From the NCBI GenBank assembly GCA_020630515.1, contig JAHDBG010000001.1, positions 3,197 through 67,196 of the forward strand: a stretch of 64,000 bases of DNA, in the 5' to 3' direction. The notes beneath the pieces were generated by a model that worked only from the letters and a program-made list of their open reading frames with translations, had not been told where the DNA came from and ran no database searches. Within the stretch, counting starts at the first letter, position 1; every line of letters starts with the position of its first letter. The translations under genes were made by a program, and so were the position numbers. This document shows, piece after piece, positions 1 to 64,000 of this stretch. This DNA is from Gammaproteobacteria bacterium (GTDB lineage Bacteria; Pseudomonadota; Gammaproteobacteria; Chromatiales; Chromatiaceae).

Positions 1-1127
1 TAGCGATCTTGCTCAGCGGGTGTGGTGCACTGCTTGACCGGATCACCGCACAAGACACGAATCCACCGGCGCCGTTGGTAACATTTGATGCGGCAAAGAC
101 AGTGGCGCCACTCTGGCGAGTGCGTATCGGCGGCAAATCAGGCGCATCCCAGCCTGAACTGATACCCGTTGTGGTGCAGGACAGCGTGTATGCTGCAGCA
201 GCGGACGGTCAGGTGCGTGCACTGGATAGGATGACTGGCGCATCAGACTGGTCAGTCGATGTGCAGACACCAGTGACGTCAGGTGTGGGCGTCGGAGCCG
301 GGCGTGTCGTGCTGGGGACATCGGAAGGCGAAGTGATCGTCCTGTCGGCACAGGATGGTACAGAACAATGGCGCGCCTTCGTGAGCAGCGAGGTGCGTGC
401 ACGGCCTGTCGTGGCTCAGGATCGCATCGTGATCGTGGCCGCAGACGGCAGCGTGAGTGGATTTGATCTGGATGGCACGCTGCAATGGCGTTTTACAGCA
501 CATATGCCAGTCTTGGGGCTACAGGGGATGAGTGCACCGGTAGTGCAGGGGAGCCAACTGTTGCATAGTACGACCCATGGTCAATTGTCAGCGCACGATC
601 TGGCGACGGGCAGCCTGTTGTGGCACATCACAATTGCTGCGCCTGGTGGGCGCTCAGTGGTACAACGGCTGATTGATAGCGATACCGACCCTCTGGTACA
701 TCAGGGCCTGATCTATGCTGCGACCTATCAGGGCGGCCTGATTGCATTAGATTATGTGACCGGTGCGCTGCGCTGGCAGCAGCCATTTTCGACATATCGT
801 AATCTGGCGGCAGACAGCAATACCTTGTATGCGGTAGGTGAAGACAGTAGTCTCTGGGCATTTGTTGCAGAGACGGGCGCATTACGCTGGCAACAGACAG
901 AACTATTACAGCACCGGGATATATCTGACCCGGTAGTCATGGACGATGTTCTGATACTGGGAGATCTGGATGGCTATGTGCACCTGCTGTCAGTTGCTGA
1001 TGGCCAACCGGTAGCGCGTCAGCGGGTCGGAAGAGCGGCCATCAGTACCGGGCTGGTGCATATGGATGATATCCTGTACGTGCAGGATGCTGCCGGTTAT
1101 CTGTCTGCCTTGCGGATCTCCGATTGA
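1..1127 (+). CDS. bamB: Outer-membrane protein assembly factor BamB; the 5' end is probably outside the window
   Basis: There is an L-S-G-C lipobox at the very start of the ORF. Repeated PQQ/beta-propeller-like blocks follow (G.V.ALD..TG...W). Its stop overlaps the der start (TTGA), which is the classic bamB-der pairing. Confidence 0.85.
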   Translation, partial: AILLSGCGALLDRITAQDTNPPAPLVTFDAAKTVAPLWRVRIGGKSGASQPELIPVVVQDSVYAAAADGQVRALDRMTGASDWSVDVQTPVTSGVGVGAGRVVLGTSEGEVIVLSAQDGTEQWRAFVSSEVRARPVVAQDRIVIVAADGSVSGFDLDGTLQWRFTAHMPVLGLQGMSAPVVQGSQLLHSTTHGQLSAHDLATGSLLWHITIAAPGGRSVVQRLIDSDTDPLVHQGLIYAATYQGGLIALDYVTGALRWQQPFSTYRNLAADSNTLYAVGEDSSLWAFVAETGALRWQQTELLQHRDISDPVVMDDVLILGDLDGYVHLLSVADGQPVARQRVGRAAISTGLVHMDDILYVQDAAGYLSALRISD

Positions 1128-2521
1128 AATCACAGCCGGTAATTGCCCTGGTCGGACCACCGAATGTCGGCAAATCGACCCTGTTCAACCAGTTGACACG
1201 CACCCGTGATGCGCTGGTTGCGGACCAGGCCGGACTGACCCGGGATCGCCAGTATGGTATCGGCCAGCTTGGCGGTGGTGGTTATCTGGTAACAGATACC
1301 GGCGGTCTGAGTGGGCAAAACAATGGCATTGATGGTCTGATACAACAACAAGTACAACAAGCGCTGGCAGAGGCCGATCATGTTATTTTAGTATTGGATG
1401 CGCGGGCAGAGCCGACGGCGGATGACCGGCAGATTGCGGCTGGCCTGCGTCGTACTGGAAGGCCGATCACGCTGGCACTGAACAAAAGCGAAAATTTAGA
1501 CCCGACTCTGGCGGACATAGAATTTCATGCTCTTGGACTGGGACAGCCCCAACTGATAGCGGCGGCACATGGACGCGGTGTTAAGCAGTTGATCCGGCAC
1601 GTCCTGCTGCAACTGCCGACCACACAGCCGGTTGTGCTTGAGGCAGAAGAGGTGATCCGTATTGCTGTGATCGGACGACCGAACGTTGGTAAATCAACCC
1701 TGATCAACCGGTTATTGGGTGAAGAACGGGTCTTGGCTTATGATCAGCCGGGGACTACGCGTGATACGATCGCGATTGCGCATACTGCACAGCAGCAGGC
1801 GTATGTGCTGCTGGATACGGCAGGTATACGACGTCGGGCGCGGATCCACGACTTGATTGAAAAATATAGTGTACTGAAGGCCCTGCAAGCGATGCAGCAG
1901 GCCCATGTAGTGCTGTTGGTGCTGGATGCACACCAGGGCATCAGCGAACAGGATATGCATCTGGCCGGACATATCTCAGATGCGGGTCGGGCACTGGTTG
2001 TGGTGATCAATAAATGGGACGGCCTGACAGCTGCCCTGCGTACGCAGATGCGGGACGAACTGGATCGGCGGCTGGGGTTCCTGAAATTTGCGACCTGGCA
2101 CGAGATATCTGCCTTGCATGGCAGTGGCGTCGGGCATCTGCTCGCGTCAGCTCAGTCTGCCTATCGGTCTGCGATGCGCGAATTTAAGACGGCTGAACTG
2201 ACCGACATATTGCAGACGAGTGTGGCAGAACACCAGCCACCCATGGTGCGCGGGCGACGTATCCGGCTCCGGTATGCGCACCAGGGTGGCAAAAATCCAC
2301 CGCTGATCGTGATTCATGGCAATCAGACCGAAGCGGTGCCGGAGACCTATCGCCGTTTTTTATTGCACCGCTTCCGTGCCGCTTGTCAGCTGCAGGGCAC
2401 CCCGCTGAATCTGGTGTTGCGCACCGGCGATAATCCGTATGCCGGGAAGCGCAATACGCTGACCGAACGGCAGCGCCGGAAACGGCGCCGTCTGATGCGC
2501 CATGTTAAAAGACATGCCTGA
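1124..2521 (+). CDS. der: Ribosome-associated GTPase Der/EngA
   Basis: Two tandem G domains are present (GPPNVGKSTLFN and GRPNVGKSTLIN, each followed by DTAG/DTGG), with a basic KH-like C-terminus. The TTG start overlaps the bamB stop. Confidence 0.95.
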   Translation: MKSQPVIALVGPPNVGKSTLFNQLTRTRDALVADQAGLTRDRQYGIGQLGGGGYLVTDTGGLSGQNNGIDGLIQQQVQQALAEADHVILVLDARAEPTADDRQIAAGLRRTGRPITLALNKSENLDPTLADIEFHALGLGQPQLIAAAHGRGVKQLIRHVLLQLPTTQPVVLEAEEVIRIAVIGRPNVGKSTLINRLLGEERVLAYDQPGTTRDTIAIAHTAQQQAYVLLDTAGIRRRARIHDLIEKYSVLKALQAMQQAHVVLLVLDAHQGISEQDMHLAGHISDAGRALVVVINKWDGLTAALRTQMRDELDRRLGFLKFATWHEISALHGSGVGHLLASAQSAYRSAMREFKTAELTDILQTSVAEHQPPMVRGRRIRLRYAHQGGKNPPLIVIHGNQTEAVPETYRRFLLHRFRAACQLQGTPLNLVLRTGDNPYAGKRNTLTERQRRKRRRLMRHVKRHA

Positions 2522-2668
2522 TAAACGGAATCAGCTTCAGTAACAGCATGATCTGAGCACAGTCATTCTGCGCGCAGCTGAGCTCCAACGAATAGGTTGA
2601 TGGCGTACCTCAGAGAGCAGCCCCGGGTTATGCTCACACTGAGATCGCACCTCAGTCTGTTCCGCTAA

Positions 2669-2697
2669 TTGATGTTCTTGTATGCTGTAGTTATAAT
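2669..2697 (+). promoter_or_regulatory. Sigma70-type promoter for tRNA-Arg
   Basis: TTGATG (2669-2674), a 17-nt spacer and TATAAT (2692-2697) are present. The -10 element ends about 11 nt upstream of the tRNA 5' end. Confidence 0.5.
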
Positions 2698-2708
2698 GAC
2701 TGGATAGT

Positions 2709-2785
2709 GCGCCCGTAGCTCAGTTGGATAGAGTACCTGGCTACGAACCAGGCGGTCGGAGGTTCGAATCCTTCCGGGCGCGCCA
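2709..2785 (+). tRNA. tRNA-Arg (anticodon ACG)
   Basis: The 77-nt sequence folds by eye into a cloverleaf. The acceptor stem is GCGCCCG/CGGGCGC, the anticodon loop is CU-ACG-AA, the T-loop is GGTTCGAATCC, and CCA is encoded. Confidence 0.93.
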
Positions 2786-2792
2786 TATCACT

Positions 2793-2824
2793 AAAAACCC
2801 AGGCCGGTTGGCCTGGGTTTTTTT
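2793..2824 (+). terminator. Rho-independent terminator after tRNA-Arg
   Basis: The stem is CCCAGGCC (2798-2805) / GGCCTGGG (2810-2817) with loop GGTT, followed by seven T. An A-run precedes the stem, so it could act in both directions. Confidence 0.75.
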
Positions 2825-2859
2825 ATTGGTGCCATCTACCGTATTGTAAACAGGTTCTG

Positions 2860-3756
2860 ATGCTATCTGCAGATGATGCAATTGAGCAGTTCGTTGACAA
2901 ATTGTGGCTGGAGCGAGGCCTGGCGGCGAATACCCAGGATGCGTACCAGTCCGATCTCAGACAGGCCCAGGCGTTTCTGATTACGCGGGGTACGGATTTA
3001 TTACAGGCGACGACAGATCATTTGCTGAGCTATCTGGCAAGCCTGGCAGAACAGGCGCGTCAGGCAAGTACCAGCGCACGGCGCTTGTCCTGTTTGCGCC
3101 AGTTTTATCAGCTGGCAGTACGTGAGGGCTGGCTGGAACAAGATCCATCGGCATTGCTGGATGCACCGCAGCGCGCCCGGCATCTGCCGGATGCGCTGAC
3201 CGAACCGGAAGTGGAGGCCCTGCTGGCGGCACCTGATCTGAATAAGCCGGAAGGGCTGCGCGACCGGTGCATGCTGGAGTTGTTGTATGCGACTGGATTG
3301 CGGGTGACAGAGCTGATTGAGCTAACCGCCAGTCAGATCAGCCTGAGCCAGGGGCTGGTGCAGATTCAGGGGAAGGGCGGGAAGGAACGGTTAGTGCCAA
3401 TGGGCGAGCCGGCACTGGACTGGATTACCCGATTTCAGCGTGAGGGTCGGCAGGATCTGTTGCAGGGAAAGCAGTGTAATGCGTTTTTTCCGACCCGGCG
3501 CGGAGCAGGGATGACCCGTCAGGCATTCTGGTATCGCATTAAGTTATATTCGCAGATTGCTGATATTCCTTCAGAACGTTTGTCACCGCATACGTTGCGA
3601 CATGCATTTGCGACCCATCTGGTGAATCATGGCGCCGATTTGCGTGTAGTACAACTGTTGCTCGGGCATAGTGCCCTCTCAACTACGCAGATTTATACAC
3701 ATGTCGCGCAGGCCCGTCTGCAGAGCCTGTACCAGGCGCATCATCCGCGCGCCTGA
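2860..3756 (+). CDS. xerD: Tyrosine recombinase XerD (chromosome dimer resolution)
   Basis: The 298-aa protein has an N-terminus IEQFVDKLWLERGLAANTQDAY and a C-terminus HTLRHAFATHLVNHGADLRVVQLLLGHSALSTTQIYTHV. This is near-identical in pattern to E. coli XerD, including the catalytic Tyr. Confidence 0.9.
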   Translation: MLSADDAIEQFVDKLWLERGLAANTQDAYQSDLRQAQAFLITRGTDLLQATTDHLLSYLASLAEQARQASTSARRLSCLRQFYQLAVREGWLEQDPSALLDAPQRARHLPDALTEPEVEALLAAPDLNKPEGLRDRCMLELLYATGLRVTELIELTASQISLSQGLVQIQGKGGKERLVPMGEPALDWITRFQREGRQDLLQGKQCNAFFPTRRGAGMTRQAFWYRIKLYSQIADIPSERLSPHTLRHAFATHLVNHGADLRVVQLLLGHSALSTTQIYTHVAQARLQSLYQAHHPRA

Positions 3757-4119
3757 TGCGGTCTCTAAGCGCGTCAGTCATACGGGGCTGTCAATCCGGT
3801 CCAGATCCCCGGCTGCACCGCACGCAAACGACCCGGAGCAAGCTTACTGGTCCGGACAACGGGGAGTACCTTACAAGGGCTCTTTCAGACAACCGAGATC
3901 AGCTTGATTTGTTCAACTTATATTTTATTATACTATAGCGGTGTGGCATCGTTCGTGTTCAAATGCTTTCTGTATCGTGTCATTCGGGGAACGTGAATCT
4001 TCGGAAGTGCTTGAGAGTCGCGGTCTCTTCCATTGGGAAACAGCGGATTGGAGGACATAGTTTGCCTGCAGATGATACGAACATATTCGACTATTACAGG
4101 TATCTCCGGAAGGATCATT

Positions 4120-6705
4120 ATGCTTGCTGATTATCGCCAGCACGTTGCGGAACGTAAGGCGCAGGGTATACCGCCGCTGCCGCTGAATGCAGCACAGGTC
4201 ACTGCTCTGGTACAACTGTGCCAGCAGCCAGATAGCGAGGATCCGGCAGAACTGCTGGACTTACTCAGCCAGCGGGTGCCGCCAGGCGTAGACGAGGCGG
4301 CACGGGTCAAGGCCGGTTTTCTCGCCGCAGTCGCGCAGAGGAAGACCATTTCCCCGGTCATACAACCGGCAGATGCGGTGCGATTGTTAGGTACCATGCT
4401 GGGTGGCTATAACATCCAGCCATTGATCGATCTGCTGGATGATCCACAACTGGCCGGACTGGCAGCGGAACAACTCAGGCACACATTGCTGATGTTTGAT
4501 GCGTTCTACGATATCGAACAGAAAGCACAGGCAGGCCATGGACAGGCGCAGGCGATTCTGCAATCCTGGGCTGATGCGGACTGGTTTCAGACCCGTCCGG
4601 CGGTACCGGACAGCATCACCGTTACTGTGTTCAAGGTGACGGGCGAGACCAATACAGATGACCTGTCGCCAGCACAGGATGCCTGGTCGCGTCCGGATAT
4701 CCCGTTGCATGCACTGGCGATGTTGAAAAATCCGCGCGAAGGGATAGCAGATGCCCCGGCGCAGATCGCAGAACTGAAACAGAAAGGCCATCCGGTGGCC
4801 TATGTGGGTGATGTGGTAGGCACCGGCTCATCACGCAAATCAGCCACCAATTCAGTCTTGTGGCATACCGGTAACGACATACCGCACGTACCGAACAAAC
4901 GGCAGGGTGGGGTTGTGCTGGGTGGTAAGATCGCACCGATCTTCTTCAACACACTACAGGATGCGGGTGTGTTACCGATAGAAGTGCCGGTGGATAAACT
5001 GGCGATGGGGGATGTGATCGTTATCCGTCCGTATGCCGGACGGATAGAGCGCGAAGATGGCAGCCTGATAAAAGACTTCAGCCTGAAGACCGAAGTATTA
5101 TTGGATGAAGTTCGGGCGGGTGGACGGATACCCTTGATTATCGGGCGTAGTCTGACCGAAAAGGCTCGCGCAGCATCAGGGTCAGGTACGTCTGAAGCGT
5201 TTCGTCGGCCACGGGATCCGATGCAGGCAGAGTATGGTTATACCCTGGCGCAGAAGATGGTCGGGCAGGCCTGTGGGGTTGAGGGTGTCCGGCCTGGCAC
5301 CTATTGTGAACCGCGTATGAGCACCGTCGGCTCACAGGATACCACTGGCCCCATGACGCGCGACGAATTGAAGGAGCTGGCCTGTCTGGGCTTTTCAGCC
5401 GATCTGGTGATGCAGTCCTTCTGCCATACGGCAGCCTATCCGAAGCCGGTCGATATAGAGACGCAGCATACGTTACCAGAGTTTATCCAGACACGCGGCG
5501 GAGTCTCATTGCGTCCCGGTGATGGCGTGATCCATTCCTGGATGAACCGGATGTTATTGCCGGATCAGGTGGGCACCGGTGGTGATTCACATACCCGATT
5601 CCCACTCGGCATCTCGTTCCCGGCCGGATCCGGACTGGTTGCGTTTGCCGCCGCGCTGGGTGTGATGCCGCTGGATATGCCGGAGTCTGTTCTGGTCCGG
5701 TTCAGTGGTGAGATGCAACCGGGTATCACGCTGCGCGATCTGGTGAATGCAGTACCTTATGCGGCATTACAACGCGGTTTATTGACGTTGGAAAAAAAAG
5801 GCAAACAGAATGTTTATAATGGACGCATCGTCGAAATACAGGGATTGCCGGATCTGACCGTTGAGCAGGCATTTGAGTTATCGGATGCAACTGCGGAGCG
5901 TTCCGCCGCAGGCTGCACCATTGCACTCTCTGAACACTCAGTCGCAGACTATCTGCGCTCCAACATCGTGATGCTGCGCTGGATGATAGATCATGAGTAT
6001 GGTGATACGCGTACTCTGGAGCGGCGTGCCTGCGCGATGGAGGCCTGGCTGGCCGATCCGGTTTTGTTGCAGGCAGATGCGGATGCGCAATATGCCGAGG
6101 TGATTGAGATCAACATGAGCGAGATCACCGAACCATTGCTGGCCTGTCCGAATGATCCGGATGATATTAAGCCGTTGTCGGCTGTGGCTGGTCGAGCGAT
6201 AGACGAAGTGTTTATCGGTTCTTGTATGACCAATATCGGACACTTCCGCGCCGCCGGCAAACTACTGGATGCTGCTGCGACCATCCTGCCGACCCGACTC
6301 TGGATAGCGCCACCAACCCGGATGGATCAGCACCAGCTGATGGAAGAAGGTTACTACAATATCTATGCGGCGGCGGGTGCCCGCACCGAAATGCCAGGTT
6401 GTTCTTTATGCATGGGCAACCAGGCGCGGGTGATGGCGAATGCGACCGTCGTCTCAACTTCAACCCGTAATTTTCCGAACCGATTAGGGCAGGGTGCCGA
6501 TGTATATCTGGCCTCTGCTGAACTGGCAGCGATTACTGCCACGTTGGGGCATCTGCCCAGTCTGGAGGAATACCAGTCCTATGCCAGTAAAATAGACGCC
6601 CTGGCACCGGAGATCTACCGTTATCTCAATTTTGATCAGATGCCAGACTTCGTACAGTCAGCGCAGCACGCTCAACAGGAAGTAGTTGTTAATCTGAATG
6701 TATAA
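4120..6705 (+). CDS. acnB: Aconitate hydratase 2 / 2-methylisocitrate dehydratase AcnB
   Basis: The start [22 protein letters not shown] matches the AcnB N-terminus pattern. A GGAAGGA RBS lies 6 nt upstream. The track ORF begins at 4033, but that extension looks spurious. Confidence 0.95.
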
Positions 6706-6839
6706 CTGAAGGTTCAGCTGACATTCAGCGGCTGGCAATTCATGAAGCGCTGTTGTTTCACCGTCTTGTGTCAGATCCGTCCGCTATGCCGCTTACTCAA
6801 TAATATTTTGTTGAAGGTAATTTAATTCTGGAGGCTTTA

Positions 6840-7583
6840 ATGATGCCAACACCAACGAATGCAGATCCGAAAAGACCCACACTATCACAACAAGTGAAGA
6901 TGCAAGCGGTGCAGATTGAGCAATTGACCGGTCAGTTGCAGCAAAAAGAAGAAGAGTTGGCAACATTGGCAGAGCAGGCAAATGCTACACAGACAGAGAT
7001 ACAGGGTCAGTTACAGCAGAAAGAGAAACAGATTGAACAGCTCACGGCCGAATTAAATGATAAGTTAGCCACTGCTGAAACACAACTGACGGATATTTCC
7101 GGTCAGCAACATATGACGAAATCTGAAAATATCATTAATCTGCATATTATTGCCGGTATGGCATTCGGTCTGTTGCCAGTACCGCTGCTGGATATCGCTG
7201 CGCTGACTGGGGTGCAGTTGAATCTGTTACGCAGTTTATGCCGACATTATGATGTTGAGTTCAACGAGCAGAAAGGTAAGGCATTCGTGCATGCACTAAT
7301 CAGTGGTGCTGCACCAGTGGTGTCCGTTGTGGGTTTGAGTAGTATGGCGAAGCTCATCCCGGCTATTGGCACCATTGGTGGTGGCATTGGTATGGTGATC
7401 GGTGCGGGTGTCTCAATCTATGCGGTCGGTCAGGTATTTGTCGCGCATTTTCGTGCCGGCGGTACTTTGCAGAATTTTTCGGCTGAGCAGTGGAAAACAT
7501 TCTTCAAGGGAAAATTACAGGAAGGCAAGGGTGAAATCCGTCATCGGATACAGGATGTGAAACATCTGGCCAGAACTACCTGA
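6840..7583 (+). CDS. Coiled-coil protein with a C-terminal DUF697-like membrane domain
   Basis: A GGAGG RBS sits upstream. The N-terminal part is a Q/E/L-rich heptad region. The C-terminal part (GLLPVPLLDIAALTGVQLNLLRSL...) plus a glycine-rich hydrophobic segment is typical of DUF697/YcjF-like proteins. Confidence 0.6.
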   Translation: MMPTPTNADPKRPTLSQQVKMQAVQIEQLTGQLQQKEEELATLAEQANATQTEIQGQLQQKEKQIEQLTAELNDKLATAETQLTDISGQQHMTKSENIINLHIIAGMAFGLLPVPLLDIAALTGVQLNLLRSLCRHYDVEFNEQKGKAFVHALISGAAPVVSVVGLSSMAKLIPAIGTIGGGIGMVIGAGVSIYAVGQVFVAHFRAGGTLQNFSAEQWKTFFKGKLQEGKGEIRHRIQDVKHLARTT

Positions 7584-7626
7584 GTCAGACAGTCGTCCTT
7601 GTGTTTGTAATGGTGAAATCCGATCA

Positions 7627-7654
7627 TTGACCAGGATATCATATCCCGTATAAT
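7627..7654 (+). promoter_or_regulatory. Near-consensus sigma70 promoter of the atp operon
   Basis: TTGACC (7627-7632), a 16-nt spacer and TATAAT (7649-7654) are present. The spacer contains the palindrome GGATAT-C-ATATCC (7634-7646). Confidence 0.55.
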
Positions 7655-7670
7655 GCGCGTTGGCGGTTAT

Positions 7671-9298
<1,628 letters not shown>

Positions 9299-9330
9299 TA
9301 TCCTGTACTTTCAACCGATAGGGTGACGGC

Positions 9331-9810
9331 ATGAACATCAATCTGACACTGGTCGCGCAGTTGATTGCGTTCGCGGCGTTTGTCTGGTTCACATTGCGCT
9401 TCATCTGGCCGCCGCTGATGAATGCAATGAATGAGCGCCGGGCGAAGATTGCGGACGGTCTGGCCGCTGCTGAACAGGGCCAGCAGGCACAGGCACAGGC
9501 ACAGCAGGAAGTCGAGGCTGTGTTGCAGCAGGCGCGGGTGCAGGCGGCAGAAATCAAATCGAATGCTGAAAAAGAAGCCACTCAGATCGTGGATCAGGCG
9601 CGGGCGAAGGGTCGCGCTGAGGCAGAGCGTCAGTTAGCTGCAGCGCAGGCTGAAATTGCGCAGGAAACCAATAAAGCGCGTGAAGGATTACGGGCTAAGG
9701 TAGCTGAACTGGTGGTCGCAGGTGCAGAAAAGATTCTGCGTAAAGAAGTTAATCTGCAGACGCATCAGGCAATGCTTAATCGTGTCGCACAACAGATTCA
9801 GGCAGGCTGA
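9331..9810 (+). CDS. atpF: F0F1 ATP synthase subunit b
   Basis: It has an N-terminal TM helix, then a long A/E/Q/K-rich helix. Operon position fits. Confidence 0.9.
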
Positions 9811-10346
9811 TGGCTGGAGATGCAACAACCCTGGCGCGCCCGTATGCCGAAGCGGTATTTGCACAGGCACAGCAGACCCGGCAGCTTGACTTGTGGTCTG
9901 GCATGCTGGAATTACTGGCAACTCTGGTAGTAGATGCGCAACTGAAAAAAGTGCTGGTGAATCCGGGTCTGGCACGTACCCGGAAGGCTGATGTAATTCT
10001 GGATATTGTCGGTGGACATCTGAGTCAGGAAGGAAAAAACCTGGTCCGTCTGCTGGCGCAGAATACCCGTCTGGCATTGTTGCCTGAGATACAGGCCTTG
10101 TTTCAGCATTATCAGGCAGTGGCACAGGGTACGATAACCGTCGATCTGGTCACAGCTTATGCACTGGAGGCCGCAGAACAGAGCCAGTTGACAGATGCAT
10201 TACAGTGCCGGCTGGGGCGTACAGTGACATTACGCAGTGAGGTGGATTCAGAACTGATCGGCGGCTTTCGCATCCGTGCAGGCGACCTGGTGATTGATGG
10301 ATCCGTCACTGGACAGTTACAGCAACTTGCACACGCATTACATTGA
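9810..10346 (+). CDS. atpH: F0F1 ATP synthase subunit delta
   Basis: The start overlaps the atpF stop (TGATG). The pattern ARPYAEAVF...GGFRIRAGDLVIDGSV is OSCP/delta-like. Confidence 0.9.
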   Translation: MAGDATTLARPYAEAVFAQAQQTRQLDLWSGMLELLATLVVDAQLKKVLVNPGLARTRKADVILDIVGGHLSQEGKNLVRLLAQNTRLALLPEIQALFQHYQAVAQGTITVDLVTAYALEAAEQSQLTDALQCRLGRTVTLRSEVDSELIGGFRIRAGDLVIDGSVTGQLQQLAHALH

Positions 10347-10372
10347 TCTGAGACATTTTAGGATGAGCCTGT

Positions 10373-11914
10373 ATGCAACTTAACTCCTCAGAAATCAGCG
10401 AACTGATTCAACAGAAAATCCGGAATTTTGATCTGACCACCGAGGCGCATAACGAAGGCACGGTAGTGACGGTGACCGATGGCATTGTGCGGATTCACGG
10501 TCTGGCCGATGCCATGTCATACGAAATGCTGGAATTTCCCGGTGCCGTGTATGGTCTGGCACTGAACCTGGAGCGTGACGCAGTTGGCGCGGTGGTACTT
10601 GGCGACTACAAAAACATTTCTGAAGGTGATCCGGTTAAATGTACTGGTAAGGTACTGGAAGTACCGATCGGGCCTGAATTGCTGGGTCGCGTGGTCGATG
10701 CATTAGGTCATCCGGTTGATGGTAAAGGCCCGATTACGGCTCAGAAGACAGCACCGATAGAACAGATCGCACCGGGTGTGATTGCACGGAAATCGGTTGA
10801 TCAACCGGTGCAGACCGGTATCAAGGCGATTGATGCCATGGTCCCGGTCGGGCGTGGACAGCGTGAACTGATTATCGGTGACCGGCAGACAGGTAAGACT
10901 GCAATAGCAGTGGATGCGATCATCAATCAGAAAGGTACCGGAGTAAAGTGTATCTATGTCGCAATCGGGCAGAAAAATTCATCTATAGCAGCATTGGTAC
11001 GTAAGCTGGAAGAACATGGTGCGATGGAGTATACGATCATTGTGGTTGCTCCAGCCGCTGATTCAGCAGCGATGCAATTCATTGCACCTTATTCCGGCTG
11101 CACCATGGGTGAATATTTCCGCGATCATGGCGAAGATGCGCTGATTATCTATGACGATCTGACCAAGCAGGCCTGGGCCTATCGCCAGGTTTCACTGTTA
11201 CTGCGTCGTCCGCCAGGGCGGGAAGCCTATCCGGGCGATGTATTTTACCTGCACTCACGTTTGCTGGAACGGGCGGCGCGGATTAATGCGGAGCAGGTTG
11301 AAAAAAACACCTCCGGGAAGGTAAAAGGCAAAACTGGTTCACTGACGGCGTTGCCAATCATTGAGACTCAGGCAGGCGATGTATCTGCCTTCGTACCGAC
11401 CAATGTGATATCTATCACGGATGGACAGATCTTTCTGGAGTCTGATCTGTTTGCTGCAGGTATGCGCCCGGCGATTAATGCTGGTCTATCGGTGTCACGG
11501 GTGGGCGGTGCTGCTCAGACCAAAATCATCAAAAAGCTGGGCGGCGGTGTTCGACTGGCCTTGGCGCAATATCGCGAATTAGCAGCCTTCTCGCAATTTG
11601 CATCTGATCTGGATGAAGCGACCCGGAAGCAACTGGAGCGTGGTAAACGGGTTACTGAACTGATGAAACAGCCACAATATACGCCGCTCAGCGTCGTGGA
11701 TATGGCGATTTCGTTATTTGCTGCGAACGAAGGTTATCTGGATGATGTTGAGATCAGTCAGATTGTCGCCTTTGAATCTGCGCTGCATCGTTATCTGGCC
11801 AGCCAGCAGGCAGAATTGGTAGTCCAGGTGAATCAGGATGCGGACTGGAACGATCAGATTGCGGCAGCGTTCCATATTGCAATCAAAGATTTCAAGGCTA
11901 ACCATACCTGGTAA
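10373..11914 (+). CDS. atpA: F0F1 ATP synthase subunit alpha
   Basis: Walker A GDRQTGKT is present, and the alpha-subunit sequence is conserved throughout. Confidence 0.97.
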
Positions 11915-11942
11915 TTGAGTTTATAGCTAACAGGACTGAGTG

Positions 11943-12815
11943 ATGGCAGGCGCAAAAGAAATTCGCACGAAAATCGCGTCCATCAAGAGCACGCAGAAGA
12001 TCACGCGCGCGATGGAAATGGTGGCGGCAGCGAAGATGCGTAAGGCGCAGGACCGCATGCAGGCCAGCCGCCCGTATGCAGAAAAAATCAGTCAGGTGAT
12101 TGGCCATGTGGCGTTGGCGAATCCGGAATACCACCATGTGTTCATGACGCCACGTTCAGAGGTTAAGCGGATTGGCTATGTTATCGTCTCGTCAGATCGT
12201 GGTTTGTGCGGTGGGCTGAATTCTAATTTATTTCGTTCTTTAGTAAAAGAAATTAAGGATTTGCAGGCAGAAGGTAAAGAATTAGTTTATTGCACTGTTG
12301 GTAGTAAGTCGCTCGGGTTTTTCCGGCGGGTTGGCGGTAAGGTGCTGGCTCAGGTCAGTCATCTGGGGGATGCGCCGCATATTGAAGATCTGGTCGGTAC
12401 GATCAAGGTAATGCTGGACGCGTATACACAAGGTGAAGTTGACGAAATCCGCCTGGCCTACAACACCTTTGTGAATACAATGACCCAGCAGCCGACCGTC
12501 AGTCAACTGGTACCGCTGGTACCGGGTGCAGATGCGGCAGAGCTGAAACATCACTGGGATTATATCTACGAACCGGATGCACGCGTTATTCTGGACAACC
12601 TGTTGACCACCTATATTGAATTTATCTCTTATCAGGCGGTGGTTGAGAATGGTGCCTGTGAACAATCAGCGCGGATGGTCGCGATGAAGTCGGCGACTGA
12701 TAATGCAGGTGAGCTGATCAATGAACTACAGCTGATCTATAATAAGGCGCGTCAGTCGGCAATTACCCAGGAAATTTCAGAAATCGTCGGTGGGGCAGCC
12801 GCAATTGCCAACTAA
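11943..12815 (+). CDS. atpG: F0F1 ATP synthase subunit gamma
   Basis: [36 protein letters not shown] matches the gamma N-terminus. The track start at 11940 is a GTG one codon upstream. Confidence 0.95.
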
Positions 12816-12855
12816 GGTTGCCGGAGGGCACCTCGAAACACGTCATGAACTATGA

Positions 12856-14244
<1,389 letters not shown>

Positions 14245-14260
14245 GCCCGGAGAAACTACA

Positions 14261-14683
14261 ATGGCGATGACCCTGCATATTGATATCGTCAGTGCCGAAG
14301 GTCATTTATATACCGGACAGGGCCAGATGGTGTATGCCCCGGCAGTGATGGGAGAGATCGGCATAGCGCCACGTCATACCCCGTTGCTGACCCGACTGAA
14401 GCCGGGCGATGTACGGGTTGATCCGGGTAATAACCAGCCCCATCAACATTTTTATGTGTCTGGTGGCATGATTGAAGTCCAGCCGTTTAAGGTGACGATT
14501 CTGGCTGATACCGGTATTCGTGCTGCCGATCTGGACGAAGCTGCTGCACAGGAAGCAAAACGTCGTGCTGAAGATGCGCTGGCGAATCGTCAGGCTGACA
14601 TGGATATGGCAAAGGCTCAGGCCGAGCTGGCTGAAGCAGTTGCCCAATTGAAGATTATCAGTCAGCTACGCAACATCCGTTAG
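14261..14683 (+). CDS. atpC: F0F1 ATP synthase subunit epsilon
   Basis: At 140 aa it has an epsilon-like beta-sandwich plus a helical C-terminus, and it is the last gene of the operon. Confidence 0.93.
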   Translation: MAMTLHIDIVSAEGHLYTGQGQMVYAPAVMGEIGIAPRHTPLLTRLKPGDVRVDPGNNQPHQHFYVSGGMIEVQPFKVTILADTGIRAADLDEAAAQEAKRRAEDALANRQADMDMAKAQAELAEAVAQLKIISQLRNIR

Positions 14684-14697
14684 AAGGTCTGTTAAAG

Positions 14698-14752
14698 ATC
14701 ATAAGGCGCCCGAATGCTGCTTTCTGGTGCCTTATGATACTGTTTATTTTTG
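14698..14752 (+). terminator. Probable intrinsic terminator of the atp operon
   Basis: A 13-bp stem pairs ATCATAAGGCGCC (14698-14710) with GGTGCCTTATGAT (14726-14738), with one G-U pair and a 15-nt loop. T-rich sequence follows (ACTGTTTATTTTTGTT). Confidence 0.55.
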
Positions 14753-14789
14753 TTAAAATAATATTCTGACCCTTATTTCTGCTGATCAG

Positions 14790-14870
14790 ATATTGCGTCA
14801 TTCCGGATATTGCGTCATTCCGCGCGAAGTCGCGGAATCCATAAGCTTCGCTGCGCGCAGAATGACGCTG
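14790..14870. repeat. REP-like nested palindromic element with a partial tandem duplication
   Basis: The direct repeat ATATTGCGTCATTCCG occurs at 14790-14805 and 14807-14822. The inner hairpin is ATTCCGCG (14817-14824) / CGCGGAAT (14831-14838). The outer arms are GCGTCATT (14812-14819) / AATGACGC (14861-14868). Confidence 0.6.
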
Positions 14871-14951
14871 AATACAGGTGGTTGTAGCACTGTATGGGCT
14901 GGTCACCTGATTTTCCCTGTGATGAACGACGAATAGTTACGAAATTGTTAT

Positions 14952-15620
14952 ATGAACTACCGCACGATTATTTCAGACGGCCTGTGGCGCAATAATCAGG
15001 CATTGGTCGCTTTGCTGGGTCTGTGTCCGTTGCTGGCTGTTACCAGTACTCTGATCAATGGCCTCGGATTAGGCATGGCAACAACCCTGGTGTTGTTATT
15101 GTCAAATGTGTCTGTATCAGCGATCCGGTACTGGGTACCAGATGAGATACGATTACCGGTCTTTGTGCTGATTATTGCATCCTTTGTGACTACTGTTGAG
15201 TTGGTGATGAATGCTTACTTTCATGAATTTTATAAGATTCTGGGCATCTTTATACCGTTGATTGTGACCAATTGTGCGATTATTGGCCGCGCGGAGGCGT
15301 TTGCCTCACGGAATCCTGTGCATGCTGCAGCAGTGGATGGCCTGGCGGTCGGAACCGGTTTTACCCTGGTGCTGGTGGTGCTGGGTGGGCTGCGTGAATT
15401 GATCGGGCAGGGTACTCTGTTCGCTGGCGCGCATCTGATGTTTGGCGAAGCAGCCCGCAGCTGGGTGCTGTCATTTGGCCCGGATTATGCTGGTGTGTTG
15501 TTAGTGATCCTGCCGCCCGGTGCGTTTTTAGGCCTGGCCTTGCTGGTAATGATCAGGAATGTGCTGGATCGTGTGGTAGTCAGGCGCGCGCAGACTGCGC
15601 CCGCTGCGGTTGCCGCCTGA
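14952..15620 (+). CDS. rnfE: Rnf/Rsx electron-transport complex subunit E
   Basis: [32 protein letters not shown] and [20 protein letters not shown] closely follow the E. coli RsxE pattern. No other rnf genes are adjacent. Confidence 0.88.
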
Positions 15621-15646
15621 ACCTGGTTTGATAAGGAGAAACGACG

Positions 15647-16912
15647 ATGCAATGGCGTTCTGCGTGGCTGAAAAAAATGATGCTGTTGTCGGCATTTGCG
15701 ATGCCGGCTGCAGCCGTTGCTAAGGAGAAAACGCTGTCGGGGACACAACACCTGGAGACGGTAGTGCTCGGTGCTGGCTGTTTCTGGGGTGTGGAAAAAC
15801 GTTATGCTGCGTTGCCTGGTGTGCTTAATGCGGTTTCCGGTTATGCTGATGGTGCAGGTGTCACTCCGGATTATCGTGCGATCACTGCGCCGCAGAATAA
15901 ACATAATCCGCATAATCATGCCGAAGTGGTGCAGGTGACCTTTAATCCGCAGGTCGTCAGTCTGACTGATATTCTGCAGCACTTTTTTGAAAATCATGAT
16001 CCGACCCAGGTCAATCGCCAGGGCAATGACGTGGGTACGCAATATCGTTCAGTGATCCTGACCCGGTCTGAACAGCAGGCAACTGTGGCACAACAGGTGC
16101 TGGCTGATTATCAGCATCTGCTGAGTCAGGCCGGTCTGGGCCGGATTGCGACGCAGATCAAACCACTGCAAGCCTTTTATCCGGCAGAGGATTATCATCA
16201 GGATTATCTGGCAAAAAATCCAGGCGGCTATTGCCCGGATCATGCCACCGGGGTGCGGTTTGCGTCATCACCGGTGGCGTCAGTTGATAACCGGATATTG
16301 CTGCAGGGTCAGCAGATTCTGGTGATTGATGCGCCGGATTGTCCATTTTGTGTGCAGTTTAAACAGGATGTGACTGATGCATATCAGGGTAATATCCCGT
16401 TGCACACCCGTCGGGTCAGCCAGCTGCAGGGCCTGATCCTGAAGACACCGACCTGGGCAACGCCGACACTGGTATTTTTGCAGGATGGTAAGGAAGTACT
16501 GGCGCATCAGGGCTATGTGGATGCGGCAACCTTTTATCGTTTGCTCGGAGCCTTTAAGCTGGGCGAAACAGAGGCGTTCCGGGTGGCGTTTGAGGAAGGA
16601 ACGGATGCGCGTTTTTGTCGGCAATATGAGGCATTTAAAGACACACCGGACGGTGTATTTATCGATAAGTTAAGTGGTGCAGCCTTGTTTGATACGCAGG
16701 ATCGGTTTAATTCGGGTAGTGGCTGGTTATCGTTTACCCGTGCTGTGCCGGGTGCCGTGTATGAAAAACCGGATAACCGGCATGGTATGCGTCGGGTTGA
16801 GGTGCGTTCGGTTGTGTCAGATATTCATCTGGGCCATGTGTTCGCGGATGGCCCGAACGGTCTGCCGCGTTATTGTATCAATGCAACTGTGCTGGAATTT
16901 CAGCCACGTTAA
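15647..16912 (+). CDS. msrAB: Secreted peptide-methionine sulfoxide reductase fusion: MsrA, thioredoxin-like domain, MsrB
   Basis: There is a signal peptide (AAAVA/KEK). The MsrA motif GAGCFWGVE is present, then a central CPFC thioredoxin-fold segment. The C-terminal MsrB has GSGWLSF...HLGHVFADGP...RYCIN. Confidence 0.85.
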   Translation: MQWRSAWLKKMMLLSAFAMPAAAVAKEKTLSGTQHLETVVLGAGCFWGVEKRYAALPGVLNAVSGYADGAGVTPDYRAITAPQNKHNPHNHAEVVQVTFNPQVVSLTDILQHFFENHDPTQVNRQGNDVGTQYRSVILTRSEQQATVAQQVLADYQHLLSQAGLGRIATQIKPLQAFYPAEDYHQDYLAKNPGGYCPDHATGVRFASSPVASVDNRILLQGQQILVIDAPDCPFCVQFKQDVTDAYQGNIPLHTRRVSQLQGLILKTPTWATPTLVFLQDGKEVLAHQGYVDAATFYRLLGAFKLGETEAFRVAFEEGTDARFCRQYEAFKDTPDGVFIDKLSGAALFDTQDRFNSGSGWLSFTRAVPGAVYEKPDNRHGMRRVEVRSVVSDIHLGHVFADGPNGLPRYCINATVLEFQPR

Positions 16913-16924
16913 GGCAGCGGATGT

Positions 16925-17389
16925 ATGGTTCTGGATCAGTTAGATCGTAAGATTCTTGCTGTTTTACAAGAAGACGCAGCACAATCTTTAGATGAGATTG
17001 CACAACAGGTCGCGTCTTCAAAAACACCGGTCTGGCATCGGATTCGTAAGTTGCGTGAATCAGGTGTGATTAAACGGCAGGTTGCGTTACTGGATAACGA
17101 AAAGCTGGGCCTGGCAGCCTGTTTTTTTGTGCTGGTCCGGACTTCTGAACATGACGCCGCCTGGCAGCAACATTTTCTGGAAACGTTGCTGGCGCGGCCT
17201 GAGGTGCTGGAGGCACACCGGCTGGCAGGGGATATTGATTATATTCTGAAGGTTCGGGTGAGAAATGCACGCGCTTATGATGATTTTTACCAGGCACTGA
17301 TCAGTGAGGTGAAGATCTTTAATGTAACCGCGTTGTTGTCGATGCAGGAGATTAAATCAACCACCAGTGTGCCGATTCCGGAAGGATGA
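16925..17389 (+). CDS. lrp: Lrp/AsnC-family transcriptional regulator
   Basis: The 154-aa protein has an N-terminal HTH (LDRKILAVLQEDAAQSLDEIAQQV) and an AsnC-type ligand domain. Confidence 0.85.
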   Translation: MVLDQLDRKILAVLQEDAAQSLDEIAQQVASSKTPVWHRIRKLRESGVIKRQVALLDNEKLGLAACFFVLVRTSEHDAAWQQHFLETLLARPEVLEAHRLAGDIDYILKVRVRNARAYDDFYQALISEVKIFNVTALLSMQEIKSTTSVPIPEG

Positions 17390-18676
17390 CAGGGTAGCAG
17401 CGGTCAGAGCTGCTCCATCCGGTGTAACCTGCCGGGTGTGTGCCGGAACGATCTGGTTTGCTAAGTCAACGTCTGATGTAGTATGCAACCGCACCCTCAG
17501 ATAGTTCGGCGTATAGCCCTGCCATTCCCGGCCAGTCCTGGTCTGTGTTGGTTGCCCTTCAATCAGGATCGGATAGGTACGTCCGACATGTTGTTCCAGA
17601 ACAGATCGTCTGTGTTCGGTCGCTATCTGGTGCAGTTGAGCACTGCGCGTACGCTGCACTGTCCGGCTTACCGGTGCTGGTAATTCTGCTGCCCGGGTAC
17701 CTGCCCGGGCGGAATAACTGAAGATATGGATATGCGCAAAACGAATCTGCGCAACAAAATCCAGGGTCTGTTGCCATTCAGCTGCTGTTTCGCCGGGAAA
17801 GCCGACGATGATATCGGTAGTAACGGTAATATCGGCGATCTGCTGGCGGGCTCGGTTGATCATTTCAGTAAATGTGGCTGTCTTACAGCGCCGTGCCATA
17901 CGCCGTAGCACACTGTCTGAACCGGATTGCATCGGCAGATGCAGATGTGGCATCAGGCGCGGATTGTTAAACAATTGCCAGAAGTCGGGCGGGATATCCC
18001 AGGGTTCAACCGAGCCCAGTCGAATACGCGGGATAGTCGTTTCGTTTAGTACCGCCTGTACCAGATCGGTCAATGTGTGTCCCAGGTCGTGCCCATATCC
18101 ACCCAGATGCACACCGGTCAGCACTACTTCGTGCACTTCTGCGCTCAGGGTCTGAATCTCAGCAATGATCTCTGCCAGCGGGCGGCTGCGCTCTGCCCCT
18201 CGTGCCAGCGTCACCACACAATAGGTACAACGATAACGACAACCATCCTGTACCTTGATGAATGCACGTTGTCGGCCCCGTGCTAACAGACTGCTTGCAT
18301 CTGGTTCGGTGGCCGCCTGCGGCATCACCGGTACGGCAAAGGCCTGGCAGGTCAGATCAACCAGCTGGTCTTTTTCATGATTACTTACCACTAGGTCAAT
18401 GCCTAGTTCTTCAGCCGTCTGTGGTTCAGCCAGGCTGCTGTAACAACCACTCACCACCAGCTTCGCTTGTGGATTTTGCCGTTGCGCCCGCCGGATCAGA
18501 TTGCGCGATTTCCGCACGGCCTCCTGCGTGACGGCACAGGTATTCACTACTACCATATCGGCGCAGGCTGCATCCGGCGTAATTACTATACCCCGGGCGC
18601 GAAATTCCCGCGCCCAGGTCTCCAGTTCAGCTTCATTCAGGCGACAACCTAGTGTTTGCAGATGTACTGAGGTCAC
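17357..18676 (-). CDS. mtaB: Radical-SAM methylthiotransferase, MtaB/MiaB-like
   Basis: The N-terminal UPF0004 cysteines are present (LGCRLNEAE...NTCAVT...GC). The radical-SAM motif CRYRCTYC and a C-terminal TRAM-like region follow. Length is 439 aa. Confidence 0.8.
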   Translation of the reverse strand: MTSVHLQTLGCRLNEAELETWAREFRARGIVITPDAACADMVVVNTCAVTQEAVRKSRNLIRRAQRQNPQAKLVVSGCYSSLAEPQTAEELGIDLVVSNHEKDQLVDLTCQAFAVPVMPQAATEPDASSLLARGRQRAFIKVQDGCRYRCTYCVVTLARGAERSRPLAEIIAEIQTLSAEVHEVVLTGVHLGGYGHDLGHTLTDLVQAVLNETTIPRIRLGSVEPWDIPPDFWQLFNNPRLMPHLHLPMQSGSDSVLRRMARRCKTATFTEMINRARQQIADITVTTDIIVGFPGETAAEWQQTLDFVAQIRFAHIHIFSYSARAGTRAAELPAPVSRTVQRTRSAQLHQIATEHRRSVLEQHVGRTYPILIEGQPTQTRTGREWQGYTPNYLRVRLHTTSDVDLANQIVPAHTRQVTPDGAALTAATLSSFRNRHTGG

Positions 18677-18817
18677 AAAGGATCACCTGGTACTGAAGGC
18701 CCGGTATGATTGAAAAATCGTTCCATAATCAGGTCTTCTGATTGACGACACCAAGGCGCAATGGTGTCAGGAATGTAACGGGGAAACGCCAGAAAATGAC
18801 GGCCACGCGCAACTTCC

Positions 18818-20524
18818 TCATTGCCCATATAAGGCACGCAGGGCTGCCTTCTGGGTGGCAGTCATCTGGCCGGGTGGAATCTGTAATAAGTCGGCATGTG
18901 CCTGACGGTGTTCGGTCTCCAGAAGCTGGCGCAGAATACCTTGGAGCTGTGCCGCTGCATCGTCCTCGACGGCCAGTTCTGCCACGGCGAGCCGGGCCAG
19001 ATAATCACGAAGCACCGGGTCTTCTGTTTGTTCAACCAGTTGTGCACTGGTGATGTTCGGGTTCTGCCGTGCTTGTGTGATCAGTTGTTGTAAGGTATCA
19101 ACTCCAGCTATCCGGAGCTGCTCCCAGTCGTCTGGCAGGGTGTGTTGTGCCGCCTGCGGATGTTGCAGCACCAGGGCAACTGCCTTGCGCATCGGTGGCA
19201 TGGTTTGAGTGCTGACGCGATGTCTGCGTCGTACGGGTCTTTGTGTCCGTTCGGGTCGGAGGACAGGGATCTGCGTCTTCACGCCGACCCGTTGTTCCAG
19301 CGCCTGTTGCAGCATGGTGCGGTAGGTGCCGGTTGGCAATTGGCTGAGCAGTGGTCTGGCACGCTCAGCCAGTTGCGCCCGATCGTCCAGGTTGCGCATG
19401 TCCAGATCGGCTTCCAGATGGTTGAACAGGCAGGTTGACAAAGGTTGGGCCTGTGCCAGTTGCGCCTCCCAGCCAGCCGCGCCCTGAGTGCGTACCAGAC
19501 TGTCCGGGTCTTCGCCATCCGGCAGAAACAGAAAGCGTGCCTGTCGTCCGGACTGCATCAGGGGCAGGCTGGTCTGCAACGCCTTCCAGGCCGCTTCCCG
19601 TCCGGCCCGGTCACCATCAAAACAAAAGGTGATTCTGGGACTGGTGCGATACAGCTTGTGCAGATGCTGACTGGTGGTCGCAGTGCCCAGTGTTGCCACA
19701 GCATGATCAATACCATGCTGTGCCAGGGCGATCACATCCAGATAGCCTTCGACCACCACCAGGTGATCCGGCTGCCGGTGAGTCTGGCGTACTTCGTACA
19801 GGCCATATACCTGCTGGCCCTTGTGGAATACCGGTGTTTCGGGTGAATTCAGGTATTTTGGTTTGCCTGCTCCGATCAGGCGACCACCAAAGCCGATCAC
19901 TCGTCCGCGTCCGTCCCGGATCGGAAATACGATCCGGTCCCGCAGTCGGTCGTATGTTCTGCCGTCGGTCTGGTTGATCAGTCCGGCTTCGTGCAGCAGG
20001 TCTTTGTACGCTGACCCGAATTCGCGCATCAGATGATCCCGGCCAGGTGGCGCAAAACCGAGTTGGTAGCGTGCCGCGATGGCACCGGTCAGGCCGCGTT
20101 GTTTCAGATAGTCTATGGCGTGGGATGCCGCCGGATGCGCGCGCAATTGCTGCGCATAGTGTGCTGCGACCCGGGTCAGCAGATCATACAATGGCTGGCG
20201 ATCCGGTCCGGTCTCAAACTGCGCATCACGCGGGATAGTCAGGCCCTGCTGGGTCGCCAGCTCTTCTATCGCTTCCGGAAAGCTGAACCGGTCATATGCC
20301 ATCAGAAAGCCGATTGCGCTGCCATGCGCGCCACAGCCGAAACAATGATAAAACTGTTTTTTCGGGCTGACGGTGAAAGAAGGTGTCTTTTCGGTATGGA
20401 ACGGACAGCAGGCCTGGTATTCGTGGCCGGCCTTTTTCAGTGGCACCCGACCCTGAATCAGTTCGACGATATCGACACGTTGCAGCAGGTCGTCTATGAA
20501 GGGTTGCGGTATGTTACCAGCCAT
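18818..20524 (-). CDS. dnaG: DNA primase
   Basis: The zinc ribbon CCPFHTEKTPSFTV...YHCFGCGAHG is present, followed by a TOPRIM region (VVVEGYLDVIAL...DGDRAGREAA). Confidence 0.95.
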   Translation of the reverse strand: MAGNIPQPFIDDLLQRVDIVELIQGRVPLKKAGHEYQACCPFHTEKTPSFTVSPKKQFYHCFGCGAHGSAIGFLMAYDRFSFPEAIEELATQQGLTIPRDAQFETGPDRQPLYDLLTRVAAHYAQQLRAHPAASHAIDYLKQRGLTGAIAARYQLGFAPPGRDHLMREFGSAYKDLLHEAGLINQTDGRTYDRLRDRIVFPIRDGRGRVIGFGGRLIGAGKPKYLNSPETPVFHKGQQVYGLYEVRQTHRQPDHLVVVEGYLDVIALAQHGIDHAVATLGTATTSQHLHKLYRTSPRITFCFDGDRAGREAAWKALQTSLPLMQSGRQARFLFLPDGEDPDSLVRTQGAAGWEAQLAQAQPLSTCLFNHLEADLDMRNLDDRAQLAERARPLLSQLPTGTYRTMLQQALEQRVGVKTQIPVLRPERTQRPVRRRHRVSTQTMPPMRKAVALVLQHPQAAQHTLPDDWEQLRIAGVDTLQQLITQARQNPNITSAQLVEQTEDPVLRDYLARLAVAELAVEDDAAAQLQGILRQLLETEHRQAHADLLQIPPGQMTATQKAALRALYGQ

Positions 20525-21594
20525 CAGTGCATGGTTTGCAGGACTTGCAGAACAGCGTCGTTTTCTTCCGGTGTGCCGATAGTGAGGCGCAGACAGTCGT
20601 GCAGTGCCGGGTGAGTGCCATGCAGTCGTTTGATCAGAATTCCGTTCTGTTGCAGGTGGTTAAACCAGCGTGCTGCTTGTTGAGGCGGAGTGCGTATCAG
20701 CACGAAATTTGCATCTGACGGATATACAGTGATACCCGGCAGAGCGGTCAGCGCGATAGACAGGCGGGTGCGTTCGGCACAGATCTGTGCTGCCTGGGCA
20801 CAGAACACAGCGTGATGTTGTAGTGCAAACACCGCGCTGGTCTGGGTCAGGCTGTTGATGTTGTACGGCAGGCGCATCTTGTTGATGTTGTCCAGCCAGT
20901 CGGCTGGTCCGGCCAGGAATCCCAGACGCAGGCCGGCCAGTCCCATCTTGGAGACAGTACGCATCACGACCAGGTTTGCATACTGGCCCAGTTGTGGCAG
21001 ATGGCTGGTTGCGGTGAATGGGGCATAGGCCTCGTCGATCACCACCAGTCCGGGTGCGGCCCGTAACACCGCTGCGATATCGTCTGCTGCGAACAGGTTG
21101 CCGGTCGGGTTATTCGGACAGGCCAGAAAGATCACGGCAGGCTGATGTTGTGCAATCGCTGTCAACAGGGCGTCGCGGTCCAGCGCAAAGTCGTCTGACC
21201 GCAGCGGGACCCCGACATAGTCTAAGCCGCAACTGAGCGCGATCATGCGGTACATGACAAAGCCTGGCTCGACCGATAGCAGACAATGCCCCGGGCTGGC
21301 TAAGGCGAGTGCTATCATCTGAATGATTTCGTCGGATCCGTTGCCGAACAGGATGGCGCTGTCTGCCGGAATGCCGAATGTATGCCGTACTGCGGTCTCT
21401 ACCTCGGCGGCGTGCGGATCAGGATAGCGATTCAGAGCAACCTGTCGCAGCCTGTCTGCCCAGGCAGTCTTCAGGGTTGCTGGCCAGGGATATGGATTTT
21501 CCATTGCATCCAGCTTGATCAGGCCGGTTGCATCCGGCACGGCATACGCCTGTAATGCCTGTATCTCAGGTCGAATCCAGTCGGTCGCGGCCAT
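20524..21594 (-). CDS. hisC: Histidinol-phosphate aminotransferase
   Basis: It has a class-II aminotransferase fold with the PLP-lysine context RTVSKMGLAGLRLGF. It lies directly downstream of hisD. Confidence 0.9.
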   Translation of the reverse strand: MAATDWIRPEIQALQAYAVPDATGLIKLDAMENPYPWPATLKTAWADRLRQVALNRYPDPHAAEVETAVRHTFGIPADSAILFGNGSDEIIQMIALALASPGHCLLSVEPGFVMYRMIALSCGLDYVGVPLRSDDFALDRDALLTAIAQHQPAVIFLACPNNPTGNLFAADDIAAVLRAAPGLVVIDEAYAPFTATSHLPQLGQYANLVVMRTVSKMGLAGLRLGFLAGPADWLDNINKMRLPYNINSLTQTSAVFALQHHAVFCAQAAQICAERTRLSIALTALPGITVYPSDANFVLIRTPPQQAARWFNHLQQNGILIKRLHGTHPALHDCLRLTIGTPEENDAVLQVLQTMH

Positions 21595-21596
21595 GT

Positions 21597-22910
21597 TCAG
21601 GCCTCCAGGCGATATTCAGCGGCCCGTGCATGCGCCTCCAGCCCTTCACCACGCGCCAGCACAGAGGCGGTGCGGCCCAGTTGTTGTGCCCCGGCAGGTG
21701 AGGCCATGATCAGGCTGGTTCGTTTCTGGAAGTCATACACGCCGAGCGGCGAGCTGAAGCGGGCGGTGCCGGAAGTCGGCAGGACATGGTTCGGCCCGGC
21801 ACAATAATCGCCCAGTGGTTCGCTGGTATAGCGACCCATGAAGATGGCTCCGGCATGGCGGATCTGTTTCACATAGTTCGTCGGGTCTGCGATCGATAGT
21901 TCCAGGTGTTCCGGTGCAATACGGTTTGCTATCGTCGCGGCTTCGGTCAGATCGCGACATTGAATCAGTGCGCCCCGGCGGCGCAGTGCGGTAGTGACAA
22001 TCGACTGGCGCTGCAGAGTTGGCAATAATCGTGTGATGCTGGCCTGCACCTGCTGAATAAAGTCTGCATCCGGACATACCAGAATCGCCTGGGCCGCTTC
22101 ATCATGTTCGGCCTGCGAGAACAGATCCATCGCGATCCAGTCCGGGTTGGTCTGGCCATCGCAGATCACCAGGATCTCGGAAGGCCCGGCGATCATATCA
22201 ATTCCGACCTGGCCGAACACGGCCCGCTTCGCTGCTGCGACATAACTGTTGCCCGGCCCGACGATCTTATCCACTGCAGGTACCGTCCCGGTACCATACG
22301 CGAGAGCTGCGATGGCCTGGGCACCACCGATCGCAAAGGCCTGGGTGACGCCGCACAAATGAGCGGCAGCCAGTACCAGTGGATTGGTCTCGCCCTGCGG
22401 TGTCGGGACTACCATGATCAGTTCTGCGACGCCTGCTACCTTTGCCGGCAAGGCATTCATCAGTACCGAAGATGGGTAGGCGGCCTTGCCACCCGGCACA
22501 TACAGTCCGACCCGATCCAGTGGCGTGATTTGTTGCCCGATCAGGGTGCCATCCGGTTCTGTATCCTGCCAACTGGTCAGTTTCTGGCGTTCGGCATACG
22601 TCTGTATCCGCGTGGCAGCCTGTTGCAGTGCGGTACGTTGTGTTGTGCTGATCGTCTCCCAGGCCTGGTGCAGATGCTCATCCGACAGGATCAACGCTTG
22701 CGGCGTTACTGGTGTCCAGCCATCGAAACGGGTGGTATAGTCCAGCAGGGCGGTATCGCCCTGCGTCCGCACTGCCCGGAGGATGGTATCGACGGTGCTC
22801 TGCAGTTCGGTATCTGCAACGGCTTCCCAGGCCAGCAACTGATCCAGTTGTTGCTTGAATCCGGGCTGTGTACTATTCAGTAAAGTGATCTGAGACATAG
22901 ACATCGGCAA
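21597..22910 (-). CDS. hisD: Histidinol dehydrogenase
   Basis: The conserved HisD pattern is present ([37 protein letters not shown]). Confidence 0.95.
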
Positions 22911-23019
22911 AAAATATCAGTTTATTATGTATCCGTGGGGGTCTGGCTGCGGCCATTCAGACCGCAGACGCCCTCGGCGAGTAGGCTCGGGTAACACTCT
23001 TTGCGTGCAGTGACCTGAA

Positions 23020-23589
23020 TCAGGATGAATAAAACTTTCCGGCATCCGGGCATAGATGATCAAAACGTTGTAGATATTCCTGCGCCGCTGTTTGCCAGTG
23101 CCATTCCGGAATATTCAGATTAAATGGTTTCAAGGAACTCACACTGGCTATATATTCATCAGACAGACAGGTGAATTTTTTTTGTTCCTGTAGAATCAGA
23201 GACAAATTAGCATTTAATAACCATTGAGGCCAGGGCCATTCTATATTAAAGCGTTGTGCAACCGCTCGTTCAATGCATTCTTTTAACGGCTTAATCTCAG
23301 GAACAACGTTTCTTACGCCAAAAGGAATATCTGAAATATAAACATCGACCCCATGATGCAATAACATAAGTAAGGCTTTTGCATCACTTCCCCAACTTTG
23401 GGTTAACACCCAGTCAGTCAATACACAACAATGAGTTGCAGTACTGTAAAAACAATTCAGATGACCATTAAAACGTACCACCTTAGCTAAGGAGTAAGCA
23501 ATATCATCAATGAATATATCATTTATATTCGGCGAAGCTAGGTCAAATAAAATACCAGAATTCGTTTCTATAAGTGTATTACTGTACAT
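23020..23589 (-). CDS. HD-superfamily phosphohydrolase-like protein with an eroded HD dyad
   Basis: SGILFDL..P...I.IDDIAYSLAKVVRFNGH...FYSTATHC and LLHHGVDVYISDIP follow the small HD-hydrolase pattern (T.SG..FD, RF.GH, FYSVAQHS, LLHDA.EAY.GD), but HD is replaced by HH. I prefer the start at ATG 23589, because the track start at 23637 overlaps the upstream gene. Confidence 0.5.
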   Translation of the reverse strand: MYSNTLIETNSGILFDLASPNINDIFIDDIAYSLAKVVRFNGHLNCFYSTATHCCVLTDWVLTQSWGSDAKALLMLLHHGVDVYISDIPFGVRNVVPEIKPLKECIERAVAQRFNIEWPWPQWLLNANLSLILQEQKKFTCLSDEYIASVSSLKPFNLNIPEWHWQTAAQEYLQRFDHLCPDAGKFYSS

Positions 23590-23593
23590 AAAT

Positions 23594-24259
23594 TTACTCT
23601 GAATAGCCTTGTGAAAAATCCAATAAACCCAGTCCATACTCTGCAGGGCGTATTGCAGGAATTATTTTCTCAAGTTCTATGGCTTGTTGAGGCCATCGGG
23701 TTTTTATATTGCACCATATCTCTTGTGTATCAGAAGTTCGGTGAATATCATCGATAATTACCAGTTTGGGCTTAAATAACATAAAATAGCAACCAAGGCA
23801 CGCTAATGTGTATTTATAAGCGTGTTGCGGATCATCTATATACAGAATGTCCACATTATCCTGAGATAATATAGATGCAATTCTTGAGATAACTTTGGGA
23901 TTTAATGGGTTTCCTGTAATTGGAATGACACTGTTATACTGGCCCAGTTCGTCTAAATTTCTTTGTTCTTCATCAATAGTCACGATTTTTACATTTGATG
24001 AATTATTGTTTTTAACGCAACCACGCTCAAATGCCCGGGTTGCTGAACCATACCAGGTTCCTATCTCAATAATGTTATTAGCCTGGATTGCATTAGCGAG
24101 GCCAGCAAAAAAAGAAAAATATGCCTGATGGCCAAAATTTTTTAATGGCTCAAAATGATCAGGCCCATATAAAATATCGGTCGTATCAATTTTCTTTCCG
24201 ATTGACCAGGCTCGTTGAATCAATCCTGAAGATTTTTCATTTCCCATAACTAAAATCAC
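23594..24259 (-). CDS. Class I SAM-dependent (family-3 O-methyltransferase-like) methyltransferase
   Basis: Motif I is IIEIGTWYGSAT, and a later block reads ILYIDDPQHAYKY...LVIIDDI. This resembles cation-dependent OMT/CmcI-type enzymes. The start is GTG 24259 or ATG 24247. Confidence 0.55.
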   Translation of the reverse strand: MILVMGNEKSSGLIQRAWSIGKKIDTTDILYGPDHFEPLKNFGHQAYFSFFAGLANAIQANNIIEIGTWYGSATRAFERGCVKNNNSSNVKIVTIDEEQRNLDELGQYNSVIPITGNPLNPKVISRIASILSQDNVDILYIDDPQHAYKYTLACLGCYFMLFKPKLVIIDDIHRTSDTQEIWCNIKTRWPQQAIELEKIIPAIRPAEYGLGLLDFSQGYSE

Positions 24260-26281
24260 TCATGTCAGAAATGCGGCTCTTTTTTTATCTACACCAGCAT
24301 TTCTTAAACCAATAATTAAAAATATGGCATTAACTAAAATAGCTGTCATAATGCTGAAGTGAAAAATGAAGGCACCGGACAGGTTGATAATACCTGGAAC
24401 TATAGCAACCATGAAACTATTCTTCAATTGTATTTCTAATTTTTTAGCCAGATTAAATAACTCATGTAAATGAGATAAGTTTCCATCCAGAAAAATAATT
24501 GAAGCTGTATCTGTAGCAACGTGGGCAGCACCTTGCATGGATATTGATACATTTGCTGTTTTTAAGGCAATACCATCATTAATGCCATCACCTATAAAAC
24601 AGACTTTTCTCCCTTTTTCCTGTAATTTTTTAACGATTGATGCCTTATCTTCAGGTAGAACTTCGTAAAAATATTCATCCGCATCAATTTCCTGAGCAAC
24701 CTTATGAGTGGGTAAACGATGGTCGCCGGAAACAACACCAATATGCTCAACACCATAATTGCGTAATTGCTGAATAACAGAGCAGACGTTCTCCTGAAGT
24801 TTTGCCTGAATTTCAATAATACCAATCACTTGCTGTTCAATAGAAACTAATACGAAAGAATTTCCCTGACCCTGAATATCAGCCAGATTATTCTTTAGCT
24901 GCTTGGGTATGTCAATACCCTGAGCTTGTATGAACCGTTCACTACCAACGTTAATACATTGTTGCCTGAGCCGCACACTAACTCCATTGCCTAAATGATA
25001 TTCGGAATGATCAAAAGCAGTTAATGGAATATTTAATGTTCTGGCCTTAGATAAAATAGCTTCGCCAATTGGATGGTTACATTTTTGTTCAGCAATGGCT
25101 GCATATCGTAATATTTCCATTTCCGCATAATCAGCAAGTGGAACAATACGGCATACTTCAGGACAAGGGTCAGTCAGTGTACCTGTTTTATCAAATAACA
25201 CCGTATCTACTCCGGCTAATTCTTCTAACGCTCTACCATCTTTTACCAGAATTTTCTGATTTACGGCATAATTAATATAATTAAGTGTCGTTAACGGTGA
25301 AAATAACCTGACTCTATTACCGACATGGCTTTTCAGAAATATGATGGCCGAGCTTATACCAAATGTTGGTATGACAAATAATGAAGCCAGCAGAGTAGGC
25401 AAAATAGCTGCATCTGACCATTGTTCCCCTTTTAATTGTAAAGTTGATTTAAAATCAACAGAGTGCTCAAGCAGATGGTTAATTTTAGCGACTGTGGTAT
25501 CAGTACCTGATTTTGTAACCTGAAGTAATAGTTTACCACTGGTTAATAAAGTTGATGCATAAACATCATCATGTAGCATTTTTTCGACAGGTTGCGCTTC
25601 TCCGGTTAATATTCTTTCATCAATGCCACCTGAACCTTCAACAATTTTACCATCAACTGGAATGACTTCTCCGGCATTCACAATAATAATATCTTTCTGT
25701 TCCACTGTTTCTGAAGGAATTTCAATCTCAATACCATCACGAAGTACCCAGATATTTCCGGACTGTTCAGTGAAATTTTTAATTAATGTCTGAGAGGAAT
25801 TGTCTTTTGCTTTGGTGATCAGAAAATTAGAGCAGTGCACAAAGAGTATGCCTAAAGCAGCAGCAGTATACTGACTGGTTGCTAAAGTCATTGAATCTGC
25901 AAAAAGAAATAATGCACTTACACCGATTTTTTTATCTTGGCGTAGTGATTTTTCGACACTTTTAATACACGGTAGCGTTATATAAAAAAATAAACCTAAA
26001 TTCAGTAGCCTTAGCTGCGGGAAAAATAATTCTGTACTAGCCGAAAAGGCAATGGATACTAAACTTAATTTAGTATATCTTGCATGTTCCGAGGGTGTTT
26101 CCAGTAAAGGCACTATGGGTGATGAAGCGACCATAGACTTTATAGCCTTCGGAACTTTTATATTCATATGGTCTTCAATATCTTTATAGCTATATTTTAT
26201 TTTCTTTTTTTTTTCTCTTCTTGTTTCCAGCTTACGTATCCCGGCATAAATGGCATACATAAGGCCTGCTTCAATTAACAT
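24260..26281 (-). CDS. P1B-like P-type ATPase lacking a CPx motif and an N-terminal metal-binding domain (copy 1)
   Basis: TGEAQPVEK, DKTGTLT, the N-domain NHP and GDGINDGIALK are all present. There is no GMxCxxC and no C-P-C/H/S triplet in the helix preceding ILVKDG. Confidence 0.85.
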   Translation of the reverse strand: MLIEAGLMYAIYAGIRKLETRREKKKKIKYSYKDIEDHMNIKVPKAIKSMVASSPIVPLLETPSEHARYTKLSLVSIAFSASTELFFPQLRLLNLGLFFYITLPCIKSVEKSLRQDKKIGVSALFLFADSMTLATSQYTAAALGILFVHCSNFLITKAKDNSSQTLIKNFTEQSGNIWVLRDGIEIEIPSETVEQKDIIIVNAGEVIPVDGKIVEGSGGIDERILTGEAQPVEKMLHDDVYASTLLTSGKLLLQVTKSGTDTTVAKINHLLEHSVDFKSTLQLKGEQWSDAAILPTLLASLFVIPTFGISSAIIFLKSHVGNRVRLFSPLTTLNYINYAVNQKILVKDGRALEELAGVDTVLFDKTGTLTDPCPEVCRIVPLADYAEMEILRYAAIAEQKCNHPIGEAILSKARTLNIPLTAFDHSEYHLGNGVSVRLRQQCINVGSERFIQAQGIDIPKQLKNNLADIQGQGNSFVLVSIEQQVIGIIEIQAKLQENVCSVIQQLRNYGVEHIGVVSGDHRLPTHKVAQEIDADEYFYEVLPEDKASIVKKLQEKGRKVCFIGDGINDGIALKTANVSISMQGAAHVATDTASIIFLDGNLSHLHELFNLAKKLEIQLKNSFMVAIVPGIINLSGAFIFHFSIMTAILVNAIFLIIGLRNAGVDKKRAAFLT

Positions 26282-26297
26282 TTACATCTCACTGTTT

Positions 26298-27452
26298 TCA
26301 GTTAGTTTCTGGTTCAGCGGAAACTTGATCCAGATAACGGGATAACCTGGTTAAACCTGTCTCAATATGATGTTTCGGACATGCAAAATTCAAGCGCAGA
26401 AAACCATGATCATGGTCTTGAAAGTCAATACCCGGAGTAGAGCTCAGTGCATAATAACGCGCTAAGTCTAACGAAGCCTGCAGAGTATCACAGCATGATT
26501 TTGTTATATCTATTAACGCAAAAAAACCTGCTTCAGGTTGCAAACGAAGTTTGAATCCCAGATTTTGAGCGGTATAGCTGAAAAAAGACCAGTTATCGCG
26601 TAACATCGCACGGTGTTTGCTGATTAATTCATCCCAATAGTGTAGTAGATGATTTGCCACTATCTGGCTGGGCAGGCTGGTACACATGTTCAGAATGGCT
26701 TTAACATTAGTCATCAACTGCACTTGTGATTCCGGCACGATCAGATAACCGATTCGAAAACCAGCAATTGCCAATGATTTTGAAAGACTGCTGACAACGA
26801 TATGTTGATTTGTAAAATGAATAGCGGAAGGAATGGTTTCATCCAGCAATGGTAAGGATTGATAAACCTCATCGAAGATCACAGGCACACCCATGCTGGT
26901 AATATATTCCAGTTCATCTGAACACAAAAATGTGCCGTGTGGATTGCTGGGGGAGTTGATTATAATAGCCCGTGTTTTATCGGAAATGAGTTGTGGTAAG
27001 CATTCAACATCAATATAGCCTTCATCGCGCATAGGGGCCAGACGATAGCCCGCTTTAAGAATTCTGACCATCACATTGTAAGCCGGATAACGTGAAGCAG
27101 GCAGAATCACTTCTCCTCCATCTTCCAGTAACATCGCCAGAGCAATCGTCATAGCTCCGGACGCCCCATCAGTAATGCAAACCCGATCTGGTGTCAAATC
27201 ATAATCAAACTTTTCCTGATAGTAACGACAAATAGCCTGCCGTAGACTTTCCAGGCCTGCGATATCACCATAACTGATATGCTTACCTAATTCTGTACGG
27301 CTGAGGTGGAAGTCGATATGACTGAAGGGATTAAAAGAGGAGGTACCCTTTCCAAAATTGATAGGGTCAAGCTTACCATGCACTGTGTTGTCAAACATAT
27401 CCATGACTTTATCCATCATCAGAGCTGGATATGCACAATTGTTTTCAGACAC
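26298..27452 (-). CDS. Class I/II PLP-dependent aminotransferase
   Basis: NSPSNPHG is present, and the PLP-lysine block is SSLSKSLAIAGFRIGY. Length is 384 aa. Confidence 0.85.
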   Translation of the reverse strand: MSENNCAYPALMMDKVMDMFDNTVHGKLDPINFGKGTSSFNPFSHIDFHLSRTELGKHISYGDIAGLESLRQAICRYYQEKFDYDLTPDRVCITDGASGAMTIALAMLLEDGGEVILPASRYPAYNVMVRILKAGYRLAPMRDEGYIDVECLPQLISDKTRAIIINSPSNPHGTFLCSDELEYITSMGVPVIFDEVYQSLPLLDETIPSAIHFTNQHIVVSSLSKSLAIAGFRIGYLIVPESQVQLMTNVKAILNMCTSLPSQIVANHLLHYWDELISKHRAMLRDNWSFFSYTAQNLGFKLRLQPEAGFFALIDITKSCCDTLQASLDLARYYALSSTPGIDFQDHDHGFLRLNFACPKHHIETGLTRLSRYLDQVSAEPETN

Positions 27453-27455
27453 TTG

Positions 27456-28439
27456 TTATGTCCTCTGAGAGTGTGCCTGATGTAATCTATCCAGCACTTG
27501 CGATAGTGTTTTATAATATTCGCGTGATATCTTGTTTACTATCTTATCCAGATCATCCGGGTATTTTTCCACCAGTTGTTCACTCCAGACAGGATCAATA
27601 TTTTTTTGTGCTAATAAATAGTATAAACGACGTTGTTTTTCATCATCTTGTTTAAGAGACCAGCGCTCACAAAATGCCAGTGTATCCTGCTTAAGATGCA
27701 AGTCCGCTAAATTATTAGTTATTAAATAATTCTCCAATGGTGTATTGCCGCCTGACAAGCCAAAACCATGTAACGAAACGTCAATCAGATCACAGCCAGA
27801 CGAAAATGCCCGACTCGAATTTTCGATCGCGTTACCCAAGGTGTCGTGTGCATGAAAGCCCAGAGGTTGATCAACTTCCTTTTTTGCTAATGTAATCAGC
27901 GACTCAACCTCATGAGGATACAATGCGCCTCGGGAGTCAGCCAGATATACCCGGTCTATACTTCTTGAGGATACGATTTTTTGCAGCAGATAAGCAATTT
28001 CATCGTGTCGGTAGGAAGAAATACAGATCAGGTTCAAACTAACCTTAATAGTTGCAGACTGTTCATGCAGATAATCGGCGATGATTAATGCTTCCTTCAT
28101 GGCGTCTTCTGTACAGGTCAGACGAATTAAAGAAAGATATTGCAGCTTGCCCGCAACAGCCTCTTTCCAGCCATCTTCCAGTGGATTCAACATGCCTACC
28201 CAATGCATCTTGGGATATGCATAGGTAATGTGCTCCAGAAATTTAATCGGACAACCATTCACCGATGAAGTTGTTCTGGCAGGTGTGCGTAAAAAGCCGA
28301 TCTCTACCTGATGAATGCCTTGCTTACAGATAAAATCAATCATAGCCATGATTTCTTCGGTAGAAAACTGCCATTGGTTCAGGTAACCACCGTCTCGTAA
28401 AGTTACATCAAGAATATTACTCAAAGAAATATTTTTCAT
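27456..28439 (-). CDS. HMGL-like (pyruvate carboxyltransferase/aldolase TIM-barrel) enzyme
   Basis: DVTLRDGGY lies near the N-terminus, and HAHDTLGNAIENS is the second metal-binding motif. At 327 aa it has no IPMS-type regulatory domain. Confidence 0.75.
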   Translation of the reverse strand: MKNISLSNILDVTLRDGGYLNQWQFSTEEIMAMIDFICKQGIHQVEIGFLRTPARTTSSVNGCPIKFLEHITYAYPKMHWVGMLNPLEDGWKEAVAGKLQYLSLIRLTCTEDAMKEALIIADYLHEQSATIKVSLNLICISSYRHDEIAYLLQKIVSSRSIDRVYLADSRGALYPHEVESLITLAKKEVDQPLGFHAHDTLGNAIENSSRAFSSGCDLIDVSLHGFGLSGGNTPLENYLITNNLADLHLKQDTLAFCERWSLKQDDEKQRRLYYLLAQKNIDPVWSEQLVEKYPDDLDKIVNKISREYYKTLSQVLDRLHQAHSQRT

Positions 28440-28483
28440 TTTTTTGTCTGATTTTTTTTCAAATTAGTGAATGATCATGAGGA

Positions 28484-29803
28484 TTATGCAGGTGAAAAAC
28501 GATAATTTAAACGTTGTTTTATATCTGCAAGGATGTTCAATATTTCCTCACGGCTGTTACCCGGAATACTGATCATACAATAGCGATAAGTGTCAATAGA
28601 ACGTTTGGATTCAGAGAGCTTTTTGATGCCAGGTGGAATACGGTTAACAATCTTGATATCCGGATAGGATAAATATATTGCGGACAAATTGTCAGTATCA
28701 GGAGTTTCCAGAATATGCTGATCTTCAAAGGTGCGTAATTCACATGAATAGCAAAGAGAATAGGTAGATGCCTGTCTGGTAGGTGGCTTGTCACCACAAG
28801 CAAGAGCACACATCGTTGTCAGCATATCATCGCCGCTGGCCATGGCATACAGATTTTCGTATTGAACGACTGCTCTCGGGTTGATTTCGATAATGGTTAG
28901 TTTGTCTTTCTCAAAATCAATATAAAATTCAATATCGAATTCAGTATTGTCCAGGCCAGTATGTGCAACAAAACGTTGCACCATGCGCTCAATCTGGTAC
29001 CGCCATCGATCAGGCAAATCTGCCGGGCATTCATGATATTCAAAGCTTTTTGAGTTCGGCAGAAAATATTCAGCTACGATTCCATGCAAACTGATTTCAC
29101 CATTGACGATATAGCCATTAACTGCAAATTGCCGCCCTGCAATGATTTCTTCACACAGATATTGGTTGCAATTTCCAGCACTTTGTAACAGCCTGCTATT
29201 ACCGAATACGGTAGTTAGTGCTTCGATATAGGGTTGATTGAACTGTTGCAGCATCAGGCGTTCATTATTGATTTTTTTATGCAGTTCCTGTGCGGAGTGA
29301 ACGATCGCGCAACCAAAAGAACCTGCTGCCCGAACAGGCTTAGCAAAAACGGGAGTAATAGCAAACTTGCTAGCGGCGTAATCCTCAGCAGATGCAAATG
29401 CTGGCGTATGTTCAGGTACACTTTCCTGCTGCAACATTCTGCAATATAGTTTATTCTGGCAACGTGCAATACTTTCAAGTGGCGGGGCGATTTTGTCTGA
29501 CAGGTGAGCAATAGCAGCAGCGATGGCATTAGGTGTGTCAAAAAAGCCAGTGACCCCGTCAAAAAATCCTTTGTGCTCTTTAATAGCATCTGATATTGCT
29601 TCGATATAGTGTCGTACACCCATTACCTGGATAGCTTCAATGGATTCGTTGATCACTTCGTAATCAGGATGTTCACGAAATTTTTCTTCTAAAAATGTCA
29701 AAGAATTACTTTCGGAAATCATCAATACACGCTTACGGTGAGAGTCTTTTTCAGGTGTATAACGTTGTAGCGTATCCGATATCAGACTATTATGTGAATT
29801 CAT
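28484..29803 (-). CDS. ATP-grasp ligase (L-amino-acid-ligase-like)
   Basis: The 439-aa protein has a pre-ATP-grasp N-domain. Its central blocks are FAKPVRAAGSFGCAIV, LCEEIIAGRQFAVNGYIVNGE and IIEINPRA, which is the ATP-grasp fold pattern. Confidence 0.72.
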   Translation of the reverse strand: MNSHNSLISDTLQRYTPEKDSHRKRVLMISESNSLTFLEEKFREHPDYEVINESIEAIQVMGVRHYIEAISDAIKEHKGFFDGVTGFFDTPNAIAAAIAHLSDKIAPPLESIARCQNKLYCRMLQQESVPEHTPAFASAEDYAASKFAITPVFAKPVRAAGSFGCAIVHSAQELHKKINNERLMLQQFNQPYIEALTTVFGNSRLLQSAGNCNQYLCEEIIAGRQFAVNGYIVNGEISLHGIVAEYFLPNSKSFEYHECPADLPDRWRYQIERMVQRFVAHTGLDNTEFDIEFYIDFEKDKLTIIEINPRAVVQYENLYAMASGDDMLTTMCALACGDKPPTRQASTYSLCYSCELRTFEDQHILETPDTDNLSAIYLSYPDIKIVNRIPPGIKKLSESKRSIDTYRYCMISIPGNSREEILNILADIKQRLNYRFSPA

Positions 29804-29918
29804 TATTTTGTGGGGTGTATGGGGTAGGGTACTGGCGCACGGATAGCATACCAGGTAACGCTTTGTGCAGTGGTACGATCGCCTCTGCGGCTGTTTTCAA
29901 GTAGGTGCCATCGGTGCA

Positions 29919-30698
29919 TCAGGAGGGTGGTACACGTCGCCACTGGATACCGGTGCCAACCCATTGACCAATCAGCTCTTTGAGCATCTTAGCATTATCA
30001 TCCAGGTCATCTGTATCGGGTATCCAGTGCCGCCAGCCACCCTTATAGGGTAGTTTGTAGTCGGTGGCTGCTGGTATCGGGTGCAGACCGGCGTGCTGAA
30101 AGTGTGCCAGTGCGCGGGTCATATGGAATGCTGAAGTGACCAGTAACACGGTCTGAATACCACGCTGGCGCAATAATTCAGTACTGAACTGTGCATTTTG
30201 TTGTGTGTTCCGGCTGCGTTCTTCCAGTAAAATAGCGGATGCCGGAACGCCCAGATCCAACAATAACTGCTGCATGGCAGCAGCTTCTGATATGGTATGT
30301 AATTGTGGATTGCGGCCACCGGATAATATGATCAGCGGCGCCCTGCCCGCATGATACAACTGTGCGCCATACCAGACCCGGTCAGTTGCCTGGTTCAGGT
30401 CCGGCTGCAGATGTTCGCTATCTGGTGGGGTGATGCCACCGCCCAGAATGACCATTGCCTCTGTGCGGGGTAACTGACCCGGTGCCTGTGGTGGAAAAGG
30501 TGCACTGATCTGACCTGCGAGCCAGATGCTGACCGCAGGCACAGACCAGAACCACAGCCAGGCGATGGCCAGGGTGCCAGATAGCCAGGCCAGGCGTCGC
30601 CGACCAGCCAGACCCAGTATTAACCCGATCAGTCCGAGTAGCAGGCTGCTGCCCAGTGGTGACAGGAGTGCAGTTGCTATCTTCGCCAGTATCATCAT
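29919..30698 (-). CDS. DUF218 / YdcF-ElyC family protein
   Basis: N-terminal TM segments precede VILGGG...ILSGG and a [12 protein letters not shown]-type core. The track start at 30740 overlaps accA, so I prefer the ATG at 30698. Confidence 0.7.
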
Positions 30699-30710
30699 CT
30701 GAATGTTGCT

Positions 30711-31667
30711 ATGAATCTTGATTTTCTTGAATTTGAACAACCAATTGCCGAAATGCTGGCAAAGATTGAAGAATTGCGCATGATGGGCAATGACAGCCAG
30801 GTTGACATCCAGGATGAGATTGCACGCCTGGAGGCCAAGAGCAAGGCCCTGACGGCCTCAATCTTCAGTCGGCTGACGCCCTGGCAGACCACCCAATTAG
30901 CGCGTCATCCATTACGCCCTTATACGTTAGATTATATCGAACAGATTGTCGATGATTTTCAGGAGTTGCACGGGGATCGCAGTTTTGCCGATGATCCATC
31001 CATTGTCGCCGGTATCGGTCGATTGGCCGGGAAACCCCTGATGCTGATCGGGCATCAGAAAGGCCGGAATACGCAACAGAAGATCCGGCGTAATTTCGGT
31101 ATGCCACGCCCGGAGGGGTATCGTAAGGCGCTACGCCTGTTACAGATGGCAGAACGTTTCCGATTGCCGGTGGTGACCTTCATTGATACACCCGGAGCCT
31201 ATCCCGGCGTCGGCGCCGAAGAACGTGGTCAGAGTGAGGCGATTGCACGCAATCTGTTTGTGATGGCCGGTTTGCGGACACCGATTGTCGCGGTGGTGAT
31301 TGGTGAAGGTGGTTCCGGTGGTGCACTGGCCATTGGCGTGGCGGATCGAGTTCTGATGCTGCAATATGGCACCTATTCGGTAATTTCACCAGAAGGTTGT
31401 GCGTCTATTTTGTGGAAGGATGCGGCCAAGGCCGATCTGGCCGCTGAAGCGATGGCGATTACCGCATCGGATCTGAAACAACAAGGCTTGATTGATGAGA
31501 TTATTCCGGAGCCGACGGGCGGCGCACACCGTGATTATGCCACTATGGCGAATAATCTGAAGGCCGCCATGGTGGATGCACTGGAGCCACTCGTGACAGA
31601 ACTGCCAGACTTGTTGATGGAAAACCGGCAGAAGCGTTTGTTGGCGTATGGTGCCTTCAGCGCGTAA
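30711..31667 (+). CDS. accA: Acetyl-CoA carboxylase carboxyltransferase subunit alpha
   Basis: [23 protein letters not shown] and [27 protein letters not shown] match the AccA pattern. Confidence 0.95.
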
Positions 31668-32997
31668 ACTATCATCTTTTTGTCCCGCGCAATTACTGAC
31701 ACAATTGCGCGACCTGCCACGACCGGCGCATTATCTGGTTGCGTACAGCGGTGGAGTGGATTCACATGTTCTGCTACATGCGCTCGCAACCTGCCGGGGT
31801 CAGTATATGATTTCTCTGCAGGCGATCCATGTGCAGCATGGCCTGCATCCTGAGGCAGGGAAGTGGGCAGCCCATTGTCAGGCGGTCTGTCAAGCGCTGG
31901 ACATTCCGTTGCAGATTGTTTCTGTGCAATTGCAGCGACCAGCCGGCGCCAGCCTGGAGGCGGTTGCACGCGAAGCACGCTATGCCGCGTGTCAGCAACA
32001 TGCCTTGCCGGGCACCATGCTGCTGACGGCACACCATGCGGATGATCAGGCTGAAACAGTGCTGCTGCAGTTGTTACGCGGTGCCGGCATCGCTGGTCTG
32101 GCAGCGATGCCGATCTGCCGTACCACACCATCGGGTTGGCATGCCCGACCCTGTCTGCACTGGTCGCGTCAGGCATTGCAGCAGTATGCGCAACAACATG
32201 CTCTGACCTGGATTGAAGACCCGAGCAACCAGAATACCGATTTTGATCGGAATTATATCCGTCAGCAGGTCATGCCGTTATTGCAGGCACGCTGGCCAGC
32301 TGCGAACCGGACTCTGGCACGTAGCGCCAGCCATGTCGCAGCGATACTACCGCTGGTTCAGGCACAGGCCCGGCGGGATCTGGCGGACAGTTGCGACCTG
32401 ACCGGGCATCTGCGGGTGTCGGTATTGCGCGAGTTGCCGGAGGTGCGTTGTCAGCAGGTGTTACGTGCCTGGATCCACCAGACTGACCATCCGGTGCCGA
32501 ATCAGGCGCAATTGTCAGAAATAGTAGACCAGGTTATTTATGCCGCACCTGACAGCCAGCCGCAGATTGCCTGGCAGAATAGTGAGTTACGTCGTTATCG
32601 GGATGTGCTGTGGTTATTGCATCGGCCATTACCGCCACTGCCGGACAAGCCGTTGGTCTGGCCGGTACAGATGCAGACATTGACATTACCCGTCGGATGT
32701 GGAGTGTTGCGCCGTATACCGGCGGAGCAGGGGTTACCGGCTCAATATTGGCAGCAGGGACGGGTATCGGTGCGCTGGCGTCGTCAGGGTATCCGTTGCC
32801 GGCCTGCTGGCCGACAGGGTCACCGCAGCTTTAAAAAGCTGTGCCAGGACTATGGTGTCCCACCCTGGCAACGGTCTTATGTGCCGTTGTTGTATCTGGA
32901 TGATCAGTTGATTGCGGTGGCTGATATCTGTCTGTGCATGGAGCCGATCACGGGTGATACCTGTCATCAGTTACAGTGGTTGCGGGATAATGGTTAA
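31648..32997 (+). CDS. tilS: tRNA(Ile)-lysidine synthase
   Basis: The PP-loop [12 protein letters not shown] is present. The accA-tilS order is conserved, and length is 449 aa. Confidence 0.85.
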
Positions 32998-33686
32998 GAA
33001 CGACAGAATTCATAAAATTCGGACCGGTAATCTGTATTCTGAGCAAGATAATCGCCCGAAAACTGCGTTGTCTTCATCGCAGCACCGGCATGTTTCACGC
33101 CTCGGCAACTGACACAATGGTGTTCGGCCGCGACCATCACCGCGACCCCGATATTGCCTGTGCAGATCTGATCAACCATATGATGTATGGCTAAGGTCAT
33201 CTGTTCCTGAATCGTACCGCGCCGCGAGCATTGTTCAACAATGCGATTTAACTTGGACAGCCCGACCACTTGGCCGTCCTGACGTGGGATATACGCAATA
33301 TGGACTCGTCCCAGAATCGTCTGATGATGGTGCGAACACATTGAAGTCAGCGGGATATTACCCTCAAACACCTGTCCGTTGTAGCCGTCACATGGAAAAC
33401 TGGTGATGTTATTTAATGGCTCATACCGGCCTTGCCATAAATCGTGGACGTAGGCCTTCGCGACTCGTCTTGGAGTATCTGCTGAGTTCGGATCCTGTTG
33501 CCAGTTACAGCCTAGTGCGTTCAGAAAATGGCCGAAATGTTGTGCTGCTTCGGCAATAATCGCCTCTTTTTCGGCTGTTGTGAGACGGGCCTGATTGCCA
33601 TGTTGCGCTTGTTTAGCAGCTAACTGGGTTGAAATGCCATTCGCATATCCGACTGGAGCCAGTTCCAGGCTATGTTGTTTTTTCAT
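32994..33686 (-). CDS. folE: GTP cyclohydrolase I (FolE type IA) variant
   Basis: TPRRVAKAY, TSMCSHHHQTILGRVHIAYIP, VGLSKLNRIV, QEQMT and HHCVSCRG align with E. coli FolE ([21 protein letters not shown] ... HYCVKARG). ATG 33686 has an AAGGA RBS. The track start at 33770 overlaps the upstream ATPase. Confidence 0.82.
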   Translation of the reverse strand: MKKQHSLELAPVGYANGISTQLAAKQAQHGNQARLTTAEKEAIIAEAAQHFGHFLNALGCNWQQDPNSADTPRRVAKAYVHDLWQGRYEPLNNITSFPCDGYNGQVFEGNIPLTSMCSHHHQTILGRVHIAYIPRQDGQVVGLSKLNRIVEQCSRRGTIQEQMTLAIHHMVDQICTGNIGVAVMVAAEHHCVSCRGVKHAGAAMKTTQFSGDYLAQNTDYRSEFYEFCRS

Positions 33687-33702
33687 AACATCCTTGTCTG
33701 TA

Positions 33703-35853
33703 TTATGTGTTGATATCCGACTGATGAGTGACTGAGGTACGGTTGTTTGCATAAATGCAGTGGCGCGCATCGCTCCGCACTGAATCGTTCTGGTGATGTC
33801 CGGTTTCAGGTATTTCCCGATGCTTGATCAAAGACCATAAGACATTGCCTAATCCAATGAAGGTATTCACGTACCAGATAGCCATGCTGACTGCAAGACC
33901 TGTATGTAAAAGATAAATGCCCGGGATGATGAGAAAGCCCGGTACAAAGCTGATTACCAGGTTTTTTTGCATGGTCTGTTCAAACTGATCACCTAACCGG
34001 AAAAACTCCGGGACTTTGGCCAATGTGCCATCCATCAGCACCACTTGCGCGGTATCCGTGGCAGCACTGGATGCGCCGGATAAGGAAAGCGAAACATGAG
34101 CTTTTTTCAGTGCAATCGCGTCATTAATGCCATCCCCGACGAAACAGACAAAGCGCCCCTGTGCCTGCAGCTGTTCGACATAGTCAGCCTTATGTTCAGG
34201 TAATACACCAGAAAAATAATGTTGAATACCAAGTGATTGTGCCAGGCTGCGTGTAGGCCCGGCATGGTCACCAGAGATAATATATAGCCGTATGTTACGC
34301 TGTTGTAAAAATTGTACTATTTCGGCTGCTTCTGGCCGGATGGTTGGTTGCAGCGTAAGGATACCAGCCAGCTCCTGATTGACCGCAACATAGATCAGGC
34401 TGTGTCCATGTTCATCTGACTGTGCCTGCAATGCTTGAAGTGTGTCAGGTAATACAACGCCTTGTTGTTGTAAGAACCGTGCGCTACCGACCTGGATACA
34501 GTCATCCTGACAGTGTACCCGGATGCCGTAACCGAGGTTATAGTTTGCAGTATCCGGGATGGGTAATTCCAGTTGTTCTGCTGCTGCTCTGGCCAGGATG
34601 GCCTTTGCCACCGGATGTGGCTGACGGTACTCTGCGACGGCAGCGTAACGTAATACATCGGTTTCGGTATAGTGACCAAATGGCCGGATAGCACTGACTG
34701 TGGGTTGTTCCAGCGTGAGGGTGCCGGTCTTATCAAACACGACGGTATCAACATCACGTAATAATTCAAAGACCCGCCCGTCTTTGATCAGAATGTTGCG
34801 GCGAGACAGGATTTGCAGATAACTCATCACACTTAACGGGCCGAGCGTTGCCATCAGCCCGCCAAGATTTGCCCATAACATCGCCAGTGCTGATTCGGAT
34901 CCCAGAACAGGCAGGGTCAGTACACTCAGCCCAATGGTAACCGGTAGATACTGGTTCGCGATCTGGCAGCCACGCGTGGTCAGGTTGTCTTTATAACTTT
35001 GGGTTTCACTGAGTACTGTGCCAATCTTTGCAGCGAGTGTGGCTTCACCAGTGGTTTGTACCTGAATGTGTAACTGACCGGATAATAATAAAGTCGCAGC
35101 GAAGACCTCATGACCAGGCGTTTTTTCCACCGGCTGGCTCTCGCCGGTCAGGATATGCTGATCCACCTGGCCATGGCCTGCTGTGATGATACCATCAATC
35201 GGGATAATTTCACCTGGATGTACAATAACCTGGTCGCCTGCCTGCAGATCCTGAAACGGAATCTGGATTTCGGCGTCATCCACCATGATCCAGATCTGTT
35301 CCGGGCGATCACAAAACACATTGATCAGCTGATAATGTGAGGCTTCTTCCATTCGATTGACGATGCGTGCCAGAAAACCCGTGATGATCGCTGAAACAGC
35401 AGCAAAGATGAATCTGCCAGACGCCAGCATCCAGCAGATCATGATCAGTGAGACTATTTGGAAGGTGAAATAATGACCGCGTTGAAAATCCTTGCGGATC
35501 AGCTTCAGTATATCTTTCGTCAGATAAAGTACGGCAGCTGTACTGATCAGATTCATGACCGGGAAATAAGCACCGGATATAGCCAGGGCTAATGCGCACA
35601 GTCCAAACTTCTGCTGTCGTTGCGCGCGCTCTTTTTCTGCCTGAAGTTGCTGTTGCACTGCCGGACTGATGGCACCGTGTAACTGGTTCTGCCCGGTAGC
35701 CTGAAGCGCTTCCCGGATATCGCGCCATAGTTGCCGCAGCGGTCTGTGCTGCGTGGTGGGTAAGACACGATTCTGTTTTTCCGGAACAGGCCGACTTCGC
35801 CAGAGACGATAGCCCAGAGCTCCAGCACTTAATGTTGCCAGCTCAATCCACAT
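33703..35853 (-). CDS. P1B-like P-type ATPase lacking a CPx motif and an N-terminal metal-binding domain (copy 2)
   Basis: TGESQPVEK, DKTGTLT, the N-domain PHP and GDGINDAIALK are present. There is no cysteine motif in the helix before ILIKDG. The architecture matches the 24260-26281 copy. Confidence 0.85.
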   Translation of the reverse strand: MWIELATLSAGALGYRLWRSRPVPEKQNRVLPTTQHRPLRQLWRDIREALQATGQNQLHGAISPAVQQQLQAEKERAQRQQKFGLCALALAISGAYFPVMNLISTAAVLYLTKDILKLIRKDFQRGHYFTFQIVSLIMICWMLASGRFIFAAVSAIITGFLARIVNRMEEASHYQLINVFCDRPEQIWIMVDDAEIQIPFQDLQAGDQVIVHPGEIIPIDGIITAGHGQVDQHILTGESQPVEKTPGHEVFAATLLLSGQLHIQVQTTGEATLAAKIGTVLSETQSYKDNLTTRGCQIANQYLPVTIGLSVLTLPVLGSESALAMLWANLGGLMATLGPLSVMSYLQILSRRNILIKDGRVFELLRDVDTVVFDKTGTLTLEQPTVSAIRPFGHYTETDVLRYAAVAEYRQPHPVAKAILARAAAEQLELPIPDTANYNLGYGIRVHCQDDCIQVGSARFLQQQGVVLPDTLQALQAQSDEHGHSLIYVAVNQELAGILTLQPTIRPEAAEIVQFLQQRNIRLYIISGDHAGPTRSLAQSLGIQHYFSGVLPEHKADYVEQLQAQGRFVCFVGDGINDAIALKKAHVSLSLSGASSAATDTAQVVLMDGTLAKVPEFFRLGDQFEQTMQKNLVISFVPGFLIIPGIYLLHTGLAVSMAIWYVNTFIGLGNVLWSLIKHREIPETGHHQNDSVRSDARHCIYANNRTSVTHQSDINT

Positions 35854-36027
35854 CTGAGCTATCCTGCCAGGAGCTTCGGGCGGCTAAAGTGTTCTCCATC
35901 TTCAAGACCAATATTTAAAAGAGGGTATCCTGATGTGATATTTTATTCCACTAGCATCGGTTTGAATCGAAACCGTTGTAGTGGTGTTCCTTGATAAGGA
36001 TCGTGTGAAGGTATCTAACGGGTTACA

Positions 36028-36801
36028 ATGATGAGTTTGTCAGGTTCTGTAAACAAAAAATCTTTGGCATGGGATACCATGCGTGGTACATTCGATTCTT
36101 GTGGAGGAGAAAGCTTTCATCCGACTGATGAAGAAATTAAATTATTTTTAGATTCTGTATCTCCGCAAGACAACATAGCAGTGATTGGTGCTATCACAAA
36201 AAAACTGGTAGATTCACTGATAGCAAAAAATATCAATCCGGTGGTTCTGGATTTTTCTCATGATATGTGCCAGGACTTAAAAAAAGTATCTGGGTTACAA
36301 ACAATTTATTTATATGATGTGATGCAGGAACCGCCGGGGGATCTTGTCGGAAAATTTGATTTTATTCTGACACATCGGCTGCTCAATCAGTTCATGCGCG
36401 AAGAAGTAATTCGTGTCTTATACAATATGGTACAACTTTTAAAACCTCAAGGCCGTATCCGAACATCTGTTAAATTGGGTTTTTATGCGTCAGATGTAGA
36501 TCTTATTGAGCAGGGGAAGCAGAAGAATATCGTACAGAAATTTTATGACCCACACACAAAAACGATAGACTTCTCAGCCGCAGGGCCATTGCTGGATAAA
36601 TTAGTTCAGGTACAATCTGATATACCGGAAGATACCTTGATAAGGTGGTATAAGCTACGCGGGGAAATTAGCCGGTTTGAGTGTCAGGATATGATTGATA
36701 TCGCCAGCACATGTCAGGAGATTATGCTGGAATCTGTCATGCAACCTGAAAAAGCGAGTGTTGAAAACACTCATTTTTATACCTTCACTAAAATTATCTG
36801 A
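36028..36801 (+). CDS. Methyltransferase-fold protein with an eroded SAM motif I
   Basis: The sequence is low GC. The order IAVIGAITKK ... VVLDFSHDMC ... FDFILTHRLLNQF ... LLKPQGRI follows class I MTase motifs I, II and post-III, but the GxGxG loop is missing. The start has no clear RBS. Confidence 0.45.
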   Translation: MMSLSGSVNKKSLAWDTMRGTFDSCGGESFHPTDEEIKLFLDSVSPQDNIAVIGAITKKLVDSLIAKNINPVVLDFSHDMCQDLKKVSGLQTIYLYDVMQEPPGDLVGKFDFILTHRLLNQFMREEVIRVLYNMVQLLKPQGRIRTSVKLGFYASDVDLIEQGKQKNIVQKFYDPHTKTIDFSAAGPLLDKLVQVQSDIPEDTLIRWYKLRGEISRFECQDMIDIASTCQEIMLESVMQPEKASVENTHFYTFTKII

Positions 36802-36806
36802 AGATT

Positions 36807-37820
36807 ATGCAGGATTTGATCGGAACCAGTATTCAATATCAGCACAAATCACTATCTGTGTTAGACCAGCGTTGGTTACCGAAAAAAACCTGCTGGCGAC
36901 CCTGTAACACGATTGATGATATGGTGTATATGATCAGGACATTACAGATACGTGGTGCACCCCTGATTGGCATCGGTGCCTGCCTGATTCTGGCTCATCT
37001 GGCAGAACAGGGTATGCCTGAGACAGCACTGTATGCTGGTACAGAACAATTATCAGCAAGCCGCCCGACAGCCGTGAATTTAGGTCATTGTATGCAACAG
37101 GTTCAGGCTATTTTACAATATGCCGGGCCTGCGGGGGTTGTTGAATATACCGAGAACTTATTTGCAGAAGATGTCAGACTATGCAAAAAAATTGCACAGC
37201 ATGGTGCCGCATTGATTCCTGATAAGGCCAGTATCCTGACCCACTGTAATACCGGCAGCCTGGCGACTGCCGGAACAGGTACCGCTATGGGTGTGATCAG
37301 GGAGGCTAAGGCACAGGGTAAAGATGTTCATCTTTGGATCAGTGAAACACGCCCACTGTTACAGGGTGCCCGCCTGACAGCCTGGGAAGCTGCAGGCGCA
37401 GGTATACCGCATACCCTGATCTGTGACAGTACAGCAGCTATGTTGATGGCTCAGGGCAGAACAGATCAGATCTGGGTAGGTTGTGACCGGGTTGCTGCAA
37501 ACGGTGATACGGCAAATAAGATAGGAACCTATGCCTTAGCAGTGAGTGCCGCATATCATAATGTCCCCTTCTATGTGGCCATTCCGCATACCAGTTCAGA
37601 CAGTACCTGTCCGGATGGCAAACATATTCAGATTGAAGAACGGGATGCTGCAGAAGTGCAGGGCGTCAGCGGTCATGCCGGGACGGTAACGTGGGCGGCG
37701 CCACAGACACCAGTGTATAATCCGGCATTTGATATTACCCCTGCCGAACTGATAACAGGCTGGGTTTCAGATTCCGGGGTATATACGCAGCAACAGATTA
37801 CAGAACAGGGTGGTATCTGA
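36807..37820 (+). CDS. mtnA: S-methyl-5-thioribose-1-phosphate isomerase
   Basis: It has the eIF-2B/MtnA family pattern (LDQRWLP, IRGAPLIG, HCNTGSLATAG.GTA.GVI, ETRP.LQGARLTAWE, GCDRVAANGDTANKIGTY). Confidence 0.9.
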   Translation: MQDLIGTSIQYQHKSLSVLDQRWLPKKTCWRPCNTIDDMVYMIRTLQIRGAPLIGIGACLILAHLAEQGMPETALYAGTEQLSASRPTAVNLGHCMQQVQAILQYAGPAGVVEYTENLFAEDVRLCKKIAQHGAALIPDKASILTHCNTGSLATAGTGTAMGVIREAKAQGKDVHLWISETRPLLQGARLTAWEAAGAGIPHTLICDSTAAMLMAQGRTDQIWVGCDRVAANGDTANKIGTYALAVSAAYHNVPFYVAIPHTSSDSTCPDGKHIQIEERDAAEVQGVSGHAGTVTWAAPQTPVYNPAFDITPAELITGWVSDSGVYTQQQITEQGGI

Positions 37821-37821
37821 T

Positions 37822-38451
37822 ATGCAGGGCATAACAGATCAGAGTACAAACCTGGTACAAACACTGATCCGGACCGGTGACTGGATGCATCGCCAAGGTT
37901 GGTGTCCTGCCAGCAGCGGTAATCTGTCCGCACGCGCAGATCAGGACCATATCATCATAACCGTATCCGGTTGTGCCCTAGGTTCCCTGAATGACACAGA
38001 TTTAGTGAGGATTGATACACTGGGTGATCCATCTGACACACGACGTCAACCCTCTGCTGAAACCTTATTGCATGTTCAGCTATATCAACTGGAGCGCCAT
38101 ATCGGTACGATACTACATACACACTCCGTCGCAGCAACATTATTATCCAGAATGACAGTCGGCGATCAATTATCAATAACCGGTTATGAAATACAAAAAG
38201 CACTCAGTCACCTGAACAGCCACCTGTCAGAGGTGACATTAGCTATATTTGATAACTCTCAGGATATGCCGTCACTGGCTAAAAAAATTTCGCAATACCA
38301 TCATACAAGACCCATCCGGTGGGGTTTTCTGTTACGTAGTCATGGGTTATATGCGTTCGGAAAAAACCCGGCAGAAGCCCGGAGGCACCTTGAATGTCTG
38401 GAGTTTCTGATGGCTTGCGAACTACAAAACCTGATGATACATCCGGGTTAA
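37822..38451 (+). CDS. mtnB: Methylthioribulose-1-phosphate dehydratase (class II aldolase fold)
   Basis: GWCPASSGNLSAR, PSAETLLH and ILHTHS...GYEIQK are MtnB-like. The ATG at 37822 follows the mtnA stop. The track start at 37810 is a GTG. Confidence 0.85.
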   Translation: MQGITDQSTNLVQTLIRTGDWMHRQGWCPASSGNLSARADQDHIIITVSGCALGSLNDTDLVRIDTLGDPSDTRRQPSAETLLHVQLYQLERHIGTILHTHSVAATLLSRMTVGDQLSITGYEIQKALSHLNSHLSEVTLAIFDNSQDMPSLAKKISQYHHTRPIRWGFLLRSHGLYAFGKNPAEARRHLECLEFLMACELQNLMIHPG

Positions 38452-38469
38452 CTACAGGAGAAGGCAGAA

Positions 38470-39180
38470 ATGTCTGTTCAGGCCATACTGATGGATATTG
38501 AAGGTACTACCACCAGTATCAACTTTGTTAAAAAAGTATTGTTTCCTTATGCCTATACCCATATTCCGGACTATATCCATTATTATGCAGAGCATCCGTT
38601 AGTCAGTCAGGTGATACAACAAGTGCGCAAAGAAATCCACAATTCTACAGCGGATTCAGGTGATATCATCAATGTTTTACGCGACTGGATTGATCAGGAC
38701 AGGAAGGTCACTGCACTGAAGGATCTACAGGGTATGATATGGCAGAATGGTTATGAAAAAGGTGACTTTACCGGGCACCTGTATGCTGACGTGCCGCAAC
38801 ATTTGCGTTGCTGGAAACAACACGGTATCAGGCTGTATATCTTTTCATCCGGCTCAGTTGCAGCGCAGAAATTATTGTTCAGATTTAGTGATTATGGTGA
38901 TTTGTCTGATGATATATCAGACTATTTCGATACCAACACAGGCCATAAACGTGAACCTGAATCATACAATCGTATCATTGGTTCTGTTCAGCTGCCAGCG
39001 GATGATGTACTGTTTTTATCAGACACACCGGAAGAATGTGATGCAGCCCGGAAGGCTGGATTACAAACGATGTTGCTGCTGAGAAATCAGGTACACAGTG
39101 CGACAGCCGGATATCATCATCCGATAGCTTGCCAGTTCGATGAGATTGAGATCGTGGTCCAGTCGGGTTGTCAGGGGTAA
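38470..39180 (+). CDS. mtnC: Enolase-phosphatase E1 (HAD family)
   Basis: ILMDIEGTTTSINFVK is the HAD motif I in MtnC form, and the WKQHGIRLYIFSSGS block is present. An AGGAGAAGG RBS sits upstream. Confidence 0.85.
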   Translation: MSVQAILMDIEGTTTSINFVKKVLFPYAYTHIPDYIHYYAEHPLVSQVIQQVRKEIHNSTADSGDIINVLRDWIDQDRKVTALKDLQGMIWQNGYEKGDFTGHLYADVPQHLRCWKQHGIRLYIFSSGSVAAQKLLFRFSDYGDLSDDISDYFDTNTGHKREPESYNRIIGSVQLPADDVLFLSDTPEECDAARKAGLQTMLLLRNQVHSATAGYHHPIACQFDEIEIVVQSGCQG

Positions 39181-39198
39181 ATCAGCAGGTGCTTGTCG

Positions 39199-39954
39199 TT
39201 AGTTGCAATGGTCATCCTGGCGACAGAATGCTGCGATAATCTGTAACATCGTACGCAGGCCGGCATCCCGATAAGTGGCTATCTCCTGTAGATCAATCAT
39301 GTCACCATCTGTTCCGGCAGCCCGGTTCACCACCAGTGCCAGACTGGCATACGCCAGACCCAGCTCGCGCGCCAGTGCGGCTTCCGGCATCCCGGTCATG
39401 CCAACCATATCGCACCCATCTCGTTGCAGGCGGCGTATTTCTGCTGCTGTTTCCAGCCTAGGTCCCTGAGTTACACCGTATACCCCGTGTGGCACACAGG
39501 CGATGTCGCCGGACTGTGCCGCCTGCAGCAAGGCCTGGCGTAACGGGGTGCTGTAGGGTAAGCTGAAATCAATATGCCCGAAGGTGTTGCCCAGGCTGGT
39601 CGCGAATGTGTGTTCGCGACTATAGGTGTAGTCAATGACCTGATCCGGAATACTAATCACTCCTGGCCCTAGTTCAGGATGGATGCCGCCGACTGTTGCC
39701 AGTCCGATGATCTGTTGTACCCCTGCTGCTCGCAGTGCCCACAGGTTTGCCCGATAGTTGATACGATGCGGCGGTATCTGATGTTGCAGGCCATGGCGCT
39801 GTAACACAATCACCGGACGGTCTGCCAGTCGGGCAGAATACAAAGGGGCTGATGGTTCGCCATATGGCGTGGTCTGAATTGCCAGGTAATCTGGTTCAGA
39901 AGTAACCAATGGCGTGAGATCGCAGCTGGCAATCAGGCCGGGTGTGTGTGGCAT
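39199..39954 (-). CDS. mtnP: S-methyl-5'-thioadenosine (or thioinosine) phosphorylase
   Basis: It has the PNP/MTAP family pattern (VLQRHG..H.IPPHRINYRANLWALR..GV, GPRLETAAEIRRL...GCDMVGMTGMPEA). Confidence 0.85.
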   Translation of the reverse strand: MPHTPGLIASCDLTPLVTSEPDYLAIQTTPYGEPSAPLYSARLADRPVIVLQRHGLQHQIPPHRINYRANLWALRAAGVQQIIGLATVGGIHPELGPGVISIPDQVIDYTYSREHTFATSLGNTFGHIDFSLPYSTPLRQALLQAAQSGDIACVPHGVYGVTQGPRLETAAEIRRLQRDGCDMVGMTGMPEAALARELGLAYASLALVVNRAAGTDGDMIDLQEIATYRDAGLRTMLQIIAAFCRQDDHCN

Positions 39955-39961
39955 AGCGGTA

Positions 39962-40819
39962 TCAGCTGGTGGCGGCCTGCACTGTATTCTGCAACAGACT
40001 GGCGACTGTCATGGGCCCGACACCGCCCGGCACGGGTGTGATCCAGGCTGCTGTGTTACAGGCCGCAGTATAATCAACATCACCGCACAGACTACCATCC
40101 GGCAGACGATTGATGCCAACATCAATCACCACTGCGCCTGGTCTGATCCAGTTGCCCGGAATGAAACGTGGTATGCCGACGGCGGCAATCACAATATCAG
40201 CAGCACGTACCTTATCGGCCAGCTGTACCGTCCTGCTGTGGCACAGAGTCGGGGTACAACCAGCGAGCAGCAGTTCCAGTAACATCGGGCGGCCCACGAT
40301 GTTGGATTGACCGACAATCACGGCATCTTTGCCGCGTAGCGGGATGCCGGTGTGCTGCAGTAGTGTCATGATTCCTTTCGGTGTACAAGGTCGCAGGGTT
40401 GGTCGGCGTAGCGTCAGACGGCCGATATTGTATGGATGAAACCCATCGACATCCTTGTGCGGCGCAATCCGCTCGGTCACCTGATGTGCCTCCACGTGTT
40501 CCGGCAGTGGTAACTGCACCAGAATGCCATGGATATCGTCCCGTGCATTCAGCTGGTCAATAGTCGCCAGTAATTCTGCCTGGGGACTGTCTGCCGACAA
40601 TCGGATCAGTTCAGAATGCAGTCCTGCCCGGGTACAGGCGCGCTGCTTGTTGCGCACATATACCTGCGAAGCCGGGCTATCGCCAACCAGCACCACCGCC
40701 AGGCCGGGCCGGGTCTGGCCCAAGCTCACAGTTTGTCTGATCTGTTCAATGATCTCGGCAGCGATGGCCTTGCCATCTAATAATTGTGCGCACATGCTGT
40801 CAGCATCTTCCATGGCCAA
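39962..40819 (-). CDS. folD: Bifunctional methylenetetrahydrofolate dehydrogenase/cyclohydrolase
   Basis: [27 protein letters not shown] and [13 protein letters not shown] are present. An alternative start at ATG 40795 (MCAQLLDGK) would remove the 20-nt overlap with pth. Confidence 0.93.
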
Positions 40820-41429
40820 AGCGTACTCTCCTGTTCGTTTCTGAATTGTTATCCGTCCCTGATTGTGTATGCAGGAGCTGCATCACCGCTTGCCAGGCCC
40901 CGGTGTGAATCTGATCCCAGGCAGCAGTGATCTGATCTATTCCTGTCTGCAGCCTGGCTGTGTCTGCCTGATCGGGTGCTGACAGTACATGCTTCAGCAC
41001 TGCAGTTTTGTGTCCCGGATGCCCGATACCGATCCGCAGGCGTGGAAACGCCTGTGTACCCAGTATCTGGATGATATCACGCAGGCCGTTATGTCCGCCG
41101 TGCCCGCCCTGTTGTTTCAGCCGGACAGTGCCGGGTGGCAGATCCAGTTCGTCATGTACCACCATGATCTGGTCGGGCTGCAGTCGATAAAACTGTGTCA
41201 GGGCACCCACTGCACGACCACTCTGGTTCATGTAGGTGGTGGGTTTCAGCAGCCGCAGCTCACCGGCTGCCGGCGGCAATCGGGTGACCAGTCCGTGGAT
41301 TTTTTTTTCCTGATGGAAACTTACGTTATGTTGTTGTGCCAGACGGTCCAGTAGCCAGAAGCCGACATTATGCCGGTGACTGGCATAATCCGGCCCCGGA
41401 TTACCCAGACCGACCACACAACGTATCAT
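40800..41429 (-). CDS. pth: Peptidyl-tRNA hydrolase
   Basis: [21 protein letters not shown] and [12 protein letters not shown] are present. Confidence 0.92.
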
Positions 41430-41438
41430 CAGGACGGG

Positions 41439-42062
41439 TCAGTCTGCAGCGTCGTCTGTGTCTGCGCTGTCTTCTGTTGTTGCCTTTGGCATATGCACTG
41501 TCACTACCGTATCATTATGGCCTTCCTGTGCTAATGCCGGTATATCAACACCAGATGGTAGTACCAGATCGTTCAGGTGCAGGCTGTCGCCGGCCTGCAT
41601 CTGTCCGACATCAACTTCGATATATTCAGGCAGGTCTTTGACTGCACAGCTGATTTCAATATCAGTGAGGGCATGACCCGCCTTGCCACCTGCCTTGATT
41701 CCCGGCGCGTCAGCTTCATTAATGAAGTGCAGCGGGACATGTAGTCTGATCCGGTCTGTGTCGGTCACCCGCAGCAGGTCCAGATGCAGTATAAATGGTC
41801 TGGACGGATGCCGCTGCAGGTCTTTCAGTATCACCCGCTGGGTACTGTCTCCGAGCTTCAGCGACAGCACATGGGAATAAAATGCCTCGTGTGCCAGATG
41901 TTGTTCCAGTGTATTGTGTGCGGTGGCAAACTGTTGTGGTGCCTGACTACCACCGTACAGGATACCAGGTACCAGTCCCTGACGACGCAGGCGGCGGCTC
42001 GCACCCTTTCCATGCGTCTCACGAACTATGGCATCAATCTCAAAATTTTCCTGCATAATCAT
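41439..42062 (-). CDS. rplY: 50S ribosomal protein L25 / general stress protein Ctc
   Basis: RETHGKGASRRLRRQGLVPGILYG is present. A GGAG RBS lies 6 nt before the ATG at 42062. The track start at 42089 is probably too long. Confidence 0.88.
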   Translation of the reverse strand: MIMQENFEIDAIVRETHGKGASRRLRRQGLVPGILYGGSQAPQQFATAHNTLEQHLAHEAFYSHVLSLKLGDSTQRVILKDLQRHPSRPFILHLDLLRVTDTDRIRLHVPLHFINEADAPGIKAGGKAGHALTDIEISCAVKDLPEYIEVDVGQMQAGDSLHLNDLVLPSGVDIPALAQEGHNDTVVTVHMPKATTEDSADTDDAAD

Positions 42063-42163
42063 TTGGCTCCGGTAGTAACGTAACTGCACCTTCCGGGTAC
42101 AGTTTCAGATAATACCCCGGTGTCCGCGACCAGACAGGGGGGCAGTGAATTCAGAAGTGTCCA

Positions 42164-43129
42164 TTACTGGACAAATAATGAGCTGACCGACTCTTCGTCA
42201 TTGATACTGCGCATGGATTCAGCCAGCAGGCTGGCGATGGGCAGGGCACGTACCTTGCCACAGGCCTGTACTGCAGGGCTCAGCGGTATGGTATTGGAGA
42301 CCACCAATTCATCCAGAGCCGATTGTGTCAGGTTGTGGACTGCTGCGCCGGAAAGTACGGCATGGGTGCAGCAGGCGACCACTTGTACTGCTCCGGCGGC
42401 CTTCAATGCGTCGGCTGCCTTGCACAATGTGCCGGCGGTATCAACCAGATCATCCACGATCACGCAGGCGCGCCCGGCGACATCGCCGATGATGTTCATC
42501 ACCTGTGCTTCATTGGCCTTCGGGCGGCGCTTGTCGATGATGGCCAGATCGGCGTCATCAAGACTCTTTGCAATCGCTCGTGCACGCACCACACCACCGA
42601 CATCAGGTGAGACAACGACCAGATTCGGATATTTCTGCCGCCAGATATCGGCGACCAGCACAGGTGCGGCGTAGATGTTATCGACCGGGATATCAAAAAA
42701 GCCCTGGATCTGATCGGCATGTAAGTCCATTGTCAGCACCCGGTCAGTGCCGGCCTTGTCAATCATCTTGGCGGCCAGCCGGGCGGTGATCGGTACCCGT
42801 GCTGAGCGTGAACGACGATCCTGCCGTGCATACCCGAAGTATGGAATCACCGCTGTGATGCGGCGGGCGGAGGCCCAGCGTAGTGCATCCACCATCACCA
42901 GCAGTTCCATCAGGTTATCATTGGTTGGTGCGGATGTCGGTTGTACCACAAATACGTCACGTCCGCGTACGTTTTCGTGGATTTCGACCATCACTTCGCC
43001 ATCACTGAATTTGCCTACATCGGCCTGGCCCAGCGACAGATTGAGGTAGGTTGCGATACCTGCGGCCAGTTCCGGGTGGGCATTCCCGGTGAAGACCATC
43101 ATATTGCTGGACGGTGGGGACTTCAGCAT
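42164..43129 (-). CDS. prs: Ribose-phosphate pyrophosphokinase
   Basis: [13 protein letters not shown]...[13 protein letters not shown]...[11 protein letters not shown] is a Prs pattern. The track ORF start at 43237 runs into tRNA-Gln, so the start is at 43129 or 43102. Confidence 0.93.
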
Positions 43130-43205
43130 GGTCGGCCCTGGTATGGAATAAGGTGGGATAGCTGATTGAGGAGGTCCGGCTGAACCTGTATCAGTATAGA
43201 AGGTG

Positions 43206-43280
43206 TGGCTGGGGTGGCAGGATTCGAACCTGCGCATGCCGGAGTCAAAGTCCGGTGCCTTACCGCTTGGCTACACCCCA
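43206..43280 (-). tRNA. tRNA-Gln (anticodon UUG)
   Basis: The reverse complement reads TGGGGTG-TA-GCCAAGCGGTAAGGC-A-CCGGA-CTTTGAC-TCCGG-CATGC-GCAGG-TTCGAAT-CCTGC-CACCCCA-G-CCA. That gives 75 nt in a full cloverleaf. Confidence 0.93.
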
Positions 43281-43312
43281 AAAGAACGAAGTATCTGCGA
43301 GCGCAACAGTTT

Positions 43313-44164
43313 TCAGAAGTGCGCTTGTTGTAGTCTGGTATGTAATGGCGAGTCGTTACGTCCTGAGGCAATAAAACCACCGCAACCTGCCGGACGCTGC
43401 GCCAGTACCTGATGCGCTGCCTCAGGTGTGGCAAATCCGGCAAACACACACGCACCGGTACCGGTCAGCTGCGCTGGTGCAAACTGTTGCAGCCAGTGCA
43501 AGGCTTCGGCCACTGGCGGAAATAGTCTGCAGACCACTGGCAGGCAATGGTTATCACGGGAGCCCGCCATGAAGGCGCGTATTGTGATCGCGGTGGCGTC
43601 TCGTGTCAATTGTGGATCCGCAAATATTCTGGCGGTACTCACCTGACAATCCGGGATCAGTACCAGGTAGCAGGGTTCTGGTAATACCAGTGGTTGCAGT
43701 TGTTCTCCGATACCTTCCGCCCAGGCCGCCTGGCCCCGCACGAATACGGGCACATCAGCCCCCAGTTGTACGCCCAGTTGCGCCAGTTCGGTCAGACTCA
43801 GGCTGCACTGCCAGAGCTGATTGAGTGCGATCAGCACGGTCGCAGCATCCGAACTGCCACCACCTAGTCCGGCCCCTGTTGGTAGTTGTTTGTGCAGCGT
43901 GATATCCACACCCTGTGTGCAGTTTGTGTGTGCCTGCAACAGCTTGGCAGCGCGTAATGTCAGGTCTTTTTCTTCTGGTATATCAGCGAATGCGTGGACA
44001 CGCCGGATGCATCCGTCCGTCCGCACCCGGAAATCCAGTGTATCGCCGTATTGCAGAAACTGAAAAACAGTTTGCAGCTGGTGATAACCATCCGGGCGGC
44101 GGCCCAGAATACGCAACATGAGATTCAGCTTGGCTGGTGCCGGCCAGCCCGGGGAGCAGGTCAT
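43313..44164 (-). CDS. ispE: 4-diphosphocytidyl-2-C-methyl-D-erythritol kinase
   Basis: WPAPAKLNLMLRILGRRPDGYH and the GHMP motif PTGAGLGGGSSDAA are present. The ispE-tRNA(Gln)-prs order is conserved. Confidence 0.9.
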   Translation of the reverse strand: MTCSPGWPAPAKLNLMLRILGRRPDGYHQLQTVFQFLQYGDTLDFRVRTDGCIRRVHAFADIPEEKDLTLRAAKLLQAHTNCTQGVDITLHKQLPTGAGLGGGSSDAATVLIALNQLWQCSLSLTELAQLGVQLGADVPVFVRGQAAWAEGIGEQLQPLVLPEPCYLVLIPDCQVSTARIFADPQLTRDATAITIRAFMAGSRDNHCLPVVCRLFPPVAEALHWLQQFAPAQLTGTGACVFAGFATPEAAHQVLAQRPAGCGGFIASGRNDSPLHTRLQQAHF

Positions 44165-46740
44165 GTCTCAACCCGGCACAGGGCTTGCAAGCCACAATGA
44201 GTGCAGGCCCGGGTATTACGTGGTGCGACGTCGGCCAGCCCGGTCTGGATCTCGGTGGTCAGCTGATTCAGTACCTGGCGCCAGTGATGCAATAAATCCG
44301 GCCAGTCGGTCATTGTGTCGGTTGGTGTCAGTGCCGGAATGCCCGGCGCGATATCGGCATAGGCAGCCATGCCATGAAACCGGGTATGCTGTCCATGCAC
44401 CTGTCCCAGCAAGGCAGCGACCGGTTGTTCTGCCTGCAGACAGTACAGGGGTACCTGCCATTCGCTCGGTCGTTCTGTTGCCCAGTCCGGTTGAGCCAGG
44501 ATGCCACTCTTATAATCAATCACCACCTGTTCGCCGCCGGCCAGTTCGTCCACCCGGTCCGCCTGCACTCGCAAGTCCAGACCATGCAGTGCCAGTGGAC
44601 GCCGTTCTTCCAGATGGCGTACCCGGAATGGCGTTGTTCGTTGTTTTTCCAGCGTCAGCCAGGTCAGTATCAATGTGACCAGCCGTTCGGTTTCCAGAGC
44701 CACAAACGCGGTGTGAAACAGATCCGGACGCTGCATTGCCGCTGTTTTTAACACCTGTTCTGTCTGGCGGGTAATCAGGGCCTGCAGCCTCTCATCTGAT
44801 GTGGCCTGCAATTGATTCGAATCATGTAGCTCTGCCCAGACCGCCTGTAACAGTGCATGCAATAACTGGCCGCGTAAACGCGCATCCGGGGTATGACTGA
44901 CAACCGGCCAGGCCTGCGCACCCAGCCGGAACCGGGCCACAGCCTGAAACGGGCAGGCGGCCTGAGCATTGATCAGATGGGTGCCGCCACGCGGTGTCTG
45001 TGCGGGTGGCACTGCCTCCGGCCAGGGCAGCGGAGTCAGCTCTGCGGCCTGGCTGGCTGCCTGATACAGTGCTGAGGTCAGGTTCAGGCCCAGTGCCTCC
45101 GGTGTGGTCTGTGGCACGTCGGCAAATAACAGACTGATCTGTTGTGGCTGGTCGGCTACCTGAGCGGCATAACTGATGATCACTGTTGGCGCCATCCGGC
45201 ACCAGTATGCAGTCAGACGTTGGGCAAATTGCAGTTCCTGTGTGCCGGAGGCATGTGGCATCGCTCGTTCACGTTGTAGTGACGTCGGCAATAACGGGTG
45301 TGGTCGGGCAGGTGGTGGCCAACTGAGTGCGTCCATGCCGAGCAGCCAGACCGCATCAAACTGTAAGCCAGCGGCTTCCAGTGGACCCAGAATGTGCAGC
45401 CGGTGATCGGTCGATTCAGCCTGAAAGAGGGTGTGGGCGCACAATTGATGCCAGGCATCCAGTGTTGCGGACCAGGTCATCTGCGGCTGTACCAGGTTCA
45501 GGCTGGCCAGCTCGCTCAACAGGCGGCGCAGGCGCGCTGCCTGCTGGTATTCGGTGCTGTTCAGTCCGCTTCCGGGCCAACCCAGTGTCTGTAGCATCTG
45601 GCTGAGCTGCGCTGCCCGGGCTACTGGTGTCGCCAGATGTGGTTGGCGTGCGATCTGCTGTTGCAATCGTGCCAGACGCGCCGTCAGGTCAGGCGCATGA
45701 CAGGTAGCATCCTGCGTTGCCCGGGCGCGGGCCCGCCGTACCAGCTGCGCCAGAGTCAATTGTGGCTGCCCGTCCCGATACAGGTGGTGATCTAACGCAG
45801 CGCGTGCTAGCCATTCATCCGGCTCACCAATGAATGGCGAGCGTAATATCACACTGATCTCAGCCAGAGGCAGAGGTTGCGAACGGGTGAGCTGCAGTGC
45901 CAGCAACAATTGTGCCACCAGTGGGCAATCTGCCAGCGGACAACCTAATGCCAGATTAAAGGGTACGGCATCAGTTCCGCCGGGTAGCATGGATGCCGGA
46001 CTGAGAATCTCACTGAAACCCTGCAACAGGGCTGCCCGCCAGGCCTGTAATTGTGGTGTGATCACAGCGATTTTACAGGTCGGGTCTTGTGACAAGCGTT
46101 GTTCCGCCCAGACGGCCGCTGCGCGAATCTCGTCCTGCGGGCAATCCGGACCTATGGCCTGCACCTGTGCCTGGTAGTTCACTTCTGGCAGGGTGCCCAG
46201 GATCACACCCTGTGCCTGTAACTGATCCAGTAGTCCTTGTTGTTGCGGACTGAGCTGGTCAAAGCCACAGAATGTGATCTGTGCGGGCAGGGCCAGGGCA
46301 GCCACATGTTGCCTGAGCAGATCCGGCAATTCAGCCGATGTGATCCAGCCGTGTGTCACACATTCCTGGTGAAAGGCTTGCTGCCAGCGCACAAAACAGG
46401 CGGATTCGGGAGTGGTCTGTAGTTCCGGTGCATCCGCATCCAGCTGCCAGGCATGCCACAAACGCCAGGCTTGTTGTGCCAGTCTGGCTGCAGCCTGCGG
46501 GCGCAGCCAGGTCTCCGCATCCTGTTGCACGATCTGTTGCCAGACTAAGGCTTCCTGCATCTCCTGCAACAAAACCCGTGTGACCAGACCCTGATCCACC
46601 AGTGTGATATAGCCTTGTTGCAGCCAGGCAGACCAGGGCAGAATCACCGCACTTTGCCAGACTGCTGCCTGCGAGACTTGTTGCTGGTCATATTGTTGAC
46701 GTAATGCATGCGCCAGGCGGTTATTTACTGTTACAAGCAT
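44161..46740 (-). CDS. AddB-like PD-(D/E)XK nuclease family protein
   Basis: The C-terminal nuclease block is VIDYKSG, followed by a cysteine cluster C-THC-GLQALC typical of Fe-S AddB-type nuclease domains. I prefer the start at ATG 46740 (MLVTVNNRLA), because the track start at 46836 lies in an AT-rich intergenic stretch. Confidence 0.65.
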   Translation of the reverse strand: MLVTVNNRLAHALRQQYDQQQVSQAAVWQSAVILPWSAWLQQGYITLVDQGLVTRVLLQEMQEALVWQQIVQQDAETWLRPQAAARLAQQAWRLWHAWQLDADAPELQTTPESACFVRWQQAFHQECVTHGWITSAELPDLLRQHVAALALPAQITFCGFDQLSPQQQGLLDQLQAQGVILGTLPEVNYQAQVQAIGPDCPQDEIRAAAVWAEQRLSQDPTCKIAVITPQLQAWRAALLQGFSEILSPASMLPGGTDAVPFNLALGCPLADCPLVAQLLLALQLTRSQPLPLAEISVILRSPFIGEPDEWLARAALDHHLYRDGQPQLTLAQLVRRARARATQDATCHAPDLTARLARLQQQIARQPHLATPVARAAQLSQMLQTLGWPGSGLNSTEYQQAARLRRLLSELASLNLVQPQMTWSATLDAWHQLCAHTLFQAESTDHRLHILGPLEAAGLQFDAVWLLGMDALSWPPPARPHPLLPTSLQRERAMPHASGTQELQFAQRLTAYWCRMAPTVIISYAAQVADQPQQISLLFADVPQTTPEALGLNLTSALYQAASQAAELTPLPWPEAVPPAQTPRGGTHLINAQAACPFQAVARFRLGAQAWPVVSHTPDARLRGQLLHALLQAVWAELHDSNQLQATSDERLQALITRQTEQVLKTAAMQRPDLFHTAFVALETERLVTLILTWLTLEKQRTTPFRVRHLEERRPLALHGLDLRVQADRVDELAGGEQVVIDYKSGILAQPDWATERPSEWQVPLYCLQAEQPVAALLGQVHGQHTRFHGMAAYADIAPGIPALTPTDTMTDWPDLLHHWRQVLNQLTTEIQTGLADVAPRNTRACTHCGLQALCRVET

Positions 46741-46908
46741 AATAAATGCCTGAATGATTGTTCTGTTGAGAGAGCAAGCAATGAAATCATATTCTGTTGC
46801 GGGCCAGGATAATGTGAATTCTGTTCTTAATATCAATCACTGTCGCTGACAATCTGGGAAAATATTTTATAGTCAGTAGATATGTTACACCTCCGCTGTT
46901 GCTGAATC

Positions 46909-47706
46909 ATGTCCACACAGACTCATATTACGCCTCTCCATCCTGCCAGACCGCTCGTGGGTCACGTGCACCTAGTCGGCGCCGGGCCGGGCGATCCGGA
47001 ACTGCTGACCCTGCGGGCCCATCGCCTGATCTGTCAGGCGCACTGGATCGTACACGACCGGCTGATCGCCCCGGAGATTTTAGCGCTGGCAGCGGATAGT
47101 GCCGAACGGATTAACGTCGGCAAGCAGGGCTTCGGCAAGAGCTGGGGGCAGCCGGACATCAACGCATTACTGATCCGGCTGGCTCAGACGGGCAGGACTG
47201 TAGTGCGTCTCAAGTCGGGTGATCCGACCCTGTTCGGACGGCTGGATGAAGAAACCAGCGCACTGGATGAGGCAGGGATCACCTGGTCTGTCGTCCCGGG
47301 TATCACCGCAGCTTCTGCAGCAAGTGCTGCGCTTGGCCAGTCGCTCACCCGGCGCCAGCGCAACAGCAGTATCCAGCTGGTGACCGGACACGACATGCAG
47401 GGCTTTGCGGCCCATGACTGGCGCAGCCTGGCCCGTTCCGGCAATGTATTTGCAGTGTATATGGGCATCCGGGCGGCCCGTTTCATGCAGGGCCATCTGT
47501 TGATGCAGGGGGCTGCGGCGCACACTCCGGTCAGCATCGTTGAAGATGTCTCACGCCCCACGCAACGGATCATTGCGGCGACGCTCGGCACGCTGGTGAC
47601 ACAACTGACTCAGTACGAGATGACCGGTCCGGCGATCTTATTGTATGGTCTGGAACCGCAACAGGCGCGGGCTGCTGCCAGATCATGCCAGCAGGCGGCA
47701 GTATGA
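46909..47706 (+). CDS. cobA: Uroporphyrinogen-III C-methyltransferase (siroheme branch)
   Basis: VHLVGAGPGDPELLTLRA and LKSGDPTLFGR are present. It heads a sulfite-reductase cluster. Confidence 0.9.
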   Translation: MSTQTHITPLHPARPLVGHVHLVGAGPGDPELLTLRAHRLICQAHWIVHDRLIAPEILALAADSAERINVGKQGFGKSWGQPDINALLIRLAQTGRTVVRLKSGDPTLFGRLDEETSALDEAGITWSVVPGITAASAASAALGQSLTRRQRNSSIQLVTGHDMQGFAAHDWRSLARSGNVFAVYMGIRAARFMQGHLLMQGAAAHTPVSIVEDVSRPTQRIIAATLGTLVTQLTQYEMTGPAILLYGLEPQQARAAARSCQQAAV

Positions 47707-48002
47707 GCAAATCATTCAGACCAGGTGTGATCACTGCCAACGATCTGCGCAATGGAGAAGTGGTCTATTTTACTGCTGCGGATCACTGGAGCAGCGATCA
47801 TACTCAGGCCGAATGGCTGGCAGATGCAGCGCAGGCTGCACAACGTCTCAACCGGGCGCAACAGGACAGTCATATTGTAGTGGATCCCTATCTGGCGGAA
47901 GCACAACGGAATGCTGCCGGAGAACCGGAGCCGACCCATTTTCGTGAACAATTCCGTACCCGGGGACCTTCCAATTACTGGCACGGCAAACAGGCCGCCT
48001 GA
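47703..48002 (+). CDS. DUF2849 domain protein
   Basis: This small protein (MSKSFRPGVITANDLRNGEVVYF) lies between cobA and sulfite reductase, a recurrent arrangement. Its start overlaps the cobA stop (ATGA). Confidence 0.7.
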   Translation: MSKSFRPGVITANDLRNGEVVYFTAADHWSSDHTQAEWLADAAQAAQRLNRAQQDSHIVVDPYLAEAQRNAAGEPEPTHFREQFRTRGPSNYWHGKQAA

Positions 48003-48026
48003 CACCCGTTATGCAGAAATCACATC

Positions 48027-49673
48027 ATGTATTCGTATCAACCCTTTGATAAGGCATTTGTCAGACGCCGCATTACGCAGTTTCGCGAGCAGATCCGGCG
48101 GCGACTCGACGGCAGCCTGACAGAAGAAGAATTCAAGCCATTCCGGTTGATGAATGGCCTGTATATGCAACTGCATGCGTATATGTTACGGGTCGCGATT
48201 CCGTATGGTACCTTCAGTCCGGCACAACTGCGCCAGATGGCATACATCGCAGATCGCTGGGACAAGGGCTACGGCCACTTCACTACCCGGCAGAACATCC
48301 AGTATAACTGGCCGCAACTGGACAATGTGGCAGATATTCTGGAGGCATTAGCTGATGTTGATATGCATGCGATCCAGACCTCCGGCAATTGCATCCGCAA
48401 CGTCACTGCTGATCATTTTGCCGGAGCGGCGGCAGATGAAATTGAAGATCCACGCCCGACAGCGGAACTGATCCGGCAATGGTCCACGGATCATCCTGAA
48501 TTTATGTTTCTACCGCGTAAATTCAAGATTGCCCTGACGGGCAGTCCGCAGGATCGGGCCGTCACCCGTGCGCATGATATCGGCCTGCAGATGCAGCGTG
48601 ATGCGACCGGTGCTCCGGGCTATACAGTGATTGTGGGAGGCGGTCTGGGACGGACTCCGGTGATCGGTCAGGTGATCCGTGAATTCCTGCCAAAGGCGGA
48701 GCTGTTGCCTTACCTGGAAGCGATTCTCAGCGTCTACAACAGTATCGGACGACGCGATAACCTGTACAAGGCGCGCATCAAAATCACTGTGCAGCAGGTC
48801 GGACTGGAGGCATTTCGCGCACAAGTGGAAGAACGTTTTCAGCGTATCCGACCACACTTCAGCGGCGTGGATCAGGCCTTGTTAACCGAGCTGGAAGCGG
48901 CATTTGCACCACCTGAGTACCAGACAGCGGATACCAGTGCGTTTGATCAGGCCCGGCAACAGGATCCGATCTTCAATGCATGGGCCGGAACGAACCTGCA
49001 CCCGCACAAACATCCGGACTATGCGATAGTCACCGTCTCACTGAAGGCGCACGGGCAAACACCGGGTGATATCAACAGTCACCAGATGCGTGTCCTGGCT
49101 GATCTGGCCGAAACCTGCGGGCACAGCGATCTGCGTGCCAGTCACGAACAAAACCTGATTCTGCCACATGTGCACAAAGGCGATCTGCCGGCATTGCACG
49201 CCGCATTGCGTGAACACGGACTGGCGACCGCGAACATCGGCCTGATCTCGGACATCATTGCCTGCCCGGGAATGGACTATTGTTCGCTGGCGATGGCGCG
49301 CTCCATCCCGATCGCACAACAGATCGCACAACGGTTTGATGAACTGGAACACCAGATTGGCCCGCTGAAGGTCAAGATTTCCGGTTGTATCAATGCGTGT
49401 GGCCATCACCATGTCGGCCATATCGGTATCCTCGGCATGGATCGGGGTGGTGTTGAAAGCTATCAGATTACCCTGGGTGGCGATCACACCGAACAGGCGA
49501 CGCTGGGTAAGCGCACCGGGCAGGGCTTTTCGTACGAAGACATCCTCCCAGCCATGGAACGACTCATACAGGCCTATCTGGCACAGCGCAGCACCGCCGA
49601 CGAGTCTTTTACTGATACCTATCGCCGCCTGGGTCCGGCACCCTTCAAAACAGCTCTGTATGCCCATGTCTGA
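48027..49673 (+). CDS. cysI: Sulfite reductase hemoprotein (NirA/CysI family)
   Basis: It has two nitrite/sulfite-reductase repeats. The siroheme/4Fe-4S cysteine motifs ACPGMDYC and SGCINACGHHHVG are present. Confidence 0.9.
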   Translation: MYSYQPFDKAFVRRRITQFREQIRRRLDGSLTEEEFKPFRLMNGLYMQLHAYMLRVAIPYGTFSPAQLRQMAYIADRWDKGYGHFTTRQNIQYNWPQLDNVADILEALADVDMHAIQTSGNCIRNVTADHFAGAAADEIEDPRPTAELIRQWSTDHPEFMFLPRKFKIALTGSPQDRAVTRAHDIGLQMQRDATGAPGYTVIVGGGLGRTPVIGQVIREFLPKAELLPYLEAILSVYNSIGRRDNLYKARIKITVQQVGLEAFRAQVEERFQRIRPHFSGVDQALLTELEAAFAPPEYQTADTSAFDQARQQDPIFNAWAGTNLHPHKHPDYAIVTVSLKAHGQTPGDINSHQMRVLADLAETCGHSDLRASHEQNLILPHVHKGDLPALHAALREHGLATANIGLISDIIACPGMDYCSLAMARSIPIAQQIAQRFDELEHQIGPLKVKISGCINACGHHHVGHIGILGMDRGGVESYQITLGGDHTEQATLGKRTGQGFSYEDILPAMERLIQAYLAQRSTADESFTDTYRRLGPAPFKTALYAHV

Positions 49674-50415
49674 ACAGAACTCATTCACCGCCCGGGTTGC
49701 CGGGCTGAATAAAGATTATCGTGGCCAGCCGACCCGGCTGTTTATTGAACAGGTGCTGCACGATCCGCGCCTGAGCCGGATCGCACTGGTATCTTCTTTC
49801 GGTGCCGAGTCAGCCGTTCTGCTGCACCTGGTGGCACGCGTGAATCCGGCGACCCCGGTATTGTTTATTGATACCGGCAAGCTGTTTCCGGAAACACTGG
49901 TGTACCAGCAACAACTGACCGAACAGCTCGGGCTGACTGATCTGCGTATCTTAAGACCTGATCCTGAGGCGCTGGCAGCACAGGATCCTGACGGCAGATT
50001 GCACCAGGTAGCACCGAACAGCTGCTGCGAGCTGCGCAAGGTACGCCCGTTACAACAGGCCCTGAGCGGATTTGATGCCTGGATCAGCGGGCGTAAACGG
50101 TACCAGAGTGATACCCGGGCGGACCTGGACTATTTCGAGAATGAGCAGGATCAGCGCATCAAGATCAATCCACTGGCACATTGGACACCGCAGGAACTGG
50201 AAGATTACCGGCAACAACACCAACTGCCAGCTCACCCACTGGTGGTGCAGGGCTATCGGTCTATCGGCTGTGCACCCTGTACCTCACCTGTCGCCGGGCA
50301 CGAAGCCAGCCGGGCTGGCCGCTGGCGTAACAGCACGAAACGTGAGTGTGGTATCCATTTTGTGAACGGACGCATCCAGCGCCTGGACACCACACCGATC
50401 AGCCAGGCCGCATGA
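49660..50415 (+). CDS. cysH: Adenylyl-/phosphoadenylyl-sulfate reductase (Fe-S type)
   Basis: PP-loop-like SFGAESAVLLHL, the CC pair (NSCCELRKV) and the C-terminal GCAPCT indicate APS-reductase-type CysH. The track ORF from 49393 is an upstream read-through inside cysI. Confidence 0.9.
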   Translation: MPMSEQNSFTARVAGLNKDYRGQPTRLFIEQVLHDPRLSRIALVSSFGAESAVLLHLVARVNPATPVLFIDTGKLFPETLVYQQQLTEQLGLTDLRILRPDPEALAAQDPDGRLHQVAPNSCCELRKVRPLQQALSGFDAWISGRKRYQSDTRADLDYFENEQDQRIKINPLAHWTPQELEDYRQQHQLPAHPLVVQGYRSIGCAPCTSPVAGHEASRAGRWRNSTKRECGIHFVNGRIQRLDTTPISQAA

Positions 50416-50837
50416 ACATTCTTGTCACGGATGCAGGATTTCAAGAAGAGACCCAACCCCTATCCTGGGTAGACTACACACCTGAGATGGCTTGGCCTGC
50501 GCGAGGCTGCGCAACAGACATTCCCGCCACCACAGATCCGGGGCAGTTAGATGCACACCTGGATCATATCAGTCATATCCGCATCACCTTTCCGAAGTTC
50601 AGTGACGGGCGCGGCTACACGCTGGCCCGTCAGCTGCGTCTGCTGGGCTACCGGGGCCACCTGCGTGCCGCCGGAGACCTGCTGCCTGACCAGTACGCGA
50701 TAGCCCGTCAGGTTGGCTTCGACGCCATCGAACTCACTTCTGCCCAAGCCACCTGCCATCCTGAGGCCTGCTGGCGCAGGCGCACCGACTGGTCACAACA
50801 CGACTACCAGGTCCGCCTCGGCTGGCGCTTCCCTTAA
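50412..50837 (+). CDS. DUF934 domain protein (sulfite-reduction associated)
   Basis: KFSDGRGYTLARQLR...GYRGHLRAAGDLLPDQ is the DUF934 pattern. Its ATG overlaps the cysH stop (ATGA). Confidence 0.75.
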   Translation: MNILVTDAGFQEETQPLSWVDYTPEMAWPARGCATDIPATTDPGQLDAHLDHISHIRITFPKFSDGRGYTLARQLRLLGYRGHLRAAGDLLPDQYAIARQVGFDAIELTSAQATCHPEACWRRRTDWSQHDYQVRLGWRFP

Positions 50838-50848
50838 TCTCAAGGGTG

Positions 50849-51385
50849 TTACCCGGCGTTTGTTAAGGGCAGTGTTGTAGTGGTCAGCATACGTAACATG
50901 CGTGTAACCAGCTCACGTTGCATATCAGTACGTAATTGTTGTGCTTCCCGGTCACTGCTGAGTCGGTCTGCCTGTGGTTGATACACAACCCGACTGGTGC
51001 GGATTCTGGTGGGATTAAGGGACGGGGGTTGTCGCGGATGGCGCAGTGCAAACTGCCAGCTTAAGATCAGCTCATATTCTACCGCTTCATTCTGTGCGTT
51101 GACACTGAACAGACGCGTATCCTGTTGCAACTCTGAAATCTCCAGAATACGCTGTCCATCTCTGGTGACGAGTTGCACTCCAGCCTGGTGCAACTGACGG
51201 GTCATTTCGTGCGACAGATCGGAATAGGGTGCCACACCCTGCAGCTGCCACGGGCCGGGGATATGGGCCAGTTGCGGGAGTTGACCACGCAATTGAAATC
51301 CGCAGGCACTTAACATGCTCAGCACCAGCAGAGTGCCGCTGATGAAACGCAGGTACACCGACCTGGAACAGAATCTCACAGGCAT
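50849..51385 (-). CDS. lptE: LPS-assembly lipoprotein LptE
   Basis: The lipobox plus signature is LSACGFQLRG. At 178 aa it has the LptE-like alternating pattern. Confidence 0.78.
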   Translation of the reverse strand: MPVRFCSRSVYLRFISGTLLVLSMLSACGFQLRGQLPQLAHIPGPWQLQGVAPYSDLSHEMTRQLHQAGVQLVTRDGQRILEISELQQDTRLFSVNAQNEAVEYELILSWQFALRHPRQPPSLNPTRIRTSRVVYQPQADRLSSDREAQQLRTDMQRELVTRMLRMLTTTTLPLTNAG

Positions 51386-53338
51386 TTACCGAGTGTGTTT
51401 GCCGGAATCATCATGCGCGGTCCTGAAACCGATATAACGGGCGTCAGTCGAAGCAAGCAGTCCGCCGAGAGCCATCAGTACCGCACCCCACCAGATCCAG
51501 CGGATAAACGGCTTGTGGTATAGCCGCACGCCCCAGGCACCGTCAGTCAGTGGCTCGCCGAGCGCAACAAACAGGTCGCGCGTCAACCCCGGGTCAATTG
51601 CGGCTTCGGTCATCGGCATCTTCTGCACGGAATAGATCCGCTTTTCAGGCAACAGCTGCAGAGTGTCGCCATCCGGTGTCTGCACACTGATCCGGCCACG
51701 GCTTGCCTGATAATTGGGCCCGGCATGTTGTGCTACACCCTCAAAGGTAAACACATAACCATCCAGAGTGTAGGTTTCGCCGGGTGCCAGGCGCAGGTCT
51801 TTTTCAGTTGAATAGGTCGTGGTGAGTGTGACACCGATGATAAATACCACGATGCCCAGATGCCCCAGATTCATACCCCAGTAACCACGTGGTAGCTGAC
51901 GCCAATGCGTGGTACTGCGCAGACGCTGGTACAGGCCGCTGAGGGTGGAAGCACCAACCCAGCAGGCCAACGACAGACCAAGTAATGCAGTCCAGGCCCA
52001 GGTTGGTGTGAACAGCCAGGCCCAGACGAAAGCGAGTAATATTGCGAGCAACAGCGGCAGGCGCAGCACCGTACCGATGCGTGCCGGTGTGTCCCTGCCC
52101 CAGCGCAGGTGCGGCCCGATACCGAGCAACAGGATCAGTGGCAGCATTAACATGCTGAACATCCGGTCAAAATAAGGCTGACCGACAGAAATCTTGCCGA
52201 GTTGCAGTGCATCACTCAGCAGTGGATACAGAGTGCCGAGCAGAATCATCGCCGCAGCAACCAGTAGCAGTACATTATTCAGCAGCAACCCGGTCTCACG
52301 TGAGACCGTATGCAACAGAATCTGGCTGCGGATAGTCTGTGCACGCAGGGCATACAACAACAATGAGCCCCCGACCACGGCGACCAGAAACGCGAGGATA
52401 AACACACCGCGCTCCGGGTCGGAAGCAAACGCATGAACTGAGGTCAGTATGCCGGAGCGTACCAGAAAGGTACCGAGCAGGCTGAGTGAGAAGGCACAGA
52501 TCGCGAGCAACAGAGTCCAGGCCTTGAAGGCACCTCGCTTGTCGGTCACCGCAAGCGAATGCATCAGGGCGGTGCCGACCAGCCAGGGCATAAAGGATGC
52601 ATTTTCGACCGGATCCCAGAACCACCAGCCGCCCCAACCCAGTTCGTAATAGGCCCACCAACTGCCCAATGTGATGCCGAGTGTCAGGCAGACCCAGGCC
52701 AGATGTACCCAGGGCCGCATCCAGCGTGCCCAGGCGGCATCAAACTGTCCGCTGAGCATCGCGGCAACTGCGAATGCAAACGGGATCGCAAAGCCGACAT
52801 AGCCCAGATACAGCATCGGCGGATGAAAGATAAGTCCCGGGTCTTGTAATAATGGATTGAGGTCGCGTCCTTCAATTGCTGCCGGCACCAGCCGGGCAAA
52901 CGGATTGGAGGTAAACAGCATAAATGCCAGAAAGCCGACACTGACTAGGCCCAGGACGCTCAGAATACGTGCCAGCAGCGGGGTTGGAATCTGGCGACTG
53001 AAGTAGCTGACTGCACTGGTCCACAGTGCCAGGATCAATGTCCAGAGCAACAGGGAACCTTCGTGTGCACCCCAGACCGCCGAGATCAGATAAGGGACAG
53101 GCAGTTGCGTATTCGCATTGTGGGCGACATACGCGACCGAAAAATCATGGGTGAGAAAGCTGGTGGTCAGCAGACCGAACGCGCCGAGCAGGGCGAGGGT
53201 ATGCAGATGGCTGAGGGGACGGGCGAGGGTAATCCACAGGGGGATATCGCGTTGTGCGCCAATCAGAGGCAGGGTACCCAGTAACAGCGCCAGGATGCAG
53301 GCGAGGCTGAGTAAGAATTGACCAAGTTCAGGAATCAC
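51386..53338 (-). CDS. ccmF: Cytochrome c-type biogenesis protein CcmF (heme lyase family)
   Basis: The WWD motif WGGWWFWDPVENASFMPWL is present. The 650-aa protein is polytopic. The GTG start overlaps the upstream stop (GTGA). Confidence 0.9.
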   Translation of the reverse strand: MIPELGQFLLSLACILALLLGTLPLIGAQRDIPLWITLARPLSHLHTLALLGAFGLLTTSFLTHDFSVAYVAHNANTQLPVPYLISAVWGAHEGSLLLWTLILALWTSAVSYFSRQIPTPLLARILSVLGLVSVGFLAFMLFTSNPFARLVPAAIEGRDLNPLLQDPGLIFHPPMLYLGYVGFAIPFAFAVAAMLSGQFDAAWARWMRPWVHLAWVCLTLGITLGSWWAYYELGWGGWWFWDPVENASFMPWLVGTALMHSLAVTDKRGAFKAWTLLLAICAFSLSLLGTFLVRSGILTSVHAFASDPERGVFILAFLVAVVGGSLLLYALRAQTIRSQILLHTVSRETGLLLNNVLLLVAAAMILLGTLYPLLSDALQLGKISVGQPYFDRMFSMLMLPLILLLGIGPHLRWGRDTPARIGTVLRLPLLLAILLAFVWAWLFTPTWAWTALLGLSLACWVGASTLSGLYQRLRSTTHWRQLPRGYWGMNLGHLGIVVFIIGVTLTTTYSTEKDLRLAPGETYTLDGYVFTFEGVAQHAGPNYQASRGRISVQTPDGDTLQLLPEKRIYSVQKMPMTEAAIDPGLTRDLFVALGEPLTDGAWGVRLYHKPFIRWIWWGAVLMALGGLLASTDARYIGFRTAHDDSGKHTR

Positions 53339-54159
53339 AAAACAGGTTTGGCAGGGTGTGGTTGTAGTGCGACGACGTAAGCCAGATAATCATCCTGAGA
53401 CAAGGCCAGCCCCTGGCAATGCCAGTGTGTGCCGGAGTCGTTCAGTTCCGGTGCACAATGCAGTTGCCAGAGACTGTGATCGGCAGCGGTAAAATGGAAT
53501 TGTTGCAAAGGCAGGTACAGCCCCATGCCACGCGCCTTGATATAGGCTTCTTTCAGGGTCCAGTAGGTATAAAACCGAGTGCATTGCGCGTCACCGGCAT
53601 GATTCAGCACATCCTCCAGCTCCGGACCGGCATATACACTGCGACTGATGCTGACCAGGTCGGTCAATGCGCGCGCGCCTTCGACATCCACACCGATCGC
53701 ACGGTTCAGGCTGACCGCACATCCGATCAGACCCCGGGTATGCGACAGATTAAACTGCAGCCAAGTATGGTCAGGGTTGGCCACTGCCGGTTTACCATAC
53801 CGATTATGGCTATAATACCACTCGTCTGGTGTGATTTCAGCATACCGGCTCAGGCTGGTACGCAAAAAATGATGCGCTGCCTGATATAGCAGACGATCCT
53901 TCGCAAACCGGTAGCGTTGGGCGCGGGTCTGTTCAGCACGGTTGAGTGACGGATAAGTGGCATGGGCTGCCGGGCGCAGCAGATGTATCTGCACCTGATC
54001 CGGTGCCAGGTGTAGCCTGCCATGCAATGGTAGCGGCGCACTGTCGCCGGTGCCGATGATGCTGGTAAAGGCACTGTATTCGCCCTGATCTGTGGTCTGC
54101 CAGGCCAGCAGGGCATGTGCCTGACGCAACCGGTTTGTTAAGGAGAATGGTTCTGTCAT
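53335..54159 (-). CDS. Sfp-type 4'-phosphopantetheinyl transferase
   Basis: IGVDVE and FYTYWTLKEAYIKARG are present. The start is uncertain. ATG 54159 would overlap the divergent murJ start by 13 nt, and the track start at 54261 overlaps further. Confidence 0.78.
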   Translation of the reverse strand: MTEPFSLTNRLRQAHALLAWQTTDQGEYSAFTSIIGTGDSAPLPLHGRLHLAPDQVQIHLLRPAAHATYPSLNRAEQTRAQRYRFAKDRLLYQAAHHFLRTSLSRYAEITPDEWYYSHNRYGKPAVANPDHTWLQFNLSHTRGLIGCAVSLNRAIGVDVEGARALTDLVSISRSVYAGPELEDVLNHAGDAQCTRFYTYWTLKEAYIKARGMGLYLPLQQFHFTAADHSLWQLHCAPELNDSGTHWHCQGLALSQDDYLAYVVALQPHPAKPVL

Positions 54160-55688
54160 TATTTCGCGCTGTCTCAACAGTGGGTTTTTATACCACCTTA
54201 TCACGACTCCTGGGGTTTGTGCGTGATTTAGTATTCGCGCATAGCTTCGGGGCGAGTGCATTCACCGATGCCTTTTTTGTCGCCTTCAGGATCCCGAATT
54301 TTTTACGCCGGTTATTTGCTGAAGGTGCCTTTGCCACGGCCTTTGTGCCGGTCCTGACGGAATACAAGGCGCAACGCAGCCCGGCAGATCTGAAGTCATT
54401 GATTGACCATGTGGCCGGTACCCTCGCGCTGATATTATGTCTGATCTCTGTTCTGGGGATATTGCTGGCTCCGGTGATTATCGGTCTGTTTGCGATTGGC
54501 TGGGTATCGGATGACGCTGCCGGGGAGAAGCTGGCACTGGCGGGCGAGATGTTACGCCTGACCTTTCCGTATCTGTTTTTTATCTCACTGACCGCATTTG
54601 CCGGTGGGGTGATGCAGGTACACAACCGGTTTGCTGCACCGGCGTTTACCCCGGTGTTGCTCAATCTGTCCCTGATCGGTTGTGCATTATGGCTCAGTCC
54701 GTGGCTGGAACAGCCCGTGGTGGCCCTGGCCTGGGGGGTGCTGATTGCGGGGGTCAGCCAGTGTGTCTTTCAGATTCCGTTTCTGGCACAACTGAAGCTG
54801 CTGCCGCGTTTCCGGATCTCGTTCCGGCATCCGGGGGTGCGCCGTATTCTGCGCCTGATGCTGCCCGCCTTATTTGCGGTCTCCATCACTCAGATCAATC
54901 TATTGCTGGATACGGTCCTGGCGTCTTTTCTGGTCAGTGGCAGCATCTCCTGGCTGTATTATTCAGATCGCCTGGTTGAATTTCCGCTCGGTATCTTAGG
55001 GGTGGCGATGAGCACGGTGCTGTTGCCGCGCTTAGCGCGTGATCAGGCCGGGCAGGCCCCGGCTGAATTTGCTCGTAACCTGGACTGGGGGTTGCGGCTG
55101 ATCGTATTCTGCGGTGTGCCTGCTGCGGCTGGCCTGGTAATACTGGCCGGGCCGATCATTGCAACCCTGTTTCTGTCAGATGTCTTTGTGGCGCACGATG
55201 TGCAGATGGCCCGGCTCAGCCTGATGGCCTATGCCAGTGGTCTGCTGGCCTTTCTGCTGATCAAGGTGCTGGCTGCCGCCTGTTATGCACAGCAGGATAC
55301 CCGCACCCCGGTACGTATTGGCATGATCGCCATGTCGGTGAATATGGTGTTTAACCTTCTGCTGATTGTGCCACTGCAACATACCGGCCTGGCACTGGCG
55401 ACCAGCCTGTCGGCCTGCCTGAATGCATTTCTGTTATGGCGTAGTCTGCGTACTGTGTACCAGCCGGTAGCCGGTTGGGGATTATTCTGCGCGCGTATTG
55501 TGATTGCGGGTGGCGTAATGAGCCTGTTGCTGGTGTGGCTGGCACCACCGCTGTCAGTGTGGCTGGATCAGGCCCTGTGGCAACGTGTGTTGTCGCTGTT
55601 GTTATGGATACCACTGGGGATAGCGACTTATATCGTGACCTTGTTGCTCAGCGGTATGCGCTGGCGACATATCTCACACTCAGCCTGA
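54147..55688 (+). CDS. murJ: Lipid II flippase MurJ
   Basis: TLSRLLGFVRDLVFAHSFGAS...FFVAFRIPNFLRRLFAEGAF is the MurJ N-terminus. An AGGAG RBS sits at 54141-54145. Confidence 0.9.
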   Translation: MVLSLFRAVSTVGFYTTLSRLLGFVRDLVFAHSFGASAFTDAFFVAFRIPNFLRRLFAEGAFATAFVPVLTEYKAQRSPADLKSLIDHVAGTLALILCLISVLGILLAPVIIGLFAIGWVSDDAAGEKLALAGEMLRLTFPYLFFISLTAFAGGVMQVHNRFAAPAFTPVLLNLSLIGCALWLSPWLEQPVVALAWGVLIAGVSQCVFQIPFLAQLKLLPRFRISFRHPGVRRILRLMLPALFAVSITQINLLLDTVLASFLVSGSISWLYYSDRLVEFPLGILGVAMSTVLLPRLARDQAGQAPAEFARNLDWGLRLIVFCGVPAAAGLVILAGPIIATLFLSDVFVAHDVQMARLSLMAYASGLLAFLLIKVLAAACYAQQDTRTPVRIGMIAMSVNMVFNLLLIVPLQHTGLALATSLSACLNAFLLWRSLRTVYQPVAGWGLFCARIVIAGGVMSLLLVWLAPPLSVWLDQALWQRVLSLLLWIPLGIATYIVTLLLSGMRWRHISHSA

Positions 55689-55731
55689 ATTCTGCAGTGA
55701 CCAGGTATGTTGCAGAGTGTCTGAGCAGATT

Positions 55732-57783
55732 CTATCCGGAGGTAACCTGAGTATGCCAGAGCTGGGCGTATAAGCCATCTGTCGCTAACAGTTTCTGGTG
55801 CGTTCCCTGCTCCACAATGTGTCCCTGGTCCAGTACAAATATTTTATCGGCCTTGACGACAGATCGCAGATGGTGCGAAATTGAAATCACAGTACGTGCT
55901 TTGCTCAGGGCGTGAATAGTGGCGTCAACAGCAGCGGCTGTTTCGGCATCTAGGCTACTGGTGGCTTCATCCAGAATCAGGATAGCAGGGTTGCAAAGCA
56001 TGGCACGTGCTATAGCAATACGTTGCTTTTGTCCGCCAGAGAGGCGTCCACCGGCTTCACCAGCATTGGTTTCATAGCCTTCAGGTAGTGTCATGATAAA
56101 GTCGTGCAGTTCGGCAGCTTGTGCGACCCTGATCACGTCTGTGTTTGTGGCATCAGGCTTAACGATGCGGATGTTATTCAGGATACTGGTATTGAAGATG
56201 AAGGTTTCCTGCAGGACGATGCCCATTTGCTGACGCAGTGAGGTTTGTGTGATGTCACGTACATCCATCCCATCAATGGTGATTCGCCCTGTACCGACTT
56301 CATAAAAGCGCAGCAGTAGATTGAACAGGGTGCTCTTGCCTGCACCACTGGGGCCCACAAAGGCCACAAACTGACCACTTTCGATGCTGAAGTCCACCTG
56401 GTTCAGTTGATAGCCTGTCTTGGTATAGCCGAATGAAACATGATCAAAATGAATCACCTGACAGAAAGCGGGTAGTTCAATGGCGGCAGGTGCATCCACA
56501 ATCTCCGCCTGCTTCCGGAATAACAGGTCTACCCGGCGTAGTCCGACACCAGACATAATCAATGAGTGAAGCCGGTTGCGGAACAGTTGGCGAACATTCT
56601 GATGTGCCGCCATCTGAGCTACCATGTAGGAGACGAGTGCCCCGACTGACAGGTATCCACCACTGAGCAGCAACAGGCCCGCCGAAACAGAGATCAGTTG
56701 GGCTGAGAATAGTGAGATGACCGAGGAACTCTCAAACATCGCCCGGCTGAAAAGCGATTCGGTGGTCTTGTCTTCCAGTTTGTTCAACTCTCCGAGAAAA
56801 CAGTCCTGGATGAATGGATGCGTGCTGAAGCTCTTGACGACTGGTTGTGCCCGCACCCCTTCCTGCACTGCGTGAATCATCAGTGCTTCCTGGTTTTTGA
56901 GCGCAAAGTTGGCTTGTGCAACGCGAGGTGAGAACTCCCGCAGAATGTATGCCATCAGAGGTAGGGAGAGCAGGCTGATCAGAGCCATTTGCCAGGAAAG
57001 CCAGAACATGAAGGCGATGCTTACGCCAAGCGTCAACAGGTCTACCATACTTGGCAATAATTGTGCGCCCATGCCCATCCTGACATACAACATATCGGAA
57101 GAAAAACGCGCCAGAATATCACCCAGCCTGGTCTTTTTATAAAAACCTGGTGAAAGCCTTTGCAGGTGTTCAAAGATATCGTACTGAATATCCTTCACAA
57201 TCCGACTACCTAGGCGGGCGGAGATTCTTTCACCCACTATAGTCGCCAGCACCACGACAGGAAAACTGATCAGAAGTGCTTGCAGGATGGGGCCGATTGC
57301 AGCAAGTCCACCAGCCGTGCCAACTCCGTCTATAATCACCTTTAGTGCATAGGCAAATGTGGTCTGATAGAGGCCAAAAACCAGTAAACCTGCGCCGCTG
57401 AACAGTGCTACACCCCAGTATGGACGCCAGTATTTTGAGATATAGCGTCTGAGCAGACGTAAATCGCTCCTGATCGAATATTCCGTTTCCTTGGTGACCT
57501 GTCTCGTGGGCTGGTCATGCGTGATTTGTTTCTCTTCCCACGGAGATAAACTTGTTTTAAATAACGGTTCCTTGGTCTGGCGTGAAATCGGGACAACCTG
57601 ATCCAGCTTCAGCTTTTTGCTAATCGTTATAATCTGATCATATAAGGAAAAGCGGGTTTTGTGTTCGTGCTCCTGTGGAGGAGATATGGTCTCAATTAAT
57701 TTTTTCTTGCGACAATTCGCCTGGTACTTTAGTGATCCCAGCGTGACAATGCCTCCAGTCACAATTAAGGCGGAAATCAACAT
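55732..57783 (-). CDS. ABC exporter (fused permease and ATPase, MsbA-like) with a ~100-aa N-terminal extension
   Basis: Walker A GPSGAGKST, signature LSGGQKQR and Walker B ILILDEATS are present, with a six-TM-type N-terminal half. Confidence 0.9.
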   Translation of the reverse strand: MLISALIVTGGIVTLGSLKYQANCRKKKLIETISPPQEHEHKTRFSLYDQIITISKKLKLDQVVPISRQTKEPLFKTSLSPWEEKQITHDQPTRQVTKETEYSIRSDLRLLRRYISKYWRPYWGVALFSGAGLLVFGLYQTTFAYALKVIIDGVGTAGGLAAIGPILQALLISFPVVVLATIVGERISARLGSRIVKDIQYDIFEHLQRLSPGFYKKTRLGDILARFSSDMLYVRMGMGAQLLPSMVDLLTLGVSIAFMFWLSWQMALISLLSLPLMAYILREFSPRVAQANFALKNQEALMIHAVQEGVRAQPVVKSFSTHPFIQDCFLGELNKLEDKTTESLFSRAMFESSSVISLFSAQLISVSAGLLLLSGGYLSVGALVSYMVAQMAAHQNVRQLFRNRLHSLIMSGVGLRRVDLLFRKQAEIVDAPAAIELPAFCQVIHFDHVSFGYTKTGYQLNQVDFSIESGQFVAFVGPSGAGKSTLFNLLLRFYEVGTGRITIDGMDVRDITQTSLRQQMGIVLQETFIFNTSILNNIRIVKPDATNTDVIRVAQAAELHDFIMTLPEGYETNAGEAGGRLSGGQKQRIAIARAMLCNPAILILDEATSSLDAETAAAVDATIHALSKARTVISISHHLRSVVKADKIFVLDQGHIVEQGTHQKLLATDGLYAQLWHTQVTSG

Positions 57784-57786
57784 TTT

Positions 57787-58563
57787 TTAAGTGCCTCGGA
57801 GATTTTTTGCCAGGGGGACTAAACATGATGAGCCGACAGCCTCCTGAATCAGGGCGCGGGCTAGTGCAAGCGTCGGATCAATCATCCGCAGTCCGCACAG
57901 CAGATGTGCATCAACGGCTGGCGGTAACTCTGTACAGGCTAATAGCACGGCGTCCGCATGGCGTTCCTTCAGGTGCATCACCCCGCGACCCAGCAGGCGT
58001 CTGGCCTGCTTTGATGCCGGGTGGCAGATCGCCTTAATGCCCCAGATGGGATCATAGATTGCCGGATGCATCACTTCTGCCTGCATGGTTGAGGCAGGCA
58101 GGATCAGGTCTATGCCTAATTGTGCAAATGCGACCTCATAGACGCCGGACTGATATGTACCATTCGTTCCGAACAGGCCGGGACGCTGAATGTCCGGGTA
58201 ATGTTTCTGCACAAACTGCACGGTCTCATCCGCCATATTGAGCAGCCTGATGCCCAGTGCCGCAGCACGTTCCTGAAGTGGCTCAAAGATGGTCGGGGCG
58301 TGTGCGGTGTTACACGGCATACCGACAACAGCAGCACCAGCGCGTGCCACCGATTCCAGTACATGCGATAGCGGGCCTGAGGGGTTATCAGGCAACTGTC
58401 CTGACAGGAAGGCACTTCGATCCGGAATCTGATGTGGGAATGAGTGCAGAATAACCGGAATATGTTCCTGATCGGTGCTGGCCTGAGTCTGGGTGTGTAT
58501 CTTCTGTATCAGATCAATGTCCGCAAATGGCCCAATGCCGCCGATGATGCCGATAGGTTGCAT
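57787..58563 (-). CDS. Aspartate/glutamate-racemase-family amino-acid racemase
   Basis: IGIIGGIGPFA is present, with two catalytic cysteine contexts, MPCNTAHA and LLACTELP. Confidence 0.8.
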   Translation of the reverse strand: MQPIGIIGGIGPFADIDLIQKIHTQTQASTDQEHIPVILHSFPHQIPDRSAFLSGQLPDNPSGPLSHVLESVARAGAAVVGMPCNTAHAPTIFEPLQERAAALGIRLLNMADETVQFVQKHYPDIQRPGLFGTNGTYQSGVYEVAFAQLGIDLILPASTMQAEVMHPAIYDPIWGIKAICHPASKQARRLLGRGVMHLKERHADAVLLACTELPPAVDAHLLCGLRMIDPTLALARALIQEAVGSSCLVPLAKNLRGT

Positions 58564-58568
58564 GGAGT

Positions 58569-61500
58569 CTACTCAGACAGCAGCTCAGCAAGCCGACTGT
58601 CCGGCTGCGTAATAATCTGTGCCAGCAGCTTCTGGTATTGTGCCAGCAATTGCACCATGCGATCAGCCTGAAATAAATCTGCCTTATAAGTCAGTTTCAG
58701 ACGGAAATCTGCGTCACTGTCGTGATCATTAAACTCGGTCTCGTCCACTTCTCCGACCAGTAAGCTGAAGTCGAACATGGAGGTCTGATGATTAGTGAAT
58801 GTTATCGGCTCAACGGTCAGGCCCGGTAGGCGAAGCGGGTGTTTTTCCAGATTGACCATATTGAACCACACTGTAAACACAGGTTCGCGATTCAGATCAC
58901 GTTGTGGGTGCAGCTCGGCCATGACCTTCTCAAAGGGGACTTCCTGGTGGGTATAGGCCCCTAAGACTACCTGACGCACCCGATGTAACAAATCACGGAA
59001 GGTGAGATCTCCCTGCAAGGTTGTACGCAGCACCAGCGGGCTGACGAAATACCCAAAGATGTCTTCTACTCCGGCACGTGTGCGACCGGCGTTCGGCGAA
59101 CCAATAATGATATCTTCCTGTCCCGTTTTGTGACAGAGCAAGGCCTTGAAGGCGGTCAGCATCGTCATGAACAGCGTACTGTTTTCCTGCTGGCTCAGTT
59201 GTCTGAGTGCCGCCATCAGCGGTTTAGTCAGATAGGCTGATTGCTTCTCTCCCCTGAAGGAAGGCTGTGCGGGCTGTGGATAATCTTGTGGAAAGGTGAG
59301 AACAGGAATCTCCCCTCCCAGATGCTCCTTCCAGTAGCCCAACGATCTGGTCAGCACGTCACCCTGCAGCGTGTGCCGCTGCCAGTAAGCAAAATCGGCG
59401 TACTGCAGCGACAGCCCGGGTAAGGAAGCCGGTCTTCCTTGTGAGAAGTCCGCATACAGCACAGATAACTCCCGGAACAGCCTTCTTCTTGACCAGCCGT
59501 CAGTAATAATGTGGTGGAACGTAGACAGGAGAATATGCTCCTGTGCATCTAAACGTAACAGGGTGATACGAAATAGCGGTCCCTGTGCCAGATCAAAGGG
59601 ATGGTTGGCATTGTCGTGTTTCAACCGCCTGATTTCGCGTGCCTGATCTGCTTGTGACAAACCCTGTAAGTCAACCAGTGGCAGGCTGACATTCTCTGCA
59701 GGATGGATACGCTGGATCGCTTGTCCGTCCACCACCGGGAAGGTCGTGCGTAGGCCTTCGTGACGATGTACCAGGAAGGATAGACTTTTTTCCAGTGCCT
59801 CGACGTTGAGGGGGCCGCTGAGATGCCGGAACTTTGAGATCTTATAGCTCACGCTCTCGCCTGCCAGCTGTTGCCAGCTCCACAGCCGTTCCTGCGCAAA
59901 TGAAAGCGGTATCTGACGATCCCGTGGCACGGGTTGGATTGGCTCGGTACGCTGAGAAACCGCGCCCTTCTGACGGGTCTCAGCCAGGTCGGTAATCCGC
60001 TGATAGCCAAAGCGCTCAGCCATTTGCCAAGTGATGTCGCCTAAAAAATCGACCTGATACGTCTCTTTCCATTTGTCGGCGACGCCGGGATCAATACGTT
60101 TGTGCTGATGGAACTTGGGATCACCAATCTGCCTTGATCCTGAATGAATACCATCCGTCATACGTGTCTTTTTGTCTTTATGTGGCTCTAACATTTCTGT
60201 GTCAAAGTCTATGTTTAAAAACTGACAAATGCCTTGGGCCGCGTTGTGAGGGTCTTGCACCAGGTCTTCGAAGCGCAGGCGGTGTTGACGATGCGCCGGA
60301 ATCTGTTCAAAGAAATTGAGGATATTCTGCTGGCTAATCAGCCAAGTCAGTTCAGCAATCTCGCGTCTGGTAAATTCATTGTCCTTGCCGAATCGATTAC
60401 CCAGCAAGTCGAATCTAGCCTTTTCAAACGAGTGAATCATGCCATAAGGGTGACGCACCAGATGGATATACCGGGCGTTCTCAAAATACATCTCGGCACG
60501 CGCAAGTGCATCCGGGTACAAGGCATACGAAGAGGTCTTATCCACCAGAATCTGCTGTCCGATGGCTTGTTGCAGCACACGATAAAATTCCTGTGTGGTC
60601 AGCTGTTGTTGCTCGTATTTCTGCATCAGGCGCGTTGCCTCTGCGCCATCACAGTCGTGTACCTGCATCAAGGCGCGGATCGTGCCCTCCAGCGAAAAGC
60701 GGGCAACCTCTTTACGTTGTGCCAATGTCTCAAACCGTAAGAGCGACAGGGTCGGGGGAGAAAATAATTGTGGGTGGCCACCCAGCATCACGCGCAACAA
60801 GGTCGTTCCGGACCGATTCGGGGCCAGAACGAAAACGGCAGGTGGGTTTTTCGTCGGGAAACGCTTGCTATCATCCAGCCACGATGGCAACGTTTGCCGT
60901 GCCTGAGCGACCTTCGTGGCATCAATGCCGGATGTGAGTGGCTCTGCTGTGGCGTCTGAGGCAAATTCAATACCTGAAACTTGGGCTGCAGCATCCCGAT
61001 AGTGTTGCTTGAGGTAGCAGGCCAGTTCCGCCACGGTAGGCGCACTGAATATCGCGGCAATCTGCACGATCTCGCCAAGTGCTTCCTGCAGAGTATTGGT
61101 CAGCCGCATCGCACTGAGCGAATGTCCTCCCAGTTCAAAGAAATCATCATGGATGCCGATTGCCTCAATGCCAAAGAAATCCTGCCAGATATCGGCCACA
61201 AATTGTTCCAGTTTATCTCTGGGTGCAGAATAGGCCTGGGCCAGTATTGGTCGTTCATATCCTGACTTGGCTGGCGCATCGTCTTCCGCCGCAGGCTGCG
61301 AAGAAAGCACCGGGCAGGCATGCGCCTCAATGCTGGCCTGCAAATCCTGACCAGAGATGATCACCTGCGGCCAGGTTGCTCGCAGGATACGACTGAACAG
61401 CTCAGCCTGTTCACTATCTGACGGCGCCTCCTGTTCTGTACACCGGATATCGCGCCAGGCAGACCAGTTGACTGCCAGAACGAGTGTCTCATCATCATGT

Positions 61501-64000
61501 GATTTGCAGTGTGCGAAGGTGTCCAGAAAGATACTGGCAGCCGTATCGTCAGCCAGTTCTGTGGCAGGCAGAATGGAGGCGATGGAAGACTCCAGTATCC
61601 GGAACTCGGGAAAATACGGCTGCAACACCGCATCCAGTACCCGCGTGCCCTGCATCGTGATGGCTAACACATGATCTGTGTCTGTCTTCGTTCTCGCACC
61701 CTGCACGACACCGTTGATCTGGCCAAACCTGGTGAAGGTCTGCGCCACGACCTCTTCCATTTGTGCCTGATCGGTCACATCAGCCTGGATGGGCAGCACG
61801 GTTGCCCCCAGCGCCTCCAGTGCCTGTATCTGGCGAGCATGCTGGCTGATGTCGTCAGACATGATCAGCGTCAGCCTGGCCTGTACCTGTTGGGCCAGAT
61901 ATCGGGCGGCGACAAGAGCAAGCCCGGACAGATTGCCAGTGATCAGATACACACCGCCTGTCCGTAAACACGGGGCCTGCGCAGACTCTGTCAGCCGGAC
62001 CGGCTCAAAGAAGGGTACCCAGCGGTGTCTGCCGCGATACGCGACGACAGGATCAGATGTACTGCTACCCGTCAGCTCCGTCAGCAACTGCCTGACCACA
62101 GGCTGTTGTTGCTGACTTTCCGCCTCAGGCAAAATAATATCGATGTTACGGCAGTGAATGTTGGGATATTCGGTCGGAATGACCCGAACTGGCCCCAATA
62201 TCGTGGACTTTTCAGCAGATAGCGGTTCTTCCCCGGTCACGCTCCGGAGATGATTAGAAACAACCACAATCTGAACCTGAGAGGCAGCATCATCAGAACC
62301 CTGACTCTGGTTGCCGGATGCCTGTGCCAGATACCACAGGCTGTCAAACCCACTTGCCTGCTGACGCGCCATCCACTCCGGATCAGACCGGATGGTGGAC
62401 GTAAGGCTCCACAAATGCACGATCGTGCCGGGCTTCCTGCCTGCATGACGCCATTCGCTGATCAATCGTTGGTAATCATCCGGCTGTTGCGGATTCAGAG
62501 TGTAGGCACGTTCATTGATTTTTTCGAAGCCCACCCCGATTTGCACCTGAATGACCTCCTGTCCCGACTGTTCCAGCGCTTGGCGTAATTCAGTCCCCAC
62601 CCCACAATCATCCATGAACAACACATACCCGGATGGCACAGAGTTGTTTACTGCGCCTGTCAAGGTTGATTGCTTCCATGCCGGCCGATAAAACCAGTCG
62701 GCCAGATCGGTCTTGCGCTGTGTCTCCCGGGACAACTGTTTTTTATTTGGGGCCTTAAATAGCTGGCGTTCATAAGGATAGGTCGGTAAGGGCAAACGGT
62801 AACGTGCTTCGTGCTGATAAAACCCTCGCCAGTCAACGGTGCCACCCGCCTGCCACAGCTGCCCCAACGTGTTCAGTAAGAACGCGACATCTGATTGCGT
62901 CTTGCGGGGATGATGCAGGGAAGCGAGGATCACCTGGCCTGCTAATCCTGCCTGCGTTGGGACAACCTCAGGATGTTGTTTCGCCAGCGTACACAGGGTG
63001 TTGCCAGGACCTACCTCTAACCAGATTTGTTCAGGCTCTGCCGATAAAGTGTGAATCCCATCCGAGAAACGCACCGGTTGCCGCAGATGCCTGGCCCAAT
63101 AAGCAGGGTCCGTGGCCTCTGTTGCCGTTATCCAGGTACCGGTGACATTAGACAGGAACGGAATTTGTGGTGCGTGCCGCGAAACCTGTTGCACTTCTGC
63201 CATGAACGCGCCCATCATCGGCTCCATCATCTGGGAATGGAACGCATGGGACGTATGCAATAGACGATGTGGCGTCCCGGTGGAGCACAGTCTTGCCTGC
63301 AATTCGTCTATCGCCTGCGGCAGGCCTGAGACAACTGAAATAGCAGGGCCATTGCTCGCAGCCAGCGAAAGACCCAGTCCGGCTAATGCCTCAACTTCAT
63401 CAGCAGGTAACGATACCACCAGCATCTTGCCTGCCGGTAATTCCTGCATCATCTTGCCACGCACACAGACCAGCCGGAGTGCGTCTGCGAGATCAAAGAC
63501 ACCCGCCAGCGTGGCCGCTACATATTCGCCAATACTGTGACCGATCATCGCCTTCGGTCGGACTCCCCAGGCCATCCACAACTGAGCTAACGCATACTCA
63601 ATGACAAACAGGGCCGGTTGGGTAACAGCGGTCTGTCGTAGCTGCTGGCGGGCGGCATCAACTTGTTCAACATCGGGGTATAAAATATGACGCAAATCAA
63701 GCCCTGACAGAGGCAGCAGAATGGTTGAACAATGATCAATCTGTGCGCGGAATGTGGGTTCTGTCTCATACAGTTCACGCCCCATATTCACATATTGCGC
63801 CCCTTGCCCCGAGAACATAAAGGTCACGGGGCGGCTGGCAGACGCCGGATAAGCAGCCTGTCCAGTGGCCGAGGCTAACGAGGAGATTGCCTCATGCACA
63901 TCACGACACACCAGAATGCGCCGATGAGTAAAGCCCTCACGACCGACCTGTAGCGTATAGGCCACATCCGCGAGATTGATCTCCGGGTTTGCTTTGCAAT
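58569..64000 (-). CDS. Hybrid PKS/NRPS megasynthase, 3' portion: AT, KR-like, PCP-type carrier, sulfotransferase, condensation domain. The 5' end lies beyond the window.
   Basis: The frame stays open to the window edge; upstream codons read ...CKANPEINLADVAYTLQVGRE, a KS-AT linker. Domain motifs are listed in the five domain features below. Confidence 0.9.
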   Translation of the reverse strand, partial: CKANPEINLADVAYTLQVGREGFTHRRILVCRDVHEAISSLASATGQAAYPASASRPVTFMFSGQGAQYVNMGRELYETEPTFRAQIDHCSTILLPLSGLDLRHILYPDVEQVDAARQQLRQTAVTQPALFVIEYALAQLWMAWGVRPKAMIGHSIGEYVAATLAGVFDLADALRLVCVRGKMMQELPAGKMLVVSLPADEVEALAGLGLSLAASNGPAISVVSGLPQAIDELQARLCSTGTPHRLLHTSHAFHSQMMEPMMGAFMAEVQQVSRHAPQIPFLSNVTGTWITATEATDPAYWARHLRQPVRFSDGIHTLSAEPEQIWLEVGPGNTLCTLAKQHPEVVPTQAGLAGQVILASLHHPRKTQSDVAFLLNTLGQLWQAGGTVDWRGFYQHEARYRLPLPTYPYERQLFKAPNKKQLSRETQRKTDLADWFYRPAWKQSTLTGAVNNSVPSGYVLFMDDCGVGTELRQALEQSGQEVIQVQIGVGFEKINERAYTLNPQQPDDYQRLISEWRHAGRKPGTIVHLWSLTSTIRSDPEWMARQQASGFDSLWYLAQASGNQSQGSDDAASQVQIVVVSNHLRSVTGEEPLSAEKSTILGPVRVIPTEYPNIHCRNIDIILPEAESQQQQPVVRQLLTELTGSSTSDPVVAYRGRHRWVPFFEPVRLTESAQAPCLRTGGVYLITGNLSGLALVAARYLAQQVQARLTLIMSDDISQHARQIQALEALGATVLPIQADVTDQAQMEEVVAQTFTRFGQINGVVQGARTKTDTDHVLAITMQGTRVLDAVLQPYFPEFRILESSIASILPATELADDTAASIFLDTFAHCKSHDDETLVLAVNWSAWRDIRCTEQEAPSDSEQAELFSRILRATWPQVIISGQDLQASIEAHACPVLSSQPAAEDDAPAKSGYERPILAQAYSAPRDKLEQFVADIWQDFFGIEAIGIHDDFFELGGHSLSAMRLTNTLQEALGEIVQIAAIFSAPTVAELACYLKQHYRDAAAQVSGIEFASDATAEPLTSGIDATKVAQARQTLPSWLDDSKRFPTKNPPAVFVLAPNRSGTTLLRVMLGGHPQLFSPPTLSLLRFETLAQRKEVARFSLEGTIRALMQVHDCDGAEATRLMQKYEQQQLTTQEFYRVLQQAIGQQILVDKTSSYALYPDALARAEMYFENARYIHLVRHPYGMIHSFEKARFDLLGNRFGKDNEFTRREIAELTWLISQQNILNFFEQIPAHRQHRLRFEDLVQDPHNAAQGICQFLNIDFDTEMLEPHKDKKTRMTDGIHSGSRQIGDPKFHQHKRIDPGVADKWKETYQVDFLGDITWQMAERFGYQRITDLAETRQKGAVSQRTEPIQPVPRDRQIPLSFAQERLWSWQQLAGESVSYKISKFRHLSGPLNVEALEKSLSFLVHRHEGLRTTFPVVDGQAIQRIHPAENVSLPLVDLQGLSQADQAREIRRLKHDNANHPFDLAQGPLFRITLLRLDAQEHILLSTFHHIITDGWSRRRLFRELSVLYADFSQGRPASLPGLSLQYADFAYWQRHTLQGDVLTRSLGYWKEHLGGEIPVLTFPQDYPQPAQPSFRGEKQSAYLTKPLMAALRQLSQQENSTLFMTMLTAFKALLCHKTGQEDIIIGSPNAGRTRAGVEDIFGYFVSPLVLRTTLQGDLTFRDLLHRVRQVVLGAYTHQEVPFEKVMAELHPQRDLNREPVFTVWFNMVNLEKHPLRLPGLTVEPITFTNHQTSMFDFSLLVGEVDETEFNDHDSDADFRLKLTYKADLFQADRMVQLLAQYQKLLAQIITQPDSRLAELLSE
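58596..59918 (-). other. C-terminal condensation domain
   Basis: LSFAQERLW is present. The core HHIITDGWS has its His-His codons at 59511-59516. The protein ends after this domain, with no A domain following. Confidence 0.85.
59991..60848 (-). other. Embedded sulfotransferase domain
   Basis: The 5'-PSB-like loop is VLAPNRSGTTLL, and the 3'-PB-like block is YIHLVRHPYGMIHS. Confidence 0.75.
61011..61223 (-). other. Carrier protein domain, NRPS PCP-type
   Basis: The motif DDFFELGGHSLSAMRL is present, with the phosphopantetheine Ser codon at 61119-61121. Confidence 0.85.
61476..61961 (-). other. Ketoreductase-like domain, apparently inactive
   Basis: The Rossmann motif reads TGNLSGLA instead of TGGLGGLG. 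By hand alignment the catalytic Lys position is Thr (ITMQGTRVL) and the catalytic Tyr position is Asp (ELADDTAAS versus GQxNYAAAN). Confidence 0.6.
62931..63827 (-). other. Acyltransferase domain, predicted malonyl-CoA specific
   Basis: FSGQGAQY is present. The active site is GHSIGEY, with the Ser codon at 63534-63536. The HAFH specificity motif is present. Confidence 0.85.

Follow-up and report, generated by a model that had tools for sequence, protein, structure and literature searches.

A 6.8 kb block of six tightly spaced minus-strand genes (positions 23020–29803), located in the 64,000-nucleotide window of gammaproteobacterial DNA analysed here, is of foreign origin and forms a single compact unit. 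It is a 'type A' variant of a rare modular cluster family organized around an ATP-grasp enzyme, an HMGL aldolase and a class I aminotransferase. We give a probability of about 0.5 to the reading of the block as an operon gained by horizontal transfer that makes an amino-acid-derived small molecule independently of an NRPS, with the P-type ATPase encoded by its fourth gene (g4) as a dedicated transport partner. No matching known pathway, defence system (PADLOC) or riboswitch (Rfam) was found, and searches of the literature and NCBIfam likewise bear out an earlier note on this DNA, which knew of no characterised pathway with this enzyme set. The interpretation given in that note is partly supported overall.

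Layout and composition of the block

The six genes, g1 to g6, are separated by gaps of 44, 3, 16, 0 and 4 nt, and the packing of the ORFs with gaps of 0–44 nt, as first described from the open reading frames, was reproduced at every coordinate. On the upstream side the sole gap longer than 44 nt is the 115 nt intergenic region preceding g1 (29804–29918, minus strand), which presumably holds the promoter or leader and gave no Rfam match. The GC content per 1 kb is 0.36–0.44 within the block and 0.54–0.60 on either flank. Per-gene values (0.36–0.43 for the six genes versus 0.54–0.60 for flanking genes) and GC3 values (0.26–0.39 versus 0.56–0.65 for dnaG, hisC, hisD, DUF218, accA and tilS) agree with the low GC noted previously, and nowhere else in the window is the GC content as low. 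Its downstream edge is a 109 nt spacer (22911–23019, minus strand) that separates the stop codon of g6 from the start of hisD; here the GC content rises from 0.40 to 0.56 and no terminator-like site passed the scan.

The hisD gene lies at 21597–22910 (TIGR00069, 532 bits). In relatives hisG (Pfam HisG) is directly upstream of hisD; the six-gene block occupies that place here, and a hisG homologue could not be detected in any part of the window, as the earlier note had claimed. Its statement that integrases and transposases are missing also stands for the annotated genes of the 18.8–40.8 kb interval, among which none was seen. No direct repeats flank the block and no tRNA adjoins it. The window also has an Sfp-type PPTase-like ORF, spotted by eye only.

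The encoded proteins

All six family assignments made from the reading frames were reproduced, that of the methyltransferase weakly, and the catalytic motifs are intact in six of the six proteins. The first gene of the operon, g1 (28484–29803, minus strand), encodes a 439-residue ATP-grasp carboxylate-amine ligase-like enzyme (Pfam ATP-grasp_4, 55 bits). Its AF2 model (pLDDT 79.6, pTM 0.83) has the L-amino-acid ligase BL00235 (PDB 3vot; E 1.8e-18, TM 0.69/0.76) as its top Foldseek match, ahead of biotin carboxylases, YwfE/BacD and RizA. The predicted fold is nearest to that of L-amino-acid ligases, which the earlier note had named among ATP-grasp enzymes of this size class, with biotin carboxylases scoring almost equally. 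The enzyme resembles BL00235, YwfE/BacD and RizA in size, domain order and ATP/Mg motif residues but shares just 12–16% identity with them (phmmer E = 0.009). Residues of the 'FAKP', 'SFG' and 'IE.NP' motifs are invariant in the family alignment (A1, n = 6). The orthogroup is very rare: only five relatives with at least 48% identity were found among 5.8e9 protein clusters, and an exhaustive search of 1.84 billion representatives placed the orthogroup in one 50%-identity cluster. One member of the broader ATP-grasp family is fused to an S15 peptidase.

The g2 product (27456–28439, minus strand; 327 residues) is an HMGL-fold (class II, metal-dependent) aldolase/synthase (Pfam HMGL-like, 87.7 bits). 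Its family profile matches the 'putative aldolase' PDB 3dxi with 134 bits, DmpG (PDB 1nvm) with 79 bits and citramalate synthase with 68 bits. It shares the TIM-barrel HMGL fold and the Asp/His/His metal site with DmpG/BphI and 3dxi, and the RDGGY.NW.F signature with 3dxi. The family invariants are DVTLRDGGY.N.W.F and GFHAH, with the Asp/His/His triad kept; unlike in DmpG, the position of the catalytic His is a conserved Tyr. By this signature, g2 belongs to the uncharacterised 3dxi (RDGGY) subgroup. The 384-residue g3 product (26298–27452, minus strand) is, judged from its profile and residues, an ordinary class I PLP aminotransferase (Pfam Aminotran_1_2, 127 bits). Its family profile best matches the Asp/aromatic aminotransferases 1gd9 and 1dju (164 bits), with GntC (8fft) at only 103 bits, and the invariant residues are Lys225 in SxSKS, Arg353, Asn170, Asp194 and Tyr197.

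The g5 gene (23594–24259, minus strand) encodes a putative SAM-dependent methyltransferase of 221 residues, CmcI/family-3 O-methyltransferase-like. This assignment is marginal, with 26.7 bits for Pfam RMNT_CmcI (cutoff 23.2), 25.3 bits for Methyltransf_24 and weak profile matches to family-3 O-methyltransferases (E 0.01–0.1). A glycine-rich 'E.GTW.GSAT' segment and 'DILY.DDP.H' are invariant in three homologues. The last gene, g6 (23020–23589, minus strand), encodes an Atu1052-like HD-superfamily protein of 189 residues; its ORF has an alternative start at 23637, but the homologues and database entry P0029 favour 23589. No Pfam or NCBIfam model matches g6 and its AF2 model is poor (pLDDT 49), but its profile matches Atu1052 (PDB 2gz4) with E 8e-9. 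In the alignment 'THCC...LLHHGVDVYISDIP' lies opposite 'QHCL...LLHDAPEYVIGDM', and the H...H(D/H)...D/E...D spacing of YfbR/Atu1052-type HD phosphohydrolases is retained, with the pattern H..HH..D..D intact. The HD dyad is HH in three of three members, so the protein, previously called a degenerate HD hydrolase, does fall in the HD superfamily, with a conserved HD-to-HH variant in place of a decayed motif. The 5.8e9-cluster search returned only these three members, all of which sit in this kind of cluster.

The sole membrane protein of the operon is g4 (24260–26281, minus strand), a CPx-less P1B-like P-type ATPase of 673 residues (TIGR01525, 373 bits, cutoff 346). It is collinear with CopA (PDB 3j08; 227 bits) and shares DKTGT, TGE, the P1B-specific HP and GDGxND (here GDGIND) with P1B ATPases such as CopA and ZntA. 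The CPC motif of CopA, however, is opposite 'KSHVGN' in g4, and TM4 of the clade carries (N/S)SH.G.RIR instead of CPx; the motif SH.G.RIR..APL.TL is common to relatives with 38–47% identity. Also unlike the P1B ATPases, g4 has no CxxC, no Cys in TM4 and no N-terminal metal-binding domain, and TM5 and TM6 are without known metal-ligand signatures. Because Cys ligands and a metal-binding domain are missing and TM5 and TM6 show little conservation within the CPx-less clade, no metal site can be named in g4. The protein is neither a one-off nor decayed and belongs to a large uncharacterised CPx-less clade, of which no characterised member was found.

Related loci and conserved neighbourhood

All six families, the pump included, occur together in two divergent metagenome loci (L005 and L013), so that the proposal of the earlier note, to be given up if the genes were never co-localised in other genomes, survives this check. 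Identities to the window proteins are 46–50% for the ATP-grasp enzyme, 39–40% for the HMGL aldolase, 37–38% for the aminotransferase, 31–38% for the ATPase, 44% for the methyltransferase and 59–61% for g6; aminotransferase orthologues at 37–38% identity adjoin the ATP-grasp gene in L005, L013 and L014. Wherever a locus has sufficient flanking sequence, the core trio of ATP-grasp enzyme, HMGL aldolase and aminotransferase is complete. Loci L002/L012, L003/L004 and L006 keep this trio alongside a different set of tailoring functions: an SbnB-family dehydrogenase, proteins resembling agmatinase and ectoine synthase, a sulfotransferase and an NRPS encoded next door. Genes for sugar nucleotides, glycosyltransferases, defence or mobile elements were found in none of the related loci.

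In the fuller type A loci (L005, L013 and L014) a cysteine desulfurase and a TusE/DsrC sulfur carrier lie directly upstream of the ATP-grasp gene, suggesting possible sulfur chemistry, which had no part in the earlier reading. The window operon lacks both of these genes and a third, for a 264–266-residue unknown protein, and may therefore make a different or incomplete product. CPx-less ATPases are found in four independent loci (the window, L005, L006 and L013) with a mutual identity of only 31–38%. The ATPase, which the earlier note had left as the unexplained element, is instead a recurrent partner, and this repeated adjacency is the evidence that suggests a pathway role for g4.

Proposed route and alternative explanations

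In rhizocticin and plumbemycin biosynthesis an aldolase gives a 4-hydroxy-2-oxo acid, which is transaminated to a non-proteinogenic amino acid that an ATP-grasp enzyme then ligates into a peptide. RhiG is an HMGL-like aldolase, and ATP-grasp ligases occur in phosphonate clusters (PMC8942020). The operon shows the same enzyme logic, with g2 and RhiG compared at the level of the HMGL family, but lacks PEP mutase and phosphonopyruvate decarboxylase, so its product is not a phosphonate. It has in addition the P-type ATPase, the CmcI-like methyltransferase and the HD-like protein, and its aldolase is of the 3dxi subgroup. The pairing of aminotransferase and methyltransferase recalls the β-methylarginine pathway (MrsA methyltransferase and MrsB bifunctional aminotransferase) and suggests a scheme in which an amino acid is deaminated, modified as the 2-oxo acid and transaminated back. 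A precedent for this scheme is the aminotransferase of the sister loci (L006), which scores 345.6 bits on the β-methylarginine aminotransferase model TIGR04544 (cutoff 350); it is only ∼25% identical to g3, however, and TIGR04544 is not among the best 25 NCBIfam matches of g3. The likeness of g5 is to CmcI/family-3 enzymes, and the β-methylarginine pathway has no counterpart to the aldolase, ATP-grasp enzyme or pump.

Extrapolating each enzymatic step from superfamily membership, g2 would form a C–C bond on a 2-oxo acid (aldol/Claisen-type) to give a substituted, probably 4-hydroxylated 2-oxo acid, and g3 would turn this product into an α-amino acid or, starting from an amino acid, provide the 2-oxo acid. 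The product of the g3 step would be methylated by g5, and g6 may take phosphate off an intermediate or catalyze another metal-dependent hydrolysis. The g1 enzyme would activate a carboxylate as the acyl phosphate and couple it to an amine; in relatives with TusE/DsrC the nucleophile may be sulfur instead. We infer, as the earlier note did, that the order may be aldol reaction, transamination, methylation and ligation, with a dipeptide as a conceivable product. The ATPase could be the exporter of the product, in which case the product should be a cation or bind metal; alternatively, it could move a cation that is handled in connection with the product. To our knowledge, P-type ATPases are not known as natural-product exporters.

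Modification of LPS or capsule with an amino acid or sugar acid is barely credible. It would accord with the weak matches of g1 to NCBIfam 'carbamoyl phosphate synthase-like' ATP-grasp models, with the rhamnosyl O-methyltransferases that the CmcI family also takes in and with the neighbouring DUF218/ElyC-like gene, but that gene lies outside the island and has host composition, and neither the operon nor the related loci have a glycosyltransferase, nucleotidyltransferase, sugar dehydratase, flippase or polymerase. DmpG and BphI, the highest-scoring characterised relatives of g2 after 3dxi, are catabolic retro-aldolases, and a salvage operon could be imagined in which g3 deaminates an unusual amino acid, g2 cleaves a 4-hydroxy-2-oxo acid and the rest serves uptake or detoxification. 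ATP-grasp ligases and SAM methyltransferases are typically anabolic, however, the DmpF partner dehydrogenase is absent and related loci are joined to NRPS, sulfotransferase and ectoine-synthase-like genes; with known P1B-type pumps acting in export and not import (PMC10654040), we regard catabolism as very improbable. The five enzymes might instead be a building-block cassette, for example for a non-proteinogenic amino acid used by an NRPS or a different acceptor whose gene lies elsewhere, with the ATPase as an unrelated passenger. The NRPS adjoining the trio in L002/L012, the lack of an ATPase within 10 kb in L002/L012 and L003 and the closest relatives of g4 (42–47% identity), which are stand-alone genes in varied, unrelated contexts, fit such a cassette, and the PPTase-like ORF hints at carrier-protein pathways in the genome. 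Set against this are the mid-operon position of g4, with gaps of 16 and 0 nt, and the recurrence of CPx-less ATPases in four independent loci. The ATP-grasp proteins of these loci share only 46–58% identity, and for a gene of which a genome has a few copies chance does not, by rough estimate, readily account for such a recurrence. A passenger ATPase is accordingly improbable.

A role in metal homeostasis, in which the enzymes make a metal-binding ligand (a metallophore or thio-/amino-carboxylate chelator) and g4 pumps a hard, non-thiophilic metal cation or its complex with the ligand, is tenable but unlikely. The ATPase has its origin among the P1B ATPases for heavy metals and retains the HP motif, and the cysteine desulfurase and TusE/DsrC of the fuller loci are compatible with a sulfur-containing ligand. 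The SbnB family, known from siderophore precursor synthesis, is represented in type B loci by an enzyme scoring 371 bits, above cutoff. Distant ATP-grasp relatives (27–30% identity) on plasmids lie in copper/metal islands, in Paraburkholderia with cueR, an HMA protein and a P-type ATPase and in Sphingobium with an RND pump, VKOR and a copper-binding protein, and another adjoins an iron-dependent repressor and feoAB; these neighbours, however, belong to distant paralogues in a small sample. The missing cysteine ligands and N-terminal metal-binding domain of g4 also speak against a metal pump, as does the lack of a TonB receptor, binding-protein importer or metal-responsive regulator in or next to the operon and of any Fur- or Zur-like box obvious by eye in the 115 nt upstream of g1. 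While a small-molecule operon with g4 as its transport partner is the reading we prefer, a metal-binding ligand would make this an operon for metal acquisition or detoxification rather than for antibiosis or signalling.

Operon layout and insertion site

The operon consists of six open reading frames on the minus strand of the window, all confirmed at the coordinates that the earlier note gave: g1 (28484–29803), an ATP-grasp protein, g2 (27456–28439), an HMGL-fold aldolase, g3 (26298–27452), a class I aminotransferase, g4 (24260–26281), a P-type ATPase, g5 (23594–24259), a methyltransferase-like protein, and g6 (23020–23589), an HD-superfamily-like protein. The successive intergenic gaps are 44, 3, 16, 0 and 4 nt, and for g6 the shorter start is favored by homologues and by its database entry (P0029). 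The GC content of the block is 0.36–0.44 per kilobase, against 0.54–0.60 on both flanks, making it the lowest-GC stretch of the window. Per-gene GC is 0.36–0.43 and GC3 is 0.26–0.39, compared with a GC3 of 0.56–0.65 in dnaG, hisC, hisD, DUF218, accA and tilS, so that the low GC described previously from sampled lines is borne out by both measures. The block thus deviates from its host in composition as a genomic island does.

The island directly adjoins hisD, the site at which related gammaproteobacteria carry hisG immediately upstream of hisD, and no hisG homologue was detectable anywhere within the window; on both points the earlier note was right. Its statement that integrases and transposases are lacking holds among the genes at 18.8–40.8 kb. 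No tRNA lies beside the island (the tRNAs of the window are at 2.7 and 43.2 kb only) and no direct repeats flank its boundaries. Synteny with relatives ends at hisD–hisC, so that the empty insertion site cannot be reconstructed. The host hisD is at most 72% identical to that of any GTDB representative, with the best matches in Sedimenticola and Chromatiales-type genomes, which indicates that the host is a poorly sampled gammaproteobacterium. The hisD–hisC–dnaG order itself (20524–22910; boundary 22911–23019) is unusual, and the start of dnaG overlaps the stop of hisC at 20524. Promoter and terminator scans gave no enrichment over shuffled sequence, and Rfam models identified no riboswitch or leader RNA in the block or in seven related loci. 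Elsewhere in the window, an ORF at 53335–54261 (minus strand) with a motif resembling, by eye, that of Sfp-type phosphopantetheinyl transferases lies between ccmF-like and murJ-like genes, and strong AT-skew swings at 52–56 kb coincide with these two membrane-protein genes.

Enzymes of the operon

All the enzymes belong to known superfamilies, but within these to subgroups without a characterized member. The ATP-grasp fold of g1 is identified by Pfam PF13535 (ATP-grasp_4; 55 bits). Modeled with AlphaFold from six family members (pLDDT 79.6), g1 has the L-amino-acid ligase BL00235 (PDB entry 3vot; TM scores 0.69/0.76) as its top Foldseek match, with biotin carboxylases, YwfE/BacD and RizA close behind by fold. 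Sequence similarity to solved structures is marginal (E = 0.009 against known L-amino-acid ligases). The residues of the motifs FAKP, SFG and IE.NP are invariant in the six-member family alignment, and by eye were assigned the roles of ATP-binding lysine, glycine-rich loop and E-x-N magnesium ligands. A member of the broader family is fused to an S15 peptidase. Pairing of g1 with g2 as a biotin-type carboxylase, in the manner of pyruvate carboxylase, was rejected: there is no biotin carrier, g1 belongs to ATP-grasp_4 and g2 is nearest to aldolases.

The g1 orthogroup is extremely rare: a search of 5.8 billion protein clusters yielded five relatives of at least 48% identity, and when 1.84 billion representatives were searched exhaustively with a profile, the orthogroup fell into one 50%-identity cluster, the next match having half the score. 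A pattern scan of GTDB representative genomes found no relatives, a metagenome scan added only a near-duplicate of one related locus (L002), and a plasmid collection gave no DNA match. Distant paralogues (27–30% identity) are located in copper or metal-resistance neighborhoods on two plasmids, with cueR, an HMA protein and a P-type ATPase in Paraburkholderia fungorum (L101), and with an RND pump, VKOR and a copper-binding protein in Sphingobium yanoikuyae (L102).

The HMGL fold of g2 (PF00682; 87.7 bits) carries an invariant family signature, DVTLRDGGY.N.W.F...GFHAH, which is common to PDB entry 3dxi, a 'putative aldolase', and sets g2 apart from DmpG and from the citramalate, homocitrate and isopropylmalate synthases. 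The family profile scores 134 bits against 3dxi and 79 bits against DmpG, and all NCBIfam scores are far under their cutoffs (82 versus 229). The metal-site motifs of DmpG align with Asp and two His residues of g2 (Asp16, His196 and His198, all invariant), whereas the catalytic His21 of DmpG, which follows RDG, is replaced by an invariant Tyr19 in the RDGGY motif. The operon has no gene for a DmpF-like partner (acylating aldehyde dehydrogenase). A 3dxi/g2-like aldolase (30% identity) also occurs in a different small cluster on a Legionella adelaidensis plasmid (L103, 7986–11296), together with two hypothetical proteins, an isocitrate/isopropylmalate-type dehydrogenase, an RraA-family protein and DUF6282; an RraA-like gene likewise stands beside the ATPase in the related locus L005.

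g3 is a class I (fold type I) aminotransferase (PF00155; 127 bits) in which the PLP lysine Lys225 (SxSK), Asn170, Asp194, Tyr197 and the C-terminal Arg353 are invariant in the family alignment, and its top PDB matches are true aminotransferases. The best NCBIfam match would make it a GntC or capreomycidine-type arginine cyclodehydratase; this assignment was rejected, as the NF041364 score is 211 bits (cutoff 415) and the family profile gives GntC (8fft) 103 bits versus 164 for ordinary aminotransferases. g5 weakly resembles CmcI/family-3 O-methyltransferases (PF04989, 26.7 bits, cutoff 23.2; PF13578 under cutoff), with weak PDB profile matches (E of 0.01–0.1) and a conserved glycine-rich motif, E.GTW.GSAT, at the place of the SAM-binding motif I. 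g6 has no Pfam or NCBIfam match; its profile aligns to the HD-superfamily protein Atu1052 (E = 8e-9) and its structure model is too poor to use. In place of the HD dyad in the H...HD...D pattern of HD phosphohydrolases, all three known g6 members have HH, and the surrounding His and Asp residues are kept.

The P-type ATPase g4 and its clade

g4 scores above the cutoff of the heavy-metal P-type ATPase model TIGR01525 (373 bits; cutoff 346) and keeps the DKTGT, TGE and GDGxND motifs together with the P1B HP nucleotide-binding motif. The CPC motif of CopA aligns to K-S-H in g4, in a TM4 without cysteine. No CPx, SPC or xPC motif, and no TM4 cysteine, was found in g4 or in the pumps of the related loci L005, L006 and L013, nor among the 60 closest relatives listed. 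The N-terminus of g4 has no HMA Pfam match and the protein contains no CxxC anywhere; an N-terminal HMA (CxxC) or His-rich domain is optional in some P1B subgroups. The nearest relatives comprise more than 120 proteins of 38–47% identity from Parabeggiatoa, Verrucomicrobia, Sulfidibacter, Terracidiphilus and others, which share the TM4 motif P..GP....V..(N/S)SH.G.RIR..APL.TL.H and in which TM5 and TM6 are poorly conserved. Their genomic contexts are varied and mostly stand-alone, which indicates that the pump comes from a widespread uncharacterized P1B-derived clade and was recruited into this cluster family. Among themselves, the four pumps that sit in such clusters (window, L005, L006 and L013) are only 31–38% identical, which means that they joined the cluster either long ago or more than once. 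The papers located by search, among them a 2023 review, mention undescribed prokaryotic diversity but contain nothing matching CPx-less pumps.

A second CPx-less P1B-like ATPase (33703–35853, minus strand; 716 residues) lies 4 kb from the island and is 34% identical to g4 over its full length, with a TM4 that reads LWANLGGLMATLGP. Its coding region shares 68 nt with a divergent FolE-like GTP cyclohydrolase I gene (32994–33770, minus strand; 138 bits, under the cutoff of 162), and both genes are intermediate in composition, below host level (GC 0.49–0.50, GC3 0.48–0.51). Divergent from this ATPase is a methionine-salvage cluster of lowered GC (0.39–0.50) at 36028–39954, with a gene for a 257-residue methyltransferase-like protein, mtnA, mtnB and mtnC, and a methylthioinosine/MTA phosphorylase on the opposite strand. 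In another locus (L017, 10222–11265) a g4-clade ATPase is followed by an MtnA-like (IF-2B family) gene. The pump clade could be linked to SAM by-product metabolism, or the arrangement could be coincidence. A g4 relative of 46% identity (L018/L019) has guanidinoacetate N-methyltransferase-like, large class III aminotransferase and QueC-like genes within ∼6 kb upstream.

Related loci and the proposed biosynthetic role

The earlier note had treated the six genes as one candidate system, and all six families do recur together in two divergent metagenome loci, L005 and L013. With the window these constitute type A, with identities of 46–50% (ATP-grasp), 39–40% (aldolase), 37–38% (aminotransferase), 31–38% (ATPase), 44% (methyltransferase) and 59–61% (g6). 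Directly upstream of the ATP-grasp gene, L005 (8283–9960) and L013 (3147–4785) carry a cysteine desulfurase-family gene (TIGR01977; 383 bits) and a TusE/DsrC sulfur carrier, both absent from the window, and the two loci also encode an additional unknown protein of 264–266 residues. The same carrier is found on a short contig (L014, 1–252). In type B (L006 and L002/L012) the order is (ATPase, 333-residue protein)–aminotransferase'–ATP-grasp–aldolase, where aminotransferase' differs from g3 and falls just short of the β-methylarginine aminotransferase equivalog (345.6 bits; cutoff 350). Downstream of the aldolase come genes for an SbnB-family dehydrogenase and for agmatinase-like and ectoine-synthase-like proteins, and in L002/L012 the genes run on into an NRPS. 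Type C (L003/L004) reads sulfotransferase–aminotransferase'–ATP-grasp–aldolase–DapC-like aminotransferase. The three neighborhoods point to an invariant core of ATP-grasp, aldolase and an aminotransferase with interchangeable tailoring modules. By sequence relationships, the window operon looks like a mosaic: its ATP-grasp protein is closest to the type B/C proteins (58–67%) and its gene adjoins that of the aldolase as in these types, and its aminotransferase, methyltransferase and g6 have orthologues in type A only. The GC of the island (0.40) is like that of the clusters in L002, L003, L006 and L013 (0.36–0.43).

We classify the operon as a small-molecule biosynthetic gene cluster, unusual in its embedded, recurrent CPx-less P-type ATPase, and NRPS-independent biosynthesis is the best-supported reading. 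From family chemistry, g2 would form a C–C bond on a 2-oxo acid, and the product would then be transaminated and methylated; an HD-type hydrolysis step might come next. The ATP-grasp enzyme would condense a carboxylate via an acyl phosphate, and g4 would be the transport partner. Amino-acid chemistry is indicated by the L-amino-acid-ligase-like fold of g1, the S15 peptidase fusion and the NRPS beside L002/L012, as well as by the arginine-type aminotransferase', agmatinase-like and SbnB-like genes of the sister loci. Given the sulfur relay of the fuller type A loci, their ATP-grasp enzyme may couple to sulfur; the window operon has no such genes, and may draw on homologues in the host or yield a product free of sulfur.

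In its logic the operon comes nearest to the rhizocticin-type route, which likewise combines an aldolase, an aminotransferase and an ATP-grasp enzyme, but its defining PEP mutase is missing in the window; a rhizocticin-like phosphonate cluster was rejected, since none of the six proteins contains a PEP mutase or phosphonopyruvate decarboxylase domain and none was called in L002–L006 or L013. The β-methylarginine route is also close in its use of an aminotransferase and a methyltransferase, but its MrsB-type aminotransferase is missing in the window. A link to DMSP synthesis (DsyGD) was set aside because that pathway involves no ATP-grasp enzyme, and a LysW/amino-group-carrier pathway because the intergenic gaps are too short to hold a small carrier ORF. 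PADLOC, run on all six proteins, gave no match to any anti-phage defense model. Readings of the operon as catabolic, glycan-decorating, defensive or phosphonate-forming have little support or are excluded. The gene set as a whole has no counterpart among NCBIfam equivalogs, PADLOC models or Rfam families, nor in any paper found, and searches of the literature on the enzyme combination, on CPx-less P1B pumps and on pumps in metallophore clusters likewise gave nothing that fits.

The serious rival is that the operon makes a metal ligand. The P1B ancestry of the pump, the sulfur genes of the fuller loci, the SbnB-family gene of type B and the occurrence of distant ATP-grasp paralogues in copper, metal and iron neighborhoods all favor it; however, no metal site, regulator or importer is identifiable. 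The further proposal that g4 is a primary active transporter for the organic product of the operon (a cationic amino-acid-derived product or its metal complex), and not a metal-ion pump, appears rather improbable. Should g4 carry the product, it would be the first P1B-derived pump in bacteria to be dedicated to a small-molecule metabolite, comparable to the eukaryotic P5B polyamine pumps, and the large SH.G.RIR clade would represent a new P-type ATPase substrate class; the metabolite class of the operon would be previously unknown and possibly sulfur-bearing in the fuller relatives.

If the product is an ordinary modified amino acid or chelator, the operon would still be a useful new gene-cluster family, with no field changed by it. 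If the biosynthetic reading of the operon is correct, it would be a compact, clonable 6.8 kb pathway to an unknown metabolite, built from uncharacterized subgroups: a 3dxi-type HMGL aldolase, a very rare ATP-grasp orthogroup and an HH-variant HD protein. Its relatives would illustrate modular cassette evolution, with the ATP-grasp/aldolase/aminotransferase trio joined by sulfur-relay, arginine-type or NRPS modules according to lineage. The operon would also provide a genetic handle on a widespread, uncharacterized P-type ATPase clade from which the metal-binding motif that defines the parent family has been lost, and would point to a possible physiological ligand of this pump, whose substrate is otherwise unguessable.

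Follow-up and report, generated by a model that had tools for sequence, protein, structure and literature searches.

The 64,000-nucleotide stretch of Gammaproteobacteria DNA analysed here (hereafter the window; GCA_020630515.1 JAHDBG010000001.1:3197-67196) contains two genes for P-type ATPases, referred to as copy 1 and copy 2 (Table 1). Copy 1 is one of six tightly packed, co-oriented genes on a low-GC island, and is the only membrane protein among them. Copy 2 lies outside the island and is co-transcribed only with folE, while the mtnABC genes nearby are on the other strand. The two proteins are only 34% identical and fall in different subfamilies, and are therefore not recent paralogues.

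Table 1. Features of the two ATPase loci, in window coordinates
Position	Strand	Feature	Supporting evidence
24260..26281	-	Copy 1: 673-aa Cys-less P1B-like P-type ATPase, subfamily with TM4 consensus NSHIGNRIR	Pfam E1-E2_ATPase (E = 5e-28) and HAD Hydrolase (E = 7e-27); TIGR01525 373 bits; AlphaFold2 pLDDT 81.5, pTM 0.72, with 8 TM helices plus an extra N-terminal helix
25307..25330	-	TM4 segment S318-H-V-G-N-R-V-R325; V320-G321-N322 occupy the CPC columns; helix break predicted at S318-V320	Multiple alignment; HMMER alignment to 3j08; DSSP on the model, H309-317 / H321-341; subfamily conservation H319 77%, G321 78%, R325 72%
25178..25192	-	Phosphorylation motif D364-K-T-G-T368	Invariant in the 50-sequence family alignment
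25598..25606	-	Actuator-domain motif T226-G-E228	Invariant in the family alignment
25070..25075	-	N-domain H403-P404 dipeptide typical of P1B pumps	Invariant in the family alignment
24575..24592	-	P-domain hinge motif G564-D-G-I-N-D569	D565, G566, N568 and D569 invariant
26194..26278	-	Family-specific N-terminal helix (residues 2-29), a short hydrophobic stretch followed by a Lys/Arg cluster; possible ninth membrane helix or interfacial anchor (role inferred only)	AlphaFold helix 2-29; Y12 93%, G14 87% conserved
22911..29918	.	7-kb low-GC island carrying copy 1, between hisD and the DUF218/ElyC-like gene	GC 39.6% against 54.4% for the rest of the window; DUF218 and hisD about 20 bp apart in a syntenic relative, with orthologues at 83-91% aa identity
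28484..29803	-	Island gene 1: ATP-grasp ligase (439 aa)	Pfam ATP-grasp_4, E = 8.5e-15
27456..28439	-	Island gene 2: HMGL-like aldolase or 2-oxoacid-condensing enzyme (327 aa)	Pfam HMGL-like, E = 1.1e-24; NCBIfam partial matches to 4-hydroxy-2-oxovalerate aldolase and homocitrate synthase, all below cut-off
26298..27452	-	Island gene 3: fold-type-I PLP enzyme (384 aa); best named relatives GntC and VioD-type cyclodehydratases and aminotransferases, not a member by cut-off	Pfam Aminotran_1_2, E = 1.2e-36; NCBIfam GntC 211 bits (cut-off 415), VioD 108 bits
23594..24259	-	Island gene 5: CmcI-like SAM methyltransferase (221 aa), starting at the base after the ATPase stop codon	Pfam RMNT_CmcI, E = 5.3e-6
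23020..23637	-	Island gene 6: 205-aa protein	No Pfam, NCBIfam or PADLOC hit; an H...HH...D pattern may resemble HD-domain hydrolases
33703..35853	-	Copy 2: 716-aa Cys-less P1B-like ATPase of the second subfamily (TM4 consensus LWSxLGGxMA)	TIGR01525 384 bits; AlphaFold2 pLDDT 79.9, TM4 unwound at W327-L333; orthologue in the syntenic relative 69% identical
32994..33770	-	GTP cyclohydrolase I (FolE type I), immediately downstream of copy 2; likely true start Met29 at 33686, 17 bp after the ATPase stop	Pfam GTP_cyclohydroI, E = 1.1e-41

The island and its surroundings

The island is horizontally acquired and is absent from a syntenic relative (locus L087; L-numbers denote individual loci found in this study) in which DUF218 directly abuts hisD. 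No direct or inverted repeats were found flanking 22.9-29.9 kb, nor any integrase or transposase. Copy 2, in contrast, has its orthologue in L087, where the gene order is ATPase, PTPS, FolE, and is vertically inherited there. The 7.4-kb spacing between the two copies is therefore an accident of where the island landed. Promoter and terminator scans were at shuffle level (28 against 27 expected; 15 against 11.7) and were not used.

An intact catalytic core without a recognisable metal site

The initial annotation, which described copy 1 as a P1B-lineage ATPase with an intact catalytic core but no recognisable metal-binding residues, is confirmed in its observation. The open reading frame is real, and TGEAQPVEK, DKTGTLT, CNHPIGEAI and GDGINDGIALK are present, followed through in the family by invariance of TGE, DKTGT, HP, SGD, K546 and GDGxND across 50 members. 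Counting back from ILVKDG (I344) gives V320-G321-N322 in copy 1 and L330-G331-G332 in copy 2, and a 234-sequence MAFFT alignment places exactly these residues in the columns that are C-P-C in 100% of CopA-type sequences. HMMER alignment to A. fulgidus CopA (3j08) agrees. The TM5 Y-N of CopA is P629-G630 in copy 1, no HMA domain was detected by Pfam, and neither protein has a CxxC or a His run; copy 1 has only a non-conserved CPEVC at 373-377 in the soluble part.

The pattern is not chance, as all 120 best relatives of copy 1 and all 120 of copy 2 lack Cys in this segment. At the family level the CPC columns read I/G/N (copy 1 type) or L/G/G (copy 2 type), and no Cys or Met is conserved at 70% or more in any TM helix of the copy 1 subfamily. 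One nuance was missed by the initial annotation: directly before V-G-N lie S318 (70% conserved) and H319 (74-77% in the subfamily), with R325 (71-72%) following, so that TM4 is not devoid of polar residues, although it contains no Cys or Met and no known P1B ligand set. Cavity-lining residues were approximated from secondary structure and conservation.

The P1B membrane architecture is predicted for both copies, with helices in copy 1 at 63-85, 88-115, 121-134, 138-170, 284-307, 309-341, 604-639 and 644-662, including the P1B-specific MA/MB pair before M1-M6. Copy 1 passes the general heavy-metal profile TIGR01525 (cut-off 346 bits), as does copy 2, and its best Foldseek matches are CopA, ZntA, sCoaT and ATP7B, followed by KdpB. 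It fits none of P1B-1 to P1B-7, whose TM4 motifs are CPC, CPH, SPC, PCP, SCA and CSC (PMC13460109). For P1B-1 (CPC in TM4, YN in TM5, MxxSS in TM6), TIGR01511 gives 246 bits against a cut-off of 397, and although the TM6 alignment is uncertain, no Met or Ser is conserved in M6 of the subfamily. For P1B-2 and P1B-4 (CPC or SPC in TM4, with Lys/Asp or HEGxT in TM5-6), TIGR01512 gives 274 bits against 313.5, ZntA equivalogs are far below cut-off, and there is no Cys in TM4.

A large Cys-less family

Copy 1 is not a one-off. The family numbers at least 240 clusters at 90% identity; this is a lower bound, since a phmmer search with copy 1 residues 1-120 against 1.84 billion representatives gave only 8 weak hits (E >= 1e-6), the N-terminus being too divergent for a single-sequence search. 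A scan of metagenome contigs with back-translated patterns (FDKTGTLT, GDGxND) was too generic, and only about 9 of 80 loci were family members, mostly short. Members occur in giant sulfur bacteria, cable bacteria, methanotrophs, Planctomycetota, Chloroflexota, Acidobacteriota and Entotheonella, and public databases label them copper, zinc or heavy-metal exporters, which the sequence does not support. Candidatus Methylobacter oryzae KRF1 (L014) is the only family-carrying genome in the scan that is not labelled as a MAG. In the full-text literature searched, which did not include Smith et al. 2014, the source of the P1B classification, we found no description of Cys-less P1B-like pumps or of P-type ATPases as natural-product exporters.

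In a crude, distance-based NJ tree the family is monophyletic (bootstrap 100/100), groups with a small D(F/Y)GTGIR group (97), and then, as a sister lineage and not nested inside, with the P1B-6 "SCA" pumps, although this deepest relevant node has only 65% support. The P1B-6 pumps, which include the P1B-6-like M. tuberculosis CtpC, have poorly understood substrates (PMC13460109). They share with the family a TM4 frame (acidic or His at position 0, Lys or Arg at +6, Pro at +10), an Asp at the start of M3 that CopA lacks, and the absence of a classical CxxC HMA domain. Ser-Cys-Ala is 100% conserved in the 29 SCA sequences sampled, whereas these columns read G-N-R (copy 1) or G-G-L (copy 2). The TM5 Asn (97% in the SCA group) is Gly or Ser in both subfamilies and no H-N is conserved in M6, and the N-x18-H-N-x-(S/T) hallmark is therefore missing.

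The segment equivalent to CPC is hypervariable between paralogues (SHVGNRVR, AHNGELVR, GHIAQSIR, SNFSEIIR, SAPGLDMM, ANLGGLMA and others), yet TM4 is 94% conserved between close orthologues at 79% overall identity, which fits site diversification rather than decay. In the copy 2 subfamily, Met residues are conserved in M1, M4 and M6 (M142, M334, M657; 65-88%). We claim no homology of the copy 2 Met and Glu sites with the CopA entry site (Met in M1, Glu in M2), as HMMER alignments to LpCopA start only at residue 188 and the corresponding columns are Ala and Lys in CopA in the multiple alignment. An apparent resemblance of the LGGLMA of copy 2 to the IGGLL of KdpB is four residues out of register with respect to DKTGT and was dismissed.

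Genomic context of the family

At least 17 of 35 non-redundant family loci have biosynthetic or tailoring enzymes in the same operon-like run, as read from Pfam names on metagenomic contigs with genes called by a longest-ORF heuristic and without an antiSMASH-type call. These include an NRPS C-A-T-TE directly abutting the ATPase (L088), a trans-AT PKS plus O-methyltransferase (L174), FMO, P450, PRMT-like methyltransferase, SnoaL and SDR (L027), JmjC, methyltransferase and sulfotransferase with two ATPases (L089), ornithine cyclodeaminase and radical SAM (L173), and methyltransferase and 2OG oxygenase (L020). A CmcI-type methyltransferase, as in the island, lies two genes upstream of a family ATPase in L026. 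Several paralogues occur per genome, each beside different enzymes (L025/L026, L089, L020). About half of the loci show no such neighbours or were too short to judge, and the N-extended planctomycete and alphaproteobacterial members carry an HMA_2 domain and sit next to a second P-type ATPase.

As a control, we examined 119 neighbours of 55 canonical P1B pumps, of which 24 give cupredoxin, CsoR, HMA or ArsR hits. None of these appears among the recurrent families of the 80 neighbours of the Cys-less family (Fisher p = 2e-6). All-against-all clustering of 445 ORFs from 30 loci found no neighbour family shared beyond 3-4 loci, and no conserved neighbouring membrane protein, so that a conserved partner gene on the KdpFABC or PacL model was rejected. 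An anti-phage defence role was likewise rejected, as PADLOC returned no hit for either ATPase or for the island genes.

Discussion

The interpretation given in the initial annotation is partly supported. Its placement of the protein in the P1B lineage, with no known transmembrane or terminal metal site and a substrate that cannot be given by known P1B rules, holds; a profile alignment revealing a ligand set, or assignment to a subfamily of known substrate, had been named beforehand as grounds for rejecting it, and neither was found. The suggestion that two nearby paralogues, each inside a metabolic operon, imply a shared and unusual role is not supported, given their divergence, the island origin of copy 1 and the vertical inheritance of copy 2. 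"Metabolic operon" also needs correcting, as copy 1 sits in a specialised-metabolite-type cluster. Nor did the annotation recognise a large family whose genomic context points away from metals.

We propose, tentatively, that copy 1 runs the ordinary E1-E1P-E2P-E2 cycle and that what it moves out of the cell is not a thiophilic metal ion but the small, probably charged, amino-acid-derived product of the island, which encodes an aldolase, a PLP enzyme, an ATP-grasp ligase and a methyltransferase. In this view the pump would do the job that MFS or ABC exporters do in other biosynthetic clusters. The integrity of the motifs, the loss of the metal ligands, membership of the clade, the horizontal origin of the island and the biosynthetic rather than metal-related neighbourhood of the family rest on direct analysis; that the protein undergoes a phospho-enzyme cycle coupled to transport, that it transports at all, the direction of transport and the identity of the substrate with the cluster's product are inferences from sequence and context, without experimental support of any kind. 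No bacterial P1-type ATPase is known to carry an organic substrate, and the P1B pathway is narrow. The basic residue at TM4 position +6 (R325) is inherited from P1B-6, where it is Lys in 90%, and is therefore not evidence for a new substrate.

The solved CopA, ZntA and sCoaT pumps (4bbj, 7r0g, 4umw and 7qbz; E = 1e-37 to 1e-40, TM-score 0.55-0.65) share fold, topology and A/P/N-domain motifs including HP with copy 1, but at 22-29% identity; CPC/SPC in TM4, Y-N (or Lys) in TM5, the N-terminal HMA domain and CopZ, CsoR or MerR-type neighbours are absent from copy 1, which has an extra N-terminal helix. KdpB (P1A) is the next-best structural relative (E about 1e-31) and also lacks a Cys-based site and an HMA domain, but the kdpB profile TIGR01497 gives 161 bits against a cut-off of 528, the MA and MB helices are present in copy 1, and no KdpA, KdpC or KdpF-like partner was found. 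The P5B polyamine exporters (ATP13A2) and P4 lipid flippases show that the P-type cycle can move organic cations or lipids once the TM4 site is remodelled, but this is a functional analogy only, as these are eukaryotic 10-TM pumps of other subfamilies with different TM4 motifs and weak sequence matches (TIGR01657, 91 bits against 618). Cluster-encoded MFS, ABC and MATE exporters, such as BacE of the bacilysin dipeptide cluster, occupy the same position as the single transporter gene in a compact biosynthetic operon that includes an ATP-grasp ligase, but are unrelated in protein family and energy coupling, and export by copy 1 remains a prediction.

The strongest alternative, though we consider it unlikely, is that copy 1 is still an inorganic-cation pump for a non-thiophilic ion (H+, Mg2+, Mn2+, Fe2+, Ca2+ or similar), serving the ion needs or ion stress of the host rather than the cluster. 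Its site would be built from H319, S318, N322 and backbone carbonyls at the TM4 break, with R325 as a built-in counter-charge, as Lys/Arg counter-ions are in ZntA and plasma-membrane H+-ATPases. The conservation of S318, H319, G321 and R325 at the predicted helix break, the D/H at position 0 and K/R at +6 shared with P1B-6, and a sister-group member (L028) next to a Na/Ca exchanger and a CLC channel are consistent with this reading. These residues are not conserved across the family, however: the copy 2 subfamily has N/G/D, L, G, G/S and A/G/S at the same positions, and other paralogues differ again. No metal sensor, chaperone or ion-homeostasis gene recurs near family members, and a housekeeping ion pump would not be expected as the only transporter of a horizontally transferred six-gene biosynthetic island, nor in operons behind NRPS/PKS genes. 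Less likely still, the pump may export or import a metallophore or its metal complex, or supply a metal to the cluster's enzymes, with ligands coming from the small molecule. Its ancestry among metal pumps, the conserved Met residues of the copy 2 subfamily, which could make a thioether site, and the proximity of copy 2 orthologues to FolE and PTPS, both Zn enzymes, speak for this reading. But the associated clusters are chemically heterogeneous (PKS, NRPS, pterin-type, sulfated or methylated small molecules), none shows classic metallophore hallmarks such as TonB receptors or siderophore-type import genes within the flanks seen, and copy 1 has no conserved Met or Cys in its TM helices.

Two further readings are very unlikely. 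The protein could have ceased to transport, serving as a membrane-anchored regulator, scaffold or KdpB-like energiser of a partner, or be a decaying pump, as the loss of the canonical ion site, the strong variation of the site segment and the dependence of KdpB on partner subunits might suggest. The absence of a conserved neighbouring membrane protein across 30 loci, the invariant catalytic motifs over a family spanning many phyla, the conservation of TM helices, TM4 especially, between orthologues and the confidently predicted P1B architecture argue otherwise, and a decaying gene would not be retained in hundreds of lineages. The least likely is a self-resistance copy, a drug-insensitive duplicate of a P-type ATPase targeted by the cluster's toxic product. 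Resistant target duplicates are a recognised theme in biosynthetic clusters, and the gene lies inside such clusters, but very different cluster types would all have to target the same pump family; having lost its metal site, the protein could not replace a CopA or ZntA function; and the family is deeply diverged from housekeeping P1B pumps rather than a near-copy of them.

In P-type ATPases, substrate class has so far been readable from the TM4 motif, whereas here a large and phylogenetically broad clade keeps the engine but has erased the metal site. It is possible, though less likely than not, that this whole clade, now annotated as "heavy metal translocating", "Cu2+-exporting" or "P-type Zn(2+) transporter", has switched from metal ions to organic small molecules, with the remodelled TM4-TM6 pocket of each paralogue tuned to export the product of the cluster that encodes it. 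This would be the first P-type ATPase class dedicated to natural-product export, and the first organic-substrate P-type pumps in bacteria. The repeated placement of family members as the only transporter inside NRPS, PKS and amino-acid-tailoring operons gives a concrete, testable hypothesis for a new substrate class, and would provide a new marker gene for cryptic clusters in poorly studied, mostly uncultured bacteria. Even if the substrate turns out to be an inorganic ion, the site chemistry would be new for P1B pumps and would shed light on the unexplained P1B-6 branch.

Catalytic motifs and overall identity of the two ATPases

The first ATPase gene (copy 1) is an intact ORF of 673 codons. 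A Pfam search finds in its product an E1-E2_ATPase actuator domain and a HAD-type Hydrolase domain but no HMA domain, and the protein passes NCBIfam's general heavy-metal P-type profile TIGR01525 (373 bits against a cut-off of 346), while the Cu (TIGR01511), Cd/Zn (TIGR01512), ZntA, CopA and KdpB models all fail their cut-offs. The motifs on which the initial annotation based its claim of an intact catalytic core are present at T226-G-E, D364-KTGT, H403-P404 and G564-DGIND, together with S518-G-D. The second gene (copy 2) gives the same picture, and its product is 34% identical to that of copy 1 over the full length. Coordinates of these and other features are collected below.

Coordinates of features in the window and at related loci
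Location	Strand	Feature
22911-29918		Low-GC island carrying copy 1
28484-29803		ATP-grasp ligase (island)
27456-28439		HMGL-like aldolase / condensing enzyme (island)
26298-27452		Fold-type-I PLP enzyme (island)
24260-26281	-	ATPase copy 1 (island)
23594-24259		CmcI-like methyltransferase (island)
23020-23637	-	205-aa protein with no family, last gene of the island
32994-33770	-	Longest folE ORF; probable true start Met29 at 33686
33703-35853	-	ATPase copy 2
36028-36801	+	257-aa ORF transcribed divergently from copy 2
52001-56000		AT-skew excursion
58569-63965	-	1,798-aa ORF occupying the last 5.4 kb of the window
L009:1145-1543, L012:662-1087, L013:2538-2996		~130-150-aa protein preceding family members with an N-terminal HMA_2 extension
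L089:1186-12073		Cluster with two Cys-less ATPase paralogues
L028:4941-10327		Run containing a member of the 'DFGTGVR' sister group

Loss of the transmembrane metal site

An HMMER alignment to A. fulgidus CopA (3j08) places 'vgn' under 'CPC' and 'pg' under the TM5 'YN'. We then aligned 234 P-type ATPases, comprising 96 relatives of the two window proteins and 138 other P-type ATPases taken from the loci retrieved. In this alignment the CPC columns read C-P-C in 100% of CopA-type sequences and (Y/F)-S-C in 100% of P1B-6 sequences, but I/V - G - N/A in the copy 1 subfamily (V320-G321-N322 in copy 1) and L - G - G/S in the copy 2 subfamily (L330-G331-G332 in copy 2). The TM5 Y-N columns read Y-N in CopA-type pumps, F/I/V - N in P1B-6 (Asn 97%), P - G/S in the copy 1 subfamily and P - G in the copy 2 subfamily. 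Neither window protein has CxxC or a His run.

Among the 120 sequences of the copy 1 subfamily, no Cys or Met reaches 70% conservation in any membrane helix, and the only conserved polar residues near the site are S318 (70%), H319 (77%), R325 (72%) and T332 (98%). The observation made in the initial annotation, that V-G-N and L-G-G stand where metal-binding residues would be expected, is therefore confirmed, with the one nuance that a semi-conserved Ser-His pair sits just before the V-G-N of copy 1. The copy 2 subfamily conserves one Met each in M1, M4 and M6 (M142, M334 and M657; 65-88%) and a near-invariant Glu169 at the end of M2; these residues do not align with the ligands of CopA, although together they could form a thioether-type site.

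Predicted fold

Models of both proteins were built by AlphaFold2 with family alignments (pLDDT 81.5 and pTM 0.72 for copy 1; pLDDT 79.9 and pTM 0.70 for copy 2). Each predicted structure has the eight P1B helices (MA, MB, M1-M6) plus an additional N-terminal helix (residues 2-29 in copy 1) followed by a basic cluster, and M4 is interrupted exactly at the CPC-equivalent segment, at S318-V320 in copy 1 and at W327-L333 in copy 2. A Foldseek search against the PDB ranks CopA (4bbj, 7r0g), ZntA (4umw), sCoaT (7qbz) and ATP7B first, followed by KdpB. The predicted engine and membrane scaffold are thus those of a P1B pump.

A family of Cys-less ATPases and its placement

The 120 best database relatives of copy 1 are 38-47% identical to it, and the 120 best relatives of copy 2 are 48-80% identical, apart from one 100%-identical record. 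All are full length, lack HMA domains and have no Cys in the TM4 segment. The consensus TM4 motif is 'VFINSHIGNRIRLLAPLGTLNH' for the copy 1 type and 'AVLWSxLGGxMAxLGPLSVLSYLQILSR' for the copy 2 type, while a third group, which has a ~200-residue N-terminal extension holding an HMA_2 domain, shows 'NSDFGTGIRMAAP'. Carriers include Thiotrichaceae, Parabeggiatoa, Thioploca, Chromatiaceae, Sedimenticolaceae, Methylobacter, cable bacteria (Electrothrix), Planctomycetota, Acidocella and Rhodopila, Entotheonella, Chloroflexota and Acidobacteriota. In Planctomycetota and Rhodopila, members with the HMA_2 extension (loci L009, L012 and L013) are preceded by a conserved protein of ~130-150 aa that, in the one copy scanned (L013), has no Pfam match at E<=1e-5 and in which a hydrophobic stretch can be seen by eye. 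Loci L009 and L021 have a second P-type ATPase gene in the same co-directional run and L016 has one on the opposite strand, so this looks like a distinct sub-system.

A neighbour-joining tree built from 608 alignment columns with Kimura distances, and rooted on three P2-type sequences, separates 95 of the 96 relatives from everything else with 100/100 bootstrap support; the 96th, from locus L028, falls in a group with the motif 'DFGTGIR'. The nearest neighbours of the family are five 'D(F/Y)GTGIR' sequences (97/100), next come all 29 'SCA' (P1B-6) sequences (65/100), and CPC, CPH, SPC, CPD, CPG and CSC pumps lie outside. As this is a crude distance tree, the sister relationship to P1B-6 should be regarded as probable and not settled. 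Shared derived characters agree with it: TM4 position 0 is Asp in 100% of SCA pumps and His in 74% of the copy 1 type; position +6 is Lys in 90% of SCA pumps and Arg in 71% of the copy 1 type, whereas CopA has Gly there in 100%; and an Asp at the start of M3 is shared by the family and the SCA group and is absent in CopA. The family nevertheless fails both P1B-6 hallmarks (PMC13460109), namely SCA and the TM5 Asn of N-x18-HNx(S/T).

Genomic setting of the two copies

Base composition drops from about 54% to 36-42% GC between 23 and 30 kb, and the island carrying copy 1 as a whole is 39.6% GC against 54.4% for the rest of the window. It holds six co-oriented, tightly packed genes. The best named relatives of its PLP enzyme are GntC and VioD, although both matches are below cut-off, and its last gene matches no library searched but shows an 'RFNGH...H...LLHHGVDVYISD' pattern reminiscent of HD-domain phosphohydrolases. 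The flanks are hisD on one side and a DUF218/ElyC-like gene, accA and tilS on the other. A metagenomic relative (L087) carries the same backbone (hisC, hisD, DUF218, accA, tilS ... folE, PTPS, ATPase), with proteins 69-91% identical to those of the window (83-91% for hisD, DUF218, accA and folE), and in it DUF218 directly abuts hisD. The island is therefore an insertion, placed precisely between these two genes, and copy 1 is a xenologue; the island has no integrase, transposase, tRNA or flanking repeats.

Copy 2 is the resident gene, and it is followed by folE, encoding a GTP cyclohydrolase I with its Zn-site Cys and His residues intact. The longest folE ORF overlaps the end of copy 2 by 68 bp and has a ~28-residue N-terminal stretch absent from the 230-aa orthologue in L087; the real start is probably the internal Met29, giving a 17-bp gap after the ATPase stop and tight coupling to the ATPase. 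In L087 a PTPS/QueD-type gene lies between the two, and the PTPS and PNP genes that accompany folE there are missing here. In a 65%-identical orthologue (L090) the ATPase is followed by an EgtD-type methyltransferase, with pterin-binding, SDR and QueF-fold genes on the opposite strand. The initial annotation took the 7.4-kb spacing of the two window genes, each inside a metabolic operon, to suggest a shared and unusual role, but the spacing is coincidental, and its interpretation was only partly supported.

Elsewhere in the window, the ORF transcribed divergently from copy 2 lies in a lower-GC stretch (46%) ahead of mtnA, mtnB and mtnC; it has no NCBIfam match, and by eye it has a Rossmann/SAM-methyltransferase-like 'VIGA...D' start. 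AT skew swings from +0.20 to -0.26 between adjacent 2-kb bins, the strongest excursion in the window, coinciding with a switch of coding strand around 54.1 kb.

Genomic setting of the family

No single neighbour is conserved across the family. Instead, the ATPase recurs as a member of operon-like runs of biosynthetic and tailoring enzymes. In Electrothrix (L088) the stop of an NRPS C-A-T-TE gene overlaps the ATPase start, and at locus L174 a trans-AT PKS/NRPS with TE is followed by an O-methyltransferase, the ATPase and a SnoaL-like gene. Other runs comprise FMO, P450, a PRMT-like methyltransferase, the ATPase, an amidohydrolase, SnoaL and an SDR (L027); ornithine cyclodeaminase, the ATPase and a B12-radical-SAM enzyme (L173); a methyltransferase, a 2OG oxygenase, the ATPase ... 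and PhzF (L020); and the ATPase, a FAD oxidoreductase, an adenylating enzyme and a 2,210-residue ORF related to NRPS/adenylating proteins of other loci (L014). One Sedimenticolaceae genome has both a run of a CmcI-type methyltransferase, DUF2332, a glyoxalase and the ATPase (L026) and a run of PfkB, the ATPase, arginine decarboxylase and a carbamoyltransferase (L025). At locus L089 a JmjC hydroxylase, a methyltransferase, the ATPase and a sulfotransferase are followed further on by a second ATPase; the two Cys-less paralogues lie within 12 kb of one cluster that also holds a 692-aa unknown protein and five small ORFs (52-168 aa), and which could be a RiPP-like or sulfated small-molecule cluster. 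By our count at least 17 of 35 non-redundant loci show such biosynthetic neighbours, and many of the rest are short contigs. In contrast to this context, the member of the 'DFGTGVR' sister group at L028 lies in a run with a Na/Ca exchanger and a CLC chloride channel, an ion-homeostasis setting.

As a control, the same neighbour rule (same strand, gaps under 250 bp, up to three genes each side) was applied to 55 canonical P1B loci. The recurrent families among their 119 neighbours were Cupredoxin_1 (8), CsoR-type repressors (7), HMA / CopZ (7), DsbD_2 (4), thioredoxins and ArsR (2), whereas those among the 80 neighbours of the Cys-less family were AMP-binding (3), generic SAM methyltransferases (3), CmcI (2), PP-binding (2), SnoaL_4 (2), FAD oxidoreductase (2), 2-hydroxyacid dehydrogenase (2), FolE (2) and PAP2 (2). 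No metal-related family recurs in the second set, and taking 24/119 against 0/80 gives Fisher p = 2e-6. As this comparison covers only the 25 most frequent families, a single metal-related neighbour could be hidden, although none appeared among the roughly 60 neighbours inspected individually.

Conservation of the membrane domain

The membrane domain is not decaying. Between copy 2 and its closest orthologue (79% identical overall) the TM helices are 77% identical and TM4 is 94% identical, and TM identity tracks soluble-domain identity down the series. What varies is the site segment between paralogous lineages, which reads SHVGNRVR, AHNGELVR, GHIAQSIR, STFGNRLR, SNFSEIIR, GNTVQAIR, SAPGLDMM, CPLGWFIR, ANLGGLMA and others. 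Conservation within orthologues combined with diversity among paralogues is what one expects of a specificity-determining pocket.

Possible functions

Our analysis establishes that copy 1 has an intact P-type catalytic cycle signature and P1B architecture (the latter as predicted), that it has lost all known P1B metal ligands, that it belongs to a large, distinct clade, probably beside P1B-6, that it was acquired horizontally within a six-gene biosynthetic island in which it is the only membrane protein, and that the neighbourhood of the family is biosynthetic and not metal-related. That the protein transports at all, and that it exports the product of its cluster, are inferences, and we hold this reading only tentatively, as the most plausible of those considered yet somewhat less likely than not. 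For the island in the window the product would plausibly be a methylated, amino-acid-derived or dipeptide-like compound made by the aldolase, PLP enzyme and ATP-grasp ligase, although the chemistry is a guess from domain names.

Alternatively, the protein may be a pump for a harder cation or proton using H319, S318 and N322, which we consider unlikely but the strongest of the rivals. Transport of a metal-metabolite complex, or metal supply, is less likely again, and is somewhat more attractive for copy 2 in view of the Met residues kept by its subfamily. A non-transporting role appears very unlikely, and a resistance decoy the least likely of these possibilities.

By fold and ancestry copy 1 is a P1B-type pump, yet by the defining transmembrane and cytosolic metal sites it is not a member of any of P1B-1 to P1B-7, and it is not KdpB-like in operon or profile. 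Functional analogies are known only outside bacteria (P5B polyamine pumps, P4 flippases) or outside the protein family (MFS/ABC exporters in clusters), and full-text literature searches found no description of this clade or of P-type pumps as natural-product exporters. While the case rests for now on sequence, predicted structure and gene context alone, the finding is of interest because the export hypothesis is directly testable and the substrate class of these pumps may be new.

Follow-up and report, generated by a model that had tools for sequence, protein, structure and literature searches.

Inactive ketoreductase, conserved CurM-family sulfotransferase and C-terminal condensation domain in the last PKS module of a Chromatiaceae hybrid assembly line

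The window, a stretch of 64,000 nucleotides from a bacterium of the Chromatiaceae, carries at one end the 3' 5.4 kb of a PKS gene (58569-64000). This gene and all features described below are on the minus strand. The correct frame (58572-63998) encodes a fragment of 1809 amino acids and runs open to the window edge with no start inside; the KS domain and the start codon lie about 1.39 kb past position 64000. The GTG at 63965 given as a start in the ORF list is an artefact, the true start being 463 residues further upstream. The earlier note on this DNA had advised that the gene be completed upstream and that its sulfotransferase (ST) and condensation (C) domains be checked with domain HMMs. 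The full protein, P0001, has 2272 amino acids and is 100% identical to the fragment, which begins at its residue 464. It adds 463 residues with the KS at the very start, and its domain order is KS-AT-KR-carrier-ST-C. The HMMs upheld both the ST and the C assignments (Sulfotransfer_3, 1.7e-30; Condensation, 1.2e-96), and every part that the note had read, namely AT, a KR-like region, carrier, ST, C and stop codon, was found in the order claimed.

The gene ends with a TAG codon (58569-58571), which is at the same position in all three orthologs. A frameshift, hidden TE or continuation after this stop, for which the note had allowed, was excluded, because the three orthologs end at the identical residue. 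The ATG of the next gene lies 5 nt past the stop. This gene (57787-58563) encodes a protein of the Asp/Glu-racemase family and follows the PKS gene in both orthologs, L081 and L083, too. The protein scored 130 bits with the asp_race subfamily model, above the cutoff of 93; its best equivalog model was the cysteate racemase CuyB, at 175 bits and below the cutoff of 190. It is followed by an ABC exporter gene (55732-57783), assigned by profile match to the fused permease/ATPase type resembling MsbA and HepA; the exporter is kept after the racemase in L081 and is absent in L083. A gene for a phosphopantetheinyl transferase of the Sfp/HetI type is found at 53335-54261 (HetI model, 110 bits, below cutoff; start codon uncertain). 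murJ lies between it and the cluster, for which the transferase may have an accessory function.

The NRPS gene of this genome lies beyond the window, and the content of its cluster is inferred from the ortholog L083, which is 74% identical. The order there is glnE, an NRPS with the domains A-T-C-A-T-C-A-T, PKS, racemase and lpxK; no TE, epimerase or extra A-PCP was found in this cluster between the housekeeping genes glnE and lpxK. In L081, the order PKS-racemase-ABC is followed by pyruvate dehydrogenase genes. A domains 1 and 3 of the ortholog carry D-x-R-H codes, which we take to resemble the codes of the McyB and McyE A domains for D-MeAsp and D-Glu; a literature search for microcystin A-domain codes found nothing. 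The racemase is the probable source of a D-acidic amino acid for the NRPS.

The features of a modular type I PKS extension module are present in P0001. The KS motifs ACSTSL, HGTAT and GHLNKAAG contain the Cys/His/His set, and the upstream carrier that would feed the KS is seen in the orthologs, where the upstream NRPS ends with A-PCP. The KS-AT linker occupies fragment residues 1-43 (Pfam). The acyltransferase (AT; 62982-63824; PF00698, Acyl_transf_1, 7e-52, fragment residues 59-339) has the active-site motif GHSIGEY (63522-63542) and the motif HAFH (63237-63248), which by established PKS knowledge marks it as malonyl-type. The carrier domain (PP-binding; 61014-61202; fragment residues 933-995) has the NRPS-like motif FFELGGHSL with the carrier serine (61116-61130), and is under the strongest constraint in the whole protein (dN/dS of 0.01-0.03).

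The ketoreductase (KR; 61449-62603) comprises a structural and a catalytic subdomain, as assigned by Pfam and motif comparison. The N-terminal subdomain covers fragment residues 466-623, and the Pfam match of the KR itself (residues 682-850) was weak, at 1.8e-24. Individual residues were judged against the KR structures of MlnE and PksJ and 11 relatives. In this comparison the glycine motif reads TGNLSGLA (61914-61943), the arginine for the NADPH phosphate is lost (LIMSDD, 61851-61868), ten residues are deleted after GVVQGA (61686-61712), the catalytic lysine is replaced by threonine (LAITMQG, 61647-61667), and the tyrosine and asparagine are replaced by aspartate and serine (ADDTAAS, 61533-61553). 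Since Lys, Tyr and Asn are missing together with these ten residues, the KR is predicted to be catalytically dead and the module to make no beta-hydroxyl. This means that the beta-hydroxyacyl-ACP given by the active KR of CurM and OLS would not be formed.

The two orthologs retain the catalytic tetrad Lys, Ser, Tyr and Asn, and only their cofactor-binding residues are altered; the NADPH-phosphate arginine and the last glycine of the cofactor motif are absent in all three orthologs. Because these cofactor-site changes are common to all orthologs, inactivity of the KR probably predates the ortholog split. The intact catalytic residues suggest that the ancestral pathway may have used a beta-hydroxyl, and the window copy would then possibly have been crippled recently. 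Its catalytic subdomain shows 23 window-specific substitutions versus 9 in the sister ortholog, all other domains being symmetric, and the KR dN/dS reaches 0.34. This excess and the deletion might be taken as the first step of pseudogenisation in a pathway that is decaying in this genome and has no defined product, and a 98%-conserved asparagine in the C5 motif of the C domain is also replaced by serine in the window protein and L081. However, the ORF of 2272 residues is intact, the AT, carrier, ST and C domains show symmetric lineage-specific changes with low dN/dS, and the cofactor-site changes are shared by all orthologs. Decay seems to be the least probable of the explanations considered here.

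The ST domain (60000-60854; fragment residues 1053-1266) belongs to the CurM/OLS family, with E-values of 6.6e-69 against the CurM ST structure (4gbm) and 3.8e-61 against the OLS ST structure (4gox). Its PAPS loop PNRSGTTLL (60795-60821), the equivalent of Lys133 in VDKT (60525-60545) and the motif RHPYGMIHS (60429-60455) are kept, and 78 of the 83 family-conserved positions are retained, including the equivalents of R39, S40, G41, T43, K133, R161 and S169; the PAPS-binding site of the family is thus present. The dN/dS of the ST is 0.05-0.07, as against 0.11 for the AT and 0.12-0.17 for the C domain; no other catalytic domain of the protein is under such tight constraint. Decay of the whole ST was rejected in view of the retained positions and the low dN/dS.

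The proposed catalytic glutamate was not found in the alignment. The motif SPPELHLL reads SPPTLSLL (60738-60761), with threonine in place of Glu60 (codon 60750-60752) and serine at the position of His62 of CurM. Threonine occupies the Glu60 position in the window protein and both orthologs, and glutamate does so in 96% of 132 other STs. McCarthy and coworkers (McCarthy et al. 2012), in their work on the CurM ST structure, are said to have proposed Glu60 as the catalytic base and to have given His62 a role as well. In the window ST, Tyr248 is changed to His, and a relocated base was considered. Since the module would provide no beta-hydroxyl, no TE and no catalytic glutamate, the ST is predicted to be incapable of CurM-type chemistry here.

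In a model along the lines of the earlier note, a beta-hydroxyacyl-carrier formed by the KR would be sulfonated by the ST, and the chain, still sulfated or after elimination, would leave as an amide or ester through the C domain. The architecture does resemble the KR-ACP-ST of CurM and OLS with C replacing TE, and the catalytic tetrad is kept in the KRs of L081, L082 and L083. Furthermore, the relative P0054 has an apparently intact KR, a Glu-containing ST and then C-A-PCP, so that this sulfonation logic probably exists elsewhere. In the window protein, however, the KR changes described above and the reading of SPPTLSLL do not bear out the possibly sulfated intermediate of the note. The ST glutamate, like the two cofactor-site residues of the KR, is missing in all three orthologs, and the constraint on the ST persisted through the decay of the KR. 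The model is quite improbable for this module.

Because the ST has stayed tightly constrained while the KR decayed (9 versus 23 lineage-specific changes), its function seems to be independent of the KR. It might still be a non-catalytic relic, serving as a structural or docking element or as a regulatory element that binds PAPS or PAP, in a module that is effectively KS-AT-carrier-C. The near-invariant Glu60 is gone across the whole clade, and the dead KR leaves the ST with no canonical substrate. In addition, carrier-ST-C moves as a block in many NRPSs, so that the ST may be needed to position the C domain. On the other hand, every presumed PAPS-contacting residue is among the positions kept, the dN/dS of 0.05 is below those of the AT and C domains, retention of a cofactor site is unexpected for a mere spacer, and the truly inactive KR in the same protein illustrates relaxation. 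A relic is therefore doubtful, although it is the most plausible of the alternatives. Our reading is that the ST still binds PAPS and that its role has changed; this is the least certain step of the model given below.

The C domain (58572-59918; fragment residues 1361-1806) has an intact HHIITDG motif (59496-59516) and an atypical C5 motif, FGYFVSPLVLR (59025-59057); of 90 conserved positions, 10 are changed. Among solved structures it is closest to the ordinary peptide-bond-forming C domains of Txo2, Txo1 and TycC. Sequence groups the domain with ordinary elongation C domains, which use aminoacyl-PCP acceptors, and no cyclase-type marks were seen in the structure matches or in the comparison of conserved positions. 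This grouping would fit a split NRPS module, with the C domain as its upstream part and A-PCP(-TE) encoded elsewhere in the genome, or a C domain that re-uses the NRPS carrier; of the 80 genome loci that carry homologous C domains, nearly all do have an A domain next in cis. In the three orthologs, however, the protein ends just past the C domain and the racemase follows, and between glnE and lpxK, the borders of the L083 cluster, there is no additional A-PCP and no TE. A split module is very unlikely, though not quite as unlikely as decay of the pathway.

No domain or protein of the line follows the C domain, and the cluster has no TE, R domain or downstream A-PCP. The position directly after the ST, which is that of the TE in CurM and OLS, is taken by the C domain and then the stop codon, and the orthologous clusters have no TE. 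The description of this module as the last one, with a terminal C domain, was therefore confirmed both in cis and in the cluster. Since the cluster contains neither a TE nor an A-PCP partner, the C domain seems to be the only candidate for the release catalyst, and C-mediated release, as the note had suggested, is the best reading.

We consider it somewhat more probable than an even chance that the locus encodes a compact hybrid line whose terminal C domain releases a beta-keto chain that was never reduced, and whose ST has a role other than the canonical one. The three-module NRPS, seen in the ortholog and inferred for the window genome, would build a tripeptide, which probably includes D-acidic residues from the adjacent racemase. 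The tripeptide would be handed to the KS of the PKS, which is catalytically plausible, and the KS, the malonyl-type AT and the carrier would carry out one malonate extension. Because the KR seems to be dead, this single extension would leave the carrier loaded with a beta-keto (3-oxo) acyl thioester in unreduced form. The C domain, whose HHxxxDG motif is intact, would then off-load the chain by amide bond formation. The likeliest route might be an intramolecular lactamisation onto a backbone nitrogen, a closure of the tetramate or pyrrolinone type as proposed for JamQ; alternatively, the C domain might capture a free amine or amino acid. As for the ST, it might sulfonate an acceptor that does not need a general base, or it might have a non-catalytic role coupled to the carrier and C domains.

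A more specific form of the first option is that the ST has been repurposed for O-sulfonation of the acidic enol(ate) of the beta-keto thioester, or of the tetramate or pyrrolinone formed by the C domain, with carrier-ST-C as a previously unseen off-loading unit. An enol oxygen is already deprotonated and would need no general base, which would explain the loss of Glu60 with the PAPS site conserved. It would also explain why the KR decayed with no effect on the ST. We regard this form as unlikely. If it is true, the line would yield a small peptide with a terminal 4-sulfooxy-pyrrolinone, which would bear a sulfate where the pyrrolinones of dolastatin 15 and jamaicamide bear their 4-methoxy group.

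Part of this logic is known from other systems. JamQ, a condensation-like protein, is the proposed cyclase of the amino-acid-plus-malonate unit of jamaicamide (PMC2799420; PMC13643306). The JamP/JamQ pair and Dol15F of dolastatin 15 resemble our model in the hand-over from NRPS to PKS, the single unreduced malonate extension and the release by lactamisation. However, JamQ is a stand-alone putative cyclase, its likeness to the window C domain is one of logic only, Dol15F uses a TE, and the enols of jamaicamide and dolastatin 15 are O-methylated. The McyE-McyF-McyH set of microcystin and nodularin is similar in that its PKS/NRPS gene also finishes with a C domain and is followed by a racemase of the Asp/Glu family and an ABC exporter, whereas the window system has no aminotransferase domain, Adda-type polyketide, further NRPS modules or TE.

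The ACP-ST-TE arrangement of CurM (curacin A) and OLS is like the window module in that a homologous ST comes right after the carrier following KS-AT-KR, and the PAPS loop, Lys133 and the RHPY...S motif are shared. The differences are the C domain in place of the TE, the inactive KR, and the replacement of Glu60 by Thr and of His62 by Ser. With no TE, an inactive KR and both residues replaced, decarboxylative alkene formation by the window module is not expected. The premise of the earlier note that an assembly-line ST is followed by a TE holds for CurM and OLS but is incomplete. In the Planktothrix cyanopeptolin operon (oci), an ST is embedded in an NRPS and its sulfate stays on the finished product, in a side chain of sulfated O-methyl-glyceric acid (PMC2533009). 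By description, this is like the window module in that an assembly-line ST passes its product onward through condensation domains and not to a TE; it differs in that the substrate of the ST is a glyceric-acid starter, where the NRPS begins, and that the line ends in a TE. A literature search on the mechanism of ST-C or NRPS-ST units found no description beyond the oci operon.

The premise is also incomplete because carrier-ST-C is not unique to the window: it recurs in the interior of many NRPSs and hybrid megasynthases that are uncharacterised, with a frequency that is a lower bound only, the search of representative proteins having been dominated by giant multi-C NRPSs. The best ST-C match in the scan of genome contigs was 44%. 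P0054/L084, L001-L003, P0369 and P0384 have the same block, with the carrier motif FFxLGGxS and 38-47% identity over ST-C. In these proteins A-PCP comes after the C domain, which makes the block internal, and the ST glutamate is kept, whereas the window block stands at the end of the line after a PKS module and has no such glutamate. The A domain preceding the block is usually of the Ser, Thr or Tyr type (13 of 22).

Sulfonation by the CurM-type ST is the textbook leaving-group strategy in polyketide off-loading, and to our knowledge such an off-loading ST is always paired with a KR and a TE. In the window protein, an ST of this family seems to be strongly selected where CurM chemistry would be impossible, with a dead KR, no TE and no catalytic glutamate. 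The cluster consists of only two synthetase genes and a racemase gene, and is small enough for heterologous expression. Solving the role of the ST would show that its family has a second function and would make a new release unit available to engineers. Beyond this locus, NRPSs commonly have carrier-ST-C and carrier-ST-TE blocks behind their modules for Ser, Thr and Tyr, and these blocks point to a route, so far unexplored, by which non-ribosomal peptides could acquire sulfated or dehydrated residues.

The PKS gene lies on the minus strand, and translation of window:58572-63998:- gave an uninterrupted frame of 1809 residues, open at the window edge. The GTG at 63965, given as a start by the mechanical ORF list, does not begin the PKS: the full-length protein, P0001, extends further upstream. 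The domains of the fragment in Pfam are, in order, the KS-AT linker, Acyl_transf_1 (7e-52), the N-terminal subdomain of the ketoreductase (KR), a weakly matching KR (1.8e-24), PP-binding, Sulfotransfer_3 (ST, 1.7e-30), and Condensation (C, 1.2e-96). The order AT, KR, carrier, ST, C and the motifs GHSIGEY, HAFH, GGHSL, PNRSGTTLL, RHPYGMIHS, and HHIITDG had been described in the earlier note, and all were found where claimed. P0001 (2272 residues; 69,655-bp NCBI contig, from a public collection) is 100% identical to the fragment, which starts at its residue 464. Its N-terminus is directly the KS domain, giving the architecture KS-AT-KR-carrier-ST-C, and two orthologs, P0002 (84%) and P0003/P0362 (74%), have the identical architecture. 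The stop codon, TAG, is at 58571-58569, and the next gene begins 5 nt beyond. All three proteins end at the same residue, which excludes a missed continuation or frameshift at this stop and makes the C domain the final one of the line.

An Asp/Glu-racemase-family gene is located downstream of the PKS in all three genomes, and an ABC exporter is additionally present in the window and in the ortholog locus L081. In L083, the 28-kb contig with the 74% ortholog, the gene order is glnE, a 48-aa ORF, a 2810-aa NRPS (A-T-C-A-T-C-A-T), the PKS, the racemase, and lpxK; from glnE to lpxK, no E domains, thioesterase (TE), reductase, or further A-PCP were found. The two-synthetase cluster looks like a mobile island, because the housekeeping genes that flank it differ among the three orthologs: glnE/lpxK in L083, pyruvate dehydrogenase genes in L081, and murJ/PPTase/ccmF in the window. 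These differing flanks in three related genomes, together with the GC content of the L083 cluster (50% versus 34-43% in its flanks), indicate horizontal transfer. Downstream of the cluster in L081, a bacterial protein of 133 aa with a profilin domain (PF00235; L081:16388-16789) adjoins htpG. The window also contains a low-GC island at 23000-30800 (minus strand; 36-42% versus about 55%), encoding a CmcI-like methyltransferase, a P-type ATPase, a class I/II aminotransferase, an HMGL-like aldolase/synthase, an ATP-grasp enzyme, and a DUF218 protein. This island resembles a small biosynthetic cluster of its own, gained by horizontal transfer.

Stachelhaus positions were extracted against GrsA-PheA, with the control code DAWTIAAICK correctly returned. 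The codes from the L083 NRPS, the ortholog only, are DIRHFGFQAK (A1), DGMHVGGVTK (A2), and DARHFSFMIK (A3). A1 and A3 share a D-x-R-H pattern, which presumably resembles that of the microcystin synthetase A domains loading D-MeAsp and D-Glu; a literature search gave no confirmation of this likeness. The pattern fits the conserved racemase (57787-58563, minus strand), which passes the NCBI aspartate-racemase subfamily model. From the A1 and A3 codes and this family match, D-acidic residues in the peptide are a reasonable inference. The best equivalog model of the racemase is the cysteate racemase CuyB, at 175 bits, just under the cutoff of 190. It is only remotely conceivable that cysteate, a sulfonated amino acid, is a building block of this cluster, which also carries a PAPS-binding domain.

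The KR was aligned to the KR structures of MlnE and PksJ and to 11 relatives. In the window KR, the catalytic Lys, Tyr, and Asn are replaced by Thr, Asp, and Ser, respectively, and 10 residues are deleted after GVVQGA. The cofactor motif is TGNLSGLA, and MSD occupies the place of the NADPH-phosphate-binding GRS of the relatives. This KR is predicted to be inactive, so that the module would leave a β-keto group. The two orthologs retain Lys, Ser, Tyr, and Asn and share with the window KR the altered cofactor residues (TGxxxGxD; xSD); the KR was probably already cofactor-blind in the ancestor of the clade. Lineage-specific substitutions were polarised with the 74% ortholog as outgroup. The KR has been freed from selection in the window lineage, because its catalytic subdomain has 23 window-specific substitutions versus 9 in the sister lineage, whereas the other domains are symmetric (AT, 12 versus 12; ST, 9 versus 7; C, 27 versus 23).

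The ST is strongly homologous to those of CurM (4gbm, E = 6.6e-69) and olefin synthase (OLS; 4gox, E = 3.8e-61). The CurM motif SPPELHLL was reportedly described by McCarthy et al. in 2012 as holding Glu60, proposed to act as catalytic base, together with His62. The equivalent in the window protein and both orthologs is SPPTLSLL, with Thr at the Glu60 position; turning its codon, ACC, into any Glu codon would take two or more mutations. Among 132 other homologs, 83 columns are conserved at 85% or more. The window clade retains 78 of these, including the equivalents of R39, S40, G41, T43, K133, R161, H162, P163, and S169, and deviates at Glu60 (96% conserved elsewhere), Tyr248 (93%; His in the clade), and three milder positions. 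The His62 position is variable across the family. The Nei-Gojobori dN/dS values between the three orthologs are 0.05-0.07 for ST, 0.11-0.12 for AT, 0.12-0.17 for C, 0.11-0.34 for KR, and 0.01-0.03 for the carrier. A decaying relic was rejected on this basis: the ST is the most constrained catalytic domain, although it lacks the presumed catalytic residue. This constraint persisted while the KR decayed, which argues for an ST function independent of any hydroxyl group made by the KR. The ST might either transfer sulfate to an acceptor needing no base or have a non-catalytic role. A CysH-type PAPS reductase gene (49393-50415, plus strand), about 8 kb away from the PKS, probably belongs to ordinary sulfur assimilation and not to the cluster.

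HHIITDG is intact in the C domain, and the solved structures closest to it, Txo2 (4e-84), Txo1, and TycC, are of ordinary C domains that form peptide bonds. Nearly all of the 80 genome loci with its closest homologs have an A domain next in cis. What is unusual is the position at the very end of the line, not the sequence. The domain differs at 10 of 90 family-conserved columns; among these, the whole clade has His for Arg268 and Thr for Gln354, and Ser replaces the C5-motif Asn in the window and in L081. Its dN/dS indicates a functional domain. Since there is neither a TE nor a partner module, it is the only candidate for the release catalyst. Of the earlier proposal, release by the terminal C domain is thus well supported; the β-sulfated intermediate is not supported, given the dead KR and the ST lacking the catalytic Glu. 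A proposed precedent for C-type release of an unreduced amino-acid-plus-malonate intermediate is JamQ, a condensation-like protein thought to close the jamaicamide pyrrolinone ring (PMC2799420). In dolastatin 15, the equivalent step was attributed to a TE, the nucleophile being a secondary amide nitrogen (PMC13643306). The main alternative to cyclisation is that the C domain captures a free amine or amino acid.

The window ST belongs to the same structural family as CurM/OLS. However, those systems are defined by the TE, an active KR, and the catalytic Glu, and the window module, which is without all three, should not be classed with them. The ST-then-C order is not unique to the clade. P0054, in locus L084, is KS-AT-KR-ACP-ST-C-A-PCP amid an alternating PKS/NRPS line, and Chloroflexi MAGs carry A-PCP-ST-C-A-PCP. 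Among the top 150 cluster representatives from an exhaustive search, at least 13 had internal carrier-ST-C blocks, and some of these also end in carrier-ST-TE. Large NRPSs with CurM-type STs in either arrangement are at L001:6515-15532, L002:3446-15616, L003, L066 (Sphaerothrix gracilis), and L084:10001-18748, and in P0369, P0374, P0383, P0384, P0391, P0425, P0486, P0505, and P0508. Glu is kept in all of these STs, including those of P0054, the Chloroflexi MAGs, and the carrier-ST-C representatives. Of 22 A domains in front of an ST, 7 are Ser-type, 3 Thr-type, and 3 Tyr-type (13/22 together), with the Oci table (PMC2533009) confirming the Thr code. The retained Glu and these codes suggest an uncharacterised NRPS logic, in which O-sulfonation of carrier-bound Ser/Thr would lead to a retained sulfate or to elimination giving dehydro-residues or enamides. 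The Planktothrix cyanopeptolin operon (PMC2533009) offers a described precedent, an ST embedded in an NRPS with the sulfate retained. About 100 stand-alone carrier plus CurM-type ST proteins of about 430 aa were also seen (within P0121-P0240), mostly from cyanobacteria (e.g. Anabaena sp. PCC 7108, Sphaerospermopsis); in P0132, P0192, and P0207, Gln replaces the catalytic Glu.

What sets the window clade apart is the combination of a PKS context, a terminal C domain, a dead KR, and an ST that is highly conserved yet lacks the Glu. We slightly favour a model in which a tripeptidyl chain would be extended once with malonate, left unreduced, and released by the C domain, with the ST in a non-canonical role. 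That the ST now sulfonates an acidic enol, to yield a sulfooxy-pyrrolinone terminus, seems improbable. The small size of the cluster makes it amenable to direct testing.
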